In this document: in pieces, positions 1 to 44,058 of the stretch
Numbering within the stretch: position 1 is the stretch's first letter
How the letters are laid out: every line of letters begins with the position of its first letter
NCBI GenBank assembly: GCA_048938445.1
Contig: JBHLME010000020.1
Span: 1 to 44,058 of the forward strand
Direction: 5' to 3'
DNA length: 44,058 bases
Source of the DNA: Promethearchaeota archaeon
GTDB lineage: Archaea; Asgardarchaeota; Lokiarchaeia; Sigyniarchaeales; SOKP01
Program-made: the position numbers and the translations under genes
Notes under the pieces: model-generated
Database searches by the model: none
Told to the model about the DNA's origin: nothing
What the model saw: only the letters and a program-made list of their open reading frames with translations

Positions 1-170
1 AAAGGATTAATTCGGAATATGATTTTTTGATAAATTTTTGATAATCTATGGTTATAGTACAATTCCTAAACGATATATAAATCTTATTTTCTAAAGTTAT
101 CTATAGAATTTTATTTTATTTTCATTCCGATTAAAATATCTTTTTTTTATATTTCTCTTGATAAAGTTTT

Positions 171-214
171 TATACTATATAGGACTATTCTATATAGGAT
201 AGTACTATATAAAA
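171..214. promoter_or_regulatory. Putative operator/promoter of the PNPOx-PNPOx-MarR operon
   Basis: CTATATAGGA at 175 and 190 and CTATATAAAA at 205 (15-bp period); near-perfect palindrome ACTATTCTATATAGGATAGT at 184-203; the third copy is TATA-like, about 40 nt before ATG 253. Confidence 0.55.
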
Positions 215-252
215 CGATCATTTATTAAATTAAAATTAATAACCAGATAAAA

Positions 253-720
253 ATGAAAATTGATTATAACGAATTAAAAGAAGAAATAGAAGATTTTTTC
301 GAGAAAAATAAGACTCTTGTTTTAGCTACTTCTGCTAATGATAAAGTTTCAGCAAGAATGATTGAATTTGTTAACATTGGATTAACATTAATGTTTGAAA
401 CAGATAAAAGGTCTGGCAAGTTCAAGCAAATAATGAAAAATCCCAATGTTGCGGTATGTGCTAAAAATGTTCAAATTGAAGGGATTGCTTCAGTGGGAGA
501 ACATCCGATGGATGGCTCAAATATGCCGTTTATAGAGTTATACAAAAAACACCATCAGTATGCGTTTCAATTATATTCTCACCTCGAAAATTCGATAGTT
601 ATAAAAATTAAACCTACTCTCGTAACACTATGGAAAAATGTTGATGGACAACCATTTCAAGATTTTTTGTTTGTAAATGAACAGAAGGCAGAAAGAGTGT
701 GTTATGACATTAGTAAATAA
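253..720 (+). CDS. Pyridoxamine 5'-phosphate oxidase-like FMN-binding split-barrel protein
   Basis: LVLATS..DKVSARM, F.TDKRSGKFKQIMKNPNVAV pattern. Confidence 0.8.
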   Translation: MKIDYNELKEEIEDFFEKNKTLVLATSANDKVSARMIEFVNIGLTLMFETDKRSGKFKQIMKNPNVAVCAKNVQIEGIASVGEHPMDGSNMPFIELYKKHHQYAFQLYSHLENSIVIKIKPTLVTLWKNVDGQPFQDFLFVNEQKAERVCYDISK

Positions 721-751
721 AAAAGTTAAAAATGAATTATGCTGATAAAAA

Positions 752-1222
752 ATGGAGGAAAATGAAATAAAGAACTTTGTTCTCGAGTTAATGAACAGGA
801 CCAGAGTGGTTTTTTTAACCACGATTAACGGAGATGGCTTGCCAGAAACCAGAGCCATTGATAACTTGCGAAATTCAGATTTATTCCCGAATTGGTCTAA
901 ATGTTTTGAAAGTCATGATAATTTTTTAGTGTATATCTCAACAAATTCTTCTTCTGAGAAAGTTAAACACATCTTAAAAAATCCGATTGTAGCGCTTTAT
1001 TATTGCATTCCTGAAGAATATAAAGGTGTCATGATTCGCGGTCATACTGAAATCATTGATGATATCGAGCTAAAAAATCAAGTCTGGATAAGTAATATGA
1101 AAATTTACTATCCAAAAGGAGCAGGGGACCATGATTTCACTATAATTCAATTAATACCAAATTACATCAGAATATATTATAAATTACAGACACATGCAAT
1201 TGATTTGAGGGATGCGAATTGA
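752..1222 (+). CDS. Pyridoxamine 5'-phosphate oxidase-like (general stress protein 26-like) protein
   Basis: FLTTINGDGLPETRA, STNSSSEKVKHILKNPIVALYY, YYPKGAGD. Confidence 0.8.
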   Translation: MEENEIKNFVLELMNRTRVVFLTTINGDGLPETRAIDNLRNSDLFPNWSKCFESHDNFLVYISTNSSSEKVKHILKNPIVALYYCIPEEYKGVMIRGHTEIIDDIELKNQVWISNMKIYYPKGAGDHDFTIIQLIPNYIRIYYKLQTHAIDLRDAN

Positions 1223-1662
1223 AAAACCAACGAAAAGGGGGATTCTTGGTTGCGAAAATCCATCAACTCGCAGGAAGGATATTTACTAAGATGCTAAAAG
1301 AGTATCAGATAGAGATTAATCCCGCACAAGGACGAATAATGTTTGTTCTTTGGCAAAACGACGAGATATCATTTAAAGAATTAGCAAAAAGGTCTTCTTT
1401 AAGCAAATCAACACTCACGTCGATGCTTGATAGGCTTGAAAAAATGGGTTATGTTAATCGAATTCGTTCAAAAACAGATAGACGAAAAATATTAATCAAG
1501 CTTACTGAAAAAGATAAAAATCTACACGGAAAGTATGTGAAAATATCTCAAGAAATGAATGGAATCTACTACAAAGGCTTCAAAGATAATGAAATAGATG
1601 ATTTTGAAAATTACTTATTCCGAATTTTTAACAATCTCTCAAAATATTCAAAAGACCAGTAA
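1219..1662 (+). CDS. MarR-family transcriptional regulator
   Basis: wHTH ELAKRSSLSKSTLTSMLDRLEKMGYV and DRRKILIKLTEK; TTG start overlaps the upstream TGA. Confidence 0.92.
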   Translation: MKNQRKGGFLVAKIHQLAGRIFTKMLKEYQIEINPAQGRIMFVLWQNDEISFKELAKRSSLSKSTLTSMLDRLEKMGYVNRIRSKTDRRKILIKLTEKDKNLHGKYVKISQEMNGIYYKGFKDNEIDDFENYLFRIFNNLSKYSKDQ

Positions 1663-1776
1663 ATTGTTAATTTTTTAAAAAATTCATCCATTAAGGTTTT
1701 ACATACAAAATATTTCTCAAATTAAAGATCTTGAATATATTACTATCCCAATTATTTACATGTAAAATTTAATGAA

Positions 1777-3357
1777 TTACATAGAACTATTTTTCATTTT
1801 TGTTTTATAATAAAAGACTAAACTCACCACTCCTAAGAATACGAATAACATTATGATATATAAATCAGGTCCTGGGATTGTTGATTGTGGAATATTTAAA
1901 TCTGGTATAGAGGGCATCATGTTAATATAAATTATTATAGAAATATTTTCATGATCTGAACTCTCAACTGTTATTATAATAGTATTTATCCCCCACTGAA
2001 AACCACTTGCTAAAGGATCAAAAATTAAGGTGTATTGCGTTCCATTCTCTTCCATATTGCTTGAAAATCCTGAACCGCATGTAATATTAACAATAGCCGA
2101 GGGAATGTGAAAACCCGTGATGCTATCTTTATATTTTATTGTAAGATTCAAATTATCTCCAACAACATGTATATAAGGGGTGCTATCAGATGTTTTATTT
2201 TGCTGGTTAAGATATATTTCTGTTATGGATTCTCTCGTTTTAATGGTGAGAATAATGACAGCCATACAATCTTCATAAAATCTCTCCTTAATTCTTACAA
2301 GAATATTGTAGCGCCCAACCTCTAAAGTTTCAGAATCTATATCTAAACTCCAAATTCCATTATCAACATGAATGAGTTCCTTGAAAAATGATGATCCTGT
2401 TTCCTCAGATTCTATTTCTGCAAATTTATTAACTGAAGCACTAGTAATCCCTTCTCCTGTTGATGCAACAGAATAGTTAAAATATAATATCTTTTCTTCT
2501 CTAAAAAATATCTCTGATTCTGCTAAAAAGATCTGATATGACATGGTTCCATTTATTTTAGTAGGGATATCGTAAATTCTTATATTTGTGAATAATTGTC
2601 GAGTCTCATAATTTTGTATACTTGCTACAATTTGAATTATATATTCTCTTCCATTGGCTTCTGGAAATAGTGTTGTATTTAATGTTAAGCGATACATTCC
2701 ATTTGCTTGGGGCGTTAATGATCCAATAAGACCAGGAACTGCAGTTATATAGTAATTAACAGTTGCACCATCTAAATCAATTGGTCCAAGCAAACCTTGA
2801 TAATGAACTTCAAGCGAAAAATTATCATTCCAGTATGCCGAAATTAGAGTTGAATTTACAGTTAAATTAGTATTTTTCGGAAATAATCTAAATTGTATTA
2901 AGCAAATCTCTTCTGGAAGTCCATTTTTTTTAGCAATTACTACCATATCATATACACTTGAATTGAGGGTAGCGCCTCCAGAGTCAATCGGTTTAGAAGT
3001 ATCGATCGTTTTATTATAGATTCCAGGAGAAACTTCAGAAAAATTCAATAATTCCGTGCTAATATTAAATGCTTGCCATTGAATATAATAAAATACTGAA
3101 GCATCAATGACGGGTTCAGGAGGAGAACCACTCGTAAAATTAACTGAAAAAGTAATATTTTCCCCTAAAATTTTAATTTCAGGTTCCTTTGGAATTAGAT
3201 TTGAGTTTTTTAGTTTTTGATTAAAATTATCAAATTTTTCTTCATTTATATCCAAATTGGTATCTATAATTACTAATTGATTGAGAATTGAGAATAAACC
3301 GATTGATACAAATAAAATGAAGACAACTAGAATTATTCCTGTCTTTTTTGATTTCAT
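1777..3357 (-). CDS. Membrane-anchored extracellular beta-sandwich protein with C-terminal sorting/anchor segment
   Basis: N-terminal hydrophobic helix, many N-x-S/T sequons, beta-rich repeats, C-terminal IPGPD + TM + Lys tail (Loki-CTERM-like). Confidence 0.75.
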   Translation of the reverse strand: MKSKKTGIILVVFILFVSIGLFSILNQLVIIDTNLDINEEKFDNFNQKLKNSNLIPKEPEIKILGENITFSVNFTSGSPPEPVIDASVFYYIQWQAFNISTELLNFSEVSPGIYNKTIDTSKPIDSGGATLNSSVYDMVVIAKKNGLPEEICLIQFRLFPKNTNLTVNSTLISAYWNDNFSLEVHYQGLLGPIDLDGATVNYYITAVPGLIGSLTPQANGMYRLTLNTTLFPEANGREYIIQIVASIQNYETRQLFTNIRIYDIPTKINGTMSYQIFLAESEIFFREEKILYFNYSVASTGEGITSASVNKFAEIESEETGSSFFKELIHVDNGIWSLDIDSETLEVGRYNILVRIKERFYEDCMAVIILTIKTRESITEIYLNQQNKTSDSTPYIHVVGDNLNLTIKYKDSITGFHIPSAIVNITCGSGFSSNMEENGTQYTLIFDPLASGFQWGINTIIITVESSDHENISIIIYINMMPSIPDLNIPQSTIPGPDLYIIMLFVFLGVVSLVFYYKTKMKNSSM

Positions 3358-3449
3358 TGAATAAGAATAGACGTTGTTTATTATTAAAGGTTGCCGAAAA
3401 TAATCATATAGGTTAGATTTAGACTATTTATTTTGGGTAAAATGAACTT

Positions 3450-4193
3450 CTATACTGTCTTTGTCAACTTAATTTTAGTCTTTTTTAATTCCTTCAATTT
3501 TAAATATTCTGAGTAAACATCTTGATATCCTGACTGCATTTCAGCTACGATTTGATCTAGCTCCTCAAGTGATAACGCAATTTTTAATTTCTCAATTTTT
3601 TCAGAATCATTTTGATCAATGTTAAATTTTTCAAACCATTGTTCAAGTTGTAATTCTATTTGTTTTGGAGACATTGGAGGTTTACTACAAGCAGGATCGA
3701 CAACTGAATTCCAATATTCATCACGTATATCCGAAATCCTCTCTGAAAGAGAATGACGCCAATATTGTCTTAATGGTAATTCTTCTATCCCTTCTGGATT
3801 GAACAATTCTCTTGTTTCAGGATCAAATAATTCAGGATCTGCTAGATATCTACAAATTGAGTATATAAATGAGCCATATTTATCTTCTTTAGCATATTTA
3901 GATAATTCAAAGACTTTAGTACGATGATGCATTGTGACTAAATTATCATAATAAATTCGGTCGAGGATTGTTTTCATATCAATTTCTATCAATTTATTAG
4001 ATGATTGGATTAATGCTCGGTATTCATTAAAATGTCTAATATATTCTTCATGAATTTTCTCAAATTCGGAAAAAATTGGAATAATAAATTCATCAAATAT
4101 TTTTTTATAATTTTTTTTCCTGGATTTAACTAAATACAGAGCTAATTGTGCTGAAAGCTCGACTATTGTTCCAATGAAAAGTTCTAACGCCAT
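3450..4193 (-). CDS. Hypothetical helical protein
   Basis: 247-aa ORF with normal composition; no motif recognised. Confidence 0.65.
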   Translation of the reverse strand: MALELFIGTIVELSAQLALYLVKSRKKNYKKIFDEFIIPIFSEFEKIHEEYIRHFNEYRALIQSSNKLIEIDMKTILDRIYYDNLVTMHHRTKVFELSKYAKEDKYGSFIYSICRYLADPELFDPETRELFNPEGIEELPLRQYWRHSLSERISDIRDEYWNSVVDPACSKPPMSPKQIELQLEQWFEKFNIDQNDSEKIEKLKIALSLEELDQIVAEMQSGYQDVYSEYLKLKELKKTKIKLTKTV

Positions 4194-4362
4194 TTTTAAA
4201 CTTTAGAGTAATTTTTAAAATTCATTAATATAAGATGATATTTAACATTAATGTCCAATTTTATATTATATTTTCTAAACAGAAAATACTCTTCTATTTC
4301 ACCGATTTTATTGTTAATGAGTCAATAGAATTAGTTAAAATATAATTAAAAATAGTCCTCAC

Positions 4363-4406
4363 CTATTCAGCAATCCACCCCGGCGGGACGCAGGGGAAAT
4401 AAATAG
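4363..4406 (-). other. GC-rich intergenic stem-loop of unknown function
   Basis: Minus strand CUAUUUA..CCCCuGCG-ucc-CGCcGGGG..UGAAUAG in otherwise very AT-rich intergenic DNA. Confidence 0.4.
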
Positions 4407-4576
4407 TAAAGAAAAATAAAAACTATTTTCTTTTTTCTAAAAGTTATATTTTTTCTTTGCCTAATTTAGTACTTTCCATCTATCCTTCATAGTGAATATT
4501 GTAGTAATCTATATAAAACAATTCATTGAAATAAATTCATTGAAATCCCCCGATTTAAAATTCGAAGCAATAAAAA

Positions 4577-5614
4577 TCATACATTTGCCATGGTGATTAG
4601 TGCTTGTCCTTTTATTAATTCATCTATAATCTCTTTGGTTAAAACATCAATATCCTTTAAATTAATTTTATCTTGTTCTTTTAATTCCAATAATCTTGTT
4701 TTTAAAGAACCTTGAATAACAGATTTTAATTCTTTCAAGGTAATTTGTTCAAATCGCATAAATGCTCCTAATTGATCTCTGATTGCTAATTTGATCATTC
4801 CTCTTGCTGCTGAAGGACTAAAATTTATTTTTTCTGCCAAGTAATCACCTAAAAAATTTATGATTTGAACAGGTTCTCTTTTCTCTGGTTCTTTGTCTTT
4901 TGATAGTTCATATCCTCTATTTAAAAACTTTTTAAACCAGCCAGGCATTATCCAAGTCAATGAAATAGCTACAGAAAAAACAAGTTGAATAGCTCCAGCG
5001 ATTATTACACTCATAAAACAAGATATTTCAACACAATCAATTAATTCCACGTTCCATGGTTTCAGAAGTAGTGCCAGTGGTCGCGGAATTATAATAATTG
5101 AATATAGGAAGGTGAGTTTATACCTTTTTTTAATCCATGGTTCAATATCTTGATTTTTTATAATTATATAAGCAAAATAAGAAGACCACCCAAGCCAACC
5201 ATAGACTAAGATTAAAATTAATATATTTGTTAAAATGGTTACATAATAAAGTTCCAGAGAATTTGAAATATCTCTCAATAAATAAAAATACGCATTAATA
5301 ATGGATACACCTATTGTTGAGAATAAGATTAATTTAGGTAAAATTTCTTTTTTTTCTCTATGAAATGTTAAATTTGTAAAAAGTACTGCTAAAATAGTGC
5401 CAATTCGTGTTAAAATTATATAAGCTGTGAAAGTTATATTAAAAACTTGTTCTAATAATAGCGTTATTGATGCTAAAATAAAACCTATGCCTCCATAAAT
5501 TAGATTTTTCAGATTAGTTTTATGTGCTCGAACCAAAAGTAAAATTCCTACGATTAATAAGGTTGCTACATAAATTATTGCTAAAATTATAAATATAATT
5601 TTTCCAATATCCAT
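4577..5614 (-). CDS. Multi-pass (about 7 TM) membrane protein with soluble C-terminal domain
   Basis: About 7 hydrophobic helices in the first ~225 aa, followed by a ~110-aa helical cytoplasmic domain. Confidence 0.75.
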   Translation of the reverse strand: MDIGKIIFIILAIIYVATLLIVGILLLVRAHKTNLKNLIYGGIGFILASITLLLEQVFNITFTAYIILTRIGTILAVLFTNLTFHREKKEILPKLILFSTIGVSIINAYFYLLRDISNSLELYYVTILTNILILILVYGWLGWSSYFAYIIIKNQDIEPWIKKRYKLTFLYSIIIIPRPLALLLKPWNVELIDCVEISCFMSVIIAGAIQLVFSVAISLTWIMPGWFKKFLNRGYELSKDKEPEKREPVQIINFLGDYLAEKINFSPSAARGMIKLAIRDQLGAFMRFEQITLKELKSVIQGSLKTRLLELKEQDKINLKDIDVLTKEIIDELIKGQALITMANV

Positions 5615-5890
5615 ATACTAAATACCAAAACGATTTAAGAGATATTTAATAATATCGTTGATTACATATTTAATGCTTATCAATTTTCTTAAATGATTAT
5701 GTTTTTTATACGATCTTTTTATAAAATATTCAATAAAAATTTCCTTTTTTTTTTTAAAGTCAATATTATTTAGTTACCTTTAAATGAATTTTTCTATTTG
5801 TCAAGATTTAAAACAAACTTATTTTATCTGTATTTTGGGATTTTTTAATGAATATATTTTAAAAGTATTATTTTTAAGCGTATAATAGAG

Positions 5891-6925
5891 ATGGCAAGTA
5901 GCGAACTGATTTTGGGCATGTTTTATTCAGATATAAATCATTTAATTCATGATTCCATTAAAGATTCAGAAAATTTTTCTCAAGAAAAGAGGGAGAAGGT
6001 TAGGATGCTTCCTTTTAAGTTCTTAGGACCTGTTTTTTTGACAAGTGGAAGTACGGAAGGATATCAGTGGAAAATTGATTTTATTGAATCCTCCTTATCT
6101 CTATATCAAAAACAAAATCAACATAGCAGTATGCTACAGTCATTTTTTAATCTTAATTCTGTTATAAATACTCCAAATGGTAATACGAATCTTTTTGCAC
6201 TTATTGGAACTCCACATACCGAGGACATTAAAGTCATTCAAGATAAAATGTATGATTATATTCATCCTAGTATTGAACAAGGATTATTGATAAATAAAAA
6301 AAAGTTAGGGGCCAAATTTAGAGATGCTAAGTTTATAGGAGAAGAATTAATTCGCGGTATGAATTTGATCCACTATTATTTAGGTTCTTCTCGAAAGATA
6401 TATTGGGAAGAGCAAGTAAATTATTATTGCATAGGTTTAATTGAAAGAACTTCAAGTAAAGATGATAAAAACTCATATCTTTATACTTTTGATAAGGAGG
6501 AGCCATTGAGAAAGAAATATTTATCTTCAATTCCATCCTATTATGTGATGGCGATATTACCCGATTTTTATGAAAATTTAGTTCAGGAGACCTTAGAATT
6601 ATTTGAAATAACCAATTATTACCCAAATATTAGATTTATTAAATTAAGTAACAATAAAAAGAAAGTCGTATATTTTGAGGAATTTCAAGAATTTAGAGGA
6701 GAAAAAAGAAGTCTTGGACTGATTTTAATCCAAGCTAATGAGGCATCATCAGATTCAAAAAAATTGTCCACTTATAGAAAGGAATTAAGACAAGCTCTCG
6801 ATACTAATAAAAAGGTTGAAGAACTTATAAAAAAAGTTAATTCTTACTTCAGTCTAAAAAAGTGGGGTAATAATGATGAAAATGAACTCAATAAGATCCA
6901 TAGTATTCTTGACAATAGAAATTAA
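5891..6925 (+). CDS. Hypothetical protein (possibly longin/DENN-like alpha/beta fold)
   Basis: 344-aa ORF; only weak resemblance (ILGMFYSD...LGPV). Confidence 0.6.
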   Translation: MASSELILGMFYSDINHLIHDSIKDSENFSQEKREKVRMLPFKFLGPVFLTSGSTEGYQWKIDFIESSLSLYQKQNQHSSMLQSFFNLNSVINTPNGNTNLFALIGTPHTEDIKVIQDKMYDYIHPSIEQGLLINKKKLGAKFRDAKFIGEELIRGMNLIHYYLGSSRKIYWEEQVNYYCIGLIERTSSKDDKNSYLYTFDKEEPLRKKYLSSIPSYYVMAILPDFYENLVQETLELFEITNYYPNIRFIKLSNNKKKVVYFEEFQEFRGEKRSLGLILIQANEASSDSKKLSTYRKELRQALDTNKKVEELIKKVNSYFSLKKWGNNDENELNKIHSILDNRN

Positions 6926-6946
6926 CTAACGGCTATAATTAATATC

Positions 6947-8227
6947 ATGGATGCTAAAGAATTTAAACAACATTATAGAATAAATAGGAAACAATTAATT
7001 GGTTATTATGAAAGAACAAAAAATCGACTTCACGATAAAGATGAAATCGAGGTAATCGCTAATTTTTTAAAACATCAAGCCATAATTGAATTAAATCTCA
7101 ATGAAATCACTTATATCTTAAATTATATTGCTAAACTACTAAAAAAAGATAAAAGTATCATGGATTTTTCCCTTGAATGGATACGAGCTAATGAAATTCG
7201 TCTTAAATATAAAAAATATTTAATAACTACTAGATATCCTGAGGATGATTTTACTATAGCCATTGATGATTGCATTTCTCGATTTTTCCTTGATTATGAT
7301 AAATATATTAGAGAATTTTTTACTGAGATAAAGGAACATGAACTTAGTGCATTATATAATGTATTTTTTAATCGTGCTGATGTTAAATCACGTAGCTTTG
7401 ATGAGATTTTACAATGGCATGAAGATAAAGCACCCACAATATTTGATGATGATAAAAGAATTAATACAAATATCTTCGCTTTACGTTCCGGATTGTCCCA
7501 AATTATAATGCAGGATTATCAAGATGTATTATCTTCAAGAGAAAAAGAGCAGCAAATAAAAGAAGAAAAGAGATCTAAGACCTTTAAGGATGAAGTCCGG
7601 ATAGCTGGTGAATTTCAAGGATTATTACTTGAAAGAATGATAAAAACTTATTGCATCAGTAAAAATAAAATCGCTGCTAAAGAAATCGAAAATGTGGTTT
7701 CCCAATTTTTAACATCTTATTTCAAATTTGGTGTTTTTTATGATTATGATGATTTTAAGGATCAATTAATCCTTGCTTTCGCACGAGACTTACACGAAGG
7801 ATTGACTCCTGCTTATAAAAGAAAATTTATGATAGAAGAATTAAAAGAGCTGGTAATGGATACAATGAATGAATTTCGAGCTATTAATAAAATTAAGGTT
7901 CTCGATGGTTCTGCATGGAAAAATGATATATCAAAATATCTCAAGAAATTCTTAATTGTTTTTACTGATAATCTCTTCGAACCTAAATCTAAACTAATTA
8001 AACCTGCCAAATTAAGACCAGTTGCTCAAGAAATTTTAGAAAAGGAAGAAGGCCCTGACTTTAGGGCGTTATTTGACCTAAATCTTGAAATTGAAGAGTA
8101 TAGAGTGAAATTAGAAGCGTCTTTAGAAGATTCTGGATATGGATTTGTTAAAAAACAAAGCATCATAAGATCAAAAATTCAAGAATTTAGGATGGAAAAA
8201 AGAAGAAATATGATGAAAAAATCTTAA
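6947..8227 (+). CDS. Hypothetical all-helical protein
   Basis: 426-aa ORF, 21 nt after the previous gene, probably co-transcribed. Confidence 0.65.
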   Translation: MDAKEFKQHYRINRKQLIGYYERTKNRLHDKDEIEVIANFLKHQAIIELNLNEITYILNYIAKLLKKDKSIMDFSLEWIRANEIRLKYKKYLITTRYPEDDFTIAIDDCISRFFLDYDKYIREFFTEIKEHELSALYNVFFNRADVKSRSFDEILQWHEDKAPTIFDDDKRINTNIFALRSGLSQIIMQDYQDVLSSREKEQQIKEEKRSKTFKDEVRIAGEFQGLLLERMIKTYCISKNKIAAKEIENVVSQFLTSYFKFGVFYDYDDFKDQLILAFARDLHEGLTPAYKRKFMIEELKELVMDTMNEFRAINKIKVLDGSAWKNDISKYLKKFLIVFTDNLFEPKSKLIKPAKLRPVAQEILEKEEGPDFRALFDLNLEIEEYRVKLEASLEDSGYGFVKKQSIIRSKIQEFRMEKRRNMMKKS

Positions 8228-8334
8228 GATTATAATATTAATGACCGATTTCTTGATTTAGATTTTCATCAATTTGCTAAACCTAATATTTTTTAACCAT
8301 TTTTAATGATTATATCTATAAAGAAATGCATTAT

Positions 8335-8419
8335 GCGGGAATTGCCAAGTTTGGTCAAAGGCGCTGGACTCAGAATCCAGTCTCGTAGGAGTTCGGGGGT
8401 TCAAATCCCCTTTCCCGCA
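8335..8419 (+). tRNA. tRNA-Leu (anticodon CAG), intronless, no encoded CCA
   Basis: Acceptor GCGGGAA/TTCCCGC + discriminator A; anticodon arm CTGGA-CTCAGAA-TCCAG; long variable arm; T arm GGGGG-TTCAAAT-CCCCT. Confidence 0.97.
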
Positions 8420-8510
8420 TTTAATTAAAAAGCACGTTAAAGATTAGATAGTAAATGCTATATTGAATTCAAGTTTTTATTAAATATAATTCTAATTTGG
8501 AGTAATTAAC

Positions 8511-9305
8511 ATGCCTAAAATTAAAGTAAACGGAATTAACTTATATTATGAAGTACGAGGGGAAGGATTTCCAATAGTTATGATAATGGGTTTAACTGCC
8601 AATATTGATTGGTGGGATGAGAGATTAATAAAGGTACTCTCAGAAAATTGGAAAGTCATTCTTTTTGATAATAGAGGTACAGGTCGATCAGATAATGATA
8701 GAGACTTTACACTAAAAGATATGGCAGATGATACTATTGCTTTAATGGATGCTTTAGATATAAAAAAAGCACACGTATATGGATATTCAATGGGAGGAAT
8801 GATAGCCCAAGAATTAGTTTTAGCTTATCCTGATAGAATAAAAAAGCTAATTTTAAGTTCAACTTCTTGTGGTGGAGCAAAATATGTCCCCCCTTCACAA
8901 GAGGTATTAAAAATACTGATGCAAGATAATAGAGGGAAAACACCTTATGAAGTAGTAAAAAATTTCATAAAAATATTATTTACAAAGGAATTTTACACTA
9001 AAAATCCTAAGATTATTGAAGACTTCATTAAAAAAGTATTGATTGCACAGATTAGTTATAGGGAATTTAATCGTCAAATGAAAGCAATATTAGCTTTTAA
9101 AACATATCGGAGATTGAAAACAATAACAACACCAACCTTAGTCATGCATGGTAAAAAAGACATTCTTTCACCATTCCAAAATGGAGTAAATATATCCAAA
9201 TTAATTCCGGGAGCTCAATTAGAATTATTTGAAAACTGTGCTCACCAAATTTTTGAAGAGGAATTTGAAAAGGTAATAAAACCTTTAATTGCTTTTCTAA
9301 AATAA
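8511..9305 (+). CDS. Alpha/beta-fold hydrolase
   Basis: FDNRGTGRS, nucleophile GYSMGG, HGKKD acid, CAH histidine. Confidence 0.93.
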   Translation: MPKIKVNGINLYYEVRGEGFPIVMIMGLTANIDWWDERLIKVLSENWKVILFDNRGTGRSDNDRDFTLKDMADDTIALMDALDIKKAHVYGYSMGGMIAQELVLAYPDRIKKLILSSTSCGGAKYVPPSQEVLKILMQDNRGKTPYEVVKNFIKILFTKEFYTKNPKIIEDFIKKVLIAQISYREFNRQMKAILAFKTYRRLKTITTPTLVMHGKKDILSPFQNGVNISKLIPGAQLELFENCAHQIFEEEFEKVIKPLIAFLK

Positions 9306-9385
9306 AATGAAGGAAATTTAAAAATTACCTTGACTTAATATTAATAAACCATTTTTGACACCACTCAATATTTTGTTTAATAACA

Positions 9386-10093
9386 ATGGGACCTTCTGAA
9401 AAAAGTGATAAAAAATTAAAGGGTCAGATCCCAGAACTCAAGAAAGAGAAAGTAGTAGTATTTCAATTCAATGACCAATTAGGAGAGTTTGAAGAACTAG
9501 AAATTGAAGAGGATTTTCCTCTACATGAACTATTGGATCCTGATTTTATACTATTATTCGTAGACCCTGAAAATTTTAGAGTATGGATTTGGCACGGGAG
9601 TAATACAACAACAAGGATGAAGTTTATATCCGCTAAACTTGCCCCTAACATAAGAGACAAGTATGGAATCGCATTTAAAATAACTGCTTCAGACGATGGT
9701 AATGAGTCATTACCTTTTAAAATAATGGTTGGATTAGAGGAGGCGATAGATGAAGAAGAAATACAAACTGGACCCTCTTATGAAGGAACAGAAGAGGATC
9801 TTGAATTAATTCAATCACTTTCTCGGGAAAAAATATTACTCATACTTGAGAAAATAGAACTTCCAGAGGATTATGAGAGAAAGATGGTCCTTGTAAAAAA
9901 TACACTCTATGGATATAAAGAGTATGAACGGAACTATTTAGGTTCAGTAATAAAAGAAAAAAAATTATTCCTGTTAGAAGAAAAAGTACCTGATGGTACC
10001 TATTTAGCAGAAAATTACGTTCCTAGAATGTTATTTTCCTTCAATAATGTTGTTTTAACGGAATTTCTTCAAAAAAAAGAAGACCCTTCATAA
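9386..10093 (+). CDS. Gelsolin-like domain protein with additional C-terminal domain
   Basis: LLDPDFILLFVD...VWIWHGSNTTTRMKF...DDGNE..F matches the gelsolin-repeat core pattern; acidic linker then a ~90-aa extra domain. Confidence 0.7.
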   Translation: MGPSEKSDKKLKGQIPELKKEKVVVFQFNDQLGEFEELEIEEDFPLHELLDPDFILLFVDPENFRVWIWHGSNTTTRMKFISAKLAPNIRDKYGIAFKITASDDGNESLPFKIMVGLEEAIDEEEIQTGPSYEGTEEDLELIQSLSREKILLILEKIELPEDYERKMVLVKNTLYGYKEYERNYLGSVIKEKKLFLLEEKVPDGTYLAENYVPRMLFSFNNVVLTEFLQKKEDPS

Positions 10094-10124
10094 ATCACAA
10101 TAATATTAAATTAAATACTTTTTA

Positions 10125-10307
10125 ATGAAAAAAAAAATGAGCCATGTAAAGCGTAAACCATCTAAGCATCCAGGAAGATTGGTTAAACATAAATATTCAA
10201 GAAAAAATTTTAGTAAAACTCTTGGTATTATACTTCTTTTAGCATTTGTTTTATTAATAGTTGTATTAAGTGTTATTGCTATAGCCTTATTACCAATTTT
10301 TGCTTAA
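10125..10307 (+). CDS. Small basic single-TM protein
   Basis: Lys/His-rich N-terminus and C-terminal TM helix; fills the gap between co-oriented genes. Confidence 0.55.
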   Translation: MKKKMSHVKRKPSKHPGRLVKHKYSRKNFSKTLGIILLLAFVLLIVVLSVIAIALLPIFA

Positions 10308-10414
10308 AAGGACCTGCATTGAATCTATAACTCAAAAGAATTATAAATAATTCACAATTTCAATTGAGTATACTATTTAATCGAAAACTTAACTAATAAC
10401 GTTTAAAGATTCAA

Positions 10415-11128
10415 ATGAAATTAAAAAAAGTTGATGTGGTTTTTGTCATTTTATTAATAATTCTTACATTATTTACATTTGATTTATTATTTTTTGAAGA
10501 CCACAGGGCAATAATAACAAATATTTGGGACATTGAAAGTTTTGAACAGATTGGTTTTGAGTTTATTACTCTCAAACTCTTGATCGTTTTTTTGGTATGT
10601 CTTGTAGGAAATGTATCTCCAATACCCTCACCATATACATGGAGTGTATGTCTAGGATTCGCATATTTTGTAATTAATCCTTTAATACCATTATTATTTG
10701 GAATTGTGGCTGCCTTAGGAAGTTTATTGGGTGAATTAGTGGGTTATTATATAGGAAGAGGTACTGCAGAGATAATTTCAGACGAAAGAAAGGAAAATTT
10801 AAAAGGCTTACAAGTTTTTTTATTAAATCATCCAAAAATAGCCCCATTTCTCATTTTTCTGTTCGGTGCAACACCTTTGACTGATGATTTATTAACAATC
10901 CCTCTAGGGATATTAAAGTATGATGTGAAAAAAACAATTATATTCTGTTGGTTAGGTAAATTTTGCTTAATGCTCCTTTTTGCATATAATGTATTTTGGA
11001 TTTGTGACATTTTTGGTGGTGAAAATTGGATATTAAGTATAATTAGTTTGTATTTAATCATCATATTGATATATTTAATGCTACGAGTAAATATAGTAGA
11101 ACTCATTAAAAAGATAGTAGATAAATAA
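10415..11128 (+). CDS. DedA/VTT-domain membrane protein
   Basis: GSLLGELVGYYIGRG, FLFGATPLTDDLLTIPLG, GK motifs. Confidence 0.85.
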   Translation: MKLKKVDVVFVILLIILTLFTFDLLFFEDHRAIITNIWDIESFEQIGFEFITLKLLIVFLVCLVGNVSPIPSPYTWSVCLGFAYFVINPLIPLLFGIVAALGSLLGELVGYYIGRGTAEIISDERKENLKGLQVFLLNHPKIAPFLIFLFGATPLTDDLLTIPLGILKYDVKKTIIFCWLGKFCLMLLFAYNVFWICDIFGGENWILSIISLYLIIILIYLMLRVNIVELIKKIVDK

Positions 11129-11171
11129 GATTAATATAAACCTTAAAATAACGCGAAACTATTGACTTTAA

Positions 11172-11420
11172 TTATTCATTTGAATATTTTTCAATAAAAT
11201 AGTTTTGAAGAGAACACACATACTTCTCTAAGTTCAATATCAATATATCTTGTTGCATACTTCGAAGATAAGAAACATCTAAATCTTTAAAAAGTGTTTT
11301 TAAATGATCAATAGTTTCAAAAATTTCAACAACTTTTTTCCAGTCATTAGCCCATTCTAAATCCTGTATCCCGTTTTGTTCCATATCATCAGCTTTTATT
11401 TTATATATTAGATAATTCAT
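11172..11420 (-). CDS. Small hypothetical protein (start may be the internal Met, MEQNG)
   Basis: Amphipathic helical 70-82 aa ORF occupying an intergenic gap. Confidence 0.6.
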   Translation of the reverse strand: MNYLIYKIKADDMEQNGIQDLEWANDWKKVVEIFETIDHLKTLFKDLDVSYLRSMQQDILILNLEKYVCSLQNYFIEKYSNE

Positions 11421-11498
11421 AAATATTTTATTTGTCGTGTTGATCTAAAACTATTTACCTATATAAATGTTTAGGTACCGTCAGTTTTTTCATTTGAC

Positions 11499-11530
11499 AA
11501 GAAAGAAAAAAAAAAAAAAGAAAAAAAAAA
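11499..11530 (-). terminator. Oligo(U) archaeal-type terminator
   Basis: About 30-nt A tract on + (T tract on -), about 25 nt downstream of the stop at 11555. Confidence 0.6.
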
Positions 11531-11554
11531 TAGAATTTAATATCTTTAGACAGC

Positions 11555-12862
11555 TTAATGCCTTTTTTTTATTATAATTCCTACAGTTACAATAACTACA
11601 ATAACACCTACTATAATACCTCCAATGATTAAGATTTGAACCAGACTTAAGCCAGGTGCAGGATAAACATTTTCATATATATAGTTTTGATTTATACAAT
11701 TTGAGTTTTCATGGATTCCATTAGTATTTCCAGTTAAACTATTACCTGTTATCATATTGTTTGTACCCCAATCGATTAATATTCCATATTTACTATTATA
11801 ATTGATCACATTTTGCCCTATGAGATTATTTTCACAAGGATAACTTTCTGTTCCTCTAATAAATATTCCAGATTTATTGTTATACTCAATTACATTCCCA
11901 ATTATTTTATTATGATCGGTTCCATAACCTGTTATAATTCCATCTTCATAATTCGAGCTTATGGTGTTTCCAATAATATCGTTATATGGAGCAAATAGAG
12001 AAATCCCCCACTCATTTTGTTGTATTACATTTCTATAAACCAAGTTATAATTTATGTTTGAATAGCTAATACCAATATAAATTCCATGACTATTTCCCTC
12101 GACTAGAGTGCAATTTGTTATTGTATTATCTACAATAACATTATTATCACAGTGGTTTTCAGAAAAAGTTGATAGATAAATTCCATATTGACAATTCGAG
12201 ATGGTATTGCTGGATATAATATTATTATCACTGTCATCAACCATTATCCCAATATTATTACCTAAAACGGCTGTATTTCCAGTTATAATATTATCGGTCG
12301 CATTAATAACCCATATACCACGATTATTATAATTTACTATGTTTCCAGAAACCATTATAAATTGACACCTAGTACCAACATAAATTCCCGTTCCAATATG
12401 GTATGAACAAGCATTATTGATAATTTTTCCGTTCTTGACATTTTGCATGTCTATTCCAGCAGACGCAGAACTACCAATGTTTTTAAACACGCAATTTCTA
12501 ATAATAAAATATTCATCAGAATTTTCTATCGTAAGACCAATACCATCAACGCCTTGAAGGTCAATTACGTGATTTTCAATAATATAAGGATCATCAAGAG
12601 ACCCATCACCAGCAGAAACAAATCCAGAACTTTGAGCACTAGACCATCCAGAAGTCCCGCTAATAGTTATGGGAGAATTCCATACAGCTGAATTTTTAAC
12701 ATTAAATTCAATTGAATCATTTCCGATAATAGCGATATTTGGCATGAAATGAATGAGATTTATAGAAAGAATCGCTGTAGTAAATCCTAATAAAACAAAG
12801 GCACTAAAGATAGCTAATTTTATATTAATATAATTATTTTTTTTTCTTGAATAATTTTTCAT
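11555..12862 (-). CDS. Membrane-anchored right-handed beta-helix (NosD/CASH-like) surface protein
   Basis: GDGSLDDPYIIEN, repeated N.I.GN.I..N..GI; N- and C-terminal TM helices. Confidence 0.88.
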   Translation of the reverse strand: MKNYSRKKNNYINIKLAIFSAFVLLGFTTAILSINLIHFMPNIAIIGNDSIEFNVKNSAVWNSPITISGTSGWSSAQSSGFVSAGDGSLDDPYIIENHVIDLQGVDGIGLTIENSDEYFIIRNCVFKNIGSSASAGIDMQNVKNGKIINNACSYHIGTGIYVGTRCQFIMVSGNIVNYNNRGIWVINATDNIITGNTAVLGNNIGIMVDDSDNNIISSNTISNCQYGIYLSTFSENHCDNNVIVDNTITNCTLVEGNSHGIYIGISYSNINYNLVYRNVIQQNEWGISLFAPYNDIIGNTISSNYEDGIITGYGTDHNKIIGNVIEYNNKSGIFIRGTESYPCENNLIGQNVINYNSKYGILIDWGTNNMITGNSLTGNTNGIHENSNCINQNYIYENVYPAPGLSLVQILIIGGIIVGVIVVIVTVGIIIKKRH

Positions 12863-13011
12863 TTAAGATTCGCCTGTTTTCTTAAAATTAGAAGATTTAA
12901 AAAATTCACTTCTTTAATTATCTTAAATTTCTTCGATCGATATTAAAAATACCTTTGGAATAATCCTTAAGTTTTTCAGATAAAATAAAATTTAAAAAAA
13001 AAGAAAAATGC

Positions 13012-13899
13012 TTAAGAAATAAATCCACTACTTCTTAAACCTCTTGTAAGCCATTCCAATTGTAATTCTAATCCCCCCAAGTGCTCTTTTGTAAAAATTT
13101 TAGAATTTGGAATGAAAGTATCGAAATATTGTGAAGCAATATAATTCATCGAAGAATCTTCATTATACCATTTGATTATTGCATATTTTGTTTGAAAATG
13201 TAGGTCTTCCATTTCATTTAGTATTCTATCGCATTCTTCACCCGCCCAGACACCATAATGCGCTAAAGAAATAGAATCATATTTATCGCGTAATTCTCTC
13301 AATTTTTGAAATGACTTAAGAACTTCTGGTTCATAAAAATCGGATGGCATAAAAGTAGGTTGAAAGGTATCATAATCGAGTCTATCAATTACAGTGTCTC
13401 CAACAAAAATGTTTTTATTTTTGGAATCTAAGAGAGCAATTGAATCCATGGTATGTCCAAAGAAATTCAGAACTTCTAATTTTAAACCGTTTAAATCAAT
13501 AATATCACCTTCTTTTAATGGGGTTACATCAAGCACGGGATCAACTCTAGTATCAAATAAACTATTTATTTTATCTGGATTTTTTAAATTATCAATTGCT
13601 TTTTCAGAAGCTAAGAATTCAACATCAATATCTTTCATTGCTTTCTTTATCTTTTCTGCTCCCTGGAAATGGTCCCAATGACTATGTGTAAAAAAAATTT
13701 TATGAATCGGAAAAATATTCAATTCTTGTAACTTTTTTATAATCTTTCTTGCAGAATACCCCGCAGAAGTGTCAATCATCATTCTAAGACCGTCATTTTC
13801 AATCACGTAGACAGACATTGTTCCATTCAATCCAAACAATAACCCATCAATAAGATAAGTATTATCGTTAAATTTTCCATCAGAATTTATGAAAACCAT
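13012..13899 (-). CDS. Metallo-beta-lactamase-fold hydrolase (paralog 1)
   Basis: THSHWDH, GHT, FVGD, AHYG. Confidence 0.92.
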   Translation of the reverse strand: MVFINSDGKFNDNTYLIDGLLFGLNGTMSVYVIENDGLRMMIDTSAGYSARKIIKKLQELNIFPIHKIFFTHSHWDHFQGAEKIKKAMKDIDVEFLASEKAIDNLKNPDKINSLFDTRVDPVLDVTPLKEGDIIDLNGLKLEVLNFFGHTMDSIALLDSKNKNIFVGDTVIDRLDYDTFQPTFMPSDFYEPEVLKSFQKLRELRDKYDSISLAHYGVWAGEECDRILNEMEDLHFQTKYAIIKWYNEDSSMNYIASQYFDTFIPNSKIFTKEHLGGLELQLEWLTRGLRSSGFIS

Positions 13900-14045
13900 A
13901 ATATTTCACTCATTTATTTTTCTTTAGTAATAATTAAAAATTAGATAGAGTTACTTTCTTACTATTAAAAAACGTTTTTGTTTAATATAAAAAGTGTTAA
14001 ATGTTTATGTTAGAATTATTTAATGTTATGAAATGATTTGAGGGG

Positions 14046-14933
14046 TTAAGAAATAAATCCACTTGCCTTTAAGCCATAAATGAGCCACTTTAATTGCATT
14101 TGCAATCCTTTCAAGTTATCTCTTCTATAATTTCTAGAATTTGGGATAAATTTATCATAGTATTTTGAAGCAATATATTCCACAGAAGGATTTTCCTCAT
14201 ACCATTTAATTATCGAATCTTTTGTTTTAAAATGTAGGTCTTCCATCTCATCTAATATTCGATCGCAATCCTCATCCATCCAGACTCCATAATGAGCTAA
14301 TGAAATAGAGTTAATCTTTTCTCTCATATCCCTTAATTTTTGAAATGTTTTTAAGATCTCAGCTTCATTAAAATCTGTTGGCATAAATGTGGGTTGAAAA
14401 GTTTCATAATTCACTCTGTCTATAATAGCATCTCCTACGAAAATATTTTTATTCTTAGAATCAAAAATCGCAATTGAATCCATTGTATGGCCAAAAAAAT
14501 TTAACACTTCTAAATTTAGACCATTTAAATCAATGATATCTCCTTCTTTTAAAGAGGTAACATCTTCAACGGGATCAACAGTATGTTCAAACGCCGAATT
14601 AATTCTATCAGGATTATGTAAATTGGGTATAGCCTTTTCAGACGCCAGAACTTCAATATCGGTTTCTTTCATTAAATTTTTTAATAGATTTACACCTTGA
14701 ATGTGATCCATATGAGAATGTGTTAATAGAATCTTATTTATGGGAAATAAGTTCAATTCTTTTAATTTTTTGACGATTATATTAGTTGCATTGTCTGATG
14801 CTGTATCAATTAACATTCGCATCCCATTATTCTCAATTACATACATAGAATAAAGTTTTTCTATTCTAAATAACAATCCATCAATAAGATAAGAATTATC
14901 ATTAAATTTACCTTCTGAATATATGAAAACCAT
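14046..14933 (-). CDS. Metallo-beta-lactamase-fold hydrolase (paralog 2)
   Basis: THSHMDH, GHT, FVGD, AHYG; same 295-aa length as its neighbour. Confidence 0.92.
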   Translation of the reverse strand: MVFIYSEGKFNDNSYLIDGLLFRIEKLYSMYVIENNGMRMLIDTASDNATNIIVKKLKELNLFPINKILLTHSHMDHIQGVNLLKNLMKETDIEVLASEKAIPNLHNPDRINSAFEHTVDPVEDVTSLKEGDIIDLNGLNLEVLNFFGHTMDSIAIFDSKNKNIFVGDAIIDRVNYETFQPTFMPTDFNEAEILKTFQKLRDMREKINSISLAHYGVWMDEDCDRILDEMEDLHFKTKDSIIKWYEENPSVEYIASKYYDKFIPNSRNYRRDNLKGLQMQLKWLIYGLKASGFIS

Positions 14934-15066
14934 TATATCACACTAAAATTATTATAAAGTTAATATTCTTTTTAGATAAAGTTAATTTCTTAATTAAAAA
15001 ATATTTTTGTGAACATTTTAAGGTATTCAAGATCTCTGCGATAAGTATAAGCAAACCAGATTTTTT

Positions 15067-15082
15067 ACAAAAAATTTAAAAT
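15067..15082 (+). promoter_or_regulatory. Putative BRE/TATA promoter for the leader-cimA transcript
   Basis: A-rich ACAAAAAA followed by TTTAAAA (15075-15081), about 26-32 nt upstream of ATG 15107, consistent with a leaderless start. Confidence 0.45.
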
Positions 15083-15106
15083 GTTTGAAACCAATGTATA
15101 ATTAAT

Positions 15107-15175
15107 ATGAAACAAAAAATAATTCCAAGCATATGTATTATAGCTAGTATCATTATTGGGATTATTATTATTTAA
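15107..15175 (+). CDS. Putative Ile-rich leader peptide MKQKIIPSICIIASIIIGIIII
   Basis: ATG..TAA, 22 codons, 12 Ile (8 ATT, 3 ATA, 1 ATC), no Leu/Val/Phe; immediately upstream of cimA. Confidence 0.7.
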   Translation: MKQKIIPSICIIASIIIGIIII

Positions 15176-15182
15176 TTTCATA

Positions 15183-15244
15183 AAAGAAATTTTAAACTCT
15201 TTTAACCTTTCTTTTCTTAACGTTTCTGGGTTTAAAATTTCTTT
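15183..15244 (+). promoter_or_regulatory. Long hairpin between the leader ORF and cimA (candidate attenuator structure)
   Basis: AAAGAAATTTTAAAC (15183-15197) and GTTTAAAATTTCTTT (15230-15244) form a perfect 15-bp inverted repeat, plus U.G and C-G pairs; 28-nt pyrimidine-rich loop. Confidence 0.7.
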
Positions 15245-15284
15245 GTTCAAGATAAAATAAAAACAGTGGAGTGTGAGAAAAGTA

Positions 15285-16883
15285 ATGGCCGAAAAAAAAG
15301 TGTATATTTATGATGCAACCTTGAGAGAGGGTAGTCAGAAAACGGGAATTTCGTTTTCAATGGAGGATAAATTTAGAATTATTGAAAGACTGATTCAAGA
15401 CCTTCACATCCCAATGATTGAGGCAGGATGGCCAGGATCAAATCCTAAAGATATTGATCTCTTTCAAAAAATTAAAGAAGTAGGACTGAATGGAACGAAT
15501 ATTTACGCTTTTGGGTCAACTCGTCGTAAAGACAGTTGTGCAGAAGATGATCCTAGTATTCAAGCAATCATTGATGCGGAAGTAAAAGGAGCAACTATTT
15601 TTGGGAAATCATGGGATTTACACGTTGAAACTGCCTTAGAAACTACACTTGAAGAGAATTTACTAATGATTCAAGATACAATTGAATGTTTAAAAAACAA
15701 TAAAATTGAGGTAATTTATGATGCTGAACATTTTTTTGATGGATATAAGAATAATAAAGAATACACACTGAAATGTATAGAAACGGCTAAAAACGCTGGA
15801 GCCTCTTGGATAACTTTATGCGATACAATTGGAGGAATTTTACCTCATGAACTAAAACCAATCATTTCTGAAGTAAAAAGCTGCGTTGGTAATGTCCCTT
15901 TAGGAATCCATGCTCATAATGATTCTGGAATGGCAAATGCAATTGCTCTTGAAGCTTATCTTCAAGGTGTCGAAATGATCCAAGGAACATTAAATGGATT
16001 TGGGGAAAGATGTGGAAATACTGATCTAACAACAATCTTACCAGTATTAAAATTAAAAATGAATGTTGATTGCATAAGTGATCATGATTTACAAAATTTA
16101 ACAGAAGTCTCTCACTTCATTTATGAAATGGCAAATTTACCTGGAGCACCGGACCAACCATTTGTAGGAAAAAATGCATTTTCTCATAAAGCCGGCATGC
16201 ATATTTCTGCAATGTTAAAGAATTTACGAACATATGAACACATAAATCCTGATGTAGTTGGTAATACTCGAGATATAAAAGTATCGGAATTGGCGGGGAA
16301 GAGCTCAGTCCTACACATGGCAGAGAAGTTCAAGCTTCCTTTAACAGCTGACAATCCAAAAGTAAAAGCCATTCTTGATGTGTTGAAGGAGAAAGAGAAT
16401 CAAGGATATTCTTTTGAAGGTGCTGAAGGTTCTTTAGAGATTTTGATGCGTAGTATGGACATGAGTATTCAAGATCCAAATTATTACAGGAATAAGTTTT
16501 TTAACTTAGAGGGTTTTAGGGTTTTAACTGAAATGTACAAGGATACATTGTTATCAGAAGCTACAATTAAAGTAAAAGTAGGAAATGACCATTTTCATAC
16601 TGCAGCTGAAGGAAATGGTCCTGTAAATGCTTTAGATAATGCTCTTAAGAAAGCTTTAGTGTACTTTTACCCTAGTATAAAAGAAATCGATTTATCTGAT
16701 TTTAAAGTTAGAATTATCAATCAAGCGGGTACTGCATCAGTCGTGAGAGTATTAGCAGAAACTCATGATAATGAGGGAGCATGGGGCACGATTGGAGCTC
16801 ATGAAAACATTATTGTTGCTTCTTGGGATGCTTTAGTAGATTCATATGTTTACAAGTTATTGAAGAATAAAGCAAATTGGTAA
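15285..16883 (+). CDS. cimA: Citramalate synthase (LeuA/CimA family); alternative GTG start at 15273
   Basis: YDATLREGSQ, EAGWPGSNPKD, IFGKSWDLHV, YDAEHFFDG, HAHND, GERCGN and a C-terminal regulatory domain (GNGPVNALD); signature of the bacterial-type CimA clade. Confidence 0.88.
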   Translation: MAEKKVYIYDATLREGSQKTGISFSMEDKFRIIERLIQDLHIPMIEAGWPGSNPKDIDLFQKIKEVGLNGTNIYAFGSTRRKDSCAEDDPSIQAIIDAEVKGATIFGKSWDLHVETALETTLEENLLMIQDTIECLKNNKIEVIYDAEHFFDGYKNNKEYTLKCIETAKNAGASWITLCDTIGGILPHELKPIISEVKSCVGNVPLGIHAHNDSGMANAIALEAYLQGVEMIQGTLNGFGERCGNTDLTTILPVLKLKMNVDCISDHDLQNLTEVSHFIYEMANLPGAPDQPFVGKNAFSHKAGMHISAMLKNLRTYEHINPDVVGNTRDIKVSELAGKSSVLHMAEKFKLPLTADNPKVKAILDVLKEKENQGYSFEGAEGSLEILMRSMDMSIQDPNYYRNKFFNLEGFRVLTEMYKDTLLSEATIKVKVGNDHFHTAAEGNGPVNALDNALKKALVYFYPSIKEIDLSDFKVRIINQAGTASVVRVLAETHDNEGAWGTIGAHENIIVASWDALVDSYVYKLLKNKANW

Positions 16884-16912
16884 GAATTTTCATCTATTTT
16901 CTTTTTATGTAA

Positions 16913-18061
16913 TTAAAAATAGAGCGAAAAATGTTTTTTTATCAATTCTTCTACTCCTTTGAATTCCGAAATATCAATTAAATTATTTAAATCTTGTATT
17001 TGTATCAATTCTTCCTTAAATAACGATTCAAATTCCATTGCGAACTCATGCATCATTGAAGATAAGAAATCATTTTTCTTTTTTGTTGTTAGAAGCACTG
17101 CAAATCCAAATTCATTATTATAATCAACAATTATATCCGAACTTTTAGTTTTTAACACGTTAATTTGATTGTTTGTATCAATAAACTCTGCTACTATATG
17201 GTTTAATCCAATCAAAATATTTCCCCATATCGAGGATTCGGTTTTAGGTGTTTCATATTCAAATCTGTATGAATAGAGCTGAACTCCAGATTTATGATAA
17301 ATATCAATCGAATAGATCATATTAGTTAAATTTGTAATTGATATTTTACGAGTTTTCATTAACCGAATCAATAATAATAATAATACAAATTGTACTAGAT
17401 AAAAATGTATATCTCTCATAACCGTTAATTCTAACAAGAGATAAAAAATATAGAATAAAAATGGAATACAGAGTAATATGTTAATAAATAAAAGAGATCT
17501 ACTCAAACTTTTATCTCTTGAATAGAGATGAATTAATGAACCATAATAAAGAAAGAAAGAGATGAAATAGATACAAGTCAAAAATAAAATTATCTTAGAT
17601 ACTAAATTAAATGAGTAGTTGATAATCGTGAGATCTAGTATTATAAAAGGAGGTAATTCAATTGAATTAATTGTAATTTGAATTGAATCTTGTATGATTA
17701 GTGTCCCTATTAATAAACCAAATAAAAACATAAAAAGAATATACGTAATGAGATCTATCTTGGTATAGTGTTTTATTGATGAGATTCCTATTAATAAAAG
17801 TCCAAAATTCAAAAATTCAAAAAGAATTGAAAGTTTAAACAGGAAAATGTTTAAATTTCCAGGAAAGAGGATAATAAGTGAAAAAATAAAAAGACTTGGA
17901 AAAATAATACTGCTTAATATGAAGGATACGCGGGTGATTAAGATTTTATAATTAAAAAAACCCTTTTTATATTTAGGTTTAATAACAAAAGGTAAGCTAA
18001 AACTCAAGATAATTGAAATAGTGTAAATTATAACATATAGAATAAAAAATAAAGCGGACAT
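16913..18061 (-). CDS. Multi-TM (about 7) protein fused to a C-terminal longin-like domain
   Basis: Hydrophobic N-terminal 240 aa; C-terminal IYHKSGVQLYSYRF...ILIGLNHIVAEF...FAVLLT...F...F. Confidence 0.7.
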   Translation of the reverse strand: MSALFFILYVIIYTISIILSFSLPFVIKPKYKKGFFNYKILITRVSFILSSIIFPSLFIFSLIILFPGNLNIFLFKLSILFEFLNFGLLLIGISSIKHYTKIDLITYILFMFLFGLLIGTLIIQDSIQITINSIELPPFIILDLTIINYSFNLVSKIILFLTCIYFISFFLYYGSLIHLYSRDKSLSRSLLFINILLCIPFLFYIFYLLLELTVMRDIHFYLVQFVLLLLLIRLMKTRKISITNLTNMIYSIDIYHKSGVQLYSYRFEYETPKTESSIWGNILIGLNHIVAEFIDTNNQINVLKTKSSDIIVDYNNEFGFAVLLTTKKKNDFLSSMMHEFAMEFESLFKEELIQIQDLNNLIDISEFKGVEELIKKHFSLYF

Positions 18062-18070
18062 TGTATATAG

Positions 18071-19192
18071 TTATCTTTTAATATTTTTCTTCTGTATATA
18101 TGGTTTAAAATACTCATTAATAAGTTCTTTGGTATTTTTAAATGCAGAAATATCTATTAACAAACTAGCTTTTTCAAGTTCTCTTAATGTTTCCTTATTA
18201 GTTTCATTAAATTTTTCCATCAGATTTTTCACAGCTTTCGTAATTATATGATTTTTTTGGTTTGTGATTAATAGGACGGCATAACCGTAATCAATGTCGT
18301 ATTGAAATACTAAATCATGATTTTCTAATTTAATAAGATTAAGTTGATCTTTTTTATCGAGGAATTTTGAAAGAATATGGTTAATCCCAATTAAAATAGA
18401 TCCTTTTAATAGTGTTTCATCAGTTTCTTGTCCTGTTTTAAAATTATAGGAAAAAAGTAGAATACCACTTTTATGAAATATTATGAATTCGTTAATTTCA
18501 TTAGATATTGCAATAAATGCATGAGGATTTTTAACAATCACATAAAGGTTCATTACAGAGCTAAGGATATAAAATAAATTACTTATATCCGCAAATAAGA
18601 AAGTTTGGGTGATTGTATAGTATGTATAAGTAAAAATGATGAAACCCAATAGGAAAAGAGATAGGAACAAATATTTTTCTATTTTTTGGTCAGGTATATT
18701 CGCTCGACTTCTAATATGAACATGAATGATAAAAAACAGGATTAAAAAATCGAAAAATACAATAAAAATCAACAAAAATGGATTATGAAATATATAAACA
18801 TAAAAAGTGCTTGTAGGAATAATTTCTACTGAATCTTGAAAACTCATTAAACTTATTATGATACCAGCAATCAGACAGAGAATTAAAAGAGGAATTTTTT
18901 CTATTTTATAACTTTCTAACGTTAAACCATAAATTATTAATAATAAACTCATATCTATCATTCTCATGATGATTGAAAGCTTCCAAAATAAAAGTGCATA
19001 CTCATAAGATATAAGAATTTCTGTAGACAAATAAAAAAACAAATAAAAAAGAATGCCATAAAACAAATAGGTAAAAATAAACAAGATAAAATTAGGTGAA
19101 GTATAAAGCTTTTTATAATTAATGATAATATAGGATATTGAAACTATAGATAAAATGAATGAGATTGTTAAGGGGATTATGCCAATTATCAT
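18071..19192 (-). CDS. Multi-TM (about 7) protein fused to a C-terminal longin-like domain (paralog)
   Basis: IFHKSGILLFSYNF...ILIGINHILSKF...YAVLLIT; 9-nt gap to the next gene. Confidence 0.7.
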   Translation of the reverse strand: MIIGIIPLTISFILSIVSISYIIINYKKLYTSPNFILFIFTYLFYGILFYLFFYLSTEILISYEYALLFWKLSIIMRMIDMSLLLIIYGLTLESYKIEKIPLLILCLIAGIIISLMSFQDSVEIIPTSTFYVYIFHNPFLLIFIVFFDFLILFFIIHVHIRSRANIPDQKIEKYLFLSLFLLGFIIFTYTYYTITQTFLFADISNLFYILSSVMNLYVIVKNPHAFIAISNEINEFIIFHKSGILLFSYNFKTGQETDETLLKGSILIGINHILSKFLDKKDQLNLIKLENHDLVFQYDIDYGYAVLLITNQKNHIITKAVKNLMEKFNETNKETLRELEKASLLIDISAFKNTKELINEYFKPYIQKKNIKR

Positions 19193-19251
19193 TTTTTACT
19201 CAAGAGTCAAAACTATTGGAATTTCATTGTTGTTATATATGATTTTAACCA

Positions 19252-19797
19252 TCATTTATTTAAAAATTTTTTAATAATTAGATAATTTCTCCTAACTGAA
19301 TAACATTTTCGTTTTACTTTTAACCAACCGACTTTATTTGTTTTTACGTTATCGAATTTAGGGATATAAGGTTTAATATCTAAAATAGGTGTTTTATCAA
19401 TGGCATCAATATTGTCAACATGTATTTCATTATTTTTTATACTCAAAATTCTAAAAATTGAAAATCCAATAGGATTAGGTCTAAGTGGTGTTCTAATTGC
19501 AAAAACACCATGCTCTTGATTATCAAGAAAAGGTTTAGACTGGAGTGGAACTGGAAGTTTTACCATATCAAAAAAATAGAGACAAATCAAATGGGAGAAT
19601 CCTTCTAAGTCTTTTAATCCTTCATAATAGTTTGGAAAAATTTCAAGCATACCTTTTAAATGAGATAATGAATATTGAATGGGAATTTCTTTTAAGTTTT
19701 GTAATTCAGAATGTATCATTCCAATAGGTTGGAAGCATATCTCTTCTGGAAATTTCCGTTCTTTAAAATCTTTAATTTCTCTTTTAAGAATATCCAT
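19252..19797 (-). CDS. trmO: tRNA (N6-threonylcarbamoyladenosine-N6)-methyltransferase TrmO/TsaA
   Basis: PIGMIHS, GLKDLEGFSHL, GVFAIRTPLRPNPIG, DAIDKTPILDIKPY. Confidence 0.9.
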   Translation of the reverse strand: MDILKREIKDFKERKFPEEICFQPIGMIHSELQNLKEIPIQYSLSHLKGMLEIFPNYYEGLKDLEGFSHLICLYFFDMVKLPVPLQSKPFLDNQEHGVFAIRTPLRPNPIGFSIFRILSIKNNEIHVDNIDAIDKTPILDIKPYIPKFDNVKTNKVGWLKVKRKCYSVRRNYLIIKKFLNK

Positions 19798-19873
19798 ACG
19801 TTACTTCATATCTTATTTAATAAAAAGATTTATGAATCATGAAACTGATTATTTGTTTAAAAATTTCGATTAG

Positions 19874-21760
19874 TTGCTATATTTGATGATAGACTTTATT
19901 CAATTCCTTAAAAAACGAGAAGTTATAGCAACTTTAATTGAATATTATGATCTTAAAGATAAGAAGAGCATTTTATTACTAAATAAAATCATTGAAGATT
20001 TAGTAGAATTAAATAATATTGATGATGAATATGACATTATTGGAAATCTTTATGAAAAAAGAAAAAATCAAGCTGAAAGGAAAGAGTTAGGTGAATTTTA
20101 TACTCCTAAATTAATTGTGAATTATATTTTAGATTCTATTGGTTATAAATTTGAAAATAATATTGATGAGCTAAAAATAATCGATATTAGCTGTGGTTCA
20201 GGAAGTTTTTTAGTAGAAGCAGTAAAAAGAATTAAACTTAGATGGAAAAATAAGTTCAAAATTAGAAATTTTTCAGAATTATCAATTGCTAATGCCATCA
20301 AGATCATTGAGAATATCCAAAATAATATTTTTGGAATGGATGTCAATCCTATTGCAGTTATTTTATGTCAAATTAATTTTTATCTCGCTTTATCTGAAAT
20401 TATAAATCAAATAATGCAGCAGATAGAGGGATATAATTTACCAATATTTAATATTTCCGATATTTCTGCATTGAAAATTATTCCTTCGGGTGATTTTGAC
20501 TTTGTCGTAGGAAATCCTCCTTATTTATTCATGAGAGACATTCCAATTAGTCAAAGAGAAGCTATTGAAAGCTTACAACTGGAAACAAATACAGGACAAT
20601 ATGATTATTATCAAATTTTCATGGAATTAGGAACTAAACATCTAAAAAATCATGGATTTTTGGGATATATTGTTCCAGATTCTTTTTTAACATTATCAAA
20701 CAGAAGAATTATCAGGAAATACATTTATAATAATACTAAGATAAAGGAATTGTTCCATATAGGAGAAAAATTTGATGAACCAATAGTTTCTAATATAATA
20801 ATTATATTACAAAAGGAAAATAATAATATAGAAAGAGAAATGAACTATATTTCGATTAATGATACAGGAAATGAGAACAAAAAACCAAAAACAATTATTC
20901 AGAAATATATTAGAAATTGGAATTATGATTATTTGATTCACCTAGATGATGAAGATTTAAACCTTTTAACTCATTTAACAGAAGATTTCTTAAAATTGGG
21001 TGATATAATGAATTTAGATGGATATCAAATCGAATTGTCTCGAGGAGTCGAATTAGGAAAAGAAGGAAAAGTCATTTATTGTAAAAAATGTGATAAATTT
21101 TTGCCACTTCCAAGAAATGAACTTAAATGTTCTCGATGTAATACAATTTTAGATTTAAATTCTATGGAAAAGATAATCCATAAGTCTTTAAAAAAAGTGA
21201 ATCAGAATTATAAACCATTCATTTATTCAATAGATCAATATATTGTTAAAGAATATAGATATATTGATATTACCAAAAATGGTATCAATTATAAAGATTT
21301 TAATCTCTATAAAGATCGCATTATCATCCGGCAAATTAGTAAAAATAATAGAATTTGTGCAACATACTGTAAATCATTGTCTCTTACTTCACAATCTTTC
21401 TATAATATGAAAATAATTCAGTCTCCTATCTCAGAATTTAATAATTATTATTTATTAGGATTGATTAATTCAAACTTGTTGACATATTTTTTTATCAAAT
21501 CGTTTGGATCTTATAAAAAGCTCTTTCCAAGAATATTGATTGAAAAGATTAAGGAATTTCCAATAAAAATTCCAAAAAATAAAGAAGATATCAAATACTC
21601 ATTTAAAATAATTGAAAAAGTAAAATTCTTATTAAATTCTAAAGAAAGAGATAAAGCTCTTAAAATAGAAAAGCAAAAAGAAATAGACGATTTGGTTTTT
21701 CAACTATACCAGATACCAAATCATCTCTCAAAAAAAATATGCAATTACATCCAAGATTGA
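19874..21760 (+). CDS. N6-adenine DNA methyltransferase (gamma class, TaqI/Eco57I-like); start probably ATG 19886
   Basis: GEFYTP, DISCGSGSFL, VVGNPPY, C-terminal TRD with LLGLINS. Confidence 0.88.
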   Translation: MLYLMIDFIQFLKKREVIATLIEYYDLKDKKSILLLNKIIEDLVELNNIDDEYDIIGNLYEKRKNQAERKELGEFYTPKLIVNYILDSIGYKFENNIDELKIIDISCGSGSFLVEAVKRIKLRWKNKFKIRNFSELSIANAIKIIENIQNNIFGMDVNPIAVILCQINFYLALSEIINQIMQQIEGYNLPIFNISDISALKIIPSGDFDFVVGNPPYLFMRDIPISQREAIESLQLETNTGQYDYYQIFMELGTKHLKNHGFLGYIVPDSFLTLSNRRIIRKYIYNNTKIKELFHIGEKFDEPIVSNIIIILQKENNNIEREMNYISINDTGNENKKPKTIIQKYIRNWNYDYLIHLDDEDLNLLTHLTEDFLKLGDIMNLDGYQIELSRGVELGKEGKVIYCKKCDKFLPLPRNELKCSRCNTILDLNSMEKIIHKSLKKVNQNYKPFIYSIDQYIVKEYRYIDITKNGINYKDFNLYKDRIIIRQISKNNRICATYCKSLSLTSQSFYNMKIIQSPISEFNNYYLLGLINSNLLTYFFIKSFGSYKKLFPRILIEKIKEFPIKIPKNKEDIKYSFKIIEKVKFLLNSKERDKALKIEKQKEIDDLVFQLYQIPNHLSKKICNYIQD

Positions 21761-21938
21761 TAAAAGGCAAAAAAATTTATGATATTTTTAATGAGATGAT
21801 CAATAAAATTCTTTAATATAATATTATTTGCAATACAAGTTAATGATCTCATATTAATACATCAAAATTTTATATTATAGTATAAACTAATAATAATTGA
21901 GATTATAAGTATTAAATTTATTTCGAGTTGTAAAGAGA

Positions 21939-22511
21939 ATGAAAAGGACTGCTGAGGTTTCAAGAAAAACAGCTGAAACGGATATTACGATTAAATTGAA
22001 TTTAGATGGCTCTGGAAAATGTGAAATTAACACGGGATTCTCATTCATGGATCACATGTTAACATTATTAGCACGTCATTCAGGAGTAGATTTAGTCGTA
22101 AAAGCCGGTGGAGATTTGACACATCACGTTATAGAAGATATTGGAATTGTGCTAGGAGAATGCTTTGAGAAGGCTATAGGAGATAAAAAAGGAATAAATA
22201 GATATGGCACCGCATTTATTCCTATGGATGAATCTCTTGCAAGATGTACAATAGATTTTAGTGGAAGAAAAGCTTTAGCATTAGATCTTAAATTAAATGA
22301 ATGTGATATAGAGGATGTCGCTGTTGAAGATATAAAACATTTTCTAAATTCTTTTGCTGAGAATTCTAAGATAAATCTTCACTTGAACGTTTTATATGGA
22401 GAAGATCAGCACCATAAAACTGAAGCTGCTTTTAAAGCACTGGCAAGAGCTATTAAAGAATCAATTACAATTGTTTCAGATAAAATACCTTCAACTAAAG
22501 GTGTTTTGTAA
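21939..22511 (+). CDS. hisB: Imidazoleglycerol-phosphate dehydratase
   Basis: RKTAETDI, FMDHML, HHVIED, PMDESLA, HHKTEAAFKA, IPSTKGVL. Confidence 0.97.
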   Translation: MKRTAEVSRKTAETDITIKLNLDGSGKCEINTGFSFMDHMLTLLARHSGVDLVVKAGGDLTHHVIEDIGIVLGECFEKAIGDKKGINRYGTAFIPMDESLARCTIDFSGRKALALDLKLNECDIEDVAVEDIKHFLNSFAENSKINLHLNVLYGEDQHHKTEAAFKALARAIKESITIVSDKIPSTKGVL

Positions 22512-22547
22512 TAATTATATTTTTTTTTGAGAAATAAATGAAAAACT

Positions 22548-25500
22548 ATGAATTTAAAGAAGCTTGAATTAACTTTTATTCCATCAGAATATTGGAATGA
22601 ATCACCTAGTAAATTCGAATTACTATCTAAAGGAAAAAAACTTCCTAAAAATGCTCATTTTTTTCTTTTTTGGATTCCTTCAATTAATTCTGAACAGGAA
22701 CTAATTAATCAAATCTTAAGTGTATTTCCAAAAATTCCTGCTTCTAAACTATTATCATGTAAGATAAATCTAGCTCTACCTTTACCTTTTCTAAAAATAA
22801 AAAGTAATAATGATGATAATAATAATAAATATTTTGGCATAACTACTGTTTTAGGAAAAATTGTTCCAATCTCCCCTGCAATAAAATTACTTTATAATTT
22901 AGAATTAATTGAAAGTCAAGATCGTAGTATAACACATTATAGCAATTCAATAAAAACCTGGGGTTTTTTAACCAAGTTGATATTTGAATTATTAAATAAA
23001 GGACAATTTGTTCCTATTCTAAAACCTCTAGATGGAAAATTGTTTGAAGCACAATGGCAATTATTATTAACTTCACAAAATGATAATGAACGTTTTCAGT
23101 CAATTTTAAAAAGTAGCGACTGGAAATCATTTAATTTACCTATAAACTTCATATCTAATGATGGAACTTTAATAACAGATGGTCTTTGGCACCCATCTTA
23201 TATTTTTACTAATTATATTGATAGTATCGGAGATTATGTAATCCGTTCAATCCTTAAAAAAACTAAATTCTCAACTTTTAAAGAATTTTATAGTACTGAA
23301 ATCAAAAAAGAATCAGATCCATCATATAAAATAGGATGGGATTATAAATTTCTTAAAAGTCTAATAAAAAATGATCCAAGATTTGAAATAAAAGAATATT
23401 ACGAAACAGTAATTCCTACTATAATTAAAAATTGGGTTCAATCAGCTAGAGGTTTTACCTTTAAACACGGTTCATTTTTCACTTTAAAGTTACAATATCC
23501 TAAAAAATCAGAAGAGGAATGGCCATTAGTATTTTTTATTTCATTACAAGAAGATTCAACTCTAATTTCTCTAAAAGAAATTTGGGAAGGAAATATTAAA
23601 AAAGAATCTAAGTTTCAAAATTTATTTGATAACGATGAATCATATATAGAAACAATACTAAGAGCACTTGGTACCATCTCTAAGATATTTCCACCAATAA
23701 AACGGATGTTAGAAGAAAAATTTCCCGGTGAAATAAAATTAACTTCAACAGAAGTAATAGAATTTCTAAAATATCCAAAAGATTTATTGATACAGAGTGG
23801 TTTTAACGTGATTTTACCCGATGCATTTTCAATTGGGGGTGCCCAGCGTTTAACAGCAAGATTACTAATTCGTTCAGGGGATACAGAGAAATATGGATCT
23901 AAATCAACTCAATCCATACCTTCTTTATTTGATATGAGTTCAATGTTAGAATTTAAATGGGAAGCAAACCTTGGAGGAGAAAAAATATCTGATGATGAAT
24001 TTAAAAAATTAATAAATTCTAACCAACCACTCATTAATTTAAGAGATAAGTGGATATTAATTGATCAATATGATCTTGAAGAATTACGTAATGCTAAAGA
24101 TTTAGACTTGGATAATTACGTGGATGCTTTAAAATTAGGATTAACGGGAAGTATTCAATTAGGAGAAAATGGGAATAGATATGAAGTAATTGTAGAGGGT
24201 GTATTTGGAGAAATTATTGATCAATTAAAATCAATTGATACTTTCGAGAAAATACCCCCTCCCTCGTCCTTCCATGGAACATTAAGACCTTATCAAGAAA
24301 TAGCATTATCTTGGATGGGAAATATGTGTAAATTTAATTTTGGTCTATGTTTAGCTGATGATATGGGTCTTGGAAAAACTATTCAAGTCATTGCTTTACT
24401 ATTACATTTAAAAGAAATTTACCCAAATGAGCAATTTAAATTTTTGATCGTATGTCCGACATCCTTACTATTCAATTGGAGCAGAGAGTTGAACAAGTTT
24501 GCTCCTGATTTAAGAATTATAATACATCATGGATCAAATCGGTTAAAAGATGCAATTAAAATTACTAAAAATTTAGAAAATTATGAAATATTATTGACTT
24601 CCTATGGAACTATTAGAAATGACATAGAATTTCTCCAAATCATACCGTTTAGCGGTATCATAATTGATGAATCTCAAAATATTAAAAATTATTCTTCACA
24701 ACAGACCCAATCAATACTCAAGCTTCAAGGGAATTTTAGAATAGGATTAAGTGGTACCCCACTTGAAAATAGATTAATGGAACTGTGGACCCTATTTGAA
24801 TTTTTAAATCCAGGTCTTTTAGGGACTAGAACTGAATTTCAAAAAAACTATATTATTCCAATTGAACGGTTTCAAGATGAAGAAGTGATAGATAAGCTTA
24901 AATTGATTATATCTCCTTTCATGATGAGACGTGTTAAAACTGATAAATCTATCATCAATGATTTACCCGACAAAAATGAAATGAAAATCTTTATTGAATT
25001 AACAGAACAACAAGTTATTTTATATCAAGAAATTGTTGATAACACGTTTAAAGAGTTTGATAGGATAAAATTTGATAATCAAAAGAAGAGAGGTCTCATT
25101 TTAGGATTATTAGTAAAATTAAAACAAATTTGCAATCATCCATTTCAATATTTAAAAGAGGATCTAAAAAGCATTAATAATGAAGGAGGTTTGGAAAATT
25201 TTTTATCCCAATCTCAAAAAGTAGAAAGACTTTTAGAAATTACAGAAGAAGTAATAGCAAATGGTGAAAAAATATTGATTTTTACTCAATTTAGACAAAT
25301 GGGAGATATCTTATATAAAGTGCTTTCTTTAAAATATGATTTTACCATTCTTTATTTTCATGGAAGTGTTCCTGAAAAGAAAAGGAGAGAAATTGTTGAT
25401 GAATTTCAATCAGATGAAATCAATAGTTCACCCATTTTGATTTTATCTTTAAAAGCAGGAGGTACGGGATTAAATTTAACTCAAGGAACTACTGTAATAC

Positions 25501-25745
25501 ATATAGATCGATGGTGGAACCCTGCAGTGGAAGATCAAGCAACTGATCGTGCATATCGTATTGGACAAAAATCAAAAGTAAACGTTTATAAATTTATTAC
25601 GATAGGCACTTTAGAAGAAAAAATTGATCTTTTACTAGAAGAAAAACGTGATTTAGCGGATAAAATAGTCTCTTCTAAGGGAGAATCGTGGATTTCTGAT
25701 TTAGATGAAGAAAAACTAAAAAATTTATTATTATTAAGTAATTAA
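22548..25745 (+). CDS. SNF2-family helicase/ATPase
   Basis: LRPYQ, LADDMGLGKT, DESQNIKN, SGTPLEN, SLKAGGTGLNL, WWNPAVEDQATDRAYRIGQ. Confidence 0.96.
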   Translation: MNLKKLELTFIPSEYWNESPSKFELLSKGKKLPKNAHFFLFWIPSINSEQELINQILSVFPKIPASKLLSCKINLALPLPFLKIKSNNDDNNNKYFGITTVLGKIVPISPAIKLLYNLELIESQDRSITHYSNSIKTWGFLTKLIFELLNKGQFVPILKPLDGKLFEAQWQLLLTSQNDNERFQSILKSSDWKSFNLPINFISNDGTLITDGLWHPSYIFTNYIDSIGDYVIRSILKKTKFSTFKEFYSTEIKKESDPSYKIGWDYKFLKSLIKNDPRFEIKEYYETVIPTIIKNWVQSARGFTFKHGSFFTLKLQYPKKSEEEWPLVFFISLQEDSTLISLKEIWEGNIKKESKFQNLFDNDESYIETILRALGTISKIFPPIKRMLEEKFPGEIKLTSTEVIEFLKYPKDLLIQSGFNVILPDAFSIGGAQRLTARLLIRSGDTEKYGSKSTQSIPSLFDMSSMLEFKWEANLGGEKISDDEFKKLINSNQPLINLRDKWILIDQYDLEELRNAKDLDLDNYVDALKLGLTGSIQLGENGNRYEVIVEGVFGEIIDQLKSIDTFEKIPPPSSFHGTLRPYQEIALSWMGNMCKFNFGLCLADDMGLGKTIQVIALLLHLKEIYPNEQFKFLIVCPTSLLFNWSRELNKFAPDLRIIIHHGSNRLKDAIKITKNLENYEILLTSYGTIRNDIEFLQIIPFSGIIIDESQNIKNYSSQQTQSILKLQGNFRIGLSGTPLENRLMELWTLFEFLNPGLLGTRTEFQKNYIIPIERFQDEEVIDKLKLIISPFMMRRVKTDKSIINDLPDKNEMKIFIELTEQQVILYQEIVDNTFKEFDRIKFDNQKKRGLILGLLVKLKQICNHPFQYLKEDLKSINNEGGLENFLSQSQKVERLLEITEEVIANGEKILIFTQFRQMGDILYKVLSLKYDFTILYFHGSVPEKKRREIVDEFQSDEINSSPILILSLKAGGTGLNLTQGTTVIHIDRWWNPAVEDQATDRAYRIGQKSKVNVYKFITIGTLEEKIDLLLEEKRDLADKIVSSKGESWISDLDEEKLKNLLLLSN

Positions 25746-25754
25746 AAATCAATC

Positions 25755-26708
25755 GTGATGAAACTGGATAATAGAAAAAAGGAATTTTTGGAAGGTCGTA
25801 AACTTAGAAGGAATAAAACTGAACGTCCAACGTTTAAAACAGAACGAGAAAAACAAGAGACCCGAGAGGAAGTAGAACAAATTAAAAGAAACTTATTAAA
25901 TTTTGCATCAACCTCGTGGGGAAAAAAATGGATTAAATCAAATTTAAAAATTGGTAGACCTTTTAGGATGCAGAGAGGCATTGAATATGTAAAAGATCAA
26001 ACAAGAATCGATAATATTTCTATTGGGGACGGTCAAATATTTGGTACAGTCCAAGGTACAGCACCAACACCTTATCGTGTAAAAATAATTTTTGATACAA
26101 TACCAGAAGAAGTATGGCAAAAGATAATCATAGATCTTACTAAAAAGACGCTGAATCTCATAGAACTACTAAATGGAATAATGCCTGAAGATATCAATGA
26201 TTTTTTTTCTAAACATGGATTCAATCTCTTCCCTGATGCTGCAAAAGGTCTAAATGCTACCTGTTCCTGCCCGGATACTGCAATTCCATGTAAGCATATT
26301 GCCGCGATTATTCTATATCTCGCTAGAGTATTAGATTTTAATCCATTTTTATTATTGGAACTACATGGGAAATCTAAGAGAGAAATTTTCAATGACCTTA
26401 AATTCTCAAAATTAGATGAGGAGTTTAAGATAAAAACTATACAAGAGATGAACGTTTCAGAAGAAAATGTTAATTTCGATTTCAATAAACCAAAAATTTT
26501 GATTCAAGAACTGACTTCTGGTCAAATAAATCAAGAAAAAGAATTTAAAATAGGATTTAAATATAAAAAACCAGGTAAAGTTATAGAGATATTGGAAAAT
26601 TTGGGGATGCCACAGACGATTGATAATAAGGCATTTGAAATTGTCTTGAAATCAATATATAACTCCATTAAATTACGGACGTATGAAATGGTCTTAGGAA
26701 TTGAATGA
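25755..26708 (+). CDS. SWIM zinc-finger protein (partner of SNF2)
   Basis: CSCPD..IPCKH; WGKKW, RG..Y, VQGT..PY. Confidence 0.92.
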   Translation: MMKLDNRKKEFLEGRKLRRNKTERPTFKTEREKQETREEVEQIKRNLLNFASTSWGKKWIKSNLKIGRPFRMQRGIEYVKDQTRIDNISIGDGQIFGTVQGTAPTPYRVKIIFDTIPEEVWQKIIIDLTKKTLNLIELLNGIMPEDINDFFSKHGFNLFPDAAKGLNATCSCPDTAIPCKHIAAIILYLARVLDFNPFLLLELHGKSKREIFNDLKFSKLDEEFKIKTIQEMNVSEENVNFDFNKPKILIQELTSGQINQEKEFKIGFKYKKPGKVIEILENLGMPQTIDNKAFEIVLKSIYNSIKLRTYEMVLGIE

Positions 26709-26818
26709 ATCTTCAATATCATTTTTATGAATGCTTTCTTAATAAATTTTAAATAATCCTTTATATAATATTTAAAAATACAGAATTGAGGATAGAATAG
26801 TAAACTTGATTCTTAATC

Positions 26819-27763
26819 ATGTTAGAAGAAAAACTTAAAACAGTTCTGATAAGTTACATAAATGAAGTTGAAGGTATATTAGCCGTTTCAATTTGCGATC
26901 GAGACGGATTAATTATTACTTCCGAAGGAAGGAGTGATATAGGGGATGACATAATAGGTGGTCTCTCTGCAATTTTGGACAGTTATATTGATAGAATTAA
27001 AGCCGAATTTGAAACCCAATCAAATTTTTGTAATATTACCAATATGGGTGACAAAAAATTTATCTATTGTTCTATGGGACCTAATTCAATATTAACAACA
27101 ATATCTGAACCAGATACTTCTGATGTTACATTGCGCGTTCTTTCAGAATATGTTGCGGAAAAAATCGAATTAATACTTAATAAAGAAGAGGTATCGTTGG
27201 AAATACCAGATATTGTAAAATCTTTATCAAAAACAAGAGAAGGTAAATTTCCTCCAGGAAAATTCTCTATTAAATTAATATTAACTGGAGATTTCAAGGT
27301 TGGAAAAACTTCTTTAATCAAACGTTTTGTAGAAGATACATTTCATGAGAATTATATCTCAACAATTGGAGTTCAAATTTCAAAAAAGTCGATTAATCTA
27401 GGGTCAAATACAGAGATGAATTTCATAATATGGGACATTGGAGGGCAGAAAACGATGGTTGCGCCTAATTTTTATAGAGGTGCCAATGCAGCTTTCATCG
27501 TAGTAGACAGAACTCGTGAAGAAACCCTTACAAACGTGAAAAGATGGCAAGAGGAGATTACTCGAAAGGTGTCTCAAAAAATCCCCGTCGTTATCGTGGG
27601 AAATAAATCTGATTTGATTGATAAGATTGTCCTTACCAAAGATGATATTAAAACCCTTGCTGATCAACATAACTTTCATTATATTCTTACAAGTGCAAAA
27701 ACAGGAGAAAATGTTAACGGGGCATTTTTTCATATTGCATTTAAAATGATCGAATTATTTTAA
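26819..27763 (+). CDS. Roadblock/LC7 domain fused to a Rab-like small GTPase
   Basis: N-terminal VEGILAVSICDRDGLII; G1 GDFKVGKT, G2 STIG, G3 WDIGGQ, G4 NKSD, G5 SAK. Confidence 0.92.
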   Translation: MLEEKLKTVLISYINEVEGILAVSICDRDGLIITSEGRSDIGDDIIGGLSAILDSYIDRIKAEFETQSNFCNITNMGDKKFIYCSMGPNSILTTISEPDTSDVTLRVLSEYVAEKIELILNKEEVSLEIPDIVKSLSKTREGKFPPGKFSIKLILTGDFKVGKTSLIKRFVEDTFHENYISTIGVQISKKSINLGSNTEMNFIIWDIGGQKTMVAPNFYRGANAAFIVVDRTREETLTNVKRWQEEITRKVSQKIPVVIVGNKSDLIDKIVLTKDDIKTLADQHNFHYILTSAKTGENVNGAFFHIAFKMIELF

Positions 27764-27891
27764 CAATTTTTTATAATTAATAACCAAACGTTTTTATTAA
27801 TAGTATTTCTTCTTTAATTTAAGTAATATTATATGATATAATGATAAAATGGAGGTTTAGTGATATATTTTAAAGGAGGAGGTAATAATAA

Positions 27892-28821
27892 ATGTCACAG
27901 GTATTAAGCATTCAATTCAATGATATAATAGCAACTTGAAACGCCGCAGGATACTTGATGGGTTTCTCAATAAAAGAAATTAAATATAAGGGAAAATATT
28001 TATTATTTCTAACAGATCCAGTGAAAGCAGGGCCGAGATTTAGCTTTAAATTGAAAGGAAAAAGAGTAGGGACTATTCCTGTTGTATTAAAAAATGTAGA
28101 ACCAACCCCCATCTATAAATTGGTTAATAGTAGAAAGGGATCATCAATACATAGAATTACTTTAGATTTTGACGTTCAAGAATACTTGAAACTTCTAGTT
28201 GAGAAAGGAGAATTAAAACCTTTAAACTTTACTAAAGAAAATCATCTTATTAGATTGTATGTAGACATCTTCATGTATCCACATGAACCCTATTTGATAA
28301 CATTCTTCACATTGAAGAACATATCAGACTATAATCTAATAGATTTTTCCATGTATTTCTTGTTTGATTTTGACGTTAATGGTCTCGAGGGGTATGATAA
28401 CGACTATGCTGGTTATGATGTAGAAAATGACATTATTTATCAATATGACATGACGAAACTCTATGGGGGTTTTTCAACCATATCAAAACCAACCCACTTC
28501 GAATCTTGTCAAACAAAAGACTTAAAAATTGATAATGAAAAACTAAATCTTTCAAATACATTATATGACAAGTCTGGTGAACTTTCATCAGCATTACAAC
28601 TTGCATTCCTAACATTACCACCAGATCATTCTTTCCAAACAGCATTCGTTTTATCAGGGGGAATTAATAAGGAAGAACTAATCCAAAACATCACTGAAGG
28701 TAAAAAAAGAGCAATGAAATATTTGCAGCAAGTAAATAGGTCAATCAAATCGGAACAAAGAAATGAACAAGATCCCGCGTTTATTGATTTAAATCTTAAA
28801 AAAAGAGAAGAATGTAAATAA
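27892..28821 (+). CDS. Hypothetical beta-sandwich protein with in-frame TGA at codon 16 (possible Sec/readthrough or nonsense lesion)
   Basis: SD AAGGAGGAGGT at 27873-27883; ATG 27892 is in frame with the 27955 ORF; the only interruption is TGA 27937-27939 (MSQVLSIQFNDIIAT*NAAGYLMGF). Confidence 0.7.
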
Positions 28822-28893
28822 ATCCAAAATAATGATTTAAATAAAAAAACCTAATAGGAAGTTATTTAATGAATACCCTGTGCGGGATAGGAT

Positions 28894-30117
28894 TTATTCG
28901 AAAAGGTTTGAAAATAAAAAACCTTTTGAAACACTATTTTTAAAAGTAATTAATTGGATTTTTTTATTATATGCTTTTGATTTTATAATTTGAGCCATTA
29001 ATTTTTCAGGTTTTATGTTATCGGGTAATTTTGAATTGATAATAAGCACATAATTTTTATATAGCTTCCAATCTTCTTTTTCCTTCATATAATAGTCAAT
29101 GGTGTTTTCTTCTAATTTAGAATTTATTTCATTTCTCAAGTTTTCTTTGGAATTACTCTCTCTATCTATTAAAAAATAGTCTAAAATGATTTCATCTCGT
29201 TTCTCATTCCTTAATATAATTATACCTTTTTGTTTTTGTTTTTCAAAACAGATTTCAATTCCTTCGCGGTTAGTTTTTTTAAAGATATTATATAAAAGAA
29301 ATTGATAATCTTGATATAATTCTTTACGAGCTTCTTGAATTTTCTTATTGATAATATCTTGATAATAATTATTAATTTCATAACCAATTGATTTACGAAA
29401 AAGGCTTTTAGCTACTTTTAAAGTAGTACCTGAGCCTACAAAAGGATCCAAAATAGTATCCCCTATAAATGAAAACATTCTTATTAATCGATAAGGTAAC
29501 TCTTCGGGAAACATTGCAATATGTTCCTTTTGAACTATTCCAGGAAATCGCCAATGACCTATATACCATTTTTTCCACTCACTTAACGAGATCTTTGACA
29601 GCTCTTTTACTTCTTTTTCAATTTTTCTAAGTCCTTGTTTCCCTACTTTCTTGAAAATTAAAATATGTTCATAATCAAAAGTAAGCAAGCCATTTCTAGG
29701 GTAAAAGATAGATCCCATCAAGGAACATCCCCCAGTGGTATTAGTAGTACTTATTTTTTGCCAAATAATATCTCCTAAAAAGTCAAATCCAAGTTCTAGA
29801 CAATCCTTAATAATCCTACTGGCTATTGATAAAATTCTATATCGACCATATTCAGATGTTCTTAAGTATTGATCTCCAATATTAATAACCATTCTACATT
29901 GAGGTTCAAGAATGCGCAAACATTCCTTCCATACATTTTTCAAACGCTCAAAGTATTCTTCAAAGGAGTCTGAAAAGCCTATTTGTTGTTTTGAGCCATA
30001 ATCTTTGATTTTTCCATAAGGAGGAGAAGTAATAATTAATTGTACTGAATTATTGGCAACTTCTTCCATTTTTTCAGAACTTTTAAAATAAACAACAGGC
30101 TCTTCAATTTCAAACAT
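28894..30117 (-). CDS. Beta-class DNA methyltransferase (N4-C/N6-A) with C-terminal extension
   Basis: ITSPPY precedes H.A.FP and DPFVGSGTT. Confidence 0.9.
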   Translation of the reverse strand: MFEIEEPVVYFKSSEKMEEVANNSVQLIITSPPYGKIKDYGSKQQIGFSDSFEEYFERLKNVWKECLRILEPQCRMVINIGDQYLRTSEYGRYRILSIASRIIKDCLELGFDFLGDIIWQKISTTNTTGGCSLMGSIFYPRNGLLTFDYEHILIFKKVGKQGLRKIEKEVKELSKISLSEWKKWYIGHWRFPGIVQKEHIAMFPEELPYRLIRMFSFIGDTILDPFVGSGTTLKVAKSLFRKSIGYEINNYYQDIINKKIQEARKELYQDYQFLLYNIFKKTNREGIEICFEKQKQKGIIILRNEKRDEIILDYFLIDRESNSKENLRNEINSKLEENTIDYYMKEKEDWKLYKNYVLIINSKLPDNIKPEKLMAQIIKSKAYNKKIQLITFKNSVSKGFLFSNLFE

Positions 30118-30148
30118 TAATTAGTAAATATTATAGGATTTTTTTAAA

Positions 30149-31255
30149 TTATTTTATTAATTGATTATAATGCCCTACAATGCGCAATTTATTTTCAAAT
30201 CTATTAAGTTCAGTAATGATGCCTTTTAATCCTTTCCCATCATGAACTAATGGTTTTTCTATTGAGATTTTAACATTTCCTGATTTTCCTGGTATTAAAT
30301 CCTCACCTGATATAAATTTTATAGGAGATAATTTCAATTCGGATAAAGCATAATATTGAGTTCCATCTCCAGGTTTAATAATTCCAGATTTAGGTTTATA
30401 AAATTGATTTACATAAACTTTAGCTATAATTTCACGTTCATGTTTAAAAGTACCTTGGGAAACAATAATATTATCTCTACTGATATCATGATGAGAAATA
30501 TTTCCTTTTAATGCAAGACCAACTCGATCTCCTTCATGAGCTGTCTTAAAATCCCTATCATGTTTTTGAATGCTTCTTAATATCACTTTTTTTGGAGGAG
30601 AACTGTCATATCCTACAATTTCTACCATTCCCCCCGCATTTAATAAACCATTTTTTACAACACCTAAAATAACAGTTCCAATTCCTTTAACTGGAAACGC
30701 ATGATCTATTAGTATTTTTGTATAAGGAGATTTAGAATCGGAATTTAATTCTGAAGTATTTAATTCAATTATTTTTGTTTTTAAATTGTCTAAATCAGAT
30801 TTATCGTTGTCTTTTAGTTCAATTATTTCTACATTTTTCAAACTAGTTGTAGTAATAATGCTTAAAATTTTTTTCTTAACCTCGTTTAATTTCCATTCTG
30901 TTTTTGAATTGATATTCGCAATAACAATAAGACCATTCTTGGTAAATAATTGATTAAACATATCCATTCCTACGAGAATTTCTCCAACAACTGCATTCAA
31001 TCCTATTTCCAAATCAATAACTAATACATGAGTAGTGGTAATGGTTAAAACCTGTAAAAAAGGTTTTACTTTTTCGGGATATTCATTTGGTGTTAATGCA
31101 CAAAAAACATGTCCTAAACTTTCATCTAAACGATTGTAAAATTGTATATCTGATTTAGTCCCAGGAGAACCTAAAGTTTGTCCGATAATGTTCCTATGAT
31201 GGAAGTTTTCTCCAAAAATTCCCACGAGAAAATTTCTTTCCTTTGAATCACTCAT
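30149..31255 (-). CDS. Archaeal SelB-like/EF-Tu-like protein with degenerate G domain
   Basis: IDHAFPVKGIGTVILG, RSIQKHD, GDRVGLALK (domain II); no GxxxxGK[ST] P-loop. Confidence 0.8.
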   Translation of the reverse strand: MSDSKERNFLVGIFGENFHHRNIIGQTLGSPGTKSDIQFYNRLDESLGHVFCALTPNEYPEKVKPFLQVLTITTTHVLVIDLEIGLNAVVGEILVGMDMFNQLFTKNGLIVIANINSKTEWKLNEVKKKILSIITTTSLKNVEIIELKDNDKSDLDNLKTKIIELNTSELNSDSKSPYTKILIDHAFPVKGIGTVILGVVKNGLLNAGGMVEIVGYDSSPPKKVILRSIQKHDRDFKTAHEGDRVGLALKGNISHHDISRDNIIVSQGTFKHEREIIAKVYVNQFYKPKSGIIKPGDGTQYYALSELKLSPIKFISGEDLIPGKSGNVKISIEKPLVHDGKGLKGIITELNRFENKLRIVGHYNQLIK

Positions 31256-31377
31256 TCAAGTTTTAAAATATTAATTATATGAAAAAATTTTCGATTTATT
31301 TAGAAAGAATGGTCATTACCTTAGTTAAAAGGTCTTAGAAAAAGCTTTAAAAGAAAGTACTTGATAATGATAATAAA

Positions 31378-34149
31378 ATGGTAAAAACAAATCATATAAC
31401 TATAGTCCCTGAAACCCATTGGGATAGGGAGTGGTATTTAACTTTTCAAGAGTTCCGGGCAAAATTGGTAATTTTTATGGATAAATTGCTTAATATTCTT
31501 AGAAAAGATCCAGAATATAAAAATTTCACTTTAGATGGTCAGACCATTCCACTTGAAGATTATTTAGAAGTTAATCCAAAAAGAAAGAAAGAGATAAAAA
31601 AATATGTCGCACAAAAACGACTTTCCGTAGGTCCAATGTATATTTTACCCGATGAATTCTTGATCAGTGGCGAATCAATGATTCGAAATTTGATGATTGG
31701 TCATCAAATCGCTAAAAAATTTGGTAGAATTATGAAAGCGGGATATGTTCCAGATACATTTGGTCATTTTGCACAATTACCACAAATTTTTGCAGGATTT
31801 GAAATACCTTCAATCATTTTCTGGAGGGGTTTTGGAGATGAGTTTGAAAATAAGGAGTTAAATCTTGAATTTATTTGGCAAGCGCCAGGAGATGCCGCTA
31901 ATGTATTAGCAATATTTTTAATTTTTGGTTATATGTCCGCTGCTAATCTAAATACTTTCCAAGATAATGGAAAATATAAGAAAGCATTAGAATCAATACA
32001 AAATCTTGTTTCAATGTTAGAGAATTATTCCGCAACACCCTATATTTTGCTTAATAATGGTGTTGATCATGCTGAGGCTCAAATGGAGATTCCACAAATA
32101 ATTAAGCAATGGAATGAACAAAATCCAAATATGTTGATGGAACAAAATGATTTTGAGTATTATATAGATAAAGTATTAACAAGTGGAGCTAATTTTAAAA
32201 AATTTCAAGGAGAACTTAGATGGGGAAAGTATGCTCCAATTCTCTCAGGAGTTTTATCAACACGGATGTGGATAAAACAAAGAAATACAGAGATTGAATA
32301 TTTATATGAAAAATATGTAGAACCATTATCAACAATGACTTGGGTTCTAGATAAACAAGACCAATATGAATTCCCTCAAGATTTTATTCTTACTGGATTG
32401 AAATGGGTGATTAAGAACCATCCACATGATTCTATTTGTGGATGCAGTATTGACCAAGTTCATGATGAGATGAAGATACGATTTGATTGGGCGGAACAAA
32501 TAGGAAATGAGATAATTAAAAATTCAATTCTATACCTGAGTGAATATATTAAGTTTGATTTCAAAAATAATTCTCGGATTCCACTCATTATATATAATCC
32601 CTTATCTTGGAAACGCAAAGATAAAGTAAATTTCGATGTTCTCATTTTTAATAAAAGAAATATTGAAACATTTCCCTTAGATTTTAGATTAATCGATTCT
32701 AAGGGCAAAGAAACTGAATTTCATCAAAGTTATTCTGAATTAAAGCCAAGATATACACAAGAACAATACATTAGTAATCAAATAACATTTATTGCAGAAG
32801 TACCTGCTTGTGGATATACTACATATTATATTATTAAAAAAGAATCATCTAAGGAATTTAATTTAGTAGATGATGAATTTAAAATCGAGGATCAGGGATT
32901 AGAAAACGAGTATTATAAAATTATTATTACTGAAAATGGGAATATCACGGTTCTGGATAAGGAAAGCGGATTAGAATATGAAAATATATGTATATTTAAA
33001 GATGTTGGTGATTGGGGTGATGAGTACGATTTTTCAGGACCACTCAAGAAGCAAATTGATAAAATATATACTACTTATGATGGAGAAATTATTGAAATAT
33101 CTCCTCATATTGATGGTCCTTCTCAAAAAGTAATGAAAATTAAAATGATATTGAAATTACCAACGTCCTTATCAAGAGATAGGTTAAAGAGGAATGAGAA
33201 TCTCCTTAATAACGAGATAGTATTATATATTTCTCTTTATAAGGGAATAAAGAGAATCGATTTTAAAATAGAATTAGAAAATAAGAGTAAGGATCATCGA
33301 ATTCAAGCATTATTTCCTTCAAAAATGAAAGCAAATAAGATCTATTGTGATGGACATTTTCATGTTGTTCCGCGAGATGTTGATTTACCAATTGGACGTG
33401 GTTGGTCTCAAAAACCTTTGCCTACAAATCATCAAAAAGATTTTATCGCTATTAATGATGGATATAAAAATTTTGCTGTTATAAACAAGGGTTTACCTGA
33501 ATATGAAGCAATACGAAATGAAGATGATTCCATAACACTTGCAATTACACTCTTGCGCTGTGTTGGATGGCTTTCAAGGAGAAAGTTAACTTCAAGGAGT
33601 GTTGATGCAGGCCCACGGTATAAAACACCTGGAGGACAATGCCTTGGAAAGCACGTATTTGAATTGTCGTTACACATCGAAAATGATAAATCAAGCTGGA
33701 TGGATTCAGAGATACATTTGAGAGGAAAGGAATTTAATAATCCATTAATGGGCATATTTCCATCAATGATTGAAACTCGGATGAGAAGTTTAAATATTAT
33801 TCTAATGAATTCTAAGTCATTTAAACAACAATTTCAACAACAGTATTTACCACCCGAGTTTAGTTTCCTTGAAATTGACAATAAAGCTATACTTCTAAGT
33901 ATTTTAAAAAAAGCAGAAAGTGGAGATGATTTAATTCTTAGATGCTATAACATTTCTTCGGAACTTCAAAAAGCAAATTTATTGTTTTGTGAGCAAATTT
34001 TTATAAAAAATGCTTTCATCGTAAATTTTTTGGAAGAAATGCCGAAAAACCCGATTAAAGCAAAGATTATTAACGTCAAAAATAATAGTATTAAAATTTA
34101 TATGGAATCACACGTAATCGCTACAATTAGAATAGAATTCGAAAAATAA
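31378..34149 (+). CDS. Glycoside hydrolase family 38 alpha-mannosidase
   Basis: THWDREWY, LDGQ, PDEFL.SGES, PDTFGH, HPHDSICGCS. Confidence 0.95.
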   Translation: MVKTNHITIVPETHWDREWYLTFQEFRAKLVIFMDKLLNILRKDPEYKNFTLDGQTIPLEDYLEVNPKRKKEIKKYVAQKRLSVGPMYILPDEFLISGESMIRNLMIGHQIAKKFGRIMKAGYVPDTFGHFAQLPQIFAGFEIPSIIFWRGFGDEFENKELNLEFIWQAPGDAANVLAIFLIFGYMSAANLNTFQDNGKYKKALESIQNLVSMLENYSATPYILLNNGVDHAEAQMEIPQIIKQWNEQNPNMLMEQNDFEYYIDKVLTSGANFKKFQGELRWGKYAPILSGVLSTRMWIKQRNTEIEYLYEKYVEPLSTMTWVLDKQDQYEFPQDFILTGLKWVIKNHPHDSICGCSIDQVHDEMKIRFDWAEQIGNEIIKNSILYLSEYIKFDFKNNSRIPLIIYNPLSWKRKDKVNFDVLIFNKRNIETFPLDFRLIDSKGKETEFHQSYSELKPRYTQEQYISNQITFIAEVPACGYTTYYIIKKESSKEFNLVDDEFKIEDQGLENEYYKIIITENGNITVLDKESGLEYENICIFKDVGDWGDEYDFSGPLKKQIDKIYTTYDGEIIEISPHIDGPSQKVMKIKMILKLPTSLSRDRLKRNENLLNNEIVLYISLYKGIKRIDFKIELENKSKDHRIQALFPSKMKANKIYCDGHFHVVPRDVDLPIGRGWSQKPLPTNHQKDFIAINDGYKNFAVINKGLPEYEAIRNEDDSITLAITLLRCVGWLSRRKLTSRSVDAGPRYKTPGGQCLGKHVFELSLHIENDKSSWMDSEIHLRGKEFNNPLMGIFPSMIETRMRSLNIILMNSKSFKQQFQQQYLPPEFSFLEIDNKAILLSILKKAESGDDLILRCYNISSELQKANLLFCEQIFIKNAFIVNFLEEMPKNPIKAKIINVKNNSIKIYMESHVIATIRIEFEK

Positions 34150-34311
34150 AAACAAGATTAACAATATAAAGAAAATAATTCAATGAAATAGCACTAATGA
34201 AACATTGTATTTATTTAAAAATGTATTAAAACTGTTTCACGATATTTTTTTTTAAAAGTTCTTATATTATTAGGAATTTTTTAATTATAATTAAAAAAAA
34301 TAGAATAAAAA

Positions 34312-35427
34312 ATGAGAAGTTCATATAAAAATTATGATATAATCGTGATCGGTGCGGGACTTGGAGGATCGATCGCGGGAAAGATTGCTGCTGAAAACGG
34401 ATATGATACGTGTATCATTGATAAAGAAGAGATCAGTAAGGAAGGACGCTATAAAGCATGTGGTGGAGCAATGTCTTGGGAACTAATCGAGGAAATTGAT
34501 TATCCCGAAGAGAAGATCGCACGAGTATTTGAATCACTTAAACTGTATCACATAGATGGAGAAGTATTTACAAAAGAAGGAAAAGGGGCTGTGGTTTGGA
34601 GGAGTACTTTTGATAAGTTTATTACTGATATGGCAATAGAAAGTGGTGCCTTGCTAAAAGAGAAGGAGCAACTCATTAATATTGAAAAAATTGAAGATCA
34701 GTACTTAATTACAACTAAGAAAGATAAGTATAAGGCAAAATATGTCATCGCAGCAGATGGTGCTGCTTCTACGACATTGAATAAATTAAAATGGCCATAT
34801 TTTGCAAGAAATGATATGGTTTTAACTATTACGCGTGAGATGAAAACAACAAAAAATCACATTGATGAACATTTAGGAAAGGATACACTTCATTTATATT
34901 TCGGAAAAAGTTTCATACCCGTGGGATATTCGTGGTTATTTCCTAAAGAAGATGTCATAACAGTAGGGTGGGGAAAACGAATTGATTTAATTAAAAACTC
35001 AAGAGAGGAATTCAATAAATTTGTATCGCTACCACAAGTAAAAGATGTTTTATTAAATTCTAAAGAAATTATTTTTAAACCCCATTTACTACCCGCGGGC
35101 TTAAGACCCAAATTATATGATAATAATGTATTTGCTGTAGGGGATGCTGGAGGGATCGTGGATCCTATAAGTGGAAAGGGGATACCGTATGCCATGATGT
35201 CAGGACAATTAGCCGTAGAAAGCATTAAAAAATGTGAAAATAAGGATAAAATAGAAAAATTGGGAGAACAATATGAAAGACTTTTGAACAGAAAATTTCT
35301 AAAAATTTTAAAAGCAAAAAGAGAATTACGCGATACTATTTTTGAAAATGATGAAAATATCAAAAAATTTCTCTCTTTATGGCAAACATATAGGTCCTCC
35401 GAAATAGTAATGAAAAAATTGATGTAA
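34312..35427 (+). CDS. Geranylgeranyl reductase-family FAD oxidoreductase
   Basis: GAGLGG, KACGG, AADG, YSWLFP, GDAGG.VDP.SGKGI. Confidence 0.9.
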   Translation: MRSSYKNYDIIVIGAGLGGSIAGKIAAENGYDTCIIDKEEISKEGRYKACGGAMSWELIEEIDYPEEKIARVFESLKLYHIDGEVFTKEGKGAVVWRSTFDKFITDMAIESGALLKEKEQLINIEKIEDQYLITTKKDKYKAKYVIAADGAASTTLNKLKWPYFARNDMVLTITREMKTTKNHIDEHLGKDTLHLYFGKSFIPVGYSWLFPKEDVITVGWGKRIDLIKNSREEFNKFVSLPQVKDVLLNSKEIIFKPHLLPAGLRPKLYDNNVFAVGDAGGIVDPISGKGIPYAMMSGQLAVESIKKCENKDKIEKLGEQYERLLNRKFLKILKAKRELRDTIFENDENIKKFLSLWQTYRSSEIVMKKLM

Positions 35428-35577
35428 ATTTTTGTTTATTCCTTATTTTTTTAAAATATAAGAAATTAAACGGAAAAAATCTCCGATATTCATAAGGATA
35501 TGACATTAATTTTATTTCACGAAAATTTATAAATAATTTGTTTTATCAGTATATTAAAAAAAAATCTAAGGATAAAA

Positions 35578-36537
35578 ATGGCGATTTTTCCATATCAGCT
35601 TAATATGATAATAACTCCAATAGTTTTCAGTTTGCTCATTTATCTGTTTATGTGGAGATACAAGTTAAAACGCGATGCCACGGCTTATAAGGTAATTATA
35701 TATAATGCAATAGGATACACGGTAATAGTTGAGGTAGCAATAATAGTTTTAATGATTTTTCTATCAGAATTAATAAGTACACTCATAATATATCCACTTG
35801 CAATTGCATTTTTAATCTTTGTATATAATTTTACTGTTAAAACCATTGTTAACCAAGAAAAAACAATAAAAGAGCAATCGAAAAAATTATTGAAAATATT
35901 GGAGACGAGTTCTGATGCTTCTTTAAATGTATCCAACATGGCAACGGAATTGGCATCAAGTGCATCTGAAGTAAATGCTGCTGCTGAAGAAATAGCAACT
36001 ACGACCCAAGATGTCACAAAAAAAGCTTATAATCAATTAGATTCGCTAATTAGAGTCCAAGATAAAGCTAAAGCGATAAGACAGCAAACAAAAAATGTTA
36101 TAGCATTTAGTAAGGATATTGAGAAAATAATGAAATTCCTCACATCCATTTCAGATCAAACAAATTTATTAGCTTTAAATGCCAGCATTGAAGCGGGAAG
36201 GGCTGGAGAACACGGGCGTGGATTTTCAGTAGTTGCTGAAGAAGTCCGAAAACTTTCAGATGAGGCTAAAGATTCTATTAATAATACTGCAGCTCAAATA
36301 GAACGAATTTTGGAACTAATCAATTCTACGGGAGTCTTAATAGATGAAATTTTTTCAGAAATCAATAAATCAACTATGGGGGAACAAGAAACCGCGACAG
36401 CAATGGAAAGTATTTCAGCATCAACAGAAGAACAGACATCATCAATGCAAGAAATTGCTGCAACGGCTAATAAACTTGGTAGCTTAGCTGAAGATCTTAA
36501 AGAAAGTCTAATTATAACCAAAAAAATAAAAAAATAA
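35578..36537 (+). CDS. Methyl-accepting chemotaxis-like protein with 3 TM helices
   Basis: [33 protein letters not shown]. Confidence 0.93.
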
Positions 36538-36652
36538 TTTTTTTTTTAATTTTATTCTTGATAATCTGAAATTATCAAAATTTTATACGCCCTTTTAATT
36601 AAATGATAATTTTATATGATCATATAGTTGAATAATTTAAACCAGGATTTTC

Positions 36653-37720
36653 ATGAAATTTGTTGAACACGCAAAGTTATACATACCAAAAATTAACCAA
36701 GAAATACAATTAATTTTTGATAAAAAATTAAGTCAAGTAAAAAATTCTTTTCTAAAGGATTATTATTCGGAAATTCGAGATTATTTTCTATCAGGAGGTA
36801 AAAGAATCCGTCCATTGGTTTGTATTGCTACATATAATGCCTTTAAGGAGAATAGGGATGATGAAATAGTTAAGATTAGTGTGGGAACGGAATTTCTTCA
36901 TAATGCATCATTAATCCATGACGATATAATTGATAAAGATGACTTTAGAAGAGGAAAACCATCTTTTCACTATAGATTTCGCCTATATCATGCTAAATAT
37001 CAACTAAAGAAGATGATTGCTGAAGATTTTGGGAATGATATTGGACTTCTAGGAGGAGATAGTTCGTTTTTGTTCGGTTTAGAAGCTTATTTCTTCAATG
37101 AATTTGAAGAAGACATTAATATAAGAGGTGTGCAATTATATGAACAAGCTTTTCATGAAGTTTGTGATGGAGTGCTCATTGAAATTGACATGGTAAACAA
37201 AAAGAATCTTGAAATATCAGATTATATTGAAATGATTTCCTTAAAAACGGGTGCTTTGATTGAAAAATCTATTTTAATCGGTGCTAATTATGCAAATGTA
37301 GACAAAAAATATCAAAAATATTTATCTACGTATGGAAAAAATCTAGGAATTATTTTCCAAATTATAGATGATATATTAGGAACTTTTGGGGATGAAAATA
37401 AGACAGGTAAACCTACAGATGGAGATATTAGAGAGGGGAAAAAGACAGCCTTATTAATTGAAGCAAGCAACAATTTAAAGGGGGAAAAATTGGCTCGTTT
37501 AAATGAATTAATTGAAAAATCAGATATGACTGATGATGATGTAAAAGAGGTTAAAAATTTGTTTTTAAGTGCAGATGTTATTAATTGTACAAAAAATTTG
37601 GCTTTAGAATATTATCAAGAAGCAAAAGTAGCCTTAAATGAGTTGAAACCAGTAATAAATGATTCAGAATTAGAATTATTTGAAGATTTACTAAATTTTG
37701 TATATGAAAGGACGTTCTAA
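36653..37720 (+). CDS. Polyprenyl (geranylgeranyl) diphosphate synthase
   Basis: GGKRIRP, HDDIIDKDDFRRG, KTGAL, FQIIDDILG, DIREGK. Confidence 0.95.
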   Translation: MKFVEHAKLYIPKINQEIQLIFDKKLSQVKNSFLKDYYSEIRDYFLSGGKRIRPLVCIATYNAFKENRDDEIVKISVGTEFLHNASLIHDDIIDKDDFRRGKPSFHYRFRLYHAKYQLKKMIAEDFGNDIGLLGGDSSFLFGLEAYFFNEFEEDINIRGVQLYEQAFHEVCDGVLIEIDMVNKKNLEISDYIEMISLKTGALIEKSILIGANYANVDKKYQKYLSTYGKNLGIIFQIIDDILGTFGDENKTGKPTDGDIREGKKTALLIEASNNLKGEKLARLNELIEKSDMTDDDVKEVKNLFLSADVINCTKNLALEYYQEAKVALNELKPVINDSELELFEDLLNFVYERTF

Positions 37721-37751
37721 ATGAAATTATTAAAAAAAAGGTAAAATAATA

Positions 37752-38309
37752 ATGGTCTTAATTGCAATTACAGGAGCGACTGGAATTCAAATAGCCATAG
37801 CTCTTTTAAAAATTTTAAAAGAATTGAATATTAAAACGGAATTAATAATCTCAAAAGCTGCAAAAGTCGTTATGGAAAAAGAAATAGAAAAACAAATTTC
37901 TGAGATATATGACTTAGCATCAAAACATTATGATATTGATGATATTGCCGCAGCTCCTGCAAGTGGTTCATATAAAATTGATAAAATGGTGATAGTTCCT
38001 TGTACCATGAAAACTTTATCTGCTATTGCGAATGGTTATTCAAGTAATTTGATAACGAGAGCGGCTGACGTGATGATAAAAGAACAAAGAAAACTCGTTC
38101 TAGTTGTCAGAGAAAGTCCATTAAATGCAATACATTTGGAAAACATGTTAAAATTAGCAAGATTAGGAGTCATCATTGCTCCTCCCGTTCCATCGTATTA
38201 TATTAAACCTAAGACAGTTGATGATTTAATTAATTATACCGCCGGAAGAATCCTTGACCAAATAGGGGTAGATAGTGGGATTAAGAGATGGGGGAATGAA
38301 GACGAATAG
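37752..38309 (+). CDS. ubiX: Flavin prenyltransferase UbiX
   Basis: AITGATG, ASGS, PCTMKTL, RAADV.IKE, VRESP. Confidence 0.95.
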   Translation: MVLIAITGATGIQIAIALLKILKELNIKTELIISKAAKVVMEKEIEKQISEIYDLASKHYDIDDIAAAPASGSYKIDKMVIVPCTMKTLSAIANGYSSNLITRAADVMIKEQRKLVLVVRESPLNAIHLENMLKLARLGVIIAPPVPSYYIKPKTVDDLINYTAGRILDQIGVDSGIKRWGNEDE

Positions 38310-38375
38310 AGACTTATTGATCTCATAAATTAGATCCTTCTATTTTCTTTGTAATCTTATTTAATTTCTTCAAAT

Positions 38376-41300
38376 TTAATTTTTTTTCCAAATAATATAT
38401 ACGATTACTGCAGAAATAGAAATTAAACTAACACTACCCAGTGTTAGACCTATTACCATAAAAAATAAATAATCTGGTCCTTCTATAGGATTATCAGGTT
38501 CGCTATGATCGCTAATTACTTTTAAATCAGAGTATTCAAATGTAATATTGCTAAATAATCCATCATAACACTCAAAATGATATGTATAATTTTCTATTTT
38601 TGGAGTCAAATATAACTCGATAAAGTAAATACATCCGTCACTATAGAGTATATCTAAAATATTTATTTTATTCATTGAGAAAATACTTCCATCAATTATT
38701 AAATTCACGTAAATTGGAGCATTATTATCATAATCAATATAAATCACAGTAAAATTAAATTGAGTTCGAGAATTACCTAATTTTGGATTGACTGAACCAT
38801 TTATTAGAAGTGGCATAAAATCATTTGGTTCTATATAAAAATTAAAATATGACCAACCCCCTAATAAATTGTTGTAAGTTGGTCTTAATCTCCAATAATA
38901 TTGATTATCTGGAAAATTTAAGTTTATAAGAACATTTGTTGTGCTTATCATTTCATTTATACCAACTATTTCATAATTAATATAAGAATAATCAGAAATA
39001 TTGGAAATTTCCAAGGTGAAATTCACTGCACCTAACGAAAGATTTAAACTATTCCACGTAAAATTCATTATTCCTTTATACAATTTAATCCCATTTTCTG
39101 GATTAATCACTTTAATGTAACTCAAAGTTTTAAGAATAACATCATCAATATACCAATAATCTAAATTAGTACCAGAACCCGATGCTTGTCTGAATCTAAT
39201 TTGAAAATTTGAATGTAAAGCATTTTCAGGTAAAATTAGGTCATTTACAGTATATATTTGTCTTGGTGTTCCTCCTCCATAATATTGTTTGATTTGACTC
39301 CAAATTCCTGCATAAGTATAGTATTCAACAAACAGATCTTCATTTATATCTGGAATTTCACCATAAGGAGATCCTCCTCTTCTTAACCAAAAAGAAAGAT
39401 TTACAAATGAATAGGGTGAAAGATCAATAATTCGAGAAGTAATACTTCCTGGTCCTTCTGAATGATAAGCAGAATAAGATCCCGAATTTGATGTGGCAGA
39501 ACTAACACCTCCTACACCTGTAAGACTCCAATCAGTATCAAGGATTCCATCTTCAAAATCTTCTTCAAAAATGATAAAGTCCTTGCCTAATCCAAAGAAT
39601 GGGTTGACTTCAGGACCACTTAACAATCCTGTCGAATTGATGTGCAATCCATCCGAACAATTTATTTCAAAATCATAGAATCCATAAACCAAAATTGTCT
39701 CGTAGTAAAATTCAATACCATCGAGAGCATTGTTATCCAGAGGATTTGATTGTATCATCTCAAATATCATTCCATTAATGGAGATATTTACATATAAGGG
39801 GAAGTTATTATCGGCATCTATATAATCTACCATAAATCTGAAAAGCGTGTCATTTTGTCCAACTGAGGGTGTTACTCGGGAATTAACGAGTTCTGGGTCG
39901 TTCCAATTGACTTCAGTGACATTTAAATCGGTAAAAGTATCCGTAGAGCTTGTAAATCTTCCATCAAAACAATTAAACGAATAACTATAATTAAAAACTG
40001 CTGCAGCTAAAGAGATGGCGTAAGTATAGAGACATCCATCAGTATAATCATTATCCCAGATATCTTGTTTTACCATTGTGTAATTAGAGCCGTTAATAGT
40101 CACGTAAATCTCAATGGGTCTATTATTGTCTTGATCAACATACATCACTGTAAAAAGAATTGTCGAATGCTGATTTGCATTTTTTGGAGTAACGGTTTCA
40201 TCAATTAATAGTGGAACATAATTGTTGGAAATAAAATCGAAAGTGCTGATTAATGACCATGGTCCAGTAAATATTCCATAGGTGGGTCTGACACGCCAAT
40301 AATATCGGTCCGTTTGGAGATTCAGATCTAAAAGGATGGCAGTAATATTTGGTGTTTCTTGTATATCATTGATCTCAAGGTTAATATTAGAAAAATCTGA
40401 AACATTTGAAAGCTGAAATGTATAATTTGCGATATTTAATGGTGTTTTTAAATTTTCCCAAGTAAAATTCGTCATCCCTGAAAATATTGTTATATTATTA
40501 TAAGGTTTAATTAATATAGGTAAACTAGAACCCGTGAGAATTACATCATCAAAAAACCAGTAATCCTCAAAACGAAGATAACCATCAGTTTGTCTAAATC
40601 TTATTTTAAAGGAAGGATGTAATGCGTCTGAGGGCAAAATATAATTAAAGACTTTAAATATCTGTCCTCCATCAATTCCACCCGGGTAATATGCAATTTG
40701 AATCCAATTATTAAGTTTATTATAATACTCAACAATAAGATCTTCATTTATATCTGGAATTTCACCATAAGGATATCCACCTCTCCTTACCCAGAATGAT
40801 AAATTAACAAATTGATACGATGAAAGGTCTATATTTCTAGAATAAATATAACCTTCTCCTGATGAAAGATATGCAGAATATACTCCTGAATTTGATGTAA
40901 TAGTCGATACACCTCCTTCACCCATACTAAAAGGTGGGCGTGAATATTCCCAATCAGAACCAAGAGAACCATCTTCAAAGTCATCTTCGAAAATGATAAA
41001 ATCTCGACTAAATCCAAAGAAAGGATTAACTTCAGGTCCAGTAATTAAACCGGTTGAGTTGATACGCAATCCATCTGAACAATTTATTTCAAAATTATGG
41101 AATCCAAACTCCAATAATGTCTCGTAATAAAATCCAATACCATCGAGAGCATTCTTATCCAGAGGATTTGATTGTATCATCTCAAAAATCATTCCATTAA
41201 TGGAGATGTTTACATATAGGGGGAGGTTATTATCGGCATCTACATAAACTACTATAAATCTAAAAAGCGTGTAATTTTGTCCAACTGAGGGTGTTACTCG

Positions 41301-44057
41301 GGAATTAACGAGTTCTGGGTCGTTCCAATTGACTTCAGTGACTTTTAAATCAGTAAATGCCTCCGTAGAGTTTGTAAATCTTCCATCAAAACAACTAAAC
41401 GAATAAGTATAATTAAAACTTGCTGGATTTAAAGAAGTGGTGTATATATAGAGACATCCATCAGTATAATCATTATCCCAGAGATCTTGTTTTATCATTG
41501 AGTAATTGGAGCCGTTAATAGTCACGTAAACCTCAATGGGCATATTATTGTCTTGATCTACGTAAATCACTGTAAAAAGAATTGTCGAATGCTGATTTGC
41601 ATTTTTTGGAGTAATGGTTTCATCAATTAAAAGCGGAGCATTATTGTTGGAAATAAAATCAAAAGCGGATGTTAAAGACCATGGTCCCGTGAACATGTCA
41701 TAGGTAGGCCTTACACGCCAATAATAACGGTCAGTTTGAAGATTGAGATCTAAAAGGATAACCGTAATATTTGGTGTTTCTTGTATATCAATGATCTCAA
41801 GGTTAATATTAGAAAAATCTGAAGTATTGGAAATTTGTAGTGTGTAATTAACTCCAACAGAAGGCAGTTCTAATGATTTCCATGTAAATTCTGTCAATCC
41901 ACTGTAGATATTTTCCCCATTTGATGGATGAATTATTGGATTTGGTTTTGCAGTGAGAATAACATCATCTATATGGAATGTTCCCTGACCATCAGTAATT
42001 CCAGGAGCCAAATAAAATCGGATTCTCGAATTTGAATGAAGGGCGTTAGAAGGTAATCTTAAGTTATTAATTAAAAAAATTTCCCCTGGAACCTCATCTC
42101 CCCGAATAGAATACAAAATTCTAAAATATCCAAGATTTTCATCATAATACTGGATAAATAATTCTCCATATTCAGGAAAAACACTAAAGTCATTGCTTCC
42201 AATTCTAATCCAAAAGGATATATTAACTTCTTGATAAGTTGAAAGATCAAATATCTGAGAAGTAATACTTGCACTTTCATTTGAAAGATATGCAGAGTAA
42301 AATCCTGAATTAGATGTTGCATTATTAACACCGCCCTCACCTGAGAGAATCCAATTAGAACCAAGTGTTCCATTTTCGAAATCATCTTTAAATAATATAC
42401 CCATTGCCGAAGGATTAAAAAATGGATTAACTTCTGGACCAGGAATTACTCCTGTTGAATTTAAATTAAGACCATCTGAACAATTTATTTCAAAAAAACA
42501 TTGTCCATAATTTAAAATGGTTTCAAAATAATATTCAATCCCATCAAATGAATTGTTATCTAAAGGATTCGATCTCACCATGGAAAATGTCAATCCATTT
42601 ATAGAAATGTTAACAAATAATGGTTGATTATTATCTATATCAAAGAAATCTACAGTAAATCTAAAAATGGTGTTATTGGTTCCATTTAATGGGGACGCTC
42701 GGGGATTCATAAGGATAGGTTTATTTAAATTTACTTCATTAACTTTCAAATTACTATATATTTCACTTATATTCGAAAATCTACCATCAGAACACACAAA
42801 GTAATAAGTATAATTTGTTGGTGATTGAGGTAAATTAGTACTAAAATAATAGATACAACCATCTGTATAGTCCACATCCAATGAGTCTAGTTTATTAATT
42901 GAGTAATTCAATGCATTAATATTAAGATAAATATAACTCGGTTCATTATTGTCTGCATCAGTATAATTTACCGTAAATAAATATAATGTATTTGTATTTC
43001 CGATTTTCGGAGCTACCGATCCATTACATACGCTTGGTGCATGGTCATTAAAAATCAAATTAAATGTGAAATATTCAGTCCAATTTCCAATTAAATCATT
43101 AAAAATAGGGCATACTCTCCAATAGTAATCACCTGTTTTGAAAAGGGGTAAATCTAATAATATTGAAACTACTGTAGATCCTGGCATTTCAATTATATCA
43201 TTTACCTCTAAAAAAATAGAAGAAAAGTCAGAAGTATTAGAAATTTGTAATGTGTAATTGATAGCACCTAATGGAAGCTCCAAACTTTTCCATTCAAAAT
43301 TCGTGTTACCTGTTCCTTTATACACAATATTACTATTCTTTGGATGGACCATATCAAGATAACCTTTACCAGAAAGGAGAACATCATCAAAATGCCAGTA
43401 ACTATAACCTTCGAATCCTAGACTTTGCCTAAACCTAAGTTTAAAATCTGAATGTAAAGCATCTTCTGGTAAAATTAGATTATTTACAATATATATTTTA
43501 CCTGATGCCTTCGAGCCATAATAATGTTTAATTTGAATCCAATCTCCAGCTTCATTATAATATTCAACAAACAAATCTTCGTGTATGGAAGGTGGGTCAC
43601 TGAATGGATAATTCCCCCCTCTAATCCACCATGAAAGGGTAACGTTAATAAAATTAGAAAGACTAATATTTCGAGAAGTAAAGCTTCCAGGGCCTCCAGA
43701 GAGAAAAGCAGAATAACTTCCAGAATTTGATGTAGAATCACTTATACCCCCCATTCCCGTGATATTCCAATCAGAACCTACAGTTCCATCTTCAAAATCA
43801 TCTTTAAATATTGTATAATTTCTATAAAGCCAATAGAATGGATTGATCTCCAAACCTGAGAATACTCCAGTTGAATTTAAAAAATATCCATCAGAACAAT
43901 TTATTTCATAATTATATTGACCATAATCTAAAGATATTTCTAAATAATATTTAATACCATCTATCGAGTAAAGATCTAATGGATCAATTGGACACATTTC
44001 ATAAGAATTATCAATTATGGTAATATTAACAAAGGATGGGAGATTATTATCTAAATC
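38376..44057 (-). CDS. Giant repetitive cell-surface protein (5'-truncated by the window edge)
   Basis: Frame stays open to the edge (DLDNNLPSFVNIT.. continues the repeat); ~474-aa units of a jelly-roll domain (FEDDFEDG...DDV), an Fn3-like domain (YYWRVRP) and two Ig-like domains; C-terminal IEGPD + TM + KKN. Confidence 0.9.
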   Translation of the reverse strand, partial: DLDNNLPSFVNITIIDNSYEMCPIDPLDLYSIDGIKYYLEISLDYGQYNYEINCSDGYFLNSTGVFSGLEINPFYWLYRNYTIFKDDFEDGTVGSDWNITGMGGISDSTSNSGSYSAFLSGGPGSFTSRNISLSNFINVTLSWWIRGGNYPFSDPPSIHEDLFVEYYNEAGDWIQIKHYYGSKASGKIYIVNNLILPEDALHSDFKLRFRQSLGFEGYSYWHFDDVLLSGKGYLDMVHPKNSNIVYKGTGNTNFEWKSLELPLGAINYTLQISNTSDFSSIFLEVNDIIEMPGSTVVSILLDLPLFKTGDYYWRVCPIFNDLIGNWTEYFTFNLIFNDHAPSVCNGSVAPKIGNTNTLYLFTVNYTDADNNEPSYIYLNINALNYSINKLDSLDVDYTDGCIYYFSTNLPQSPTNYTYYFVCSDGRFSNISEIYSNLKVNEVNLNKPILMNPRASPLNGTNNTIFRFTVDFFDIDNNQPLFVNISINGLTFSMVRSNPLDNNSFDGIEYYFETILNYGQCFFEINCSDGLNLNSTGVIPGPEVNPFFNPSAMGILFKDDFENGTLGSNWILSGEGGVNNATSNSGFYSAYLSNESASITSQIFDLSTYQEVNISFWIRIGSNDFSVFPEYGELFIQYYDENLGYFRILYSIRGDEVPGEIFLINNLRLPSNALHSNSRIRFYLAPGITDGQGTFHIDDVILTAKPNPIIHPSNGENIYSGLTEFTWKSLELPSVGVNYTLQISNTSDFSNINLEIIDIQETPNITVILLDLNLQTDRYYWRVRPTYDMFTGPWSLTSAFDFISNNNAPLLIDETITPKNANQHSTILFTVIYVDQDNNMPIEVYVTINGSNYSMIKQDLWDNDYTDGCLYIYTTSLNPASFNYTYSFSCFDGRFTNSTEAFTDLKVTEVNWNDPELVNSRVTPSVGQNYTLFRFIVVYVDADNNLPLYVNISINGMIFEMIQSNPLDKNALDGIGFYYETLLEFGFHNFEINCSDGLRINSTGLITGPEVNPFFGFSRDFIIFEDDFEDGSLGSDWEYSRPPFSMGEGGVSTITSNSGVYSAYLSSGEGYIYSRNIDLSSYQFVNLSFWVRRGGYPYGEIPDINEDLIVEYYNKLNNWIQIAYYPGGIDGGQIFKVFNYILPSDALHPSFKIRFRQTDGYLRFEDYWFFDDVILTGSSLPILIKPYNNITIFSGMTNFTWENLKTPLNIANYTFQLSNVSDFSNINLEINDIQETPNITAILLDLNLQTDRYYWRVRPTYGIFTGPWSLISTFDFISNNYVPLLIDETVTPKNANQHSTILFTVMYVDQDNNRPIEIYVTINGSNYTMVKQDIWDNDYTDGCLYTYAISLAAAVFNYSYSFNCFDGRFTSSTDTFTDLNVTEVNWNDPELVNSRVTPSVGQNDTLFRFMVDYIDADNNFPLYVNISINGMIFEMIQSNPLDNNALDGIEFYYETILVYGFYDFEINCSDGLHINSTGLLSGPEVNPFFGLGKDFIIFEEDFEDGILDTDWSLTGVGGVSSATSNSGSYSAYHSEGPGSITSRIIDLSPYSFVNLSFWLRRGGSPYGEIPDINEDLFVEYYTYAGIWSQIKQYYGGGTPRQIYTVNDLILPENALHSNFQIRFRQASGSGTNLDYWYIDDVILKTLSYIKVINPENGIKLYKGIMNFTWNSLNLSLGAVNFTLEISNISDYSYINYEIVGINEMISTTNVLINLNFPDNQYYWRLRPTYNNLLGGWSYFNFYIEPNDFMPLLINGSVNPKLGNSRTQFNFTVIYIDYDNNAPIYVNLIIDGSIFSMNKINILDILYSDGCIYFIELYLTPKIENYTYHFECYDGLFSNITFEYSDLKVISDHSEPDNPIEGPDYLFFMVIGLTLGSVSLISISAVIVYIIWKKN
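39570..41822. repeat. Intragenic direct repeat: about 830-bp copies (about 39570-40400 and 40992-41822), offset 1422 nt
   Basis: e.g. tcgagagcat at 39721 and 41143; ttaatattagaaaaatctga at 40381 and 41803; long identical runs between them. Confidence 0.9.
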
Positions 44058-44058
44058 A

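Follow-up and report, generated by a model that had tools for sequence, protein, structure and literature searches.

In the 44,058-nt window, by which we mean the whole stretch of Promethearchaeota archaeon DNA that was analyzed, the citramalate synthase gene cimA is preceded on the same strand by a short open reading frame, hereafter the uORF, in which 12 of the 22 codons specify isoleucine. The genes and start signals at the locus are the following.

15075..15082, + strand: TATA-like octamer TTTAAAAT, with an A-run before it; candidate promoter of a leaderless uORF transcript
15107..15175, + strand: uORF of 22 codons encoding MKQKIIPSICIIASIIIGIIII and a stop codon, 12/22 Ile
15268..15277, + strand: Shine-Dalgarno-like GGAG..GTGAG before cimA; the GTGAG is kept in the two other Lokiarchaeal loci compared below (L001 and L003)
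15285..16883, + strand: cimA, citramalate synthase, 532 aa (TIGR00977, PF00682, PF08502)

The identity of the downstream gene, proposed in an earlier sequence-only reading of this DNA, is confirmed by a score of 674 bits against TIGR00977, for which the cut-off is 450. The C terminus of the protein includes a LeuA_dimer domain, and its relatives at 70–86% identity carry the names Lokiarchaeota or Promethearchaeota, with roughly 80 Asgard relatives in all. In the pyruvate route to isoleucine, this enzyme carries out the committed step. The uORF is likewise as that reading had described it, with 12 Ile in 22 codons at 15107..15175 on the + strand and four terminal ATT codons: ATG AAA CAA AAA ATA ATT CCA AGC ATA TGT ATT ATA GCT AGT ATC ATT ATT GGG ATT ATT ATT ATT TAA. 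The Ile codons comprise eight ATT, three ATA and one ATC, the final four being ATT, a run too short for an array call by a tandem-repeat finder. Leu, Val and Phe are absent from the peptide MKQKIIPSICIIASIIIGIIII, and a spacer of 109 nt separates the uORF stop codon from the cimA ATG at 15285. The suggestion that the ATA codons would sample tRNA-Ile2 is not supported, with ATA making up 3 of the 12 Ile codons in the uORF against 487 of 1497 in the window genes, and with one ATA only in each of the ortholog uORFs of L001 and L003.

The GC content is 28.7% across the window and 20.8% in the intergenic region (14934–15284), where ATT and ATA triplets are abundant, which speaks for a chance ORF in AT-rich DNA. 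A comparable Ile density is, however, not common among short AT-rich ORFs. Among 296 ATG-initiated ORFs of 15–60 codons in the six frames of the window, the uORF alone contains at least 40% Ile, with a share of 55% as compared with 35% for the runner-up and a mean of 12% (sd 7.6%). When the intergenic region was shuffled 5000 times with dinucleotides preserved, no shuffle yielded an ATG-ORF of 15 or more codons in which Ile reached 45%; 4 shuffles yielded one with at least 40%, and the maximum was 42%. When 582 short ATG-ORFs from four Asgard sequences were ranked by single-amino-acid enrichment, the strongest was again the uORF (binomial 1.9e-6). The Ile content of the uORF is no composition artefact.

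A search of genome contigs for cimA loci returned at least 80, with 3 Asgard and 76 bacterial loci among the matches listed. One of the three Asgard loci, L002, came without upstream DNA, and the comparison covers three genomes: the window, L001 and L003. The sequence-only reading had held that a genuine leader should recur at orthologous loci, and a homologous Ile-rich uORF does lie at the equivalent position in both of the other Lokiarchaeal cimA loci with upstream DNA, among the matches listed.

L001, 3828..3884: uORF encoding MNIKIIPLEIILIIIGII and a stop codon, 10/18 Ile, 116 nt before cimA
L003, 3808..3879: uORF encoding MNGKIIPREFGIGIILIIIGIII and a stop codon, 11/23 Ile, 121 nt before cimA

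The ATG and the TAA are invariant in all three genomes and fall inside conserved blocks, and the frame is kept despite indels that leave uORFs of 18, 22 and 23 codons. The middle part is variable in sequence between genomes and still encodes about half Ile, and the non-Ile residues vary freely, the invariant peptide positions being KIIP and IGII. Pairwise identity over ungapped columns is 70–91% for the uORF and 64–78% for the spacer, as compared with 45–52% at cimA third codon positions, which are saturated. The unrelated upstream flank is 46–50% identical among the three genomes, and a neighboring conserved membrane protein is just 38% identical at the protein level. The whole 180-nt leader is conserved in these three diverged Lokiarchaeal genomes and, judged from the alignments, is under strong purifying selection. 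Taken together, the shuffles and a conservation well above the neutral level at both orthologous loci already refute the chance ORF, which we regard as scarcely credible. The conserved block begins at the TATA-like box of the uORF and the genes further upstream differ among the three genomes, so the uORF travels with cimA. A decayed signal peptide of a longer gene, raised in the earlier reading as an alternative, is disfavored, the stop codon being conserved in three of three genomes and no longer homolog having been found. A search of a representative protein library with a 32-aa L001 ORF returned just two unrelated long low-complexity repeat proteins; ORFs this short are rarely predicted, so that a lack of small homologs there carries little weight.

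A regulatory leader is supported by the conserved frame, by the purifying selection and by the occurrence of Ile codons ahead of a gene of the Ile pathway. We consider it probable that the uORF is an isoleucine-sensing, ribosome-read leader that acts in cis to control cimA. Ribosomes translating it would sense how much charged tRNA-Ile is available, and where they stand would set the fate of the downstream leader RNA and hence the expression of cimA, which would in this way be switched by isoleucine supply.

The upstream TATA-like box claimed earlier was recovered as the octamer TTTAAAAT at −32..−25 of the uORF ATG, and TATTTAAG occupies −33..−26 in L001 and L003. In all three genomes the box lies about 24–26 nt from the ATG, as would suit a leaderless start, and no Shine-Dalgarno motif precedes the uORF. 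The transcript probably starts at or beside the uORF AUG and is probably leaderless, and the uORF is likely to be translated, with cimA presumably read from the same RNA by way of its Shine-Dalgarno-like motif. Such motifs occur at most 17 nt before the start in 5 of the 32 annotated window ORFs, cimA among them; rare in the window yet present at cimA, the motif would fit an internal cistron. A second copy of TTTAAAAT lies at −54 of cimA in the window and in L001, within the helix arm described below as box B', with a homologous octamer at −57 in L003, and it is a possible promoter of cimA itself. This box counts against the leader reading: cimA could have its own promoter, and the uORF a terminator of its own. 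TTTAAA is found at −33..−31 in 3 of the 32 annotated window ORFs and at −48 in two window ORFs other than cimA, cases too few to favor either TATA-like box. Matches to sigma-70-type promoters in 14900–15320 were set aside as not meaningful, the host being an archaeon.

These observations bring in the reading that the uORF and cimA are two independent units, the former a membrane-inserted micropeptide gene that ends at the U-tracts downstream of it and the latter transcribed from its own promoter in B'. On this reading the neighborhood is conserved, yet cimA is not regulated by ribosomes on the uORF. In addition to the TTTAAA at −54 of cimA and its counterparts at −48 of the two other ORFs, it draws on the U-tracts 3' of the uORF, which could serve as the uORF terminator (on the evidence in the available text of PMC8716108), and on the peptide itself, in which N-terminal Lys residues are followed by a hydrophobic stretch. 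The sequence-only reading had set the uORF apart from the membrane helices of the window, and this distinction stands in part. The hydrophobic residues of the uORF are nearly all Ile, with no Leu, Val or Phe, whereas the membrane proteins of the window have a mixed composition of 14–18% Leu, 9–11% Phe and 15–17% Ile. Genuine membrane segments nevertheless reach 10 Ile in 22 residues, the highest count in 22-residue windows of annotated ORFs (in 2 of the 32); because membrane segments can be very Ile-rich in the same genome, composition alone leaves room for a small membrane peptide. Against that, the L001 peptide has 18 aa and a hydrophobic run of 14 that includes a Glu, too short for a membrane span, and neither a membrane-length hydrophobic segment nor the mixed composition of a small single-pass membrane peptide was found. 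The freedom of the non-Ile residues to vary argues in the same direction, as does the L003 form of B' (GTATAGAAT), which is a poorer TATA-like box, and the placement of Ile codons before an Ile-pathway gene would have to be coincidence. We judge two separate units to be unlikely.

The leader is predicted to fold into helices P0 and P1 and one long-range helix, and it carries candidate termination signals.

15107..15112, + strand: helix P0, 5' arm; the AUGAA(A) of the start codon pairs with the bases just 3' of the stop codon
15117..15128, + strand: helix P1, 5' arm, AAAUAAUUCCAA, codons K-I-I-P, pairing with 15156–15169
15156..15169, + strand: helix P1, 3' arm, UUGGGAUUAUU..., the last Ile codons
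15176..15181, + strand: helix P0, 3' arm, (U)UUCAU, the 6-nt spacer from the stop codon to helix B
15182..15197, + strand: box B, AAAAGAAATTTTAAAC, the A-rich 5' arm of the long-range helix; its alternative partner is the U-tract element C
15200..15219, + strand: U-rich block, candidate archaeal U-tract termination signals, with T4 runs at 15200–15203 and 15212–15215 and, from 15208, the conserved core TTTCTTTT (element C)
15230..15244, + strand: box B', GTTTAAAATTTCTTT, the 3' arm of the long-range helix; exact reverse complement of 15183–15197, containing TTTAAAAT

In the RNAalifold consensus of the three sequences, five of the six P0 pairs are invariant. In L003, a GGG to GGA change converts a G-U pair of P1 to an A-U pair. 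The arms of P1 fall on the codons for KIIP and IGII, the positions that do not vary in the peptide, so part of the apparent coding conservation may be RNA structure. The long-range helix B:B' comprises 16–17 bp in the three genomes, with energies of −15 to −17 kcal/mol; it is AU-rich, only one or two of its pairs being G-C, its 3' side is rich in U, its loop ranges from 32 nt in the window to 42 nt in L003, and it begins exactly 6 nt after the stop codon in all three. Box B forms a duplex with B' at −13.7 kcal/mol and with C at −5.2 kcal/mol. Paired cells amount to 94.9% for B:B' as compared with 44–58% when the partners are slid. Two compensatory double changes occur in the helix, both in L003, and 34 of 500 shuffles did no worse; covariation support for B:B' is thin. 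A helix that joins the 3' flank of the uORF to the cimA-proximal region, its complementarity kept through two double changes, would nonetheless be unexpected if the uORF and cimA were unrelated units. In the full leader of the window, a competing pairing specific to the window leaves B:B' as a minor equilibrium state (0.06).

The RNA structure also gives rise to a reading in which the leader does not code, being either a 5' UTR with RNA structure or a control region at the DNA level, built on P0, P1 and B:B' or on protein-binding inverted repeats, with the Ile frame as a by-product of ATT/AAT-rich arms. That the invariant codons fall on the P1 arms agrees with this, slippage of ATT repeats in steps of three would keep the frame for free, and a mirror-image Asn-rich ORF starts in antisense at a conserved ATG. 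Outside the arms, however, the uORF diverges and still encodes about half Ile in the frame of the conserved ATG; no premature stop is found in any of the three genomes despite the 21% GC context, the ATG and TAA are both invariant, and an Ile content of this order was approached in none of the 5000 shuffles. Nor does the window supply box B as a repeated site, its exact copies being just the two helix arms and its further matches with two mismatches numbering 4 against 2.8 expected, not beyond chance. The antisense Asn-rich ORF (15065..15181, − strand) is a reflection of the Ile codons. It ends at no conserved place and is down to 12 codons in L001, and we rejected it as a candidate gene. We rejected in the same way a +1-frame ORF (15156..15260) that has a TTG start within the uORF and stays open across the three genomes; because its ends differ, giving products of 34, 26 and 23 aa, it was taken as a by-product of T-rich sequence. 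A purely non-coding leader appears rather unlikely.

If the uORF is a ribosome-read leader, the position of the ribosome should alter the RNA downstream, and footprint simulations bear on how. With a footprint extending 13 nt past the A-site, a ribosome stalled two or more codons before the stop codon leaves the entire B:B' helix intact, and one stalled on the last Ile codon costs it only one or two pairs. Occupancy of B:B' drops only with a ribosome on the stop codon, from 0.06 to 0.00 in the window and from 0.88 to 0.52 and from 0.94 to 0.03 in the other two genomes. A steric model, with the helix blocked by a ribosome stalled on Ile codons, is not supported by these simulations, in which the conserved helix then stays closed. 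RNAalifold of the three sequences found no conserved antiterminator or mutually exclusive alternative fold and no conserved pairing of the cimA Shine-Dalgarno and AUG region. Masking of the cimA ribosome-binding site was seen in the window fold alone, with an unpaired probability inconsistent with respect to ribosome position, and was discarded. A consensus scan of 14900–15320 gave 0 terminator-like sites and no GC-rich terminator. Rfam searches returned one tRNA and no leader RNA family for the whole window at the gathering threshold, and two weak, meaningless matches for 15040–15300 at E up to 10.

A classical bacterial-type attenuator would use B:B' and the following U-run as an intrinsic terminator, and a ribosome halted at the last Ile codons would sterically block the hairpin so that polymerase reads through. 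The layout resembles such a device in that U-rich sequence follows the helix (T8 in L001 and T6 in L003), the stop codon, 6 nt from the helix, follows immediately on the Ile run, and a bacterial cimA locus, L053, is built on such a plan. The simulated ribosomes speak against it, since halting at the Ile codons keeps the helix whole or nearly so and only the ribosome at the stop codon opens it, which would turn cimA on with plentiful Ile, the wrong sign. No GC-rich terminator was found in the scan, and archaeal termination does not need hairpins (as stated in the available text of PMC8716108). We consider this design very improbable. The attenuation idea of the sequence-only reading is supported in part, by the orthologous Ile-rich uORFs, conserved frame and purifying selection, and is not supported in the classical bacterial form, with 0 terminator sites and no conserved antiterminator found; the lack of a GC-rich terminator, a conserved antiterminator or conserved masking of the ribosome-binding site also counts against the leader reading as a whole.

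For the favored leader reading, a different mechanism can be sketched from the archaeal-type U-tract termination signals in the spacer. As described in the accessible part of PMC8716108, archaeal terminators are U-tracts for which a hairpin is not required, and aCPSF1 binds U-tracts through its KH domains, with a Lokiarchaeota ortholog behaving alike. U-rich tracts are conserved in the spacer between uORF and cimA, where runs of at least four T number 3 in the window, 4 in L001 and 3 in L003, and the U-tract at B' is weaker in the window (T4) than in L001 (T8) or L003 (T6). In the proposed mechanism, the A-rich box B would pair with C or B' and hide the U-tracts. With ample Ile, ribosomes would reach the stop codon and their footprint would cover the first bases of B, leaving the U-tracts exposed, such that transcription would end before cimA, either intrinsically or with the help of aCPSF1/FttA. 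When Ile is scarce, ribosomes would stall upstream on the Ile codons, B would be paired, the U-tracts would be hidden and cimA would be transcribed. As the most likely mechanism taken on its own, such masking is put forward only tentatively. Still more doubtful is the full claim that this would be the first ribosome-read amino-acid-sensing attenuator in Archaea, in the lineage closest to eukaryotes, acting by way of eukaryote-like aCPSF1/FttA U-tract termination and not a bacterial hairpin terminator, in which only ribosomes that complete the uORF expose signals otherwise hidden by an A-rich box. The level of charged tRNA-Ile would on that view be converted into premature 3'-end formation ahead of cimA.

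Leader-peptide attenuation is a textbook outcome of coupled transcription and translation and, to our knowledge, has been documented in bacteria only. The arrangement of the uORF and cimA looks like an amino-acid-sensing leader peptide of this kind, so far described in bacteria only. In the literature searched, we found no case of leader-peptide attenuation in archaea, and archaeal ribosome-profiling papers, in the portion of text available, mention uORFs as possibilities only (PMC11456600). If the leader reading is true, archaea too would use the ribosome as an amino-acid sensor, and the locus would offer a short, portable element for testing how translation talks to archaeal termination through U-tracts and aCPSF1/FttA. 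It would also supply a search image for Asgard genomes, namely a leaderless ORF in which a single amino acid abounds and whose stop codon is followed 6 nt later by a helix, and it would mean that small ORFs overlooked by gene callers can hold regulatory information in such genomes. A cognate leader at another amino-acid gene, which the sequence-only reading had suggested looking for, was not found before hisB (21939) in the window, and a family of such leaders is therefore not in evidence.

The enterobacterial leader-peptide attenuators precede ilvGMEDA, ilvBN, leu, thr, his and trp, and several of them are Rfam families. The cimA leader resembles them as a short ORF on the same strand as a biosynthetic gene, lying before it and packed with codons for the end product, and in the structured, U-rich RNA that follows, with the stop codon close to a helix. 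It differs from them in its archaeal host, in its probably leaderless start with no Shine-Dalgarno motif before the uORF, in having no GC-rich terminator, conserved antiterminator or Rfam match, and in a helix that responds to the ribosome at the stop codon rather than at the regulatory codons. In the tnaC leader of E. coli, a ribosome near the leader stop codon controls the access of a termination factor, Rho. The preferred variant for cimA would be similar in that a ribosome beside the stop codon decides whether a termination signal is exposed. The sign and the factor would differ, as aCPSF1/FttA would act on U-tracts (following the available text of PMC8716108) and the ribosome would uncover the signal instead of shielding it.

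Two further bacterial systems share features with the cimA leader. The ilvBNC attenuator of Corynebacterium glutamicum, reportedly described by Morbach et al. in 2000, is likened here by description; unlike the cimA leader, it follows a bacterial three-hairpin model with an intrinsic terminator. Its leader peptide of branched-chain codons is reported to be made without a ribosome-binding site (PMC11857589, in the text available). The mycobacterial leaderless polycysteine short ORFs form a Cys 'ribulon', in which, according to the available text, the polycistronic mRNA lacks a 5' UTR and begins with the short ORF, genes for metabolism of the cognate amino acid come after it, and ribosome stalling is the sensor (bioRxiv 10.1101/834739). 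The cimA uORF is likewise rich in the cognate amino acid and lies before a gene of its pathway; it departs from the Cys type in a ribosome-binding site that has no conserved pairing and an inconsistent accessibility, as well as in host domain and amino acid.

A parallel in both gene and amino acid comes from the cimA search itself. At the cimA locus of a Syntrophales bacterium (L053), a textbook Ile leader encodes MTASSIIIIGGIIRPDITGGLISA and a stop codon; none of the other bacterial loci among the matches listed, 76 in all, carries an Ile leader ORF before cimA. Unlike the Asgard leader, with which it has no sequence similarity, the L053 leader is of classical bacterial design, with a Shine-Dalgarno motif before it and a 16-bp GC-rich hairpin and U8 after it. 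The presence of an Ile leader before a bacterial cimA provides a precedent for the logic, and the two leaders share the regulated gene, the amino acid and an I-run interrupted by Gly, IIIIGGII in L053 and IIIGIIII in the Asgard peptide.

In the 351-nt intergenic region (GC 20.8%) upstream of the citramalate synthase gene cimA, we observe a 22-codon open reading frame (uORF) running from ATG to TAA and encoding MKQKIIPSICIIASIIIGIIII*. Twelve of its codons specify Ile (8 ATT, 3 ATA and 1 ATC), and the final four before the stop are ATT, a run too short to be called as a tandem array. The sequence-only reading had described just such an Ile-rich frame on the cimA strand, and the observation is confirmed; 109 nt separate its stop from the cimA start codon.

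14046..14933, minus strand: MBL-fold hydrolase gene, divergent, flanking the intergenic region
15107..15175, plus strand: uORF
15285..16883, plus strand: cimA (TIGR00977, 674 bits against a cut-off of 450)

The closest CimA relatives are 70-86% identical and their sources, where named, are Lokiarchaeota or Promethearchaeota, so the Asgard assignment holds. The divergent hydrolase gene directly upstream of the leader, as we call the region from the uORF to cimA, has a tandem paralogue at 13012..13899 (minus strand), 67% identical over 295 aa.

The Ile content of the uORF is clearly non-random. The window has a GC content of 28.7%, and among the 13,178 codons of the 32 larger window ORFs 11.4% are Ile. 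When Ile density was compared across short ORFs, as had been suggested from the sequence alone, the uORF at 55% stood alone among the 296 ATG-ORFs of 15-60 codons in the six frames of the window (runner-up 35%, mean 12%, sd 7.6%). Dinucleotide-preserving shuffling of the intergenic region produced an ATG-ORF of at least 15 codons in 4117 of 5000 cases, yet none reached 45% Ile and only four reached 40% (highest 42%). These shuffles, together with conservation across genomes, rule out a chance ORF. Among 582 short ORFs from the window and three other Lokiarchaeal cimA loci (L001, L002 and L003), the uORF shows the strongest enrichment for any single amino acid, followed by its own Asn-rich antisense mirrors and then by its L003 homolog. 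We rejected the antisense ORF at 15065..15181 (minus strand; MKLNNNNPNN...) as a by-product that mirrors the Ile codons; its end is not conserved, and its ATG is the complement of a conserved CAT behind the uORF stop.

A scan of genome contigs matched at least 600 stretches, at least 599 of them confirmed as cimA loci; the 80 taken for comparison are mostly bacterial, with L001, L002 and L003 the only Asgard loci among the matches listed. L002 ends inside cimA, and the upstream comparison comprises the window, L001 and L003. The expectation that orthologous loci would carry an Ile-rich uORF was borne out in both other Asgard loci with upstream DNA among these matches:

L001, 3828..3884: MNIKIIPLEIILIIIGII*, 10 of 18 residues Ile, 116 nt before cimA
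L003, 3808..3879: MNGKIIPREFGIGIILIIIGIII*, 11 of 23 residues Ile, 121 nt before cimA

The ATG and TAA both lie within invariant alignment blocks and the frame is preserved across lengths of 22, 18 and 23 codons (window, L001 and L003), while the middle varies in sequence with the Ile share staying at about half. The three genomes have diverged considerably: CimA itself is 72-73% identical between the window and L001 or L003 and 84% between the latter two. Over ungapped columns of the three genomes, the uORF is 70-91% and the spacer 64-78% identical, compared with 45-52% at cimA third codon positions, close to the 46-50% of unrelated upstream flanks; the conserved membrane-protein neighbour downstream of cimA is only 38% identical at the protein level. 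These comparisons place the leader under purifying selection approximately as strong as that on cimA first codon positions. Conservation starts at a TATA-like box before the uORF; farther upstream the divergent genes differ among the three genomes, and downstream of cimA gene order is kept. By this alignment, the uORF sits on the cimA side of a synteny break.

The TATA-like octamer follows an A-run at -32..-25 of the uORF ATG (-33..-26 in L001 and L003), a spacing at which the transcript start would fall at or beside the uORF AUG. The uORF lacks a preceding Shine-Dalgarno-like motif, as do 27 of the 32 window ORFs and, according to a review, most ORFs of a Lokiarchaeal genome (PMC7531240). RNAalifold, applied to the three leaders, predicts three helices (folding throughout assumed 37 °C, and the organism's habitat may have a different temperature):

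P0: AUGAA paired with UUCAU 3' of the uORF stop
P1: K-I-I-P codons paired with I-G-I-I codons
B:B': 16-17 bp, -15 to -17 kcal/mol in the nascent RNA
15182-15197: box B, starting exactly 6 nt past the uORF stop in all three genomes
15230-15244: B', exact reverse complement of 15183-15197

The two arms are the only exact copies of the box B sequence in the window. Across the full predicted structure, pairing holds in 94.9% of cells, versus 44-58% with partners slid by 1-3 columns; 34 of 500 shuffles equal this pairing, a control that is weak with three sequences. The invariant codons fall on the P1 arms, and a purely non-coding element is thus possible in part, but it leaves the variable, Ile-rich, stop-free part in a conserved frame unexplained.

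The strongest rival gives cimA a promoter of its own, with B' as the TATA box, and makes the uORF an independent small gene that terminates at the U-tracts. Consistent with it, TTTAAAAT lies at -54 of cimA in the window and L001, with the homologous GTATAGAAT at -57 in L003; TTTAAA occurs at -48 in two other window ORFs, and the genome does encode Ile-rich membrane segments (two of the 32 ORFs have segments with Ile at 10 of 22 positions). Two separate units are, however, at odds with the compensatory changes in L003, where both bases differ in two B:B' pairs (C-G in place of U-A, and U-A in place of A-U). Also against this rival, the L001 peptide is short (18 aa) and carries Glu within its 14-residue hydrophobic run, and the composition is Ile-only.

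Within the spacer, runs of four or more T number 3, 4 and 3 (window, L001 and L003), and a U-rich element, C, has the conserved core TTTCTTTT. Box B can alternatively pair with C at -5.2, -8.1 and -8.1 kcal/mol, respectively. GGAG..GTGAG precedes cimA, GTGAG being common to all three genomes. A pairing of C (15208..15222) with GTGAG..ATG at cimA (15273..15287) is possible only in the window, not being conserved in L001 or L003; it is the dominant state of the full window leader at equilibrium and competes with B:B'.

With the ribosome footprint modelled as -15 to +13 around the A-site, B:B' stays intact when the ribosome is at least two codons before the uORF stop and loses 1-2 pairs when it is on the last Ile codon; the stop codon is the only position that removes 4-5 pairs, those with the U-run end of B'. 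In the partition function, B:B' occupancy likewise drops in the stop-codon state only (window, 0.06 to 0.00; L001, 0.88 to 0.52; L003, 0.94 to 0.03). The geometry therefore tells a ribosome at the stop from one held on Ile codons or absent. In a biosynthetic gene, the sign that makes sense would be for a ribosome reaching the stop to turn cimA off. A +1-frame ORF (15156..15260, plus strand) has a TTG start inside the last uORF codons and continues across box B and the U-tracts. Its frame stays open in every genome of the upstream comparison (34, 26 and 23 aa), yet its ends are not conserved and we rejected it as a by-product. A +1 shift on the ATT run would carry the ribosome through the helix, although re-pairing after the shift looks poor.

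The best explanation, which we hold somewhat more probable than its denial on sequence comparison, is that this is a cis-regulatory, Ile-sensing leader of cimA. Ribosome-read control by Ile thus survives from the sequence-only reading as our preferred account, whereas the classical bacterial attenuator does not: a terminator scan of the leader gave no match, RNAalifold found no conserved alternative pairing (antiterminator) in the three leaders, and a ribosome stalled on the Ile codons leaves B:B' nearly whole. The mechanism probably differs from that of bacteria. In archaea, U-tracts act as terminators without requiring a hairpin before them, and the archaeal termination factor aCPSF1 (aCPSF1/FttA) binds U-tracts via its KH domains, more tightly with more U4-tracts, with Lokiarchaeota orthologs behaving similarly (PMC8716108). 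Leader geometry and this one paper lead us to prefer a mechanism in which box B would mask the U-tracts of the spacer, a ribosome finishing the uORF would unmask them, and transcription would then end before cimA. Three points count against such masking: L001 and L003 have stronger U-tracts than the window, the lineage-specific pairing of C with the cimA ribosome-binding region rivals B:B' in the window, and the folding temperature of 37 °C may not suit the organism.

The cimA leader shares its logic with the leader-peptide attenuators of bacterial amino-acid operons, but no terminator, antiterminator or Rfam match was found for it. Its closest analog in layout, the leaderless polycysteine short ORFs of mycobacteria, act by unmasking a ribosome-binding site (bioRxiv 10.1101/834739), which we do not see here. 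One Syntrophales locus (L053), the sole case in 76 bacterial loci among the matches listed, carries a textbook Ile leader before cimA:

L053, 3822..3896 and 3915..3960: Shine-Dalgarno motif, MTASSIIIIGGIIRPDITGGLISA*, 16-bp GC-rich hairpin and U8

At least one bacterium thus has cimA under leader control; the idea is common to the Asgard element, the sequence and hairpin design are not. The Aigarchaeota cimA locus (L073) has no Ile-rich leader ORF, and a search for a cognate His leader at hisB in the window, along a line raised earlier, found none. The full-text literature searched, which excludes most subscription journals, held no report of a leader before cimA, nor of an archaeal amino-acid-sensing leader peptide.

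At each of the four Lokiarchaeal loci, cimA faces a convergent pair of paralogous genes for multi-pass membrane proteins that have a soluble C-terminal part and no match in Pfam or NCBIfam (L001 ortholog 38% identical):

Window, 16913..18061 and 18071..19192, minus strand: the pair, 30% identical to each other
L001, 5644..6756 and 6814..7920: the pair
L002, 1502..2617 and 2651..3748: the pair
L003, 5641..6765 and 6831..7937: the pair

Elsewhere in the window, hisB (21939..22511) stands amid three genes resembling parts of anti-phage defence systems. Small GTPase domains of the Ras/Roc type, one of which is found here, are common in Asgard archaea.

8334..8420, plus strand: tRNA-Leu(CAG), the sole RNA gene found in the window
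19874..21760, plus strand: adenine-methyltransferase-like gene
22548..25745, plus strand: SNF2-type helicase (1065 aa)
25755..26708, plus strand: SWIM zinc-finger protein
26819..27763, plus strand: 314-aa protein with a C-terminal Ras/Roc-type small GTPase domain
38376..44057, minus strand: giant ORF (>1873 aa) running past the window end, its sole Pfam match a Reelin subrepeat-B-like domain

Follow-up and report, generated by a model that had tools for sequence, protein, structure and literature searches.

An Ile-rich leader ORF conserved before cimA in a family of Asgard archaea looks like a leader-peptide attenuator wired differently from the bacterial ones

The thrL, ilvL, leuL and trpL leaders of enterobacteria are the classical leader-peptide transcription attenuators, and a Met-Trp minigene has reportedly been proposed before trpY in Methanothermobacter. 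The mechanism of classical leader-peptide attenuation has been described (bioRxiv 10.1101/834739), and C. glutamicum ilvBNC has a three-hairpin attenuator (PMC11857589); here and below, citations refer to the parts of each text that were available. Archaea work without Rho and do not need hairpin terminators (PMC13675443), and the word stem 'attenuat' does not occur in the searched text of a review of the field. The archaeal factor aCPSF1 binds RNA with two U4 tracts, and U4 tracts in M. maripaludis reporters are also read by its Lokiarchaeal orthologue (PMC8716108). Upstream ORFs have been reported in Haloferax, though, in the available part of that paper, not as amino-acid sensors (PMC7261190). 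No archaeal leader-peptide attenuator was found in the open literature searched, subscription and older papers lying mostly outside its coverage.

In this study we analysed a stretch of 44,058 nucleotides from a Promethearchaeota archaeon (assembly GCA_048938445.1, contig JBHLME010000020.1), here called the window. Positions 15107..15175 (+) hold a leader ORF of 22 codons (MKQKIIPSICIIASIIIGIIII), 12 of them for Ile, with three ATA codons, four final ATT codons and neither Leu, Val nor Phe, just as the original prediction had described. The gene downstream is indeed cimA, as had been claimed: it encodes a bacterial-type citramalate synthase of 532 amino acids (15285..16883, +; TIGR00977, 674 bits against a cut-off of 450), and the two named archaeal records among its close relatives, both Promethearchaeota at 72% identity, mark the host as a Loki-type Asgard archaeon. 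The gap from the leader stop to the cimA ATG at 15285 is 109 nt, and the 110 nt given earlier is a mere counting difference. Sequence inspection placed a Shine-Dalgarno-like purine stretch of cimA at 15268..15277 (+), outside the helix P2 described below. The G+C content of the leader region is approximately 21%. The leader was compared with the intergenic ATG ORFs of 15-30 amino acids in this genome (one per stop; intergenic space was defined crudely, taking ORFs of at least 100 amino acids as genes). Its Ile fraction was the highest of 3,883; the mean was 0.13, and only three of these ORFs reached 0.5. An Ile share of I/L/V/F of at least 0.85 was found in only 3 of 3,069 hydrophobic 19-residue windows of long ORFs (mean 0.38), in line with the earlier remark that the almost entirely Ile-based hydrophobicity of the leader is unlike that of real transmembrane helices. 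The leader peptide had no match in NCBIfam. Two tandem, similar 295-aa hydrolases of the metallo-beta-lactamase fold are encoded divergently from the leader (13012-13899 and 14046-14933, -), and the one scanned falls under every family cut-off shown. Elsewhere in the window there is a hisB (21939-22511, +) without neighbouring his genes.

A cimA of this type was present in 29 of the 135 genomes of the family. The Ile leader ORF preceded it in all 27 genomes with a full upstream region, this genome included (these genomes are kin and not independent). Two loci stand outside the count, one lacking upstream DNA and one on a contig beginning inside the leader, where the remnant scored 69 bits against the leader model. 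Leader ORFs were located by their Gly-Ile motif together with an ATG in the same frame, and they follow the pattern M-(K/N/R)...I-I-P...I-I-G-I(2-4)-stop. They measure 17-24 codons, with the exception of L012, which has lost its stop and runs to 57 codons (57 aa); in L017 the stop is displaced by 9 nt. Across the 27 loci the distance between Pro and Gly, which is independent of the choice of ATG, varies among seven lengths (24-45 nt), every one a multiple of 3 (one row was corrected for a CCC run), a result partly expected from ATT-repeat slippage. The +1 frame contains 2-6 stops in all 27 leaders, and the Ile run directly adjoins the stop in every one. Residues of the family leaders comprise 283 Ile, 22 Leu, 15 Val and 7 Phe, and the Ile codons vary synonymously (ATT 206, ATA 58 and ATC 19), so that the conserved short Ile-rich ORF expected at orthologous loci was found. 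Within the hydrophobic part, 14 of the 27 leaders carry 1-3 charged residues, which argues against a membrane helix, and 13 have none after Pro. None is fused to cimA (0/27). CimA diverges to 70% identity among the leader-bearing loci, and the DNA upstream of the TATA-like element does not align. The leader is real and conserved, and it is very likely regulatory.

Class-wide, this cimA occurred in 41 of 161 genomes, 12 of them outside the family. Four of these 12 loci (L026-L028 and L030) have a longer, Shine-Dalgarno-led Ile-rich leader ending in Ile-Ile-Cys, and the Ile leader was absent at the other eight, all in other families of the class. The leaders of L026-L028 did not match the leader model; L030 had a weak match at the right place (25.5 bits, E 0.17). 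The element was sought adjacent to cimA loci and, by nhmmer, in this genome, where it is present in one copy. Among bacterial cimA loci, 5 of 77 had an Ile-rich short ORF, judged by eye on the two best candidates per locus. These candidate bacterial attenuators lie 180-300 nt upstream, in L053 and L060 (Sumerlaeota) and in L098, L099 and L101 (Thermodesulfobacteriota). In a FastTree tree of 105 proteins (midpoint root; four loci omitted as truncated or duplicate), the five bacterial leader-bearing genes were not sisters of the archaeal ones, which formed their own well-supported groups. As the root is a midpoint, no donor of cimA is claimed.

The original prediction had also suggested that the three ATA codons would sample the modified tRNA-Ile2, and this suggestion was not supported. 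ATA is under-used in the leaders (58 of 283 Ile codons, 20%, vs 34% genome-wide), and the conserved ATA sits in helix P1. ARAGORN called a tRNA-Ile with a UAU anticodon in a tRNA cluster of this genome (contig C215, 8912-8983). The TiaS domain PF08489 was detected in four archaeal controls and in none of six incomplete assemblies, this genome and five relatives (G000, G005, G009, G020, G021 and G028). The gene content suggests that the family may read AUA without agmatidine; a literature search on this point found nothing. A threonine dehydratase scored over its cut-off in this genome, so cimA is not the sole entry to Ile.

The TTTAAAA announced 26-32 nt before the ATG is there, at 15075-15081, forming with a preceding BRE-like A-run a promoter-like element at 15069..15081 (+). 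The usual archaeal distance between TATA element and transcript start predicts a leaderless or nearly leaderless transcript, beginning a few nt before the leader ATG. A TATA-like hexamer starts 30-34 nt before the ATG in 19 of the 27 homologues, vs 3-11 of 27 in seven other 5-nt windows, and this placement gives modest support to the predicted start. The genome-wide histogram of TATA-to-start distances showed just a faint rise at 27-35 nt and therefore does not calibrate the start site.

Two conserved RNA helices, which like the U-rich loop described below had escaped the original prediction, accompany the leader. P1 is a 1:2-like helix over the regulatory codons, with -10 to -19 kcal/mol in all 27 loci. 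Its outer part, P1a, pairs 15106..15112 (+), which includes the start codon, with 15176..15182 (+), a segment right after the stop that is complementary to the start codon and contains an invariant TTCA (92% of cells paired). At position -1 of P1a the 27 loci show T-A in 16, A-T in 4, C-G in 1 and no pair in 6. The inner part, P1b, pairs the Ile-Ile-Pro codons at 15118..15126 (+) with the Gly-Ile-Ile codons at 15158..15166 (+); both of its C-G pairs are kept in 27/27, and the adjacent pair is T-A in 16, T-G in 8, C-G in 1 and unpaired in 2. P2 pairs 15183..15199 (+), at the edge of the footprint of a terminating ribosome, with 15228..15244 (+), and its core (92% paired) was recovered unaided by RNAalifold. 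Eleven G-U-preserving changes in the P2 core, together with seven unpaired cells, fit an RNA made from the plus strand, and compensatory changes occur at core pairs in three sequences. Over P1a and P2, 89% of 612 cells are paired vs 33-60% when the arms are slid, with 18 two-sided changes; none of 500 shuffles matched this pairing, a control inflated by kinship. Counted from the first base of the stop, P2 starts to pair at 8-13 nt in 25 of 27 loci, despite the 2-4 Ile codons between Gly and stop. The fold of the window's own leader had a z of -1.8, and an Rfam search with E up to 10 returned two chance-level matches far under the gathering scores.

The P2 loop (15200..15227, +) is pyrimidine- and U-rich with two U4 tracts, and is a candidate aCPSF1 target. 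Across the family the loop measures 30-49 nt with a median pyrimidine fraction of 0.79, at least one U4 tract in 25 of 27 loci and at least two in 19 of 27. Two or more U4 tracts are found in 50% of the regions after convergent stops and in 24% of those before divergent starts; a pyrimidine content of 78% is reached by only 12% and 0.3% of these regions, respectively. In one genus (L009, L012, L014 and L015) the loop is only 0.53-0.66 pyrimidine, and L012 is without its stop; this is a possible case of a decaying switch, or a natural test case. A scan of the leader for an intrinsic terminator (GC-rich hairpin with U-run) found none, and a U-run behind the hairpin is not a conserved feature: only 8/27 loci have U4 within the 10 nt that follow P2.

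Equilibrium folding was carried out on 26 leaders (L012 omitted) with the ribosome footprint held unpaired; for two loci no P2 value was obtained. The median P2 probability over the 26 leaders was 0.82-0.99 when there was no ribosome or when it was stalled upstream. With the ribosome at the stop, it was 0.68 when the footprint covered +12 nt and 0.16 when it covered +15 nt; at +12 nt, P2 stayed above 0.5 in 14 of 26 leaders, and the outcome thus depends on the assumed footprint. Ribosome footprints of Haloferax span 27 nt, 12 of them 5' of the P site, and those of initiation span 16 nt (PMC7261190). The 27-nt span puts the 3' edge near the lower value, where the effect on P2 is weaker. For the window's own leader, most ribosome states show a loop-to-RBS fold in competition with P2. 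A classical 2:3 antiterminator was considered and rejected, its modelled probability being approximately zero in both equilibrium and truncated-transcript folding of the cimA leaders. Pairing of the Ile/Gly codons with the spacer after P2 gave p 0.12, and 4 of 26 leaders beat shuffles at p <0.1. By eye, part of the post-stop arm resembled the Shine-Dalgarno stretch over a short length in some loci.

Conservation, frame and codon content make it likely that the rate of leader translation reports charged tRNA-Ile and controls cimA in cis. The wiring we propose, which we rate at slightly below an even chance, is that a delayed ribosome would let P2 shield the U-tract, and that one which has reached the stop would clip P2 and thereby uncover an aCPSF1 site. 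The transcript would begin a few nt before the leader AUG, as suggested by the TATA spacing; the leader ORF would be translated, as its conserved frame and start indicate; and P1 and P2 would fold in the RNA, in keeping with the preserved pairs and a degree of covariation. With Ile in good supply, the ribosome would keep pace with RNA polymerase and stand at the stop during P2 synthesis, its footprint would occupy the outer P2 pairs and leave the U-rich segment single-stranded and untranslated, and aCPSF1/FttA would cleave the exposed U-tract and end transcription ahead of cimA. Under a shortage of Ile-tRNA, the ribosome would lag on the Ile codons, P2 would close and sequester the U-tract, and the polymerase would enter cimA. 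P1 would probably act as a pause or re-initiation gate, because it buries the AUG once the ribosome has gone. This genome encodes aCPSF1 (875 bits). P2 can shield the loop only after its 3' arm has been made, and the wiring therefore needs slow, factor-linked termination; the 30-nt loop of a closed P2 might also still bind aCPSF1.

Cognate leaders were sought at other amino-acid operons, as originally proposed, and were found at some of them. The leuA paralogue of this genome, over the NF002085 cut-off, is preceded by a Leu-rich leader (contig C157, 15972-16082, +; L122, with homologues L128-L157). Such a leader was present in 29 of 30 leuA loci of the family (the best 30 of 62), the one miss being a truncated contig. 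The last 14 codons of the leuA leaders hold 283 Leu and 6 Ile, totals that arise partly by construction since these leaders were chosen by Leu count. The Leu run adjoins the stop, and a long hairpin, variable in sequence but conserved in shape (29/30 loci), begins 0-8 nt from the stop in the 29 leaders and loses about half its energy with a ribosome there; a U4 follows this hairpin in only 6/29. A Trp-rich leader with five Trp (contig C239, 1408-1464, +; L126) precedes an ORF of approximately 90 codons and trpD-trpC-trpF, and in folding a stall-specific helix breaks its long U-loop hairpin. Before a branched-chain aminotransferase gene there is an Ala/Ile/Val-rich leader with two competing helices (contig C71, 17141-17248, -; L123). 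Val/Leu-rich leaders (L124, C117:18788-18862, -; L125, C206:14462-14563, +; L127, C141:32913-33002, +) precede an acyl-CoA dehydrogenase-ETF cluster, an acyl-CoA mutase cluster and a 45-codon ORF, and each of them, in this one genome, has behind its stop a hairpin that encloses a pyrimidine tract, as well as an alternative helix pairing that tract. An inverse logic is conceivable for the leaders before the acyl-CoA dehydrogenase and the mutase. By contrast, no Ile leader was found in the 300-450 nt examined before ilvA, an ilvB-like gene and both ileS of this genome. The two ileS genes (contigs C228 and C220) are full-length and over the TIGR00392 cut-off. A short His-rich ORF (C60:29420-29467, -), with no same-strand gene nearby, is probably due to chance. 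In the four second-family cimA leaders, which differ in sequence, a hairpin stands approximately 10 nt from the stop, and in nearly all minimum-energy folds of these and the leuA leaders a stall-specific disruptor is missing; a U-run behind the hairpin is rare in both groups. The simplest reading of the models is that the stop-edge hairpin would mark the stalled, read-through state and that a terminating ribosome would clip it. It is possible, though we rate it as somewhat less than probable, that the lineage has a genome-wide set of such leaders (Ile for cimA, Leu for leuA, Trp for trp, Ala/Val/Ile for ilvE and Val for acyl-CoA dehydrogenase/mutase), in which the stop-edge hairpin is the read-through signal, the ribosome clips it and aCPSF1, a CPSF73-family nuclease, executes.

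Part of the likelihood granted to the Ile sensor belongs to two other read-outs. One is the opposite polarity, which we consider possible but less likely: P2, with P1 after ribosome release, would be the OFF state, acting as a hairpin-assisted terminator or as a scaffold displaying the U-tract, and would fail to form when a ribosome stalls on the final Ile codons or a short-lived 2:3 helix intervenes. Such an OFF state recalls the 1:2 plus 3:4 fold of classical attenuators, the end of P2 reads UUUCU(UU), and archaeal termination can be enhanced by hairpins (PMC13675443). The Ile run adjoining the stop in 27/27, and likewise the Leu run in leuA (a ribosome translating the final codons there would cover the hairpin), also speak for it, as does the stall-specific helix that breaks the U-loop hairpin in the trp leader of this genome. 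However, cimA has no stall-specific disruptor, the 2:3 helix is at about zero and local helices reach -1 to -6 kcal/mol vs -8 to -19 for P2; with a ribosome on the last Ile, P2 keeps a median of 0.82, and the U4 that should follow the hairpin is mostly missing (present in 8/27). The other read-out is translational and more doubtful: clipping P2 would free the pyrimidine tract to pair with the cimA RBS. The loop-to-RBS fold is the minimum-energy structure of the window's sequence, and of the 26 leaders 24 show a higher cost of opening the RBS at the stop (+15) than at mid-stall (median 3.7 to 5.4 kcal/mol), but the loop and RBS of the same locus pair no better (-9.9 kcal/mol) than those of different loci (-9.8; permutation p 0.39), nor any better than shuffled loops do. 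The loop-to-RBS helix was therefore rejected as a specific feature.

The remaining explanations dispense with Ile sensing. About as doubtful as a translational read-out, if anything slightly more so, is an element that works without translation sensing, either as an internal cimA promoter in the P2 5' arm or as a protein-binding structure, the ORF being incidental. That arm contains TTTAWA in 23 of 27 loci, downstream of an A-rich stretch, and there is precedent for codon-rich leaders with unimportant codons in Streptomyces, where similar leaders of ilvB and leuA were reportedly unaffected when their regulatory codons were changed (PMC1262725). Against this, the four exceptions alter the hexamer yet keep P2 pairing, the G-U-preserving changes fit RNA rather than a DNA site, and the conserved ATG, the frame and the matching of Ile, Leu and Trp to their genes would be left unexplained. 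It is improbable that the ORF product acts as a protein, as a small peptide of the membrane or signal-like type, or that the ORF is what remains of a longer gene. The basic N-terminus, the hydrophobic tail and the 13 leaders uncharged after Pro would suit such a peptide, but the other 14 place 1-3 charges in the would-be helix, length varies, the Ile share of I/L/V/F is 0.87 in the leaders vs 0.38 in real hydrophobic segments, and there is neither a family match nor a fusion to cimA. A chance ATT microsatellite, which AT-rich intergenic DNA with the Ile background given above could supply, has a negligible probability: a leader that ranks first of 3,883 is kept in 27/27 while CimA diverges to 70% identity, and conservation effectively refutes a chance origin of the ORF. 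The translated Ile-sensing leader foreseen by the original prediction is retained as likely, on conservation (27/27), frame, synonymous variation and product matching in leuA and trp; a classical terminator/antiterminator design was not found.

If Ile sensing by the leader is true, it would be ribosome-mediated amino-acid attenuation in Archaea, in the lineage closest to eukaryotes, and transcription and translation would then have to be functionally coupled in Asgard archaea. If the wiring through aCPSF1 is also true, this relative of eukaryotic CPSF73 would gain a regulatory role in 5' leaders. The element is approximately 180 nt long and directly testable, since Lokiarchaeal aCPSF1 works in M. 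maripaludis terminator reporters (PMC8716108). Ile and Leu leaders also label function, making cimA separable from leuA paralogues.

With the classical attenuators the cimA leader shares a short ORF rich in end-product codons before the first pathway gene, a 1:2-like helix and a second helix downstream. Unlike them, it has an archaeal host, a TATA promoter and no competing antiterminator; where they have a GC-rich stem and a 3' U-run, it has an AU-rich P2 with a U-rich loop of 30-49 nt, and its hairpin begins at the edge of the ribosome at the stop. As neither an antiterminator nor an intrinsic terminator was found in folding models and scan, we do not file it as a classical attenuator. The leaderless polycysteine ORFs of mycobacteria share a C-terminal cognate run, a spacer of approximately 100 nt and the lack of a terminator/antiterminator pair, the leaderless start being a prediction here; their codon run pairs with the downstream Shine-Dalgarno sequence, whereas no specific pairing of Ile codons or loop with the RBS region was found in the cimA leader (bioRxiv 10.1101/834739). 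Actinobacterial LEU element and ilvB leaders likewise place cognate codons before a LeuA/CimA-family or ilv gene and lack the classical parts, but a pseudoknot and a stem pairing the Shine-Dalgarno sequence are theirs alone, and their reported indifference to codon changes counsels caution (PMC1262725). Archaeal aCPSF1/FttA terminators share two U4 tracts within approximately 30 nt and the presence of the aCPSF1 gene; in the available texts they are described at gene ends, whereas the cimA tract lies in a 5' leader within a conserved hairpin (PMC8716108; PMC13675443). Judged from its sequence and its relatives, the cimA leader looks like an element that functions as leader-peptide attenuators do, wired differently from the bacterial ones.

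Follow-up and report, generated by a model that had tools for sequence, protein, structure and literature searches.

An isoleucine-rich leader and a conserved stem upstream of cimA in a Promethearchaeota archaeon: a candidate archaeal attenuator

In a Promethearchaeota archaeon, the gene for citramalate synthase (cimA) is preceded by a short, Ile-rich open reading frame (ORF) and, just past the stop codon of that ORF, by a long AU-rich stem, termed P3, and the conservation of this arrangement within the archaeal family makes its identity as an Ile-sensing leader element well supported at the level of sequence comparison. The reading that we favour, with a confidence that is evenly balanced rather than high, is of an Ile-sensing, ribosome-mediated attenuator made from archaeal parts, in which P3 is the read-through fold around a terminator-like tract with multiple U4 runs; its polarity, and termination as its output, are what we infer from the arrangement. 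The window analysed is the whole of a 44,058-nt stretch (contig JBHLME010000020.1 of assembly GCA_048938445.1), and relatives are given by their locus labels (L005 and so on) where they need to be told apart. The elements of the leader region are:

15069 to 15081, + strand: A-rich stretch and then the TATA-like TTTAAAA (15075-15081), putative archaeal promoter of the leader transcript
15107 to 15175, + strand: leader ORF, MKQKIIPSICIIASIIIGIIII, 22 codons of which 12 are Ile, with the stop TAA at 15173-15175
15107 to 15112, + strand: 5' strand of helix P1, AUGAAA, in the region of the leader start codon
15118 to 15126, + strand: 5' strand of helix P2, AAUAAUUCC, Ile-Ile-Pro codons
15158 to 15166, + strand: 3' strand of helix P2, GGGAUUAUU, Gly-Ile-Ile codons
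15176 to 15181, + strand: 3' strand of helix P1, UUUCAU, right behind the stop and abutting the base of P3
15183 to 15199, + strand: left arm of P3, AAAGAAAUUUUAAACUC, its perfect part AAAGAAATTTTAAAC at 15183-15197
15186 to 15197, + strand: conserved 12-nt core of the P3 left arm, GAAAUUUUAAAC
15200 to 15227, + strand: loop of P3, 28 nt, pyrimidine-rich and with U4 runs, TTTTAACCTTTCTTTTCTTAACGTTTCT
15228 to 15244, + strand: right arm of P3, GGGUUUAAAAUUUCUUU, its perfect part GTTTAAAATTTCTTT at 15230-15244
15273 to 15277, + strand: Shine-Dalgarno (SD)-like GUGAG of cimA, 7 nt upstream of its ATG
15285 to 16883, + strand: cimA, citramalate synthase, the putative regulated gene (TIGR00977 equivalog, 674 bits, cut-off 450)

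The leader ORF, the stem and their conservation

With an Ile fraction of 0.55, the leader ORF ranks second among the 9739 intergenic short ORFs of the genome, for which the 99.9th percentile is 0.50, and its Ile codons are spread over the entire ORF, right to the stop. An open, Ile-rich leader ORF of 17-24 codons is found in 26 of 27 relatives, the exception being L011, in which the leader stop is lost and the frame continues through the stem. In the variable middle part of the 27 leaders, outside the helix-forming codons, Ile makes up 158 of 269 residues (background 13%) while Leu, Val and Phe together account for 31 of the same 269. The TATA-like hexamer starts 32 nt upstream of the leader ATG and such a hexamer starts 29-35 nt upstream in 18 of 27 loci; the count rises to 21 when three loci are taken to begin at an in-frame ATG situated 9 nt further upstream. 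No SD-like motif precedes the leader ATG in the sequence inspected at this locus. The leader mRNA therefore appears, from its sequence, to be leaderless or nearly so, with a predicted start, and the ORF is presumably translated. A search for sequencing runs that contain the stretch listed 15 DNA runs and no RNA run.

Citramalate synthase opens the pyruvate route to Ile, and the logic of the downstream gene thus fits Ile sensing. The gene begins 110 nt past the leader stop in the same orientation, and G-rich motifs (GGUGA, GGAGG, GUGAG, GAGGU) occur at the place of its SD-like sequence in nearly all relatives, which suggests that translation of cimA starts behind a long 5' UTR and not on a leaderless mRNA. 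A scan of 79 named cimA loci gave no sign that the leader was inherited together with a bacterial-type cimA, since a clearly Ile-rich ORF was present only at the two Promethearchaeota loci, with weak Ile-leader candidates at two bacterial ones.

The two arms of P3 (15183-15197 and 15230-15244, a pair listed by the repeat finder) are perfectly complementary over 15 bp and the stem grows to 17 bp through T15198.G15229 and C15199-G15228. Together with the 28-nt loop and the 7-nt gap (15176-15182) that separates the stem from the leader stop, these coordinates are as an earlier, sequence-only reading had given them. The left arm begins 10 nt past the first base of the stop codon and its core 13 nt past, with P3 beginning 6-16 nt past that base in most relatives. 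All pairs of the core are A-U or G.U except the closing ones, the loop varies between 24 and 49 nt among relatives, and UUUCUUUU, at 15208-15215 in the loop, repeats the 3' half of the right arm. Taken alone, P3 has an energy of −15.9 kcal/mol at 37 °C.

At every one of the 27 family loci whose upstream DNA is complete, and which represent eight genera, cimA is preceded by both the leader ORF and P3, and the end of the ORF and P3 can also be seen at a 28th locus that is cut by a contig end. P3 is the sole consensus structure retained by RNAalifold, and 86.8% of its alignment cells pair, a share that falls to 64.7% and 66.2% if one shifts the partner by a column. In six pairs both sides have changed, in the L104 group the two arms have grown by paired insertions, and all 11 one-sided changes in the 12-bp core give U.G or G.U, which argues for selection on the plus-strand RNA and not on a DNA palindrome; A-to-G substitutions in the right arm retain U.G pairs in five lineages. 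The covariation is thin, since there is no variation at most pairs and the set consists of related sequences. In a test for co-evolving pairing on 19 representatives (of the 27 loci, the motif search did not recover L010 and L112, and six near-duplicates were left out), with 13 tests uncorrected, the P3 arms gave p=0.001, the left arm with the loop copy UUUCUUUU a modest p=0.009 and the ORF start with the loop a marginal p=0.044, while there was no cognate signal for the loop with the SD region, the stop region with the left arm, or the right arm with the SD region. The left arm and the loop copy are thus the one exception to the finding that neither P3 arm has a conserved, mutually exclusive partner.

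Of 135 family genomes, 27 give a match to a covariance model, one match each; every one of these carries cimA, and the 105 genomes without cimA give none. This one-to-one association and the conserved G.U-type changes give strong comparative support to the proposal, made in the sequence-only reading, of a non-bacterial, ribosome-sensing attenuation element, and the conservation of the stem in orthologs on which that reading depended is borne out. Its view that the U-rich tract is not a terminator of the GC-stem/U-tail type holds as well, given the A-U/G.U core and the lack of a U-run 3' of P3 in about one third of relatives (the L104 group, L109, L111, L113, L114 and L116); a run of U5-U8 follows P3 in several others (L005, L007, L112, L115). 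At gathering thresholds Rfam matched only a tRNA in the window, and with E up to 10 the region 15050-15320 gave two chance-level matches (14.7 and 8.8 bits against gathering values of 229 and 77).

Could the repeat be an accident of AT-rich DNA, or the remnant of a miniature mobile element? In the 4.63-Mb genome there are four inverted repeats with perfect arms of 15 bp or more and 10-60 nt between them, where two 1.5-Mb order-3 Markov simulations, giving 0 and 1, lead one to expect about 0-3 per genome, and the window itself has 29 imperfect ones. Considered by itself, the repeat thus does not clearly exceed what chance would give, and the significance of P3 comes from its position and conservation. 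It is the latter, at 27 of 27 orthologous loci in eight genera, that refutes a chance or mobile origin and leaves it with a negligible probability; in addition, a genome search for the two-arm motif with at most two mismatches per arm recovered the cimA site exactly, the other matches being unrelated low-complexity pairs, and this single-copy state, like the one model match per genome, speaks against the MITE remnant that the sequence-only reading had named as an alternative. It is also very improbable that the arms work as DNA, offering a transcription factor or TBP-like proteins two inverted sites between the leader and cimA. The arms are conserved in sequence beyond what pairing alone requires and each contains TTTAAAA, resembling the archaeal TATA box consensus, but the 11 wobble-keeping core changes spoil both the DNA symmetry and TTTAAAA (GTTTAGGATTTC, GTTTAAGATTTC, GGGTTTGAATTTC), the insertions in the L104 group are paired between arms, the spacer (32 nt here, variable at 24-49 nt) is unusual for an operator, and a motif that is single-copy in the genome is not the operator of a regulon.

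U-tracts, ribosome position and the choice between folds

Archaeal termination uses oligo-U tracts and a CPSF73-like factor. TTTCTTT and T5 are enriched 7-10 times just past stop codons throughout this genome (T5 by 7 times at 0-24 nt past them), and an aCPSF1/FttA orthologue is encoded (TIGR03675, 875 bits, cut-off 580, at G000:C127:2083-3963), and the setting of U-tracts and aCPSF1/FttA in which the sequence-only reading had placed the element is thereby supported. There are three U4 tracts within 40 nt past the leader stop in the window, and at least two within 75 nt in 25 of 27 leaders, whereas as many are found at 59% of 1475 gene ends and in 38% of 1991 regions upstream of genes. Hairpins were rejected as a general terminator feature of the genome, 10-13 bp stems at gene ends being only 1.3-1.5 times as frequent as in shuffles. 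According to the available text of one study, the affinity of aCPSF1 for terminator U-tract RNA climbs with the number of U4 tracts, and a Lokiarchaeota orthologue acts likewise (PMC8716108). The accessible part of a 2026 review distinguishes hairpin-independent and hairpin-enhanced configurations of archaeal termination, reports that weak Pol III sites gain strength from a hairpin close by and treats archaeal polymerases as not known to require hairpins.

Two further helices close the ORF. P1 pairs AUGAAA with the nearly invariant UUUCAU behind the stop and has 5-6 bp in most relatives; it takes the form AUGAAU/AUUCAU in L006, L010, L012 and L013, has wobbles in L112, L117 and L118, and loses its sixth pair in several other relatives. 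P2 consists of 9 contiguous bp between AAUAAUUCC and GGGAUUAUU, with 7-12 contiguous bp in 21 of the 25 relatives evaluated, and the two ORF halves gave p=0.015 in a test of cognate against non-cognate duplexes (19 representatives).

In the favoured mechanism, P3 would be the main stem of a leader RNA that acts in cis from the 5' end of the cimA message. The transcript would start at or beside the leader AUG and the pioneer ribosome would translate the 22-codon ORF. When charged tRNA-Ile is scarce, the ribosome would stall inside the ORF, keeping P1 and P2 open and leaving the region past the stop free; as the polymerase advances, the A-rich left arm would pair with the U-rich right arm to form P3, which would fold away about 60 nt of U/C-rich RNA resembling the organism's own multi-U4 terminators, and transcription and expression would proceed into cimA. 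When Ile is plentiful, the ribosome would reach the stop codon, where its footprint would extend over the P1 strand behind the stop and into the base of P3, and the U-rich RNA, unfolded in the decision window, would bring about a premature end via the U-tract and aCPSF1/FttA route. P3 is assigned as the ON fold because a ribosome on any sense codon leaves it free and because this is the polarity that a biosynthetic gene needs. The sequence-only reading had likewise equated the folded stem with read-through, and its polarity is retained here for the first of these reasons, as a proposal.

That a ribosome at the stop covers the start of the left arm, as had been suggested, agrees with the geometry, the stop-codon ribosome overlapping the stem base. 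The accompanying claim that the U-tract is thereby exposed is weak at this locus, since P3 without its lowest 3-6 bp, the share lost under such a ribosome, still has −12.4 to −7.4 kcal/mol at 37 °C and most of the U4 tracts are in the loop, unpaired in either state. When ribosome footprints were masked in 27 sequences, the mean probability of P3 went only from 0.55 to 0.45, a change that is not consistent and includes several zeros that are indel register errors (the means were 0.55, 0.45, 0.55, 0.58 and 0.61, with footprints at the stop, the last Ile, a middle and an early codon). As the polymerase makes the U4 tracts of the loop ahead of the right arm, and as these tracts remain unpaired when P3 forms, P3 cannot block intrinsic termination at them; any effect on termination could only be on a slower, factor-dependent route.

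Three other readings of the RNA have to be weighed against this one. The decision might be made before P3 is transcribed, with the folded P1/P2 leader serving as an upstream hairpin that boosts termination at weak U4 tracts; a ribosome anywhere in the ORF would then prevent the fold and allow read-through, and P3, present later and only in read-through transcripts, would be a protective or locking 5' structure or a small-RNA stabiliser. The spread of Ile codons along the whole ORF suits such a rule, the conserved helices P1 and P2 span the ORF from end to end, helices that hold the last codons and stop are also found in Trp, Val/Leu and sister-family leaders, and the hairpin-enhanced termination and Pol III strengthening of the 2026 review, in its accessible part, provide precedents. 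We nevertheless regard this as a minority possibility, because P3, the most conserved element, gets no part in the decision, the 18 nt from the end of P1 to the first U4 tract are far from the known spacing of hairpin-dependent terminators, and hairpins are not enriched at ordinary gene ends of the genome. A translational switch, in which the loop is an anti-SD that pairs with the ribosome-binding region of cimA (OFF) unless P3 keeps it away (ON), seems to us about equally improbable. It draws on the fold of 15100-15290, which is a caveat for P3: the minimum-energy structure pairs 15205-15227 with the SD and start region of cimA and lacks P3, although P3, when forced, is only 1.5 kcal/mol worse (−33.3 against −34.8). 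The sequence-only reading had left out P1 and P2, the leaderless start and this possible pairing of the loop. Relatives L104, L105 and L119 fold in the same way, the duplex of the loop with the SD region has a mean of −10.6 kcal/mol, and the retained SD-like motif agrees with translation of cimA from a long 5' UTR. Yet the complementarity is generic, as non-cognate pairs of loop and SD region reach −10.4 kcal/mol (p=0.36), some relatives such as L005 have no loop match to GGUGA by eye, and free RNA already favours P3 in 20 of 26 relatives folded; moreover, predicted pairing of the cimA ribosome-binding region stays at 0.51-0.55 with no consistent change with ribosome position (in a masking with indel register errors in some sequences), and P3 and the loop-to-SD pairing could coexist as a pseudoknot.

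The third reading transfers bacterial logic, with P3 and its U-rich 3' side as the terminator (OFF) and a stalled ribosome freeing an upstream segment that would capture the left arm as an antiterminator. UUUCUUU stands at the end of the right arm, continued by the U5-U8 run noted above in several relatives, and the A-rich base of the left arm complements the U-run, as is common in bacterial terminators; the left arm also has a GAAAUU to which AAUUUC of the stop region is complementary, and in the L104 group this pairing extends to 8 bp. This reading is nonetheless doubtful in several respects and we give it a low probability. The U-run is absent 3' of the stem in about one third of relatives, the candidate antiterminator is weak (−4 kcal/mol, p=0.13, no cognate signal) and variation in its segment follows P1, ribosomes stalled on Ile codons cannot occlude P3, and archaeal polymerases are not known to require hairpins, as far as the accessible part of the 2026 review goes. 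A ribosome at the stop codon, furthermore, would destroy the stem in the sister family, where the stems of three unrelated Ile leaders likewise begin at +10, have 8-9 bp and would vanish under it, and in the other leaders; a terminator stem would then work the wrong way round, as the biosynthetic gene would be expressed when the amino acid is plentiful.

Known attenuators and the other leaders of the genome

Attenuation by leader peptides is a textbook bacterial mechanism that needs ribosomes close behind RNA polymerase and hairpin terminators, and the trp, his, thr, leu, ilvGMEDA and ilvBN leaders are its classical ribosome-mediated examples. The cimA leader shares with these, and with the uORF of Corynebacterium ilvBNC as far as its available description goes, an ORF of end-product codons directly upstream of a co-oriented biosynthetic gene, RNA helices placed relative to the leader stop, and the same regulatory logic. 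In the broad sense of a leader-peptide attenuator it has the codon-enriched ORF, the position and orientation, and the conserved RNA structure relative to the stop. It differs in that its host is an archaeon and its mRNA appears to be leaderless, in that its regulatory codons run up to the stop, in that its U-tracts sit in the loop of an all-AU stem of 12-17 bp, and in having no counterpart in Rfam, its bacterial leader, T-box and riboswitch families included, with E relaxed to 10. Neither of the marks of the classical trp/ilv type was found: RNAalifold and the duplex tests detected no exclusive helix set of the 1:2 / 2:3 / 3:4 kind in the cimA leaders, and there is no GC-rich terminator stem with an immediate U-run or U-tail.

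Rho-dependent attenuation (tnaC, Mg2+/FMN leaders) hides or exposes a rut site, while attenuation of the ermC type is translational. In both, the position of a ribosome or an alternative fold sets the access to a factor-loading stretch or a ribosome-binding site, and by analogy they may be the closest functional counterparts of the favoured model and of its translational rival, respectively, although the Rho-type systems employ Rho rather than a CPSF73-like nuclease, other signals and another domain of life. Leaderless polycysteine short ORFs at the 5' end of mycobacterial transcripts are reported to be Cys-responsive attenuators, which likewise control pathway genes by a run of codons for one amino acid, but they are bacterial, sense Cys rather than Ile and, in the available text, are described without a comparable stem around U-tracts (bioRxiv 10.1101/834739). 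Like the archaeal U-tract terminators that depend on aCPSF1/FttA, the cimA leader has several U4 tracts, in its loop and right arm, and a genome that encodes the factor; the terminators covered in the accessible parts of the two studies consulted, in contrast, lie at ends of genes or operons or at internal operon sites, not in a regulated 5' leader, and none is described with an enclosing conserved stem or a leader peptide (PMC8716108; PMC11616081). No paper on amino acid leader peptides in archaea was found in the literature searched, which is not proof of their absence, and the cimA leader looks like the first archaeal version of the ribosome-sensing leader-peptide switches.

The same genome has a Trp-rich leader ahead of trpD-C-F-B, which is kept in 24 of 25 family loci, and Val/Leu/Ala-rich leaders ahead of ilvE and two acyl-CoA genes. 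The retention of the Trp leader makes the Ile leader much harder to dismiss as a compositional accident of AT-rich DNA. On balance it seems somewhat probable that the Asgard family runs a set of leaderless attenuators (Ile/cimA, Trp/trp, and branched-chain or Ala/ilvE and acyl-CoA) in which the first ribosome leaves a multi-U4, aCPSF1-type terminator either open or folded into a hairpin. If this is true, it would be the first ribosome-mediated attenuation in Archaea, resting on a eukaryote-like termination machinery and reaching with archaeal parts the regulatory logic of the bacterial systems, and it would show that the closest prokaryotic relatives of eukaryotes employ the coupling of transcription and translation for regulation. 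The leader would then also provide a compact natural reporter for such coupling and for factor-dependent termination in Asgard archaea, and codon-biased leaderless mini-ORFs would be a simple predictor of amino acid regulons in uncultured archaea.

Some further candidates in the genome were rejected. Met-rich 'leaders' at four sites (C113, C75, C139 and C109) arise from reading GAT/GAA-rich acidic tails out of frame, and a His-rich mini-ORF (C60) has no his gene within 450 nt downstream. RNAalifold on MAFFT alignments of the Trp leaders gave fragments only. Each of the leaders ahead of ilvE and the acyl-CoA genes is followed by a hairpin with a pyrimidine-rich loop, and in the leaders of this genome other than that of cimA the stem begins 2-7 nt past the stop.

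An isoleucine-rich leader ahead of cimA

The inverted repeat that precedes cimA, the gene for citramalate synthase, belongs to a real element, and one that is larger than the sequence-only reading had reported. Very probably it is an attenuator, a conserved regulatory RNA of Asgard archaea that works through an Ile leader peptide and has counterparts for Trp and the branched-chain amino acids. Promethearchaeota is a phylum within the kingdom Promethearchaeati, which we take to be the Asgard group, and the window corresponds to contig C93 in a genome of 256 contigs (completeness 96.5%, contamination 8.2%). The closest named cimA loci are in MAGs titled Promethearchaeota archaeon or uncultured archaeon (72-73% protein identity), and the next closest are bacterial (~50% identity).

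Features of the leader region (all on the + strand)
15107-15175, +, leader ORF of 22 codons, MKQKIIPSICIIASIIIGIIII, with TAA at 15173-15175
15107-15112 and 15176-15181, +, P1, pairing of the start region AUGAAA with UUUCAU just past the stop
15118-15126 and 15158-15166, +, P2, 9 bp between Ile-Ile-Pro codons AAUAAUUCC and Gly-Ile-Ile codons GGGAUUAUU
15183-15197, +, left arm of P3, AAAGAAATTTTAAAC, 15 perfect bp with the right arm
15230-15244, +, right arm of P3, GTTTAAAATTTCTTT, 15 perfect bp with the left arm
T15198.G15229 and C15199-G15228, +, extension of the stem to 17 bp, read from the sequence
between the extended arms, +, P3 loop of 28 nt, TTTTAACCTTTCTTTTCTTAACGTTTCT, read from the sequence
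15273-15277, +, GUGAG ahead of the cimA ATG, read from the sequence
15285 (ATG), +, cimA, citramalate synthase, the next same-strand gene (TIGR00977, 674 bits against a cut-off of 450)

The 15-bp repeat, its U.G and C-G extension, the 28-nt loop and the 7 nt between the leader TAA and the start of P3 agree with what had been read from the sequence. Taken bare, the repeat is unremarkable: the 4.63-Mb genome (~28% GC) contains 4 perfect repeats that are 15 bp or longer and have spacers of 10-60 nt, and two order-3 Markov simulations of 1.5 Mb gave 0 and 1.

The context of the repeat is shared among relatives. cimA is present in 22 of 41 sampled relatives and in 30 of the 135 genomes of the same family, and at all 27 family loci where the whole upstream region is readable a short, ATG-started, Ile-rich ORF (17-24 codons, 8-14 Ile; consensus M-K/N-x-I-I-P-...-I-I-I-G-I-I(-I-I)) is followed by the same stem. 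The three other loci are L003, cut at a contig end with the ORF end and stem visible; that of genome G150, where cimA is broken by a contig end and the covariance model places the element on a separate contig; and that of G046, where cimA has no upstream DNA. At one locus (L011, genome G008) the leader stop is CAA in place of TAA, and the frame passes through the stem for 57 codons, ending at a TAA that lies beside the cimA ribosome-binding site, 9 nt ahead of the ATG; the locus may be deregulated, may be a coupling variant or may be misassembled.

A covariance model built from the ORF end and stem and run on the 135 family genomes, which fails on two divergent training loci, gave one match per genome in 27, all of which carry cimA, and none in the 105 family genomes lacking it. 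The stem motif is also single-copy in the window's genome. The element is therefore neither a mobile-element remnant, such as the MITE considered in the sequence-only reading, nor a general operator. No Rfam family matched the leader region, at gathering thresholds or at E up to 10.

The leader has an Ile fraction of 0.55, which puts it second of the genome's 9739 intergenic short ORFs (99.9th percentile, 0.50). In the variable middle of the 27 leaders, outside the helix-forming codons, Ile makes up 158 of 269 residues against a background of 13%, and L, V and F together only 31 of 269, so the bias is for Ile codons specifically and not for hydrophobic residues in general. That Pro and Gly are the non-Ile residues conserved is explained by P2, which their codons form. 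A TATA-like hexamer with an A-run ahead of it starts 29-35 nt before the leader ATG at 18 of 27 loci, or at 21 if three loci start at an in-frame ATG 9 nt upstream; no Shine-Dalgarno-like motif precedes that ATG, and we infer that the transcript is leaderless. Nearly all loci have a G-rich SD-like motif 7-9 nt before the cimA start, which would fit translation from a long 5' UTR.

Elsewhere in the window, two tandem paralogous ORFs of 295 codons each (13012-13899 and 14046-14933, both -) lie upstream of the leader and are transcribed away from it. They resemble metallo-beta-lactamase-fold hydrolases (HxHxDH motif, read by eye), and this divergent neighbourhood is not conserved in relatives. 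A second tandem pair, of multi-pass membrane proteins with a similar soluble C-terminal domain in both (16913-18061 and 18071-19192, both -; 382 and 373 codons), converges on the 3' end of cimA, with only 29 nt from the cimA stop to that of the 16913-18061 ORF. The sole Rfam match in the window is a tRNA (8335-8419, +; 57.3 bits), which at 85 nt against a 71-position model may have an intron or a long variable arm.

P3 as a probable helix in the transcript

The sequence-only reading had proposed covariation in orthologs as a check of the stem, and this was carried out on a MAFFT alignment of the 27 upstream regions (A1) that was not fitted to structure. RNAalifold returned a single consensus helix with a 12-bp core, GAAAUUUUAAAC/GUUUAAAAUUUC. 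In the 17-pair stem 86.8% of cells pair, against 64.7% and 66.2% when partners are shifted by one column, and six pairs have changes on both sides (matched by 3 of 500 shuffles). The covariation score is 0.136 (matched by 0 of 500 shuffles); with the aligned sequences related and most pairs invariant, the covariation is modest. Two-sided changes include AAAC/GUUU to AACC/GGUU in loci L006, L012 and L013 and UUUU/AAAA to UUCU/AGAA in L112, and both arms carry matched insertions in the L104 group. In all 11 core cells with a change on just one side, the result is U.G or G.U; the lineages with right-arm A-to-G changes are L004, L010, the L104 group and L112, and the left arm has one, in L012. The same one-sided changes would be mismatches in opposite-strand RNA or duplex DNA, and they also spoil the TTTAAAA motif. 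Since their direction consistently keeps U.G or G.U pairs, the comparison points consistently to a plus-strand RNA helix.

Of 25 loci evaluated, 21 have a P2 of 7-12 contiguous bp. P1 reaches 5-6 bp in most loci, with AUGAAU/AUUCAU variants in four and a mismatched sixth pair in several others. Both helices are present in the full-leader folds, among those listed. As only one base separates the end of P1 from the start of P3, the two helices could stack. The 3' half of the right arm usually recurs in the loop as UUUCUUUU, often capping a small inner stem.

The isolated P3 stem has a predicted energy of -15.9 kcal/mol (37 C). The minimum-energy fold of 15100-15290 (-34.7 kcal/mol, z = -2.4) lacks P3 and pairs the pyrimidine loop with the cimA ribosome-binding region in its place, and forcing P3 in the full leader costs 1.5 kcal/mol (-33.3 against -34.8 unforced). 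In the relatives, P3 is part of the free-RNA minimum-energy fold in 20 of 26 folded.

Termination setting and the direction of the switch

The sequence-only reading had assumed an archaeal setting of U-rich tracts and aCPSF1/FttA, the CPSF73-like termination factor, and the genome bears this out. The factor is encoded (TIGR03675, 875 bits; cut-off 580). T5 runs occur at 0.036 per position in the 25 nt past stops against 0.005 inside genes (7-fold), TTTCTTT and TTTTCTT are enriched 6-10-fold after stop codons and A5 hardly at all, and gene-end stems of 10-13 bp occur at only 1.3-1.5 times the shuffle frequency. The T5 enrichment, with hairpins hardly enriched at gene ends, indicates that this organism terminates transcription in the archaeal manner, at oligo-U tracts. 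Past the leader stop, 75 nt have the same character: two or more U4 tracts occur in 25 of the 27 leaders (against 59% of the 1475 gene ends and 38% of the 1991 upstream regions of genes), pyrimidine content is 63% (52%; 46%) and the mean longest pyrimidine run is 10.4 nt (7.5; 5.8). According to PMC8716108, the KH domains of aCPSF1 bind terminator U-tract RNA with an affinity related to U-tract number, and a Lokiarchaeota orthologue cooperates with U-tracts likewise.

In the proposed mechanism, a stall on Ile codons would allow the A-rich arm to fold up the U/C-rich region as P3, giving read-through into cimA, while fast arrival at the stop would leave ~60 nt of unstructured RNA with multiple U4 tracts behind the polymerase, leading to termination dependent on U-tracts and aCPSF1. 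Ribosome protection is assumed to reach ~12 nt from the A-site codon. On this value, a ribosome with a sense codon in the A site covers the transcript to ~10 nt at most beyond the stop's first base and leaves P3 free, and one at the stop codon overlaps the 3' strand of P1 and the lowest 3-6 bp of P3. The stem is assigned to the ON state because the sense-codon ribosome leaves it free and a biosynthetic gene must be on during the stall. P3 would then have the role that the antiterminator, the ON-state fold, has in bacterial attenuators; the regulatory logic is not new, but the set of parts is.

The identification as an attenuator is held with high confidence; its polarity, with P3 as the read-through fold, and termination as the output are an evenly balanced call. 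The sequence-only reading had put this polarity forward as speculative, and the geometry sides with it, but P3 without its lowest 3 or 6 bp retains -12.4 or -7.4 kcal/mol, and folding with the ribosome footprint masked, which that reading had suggested, did not give a consistent switch. The loop U4 tracts, moreover, are transcribed before the right arm exists and are unpaired within P3. In a comparison of cognate with non-cognate duplexes (19 representatives, 13 tests, uncorrected), low p values were obtained for the stem arms (0.001), the left arm with the loop (0.009) and the two halves of the ORF (0.015), and the stop region with the left arm gave p = 0.13.

These observations together keep three other readings under consideration. 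The folded leader, P1 with P2, may itself be a termination-enhancing hairpin, with P3 merely a later lock. The loop may instead act as an anti-SD in a translational switch, as in the pairing found in the minimum-energy fold, but its complementarity to the cimA SD region is strong and generic (-10.6 against -10.4 kcal/mol, p = 0.36). Least likely is P3 as a terminator hairpin of classical bacterial logic, since the ribosome geometry is against it. In the full-text literature searched, no archaeal example of an amino-acid leader peptide or of ribosome-mediated attenuation came up; in the passages checked, 'leader peptide' and 'attenuation' have other senses or refer to bacteria, and neither term occurs in a 2026 review of termination signals.

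Related leaders and other mini-ORFs

Other mini-ORFs of the same genome are also biased towards one amino acid and precede matching genes.

Mini-ORFs of the window's genome (G000)
C239:1408-1464, +, MAPENNSFWRWQWPWRWQ, 5 Trp (locus L123/L128), upstream of trpD
C71:17141-17248, -, MISSINNTRKNAIAVNAFARSIIAAAIAAVAAVLL, Ala/Ile/Val bias, upstream of ilvE (424 bits)
C117:18788-18862, -, ...VVVVDVVVVLL, Val/Leu bias, upstream of acyl-CoA dehydrogenase
C206:14462-14563, +, ...LLLVVRVVVLL, Val/Leu bias, upstream of methylmalonyl/isobutyryl-CoA mutase large subunit (786 bits)
C141:32913-33002, +, rich in Val, Leu, Ala or Ile like the preceding three, followed by a short ORF near the contig end

The Trp mini-ORF is followed by a 90-codon ORF and then, from C239:1913, by trpD-trpC-trpF-trpB (trpD: TIGR01245, 414 bits). 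At 24 of 25 family loci trpD is preceded by a mini-ORF rich in Trp (2-5 in 16-34 codons), the exception having just 412 nt of upstream DNA. In the C239 mini-ORF the last Trp codons belong to the 5' arm of a GC-rich hairpin whose loop contains or adjoins the stop, and this hairpin has compensatory changes among relatives. Three of the four branched-chain mini-ORFs share an N-terminal NNT(S/R/K)KN(T/A); the codons of this motif, AAUAAUACU, pair with AGUAUUAUU, the V-L-L codons at the end of the ORF. In the Trp and branched-chain leaders, too, the last codons or the stop lie inside a helix, and a hairpin with a pyrimidine-rich loop starts 2-7 nt past the stop; the C117 loop has a perfect 11-nt complement ~45 nt downstream.

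In a sister family, three loci (L021, L022 and L023) have unrelated Ile-rich leaders before cimA, of 36, 36 and 16 codons, that end in IIC. In all three the stop codon lies in the loop of a small hairpin, and a GC-containing hairpin of 8-9 bp (about 8-15 predicted pairs), enclosing two U4-U5 tracts, begins 10 nt beyond the stop's first base. A stop-codon ribosome would, by the same overlap, destroy the shorter stems of these and the other leaders. No Ile leaders were found before cimA in two GC-richer families or at 77 bacterial loci, bar two weak bacterial candidates. The strongest argument that ribosomes read such ORFs for regulation is that one architecture recurs with different sequences and different amino acids.

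Two further mini-ORFs of this genome are compositionally biased. One, at C60:29420-29467 (-), is His-rich (MKFKRYHIHHIHHIH, 6 His in 15), and no histidine gene follows it on the same strand within 450 nt. The other, at C143:20242-20343 (+), is Cys-rich (MTATACKCGSACISASCKCGSACISSCKCGSSC, three CKCGS(A/S)C repeats) and its sequence suggests a small peptide, metal-binding or modified, rather than a leader.
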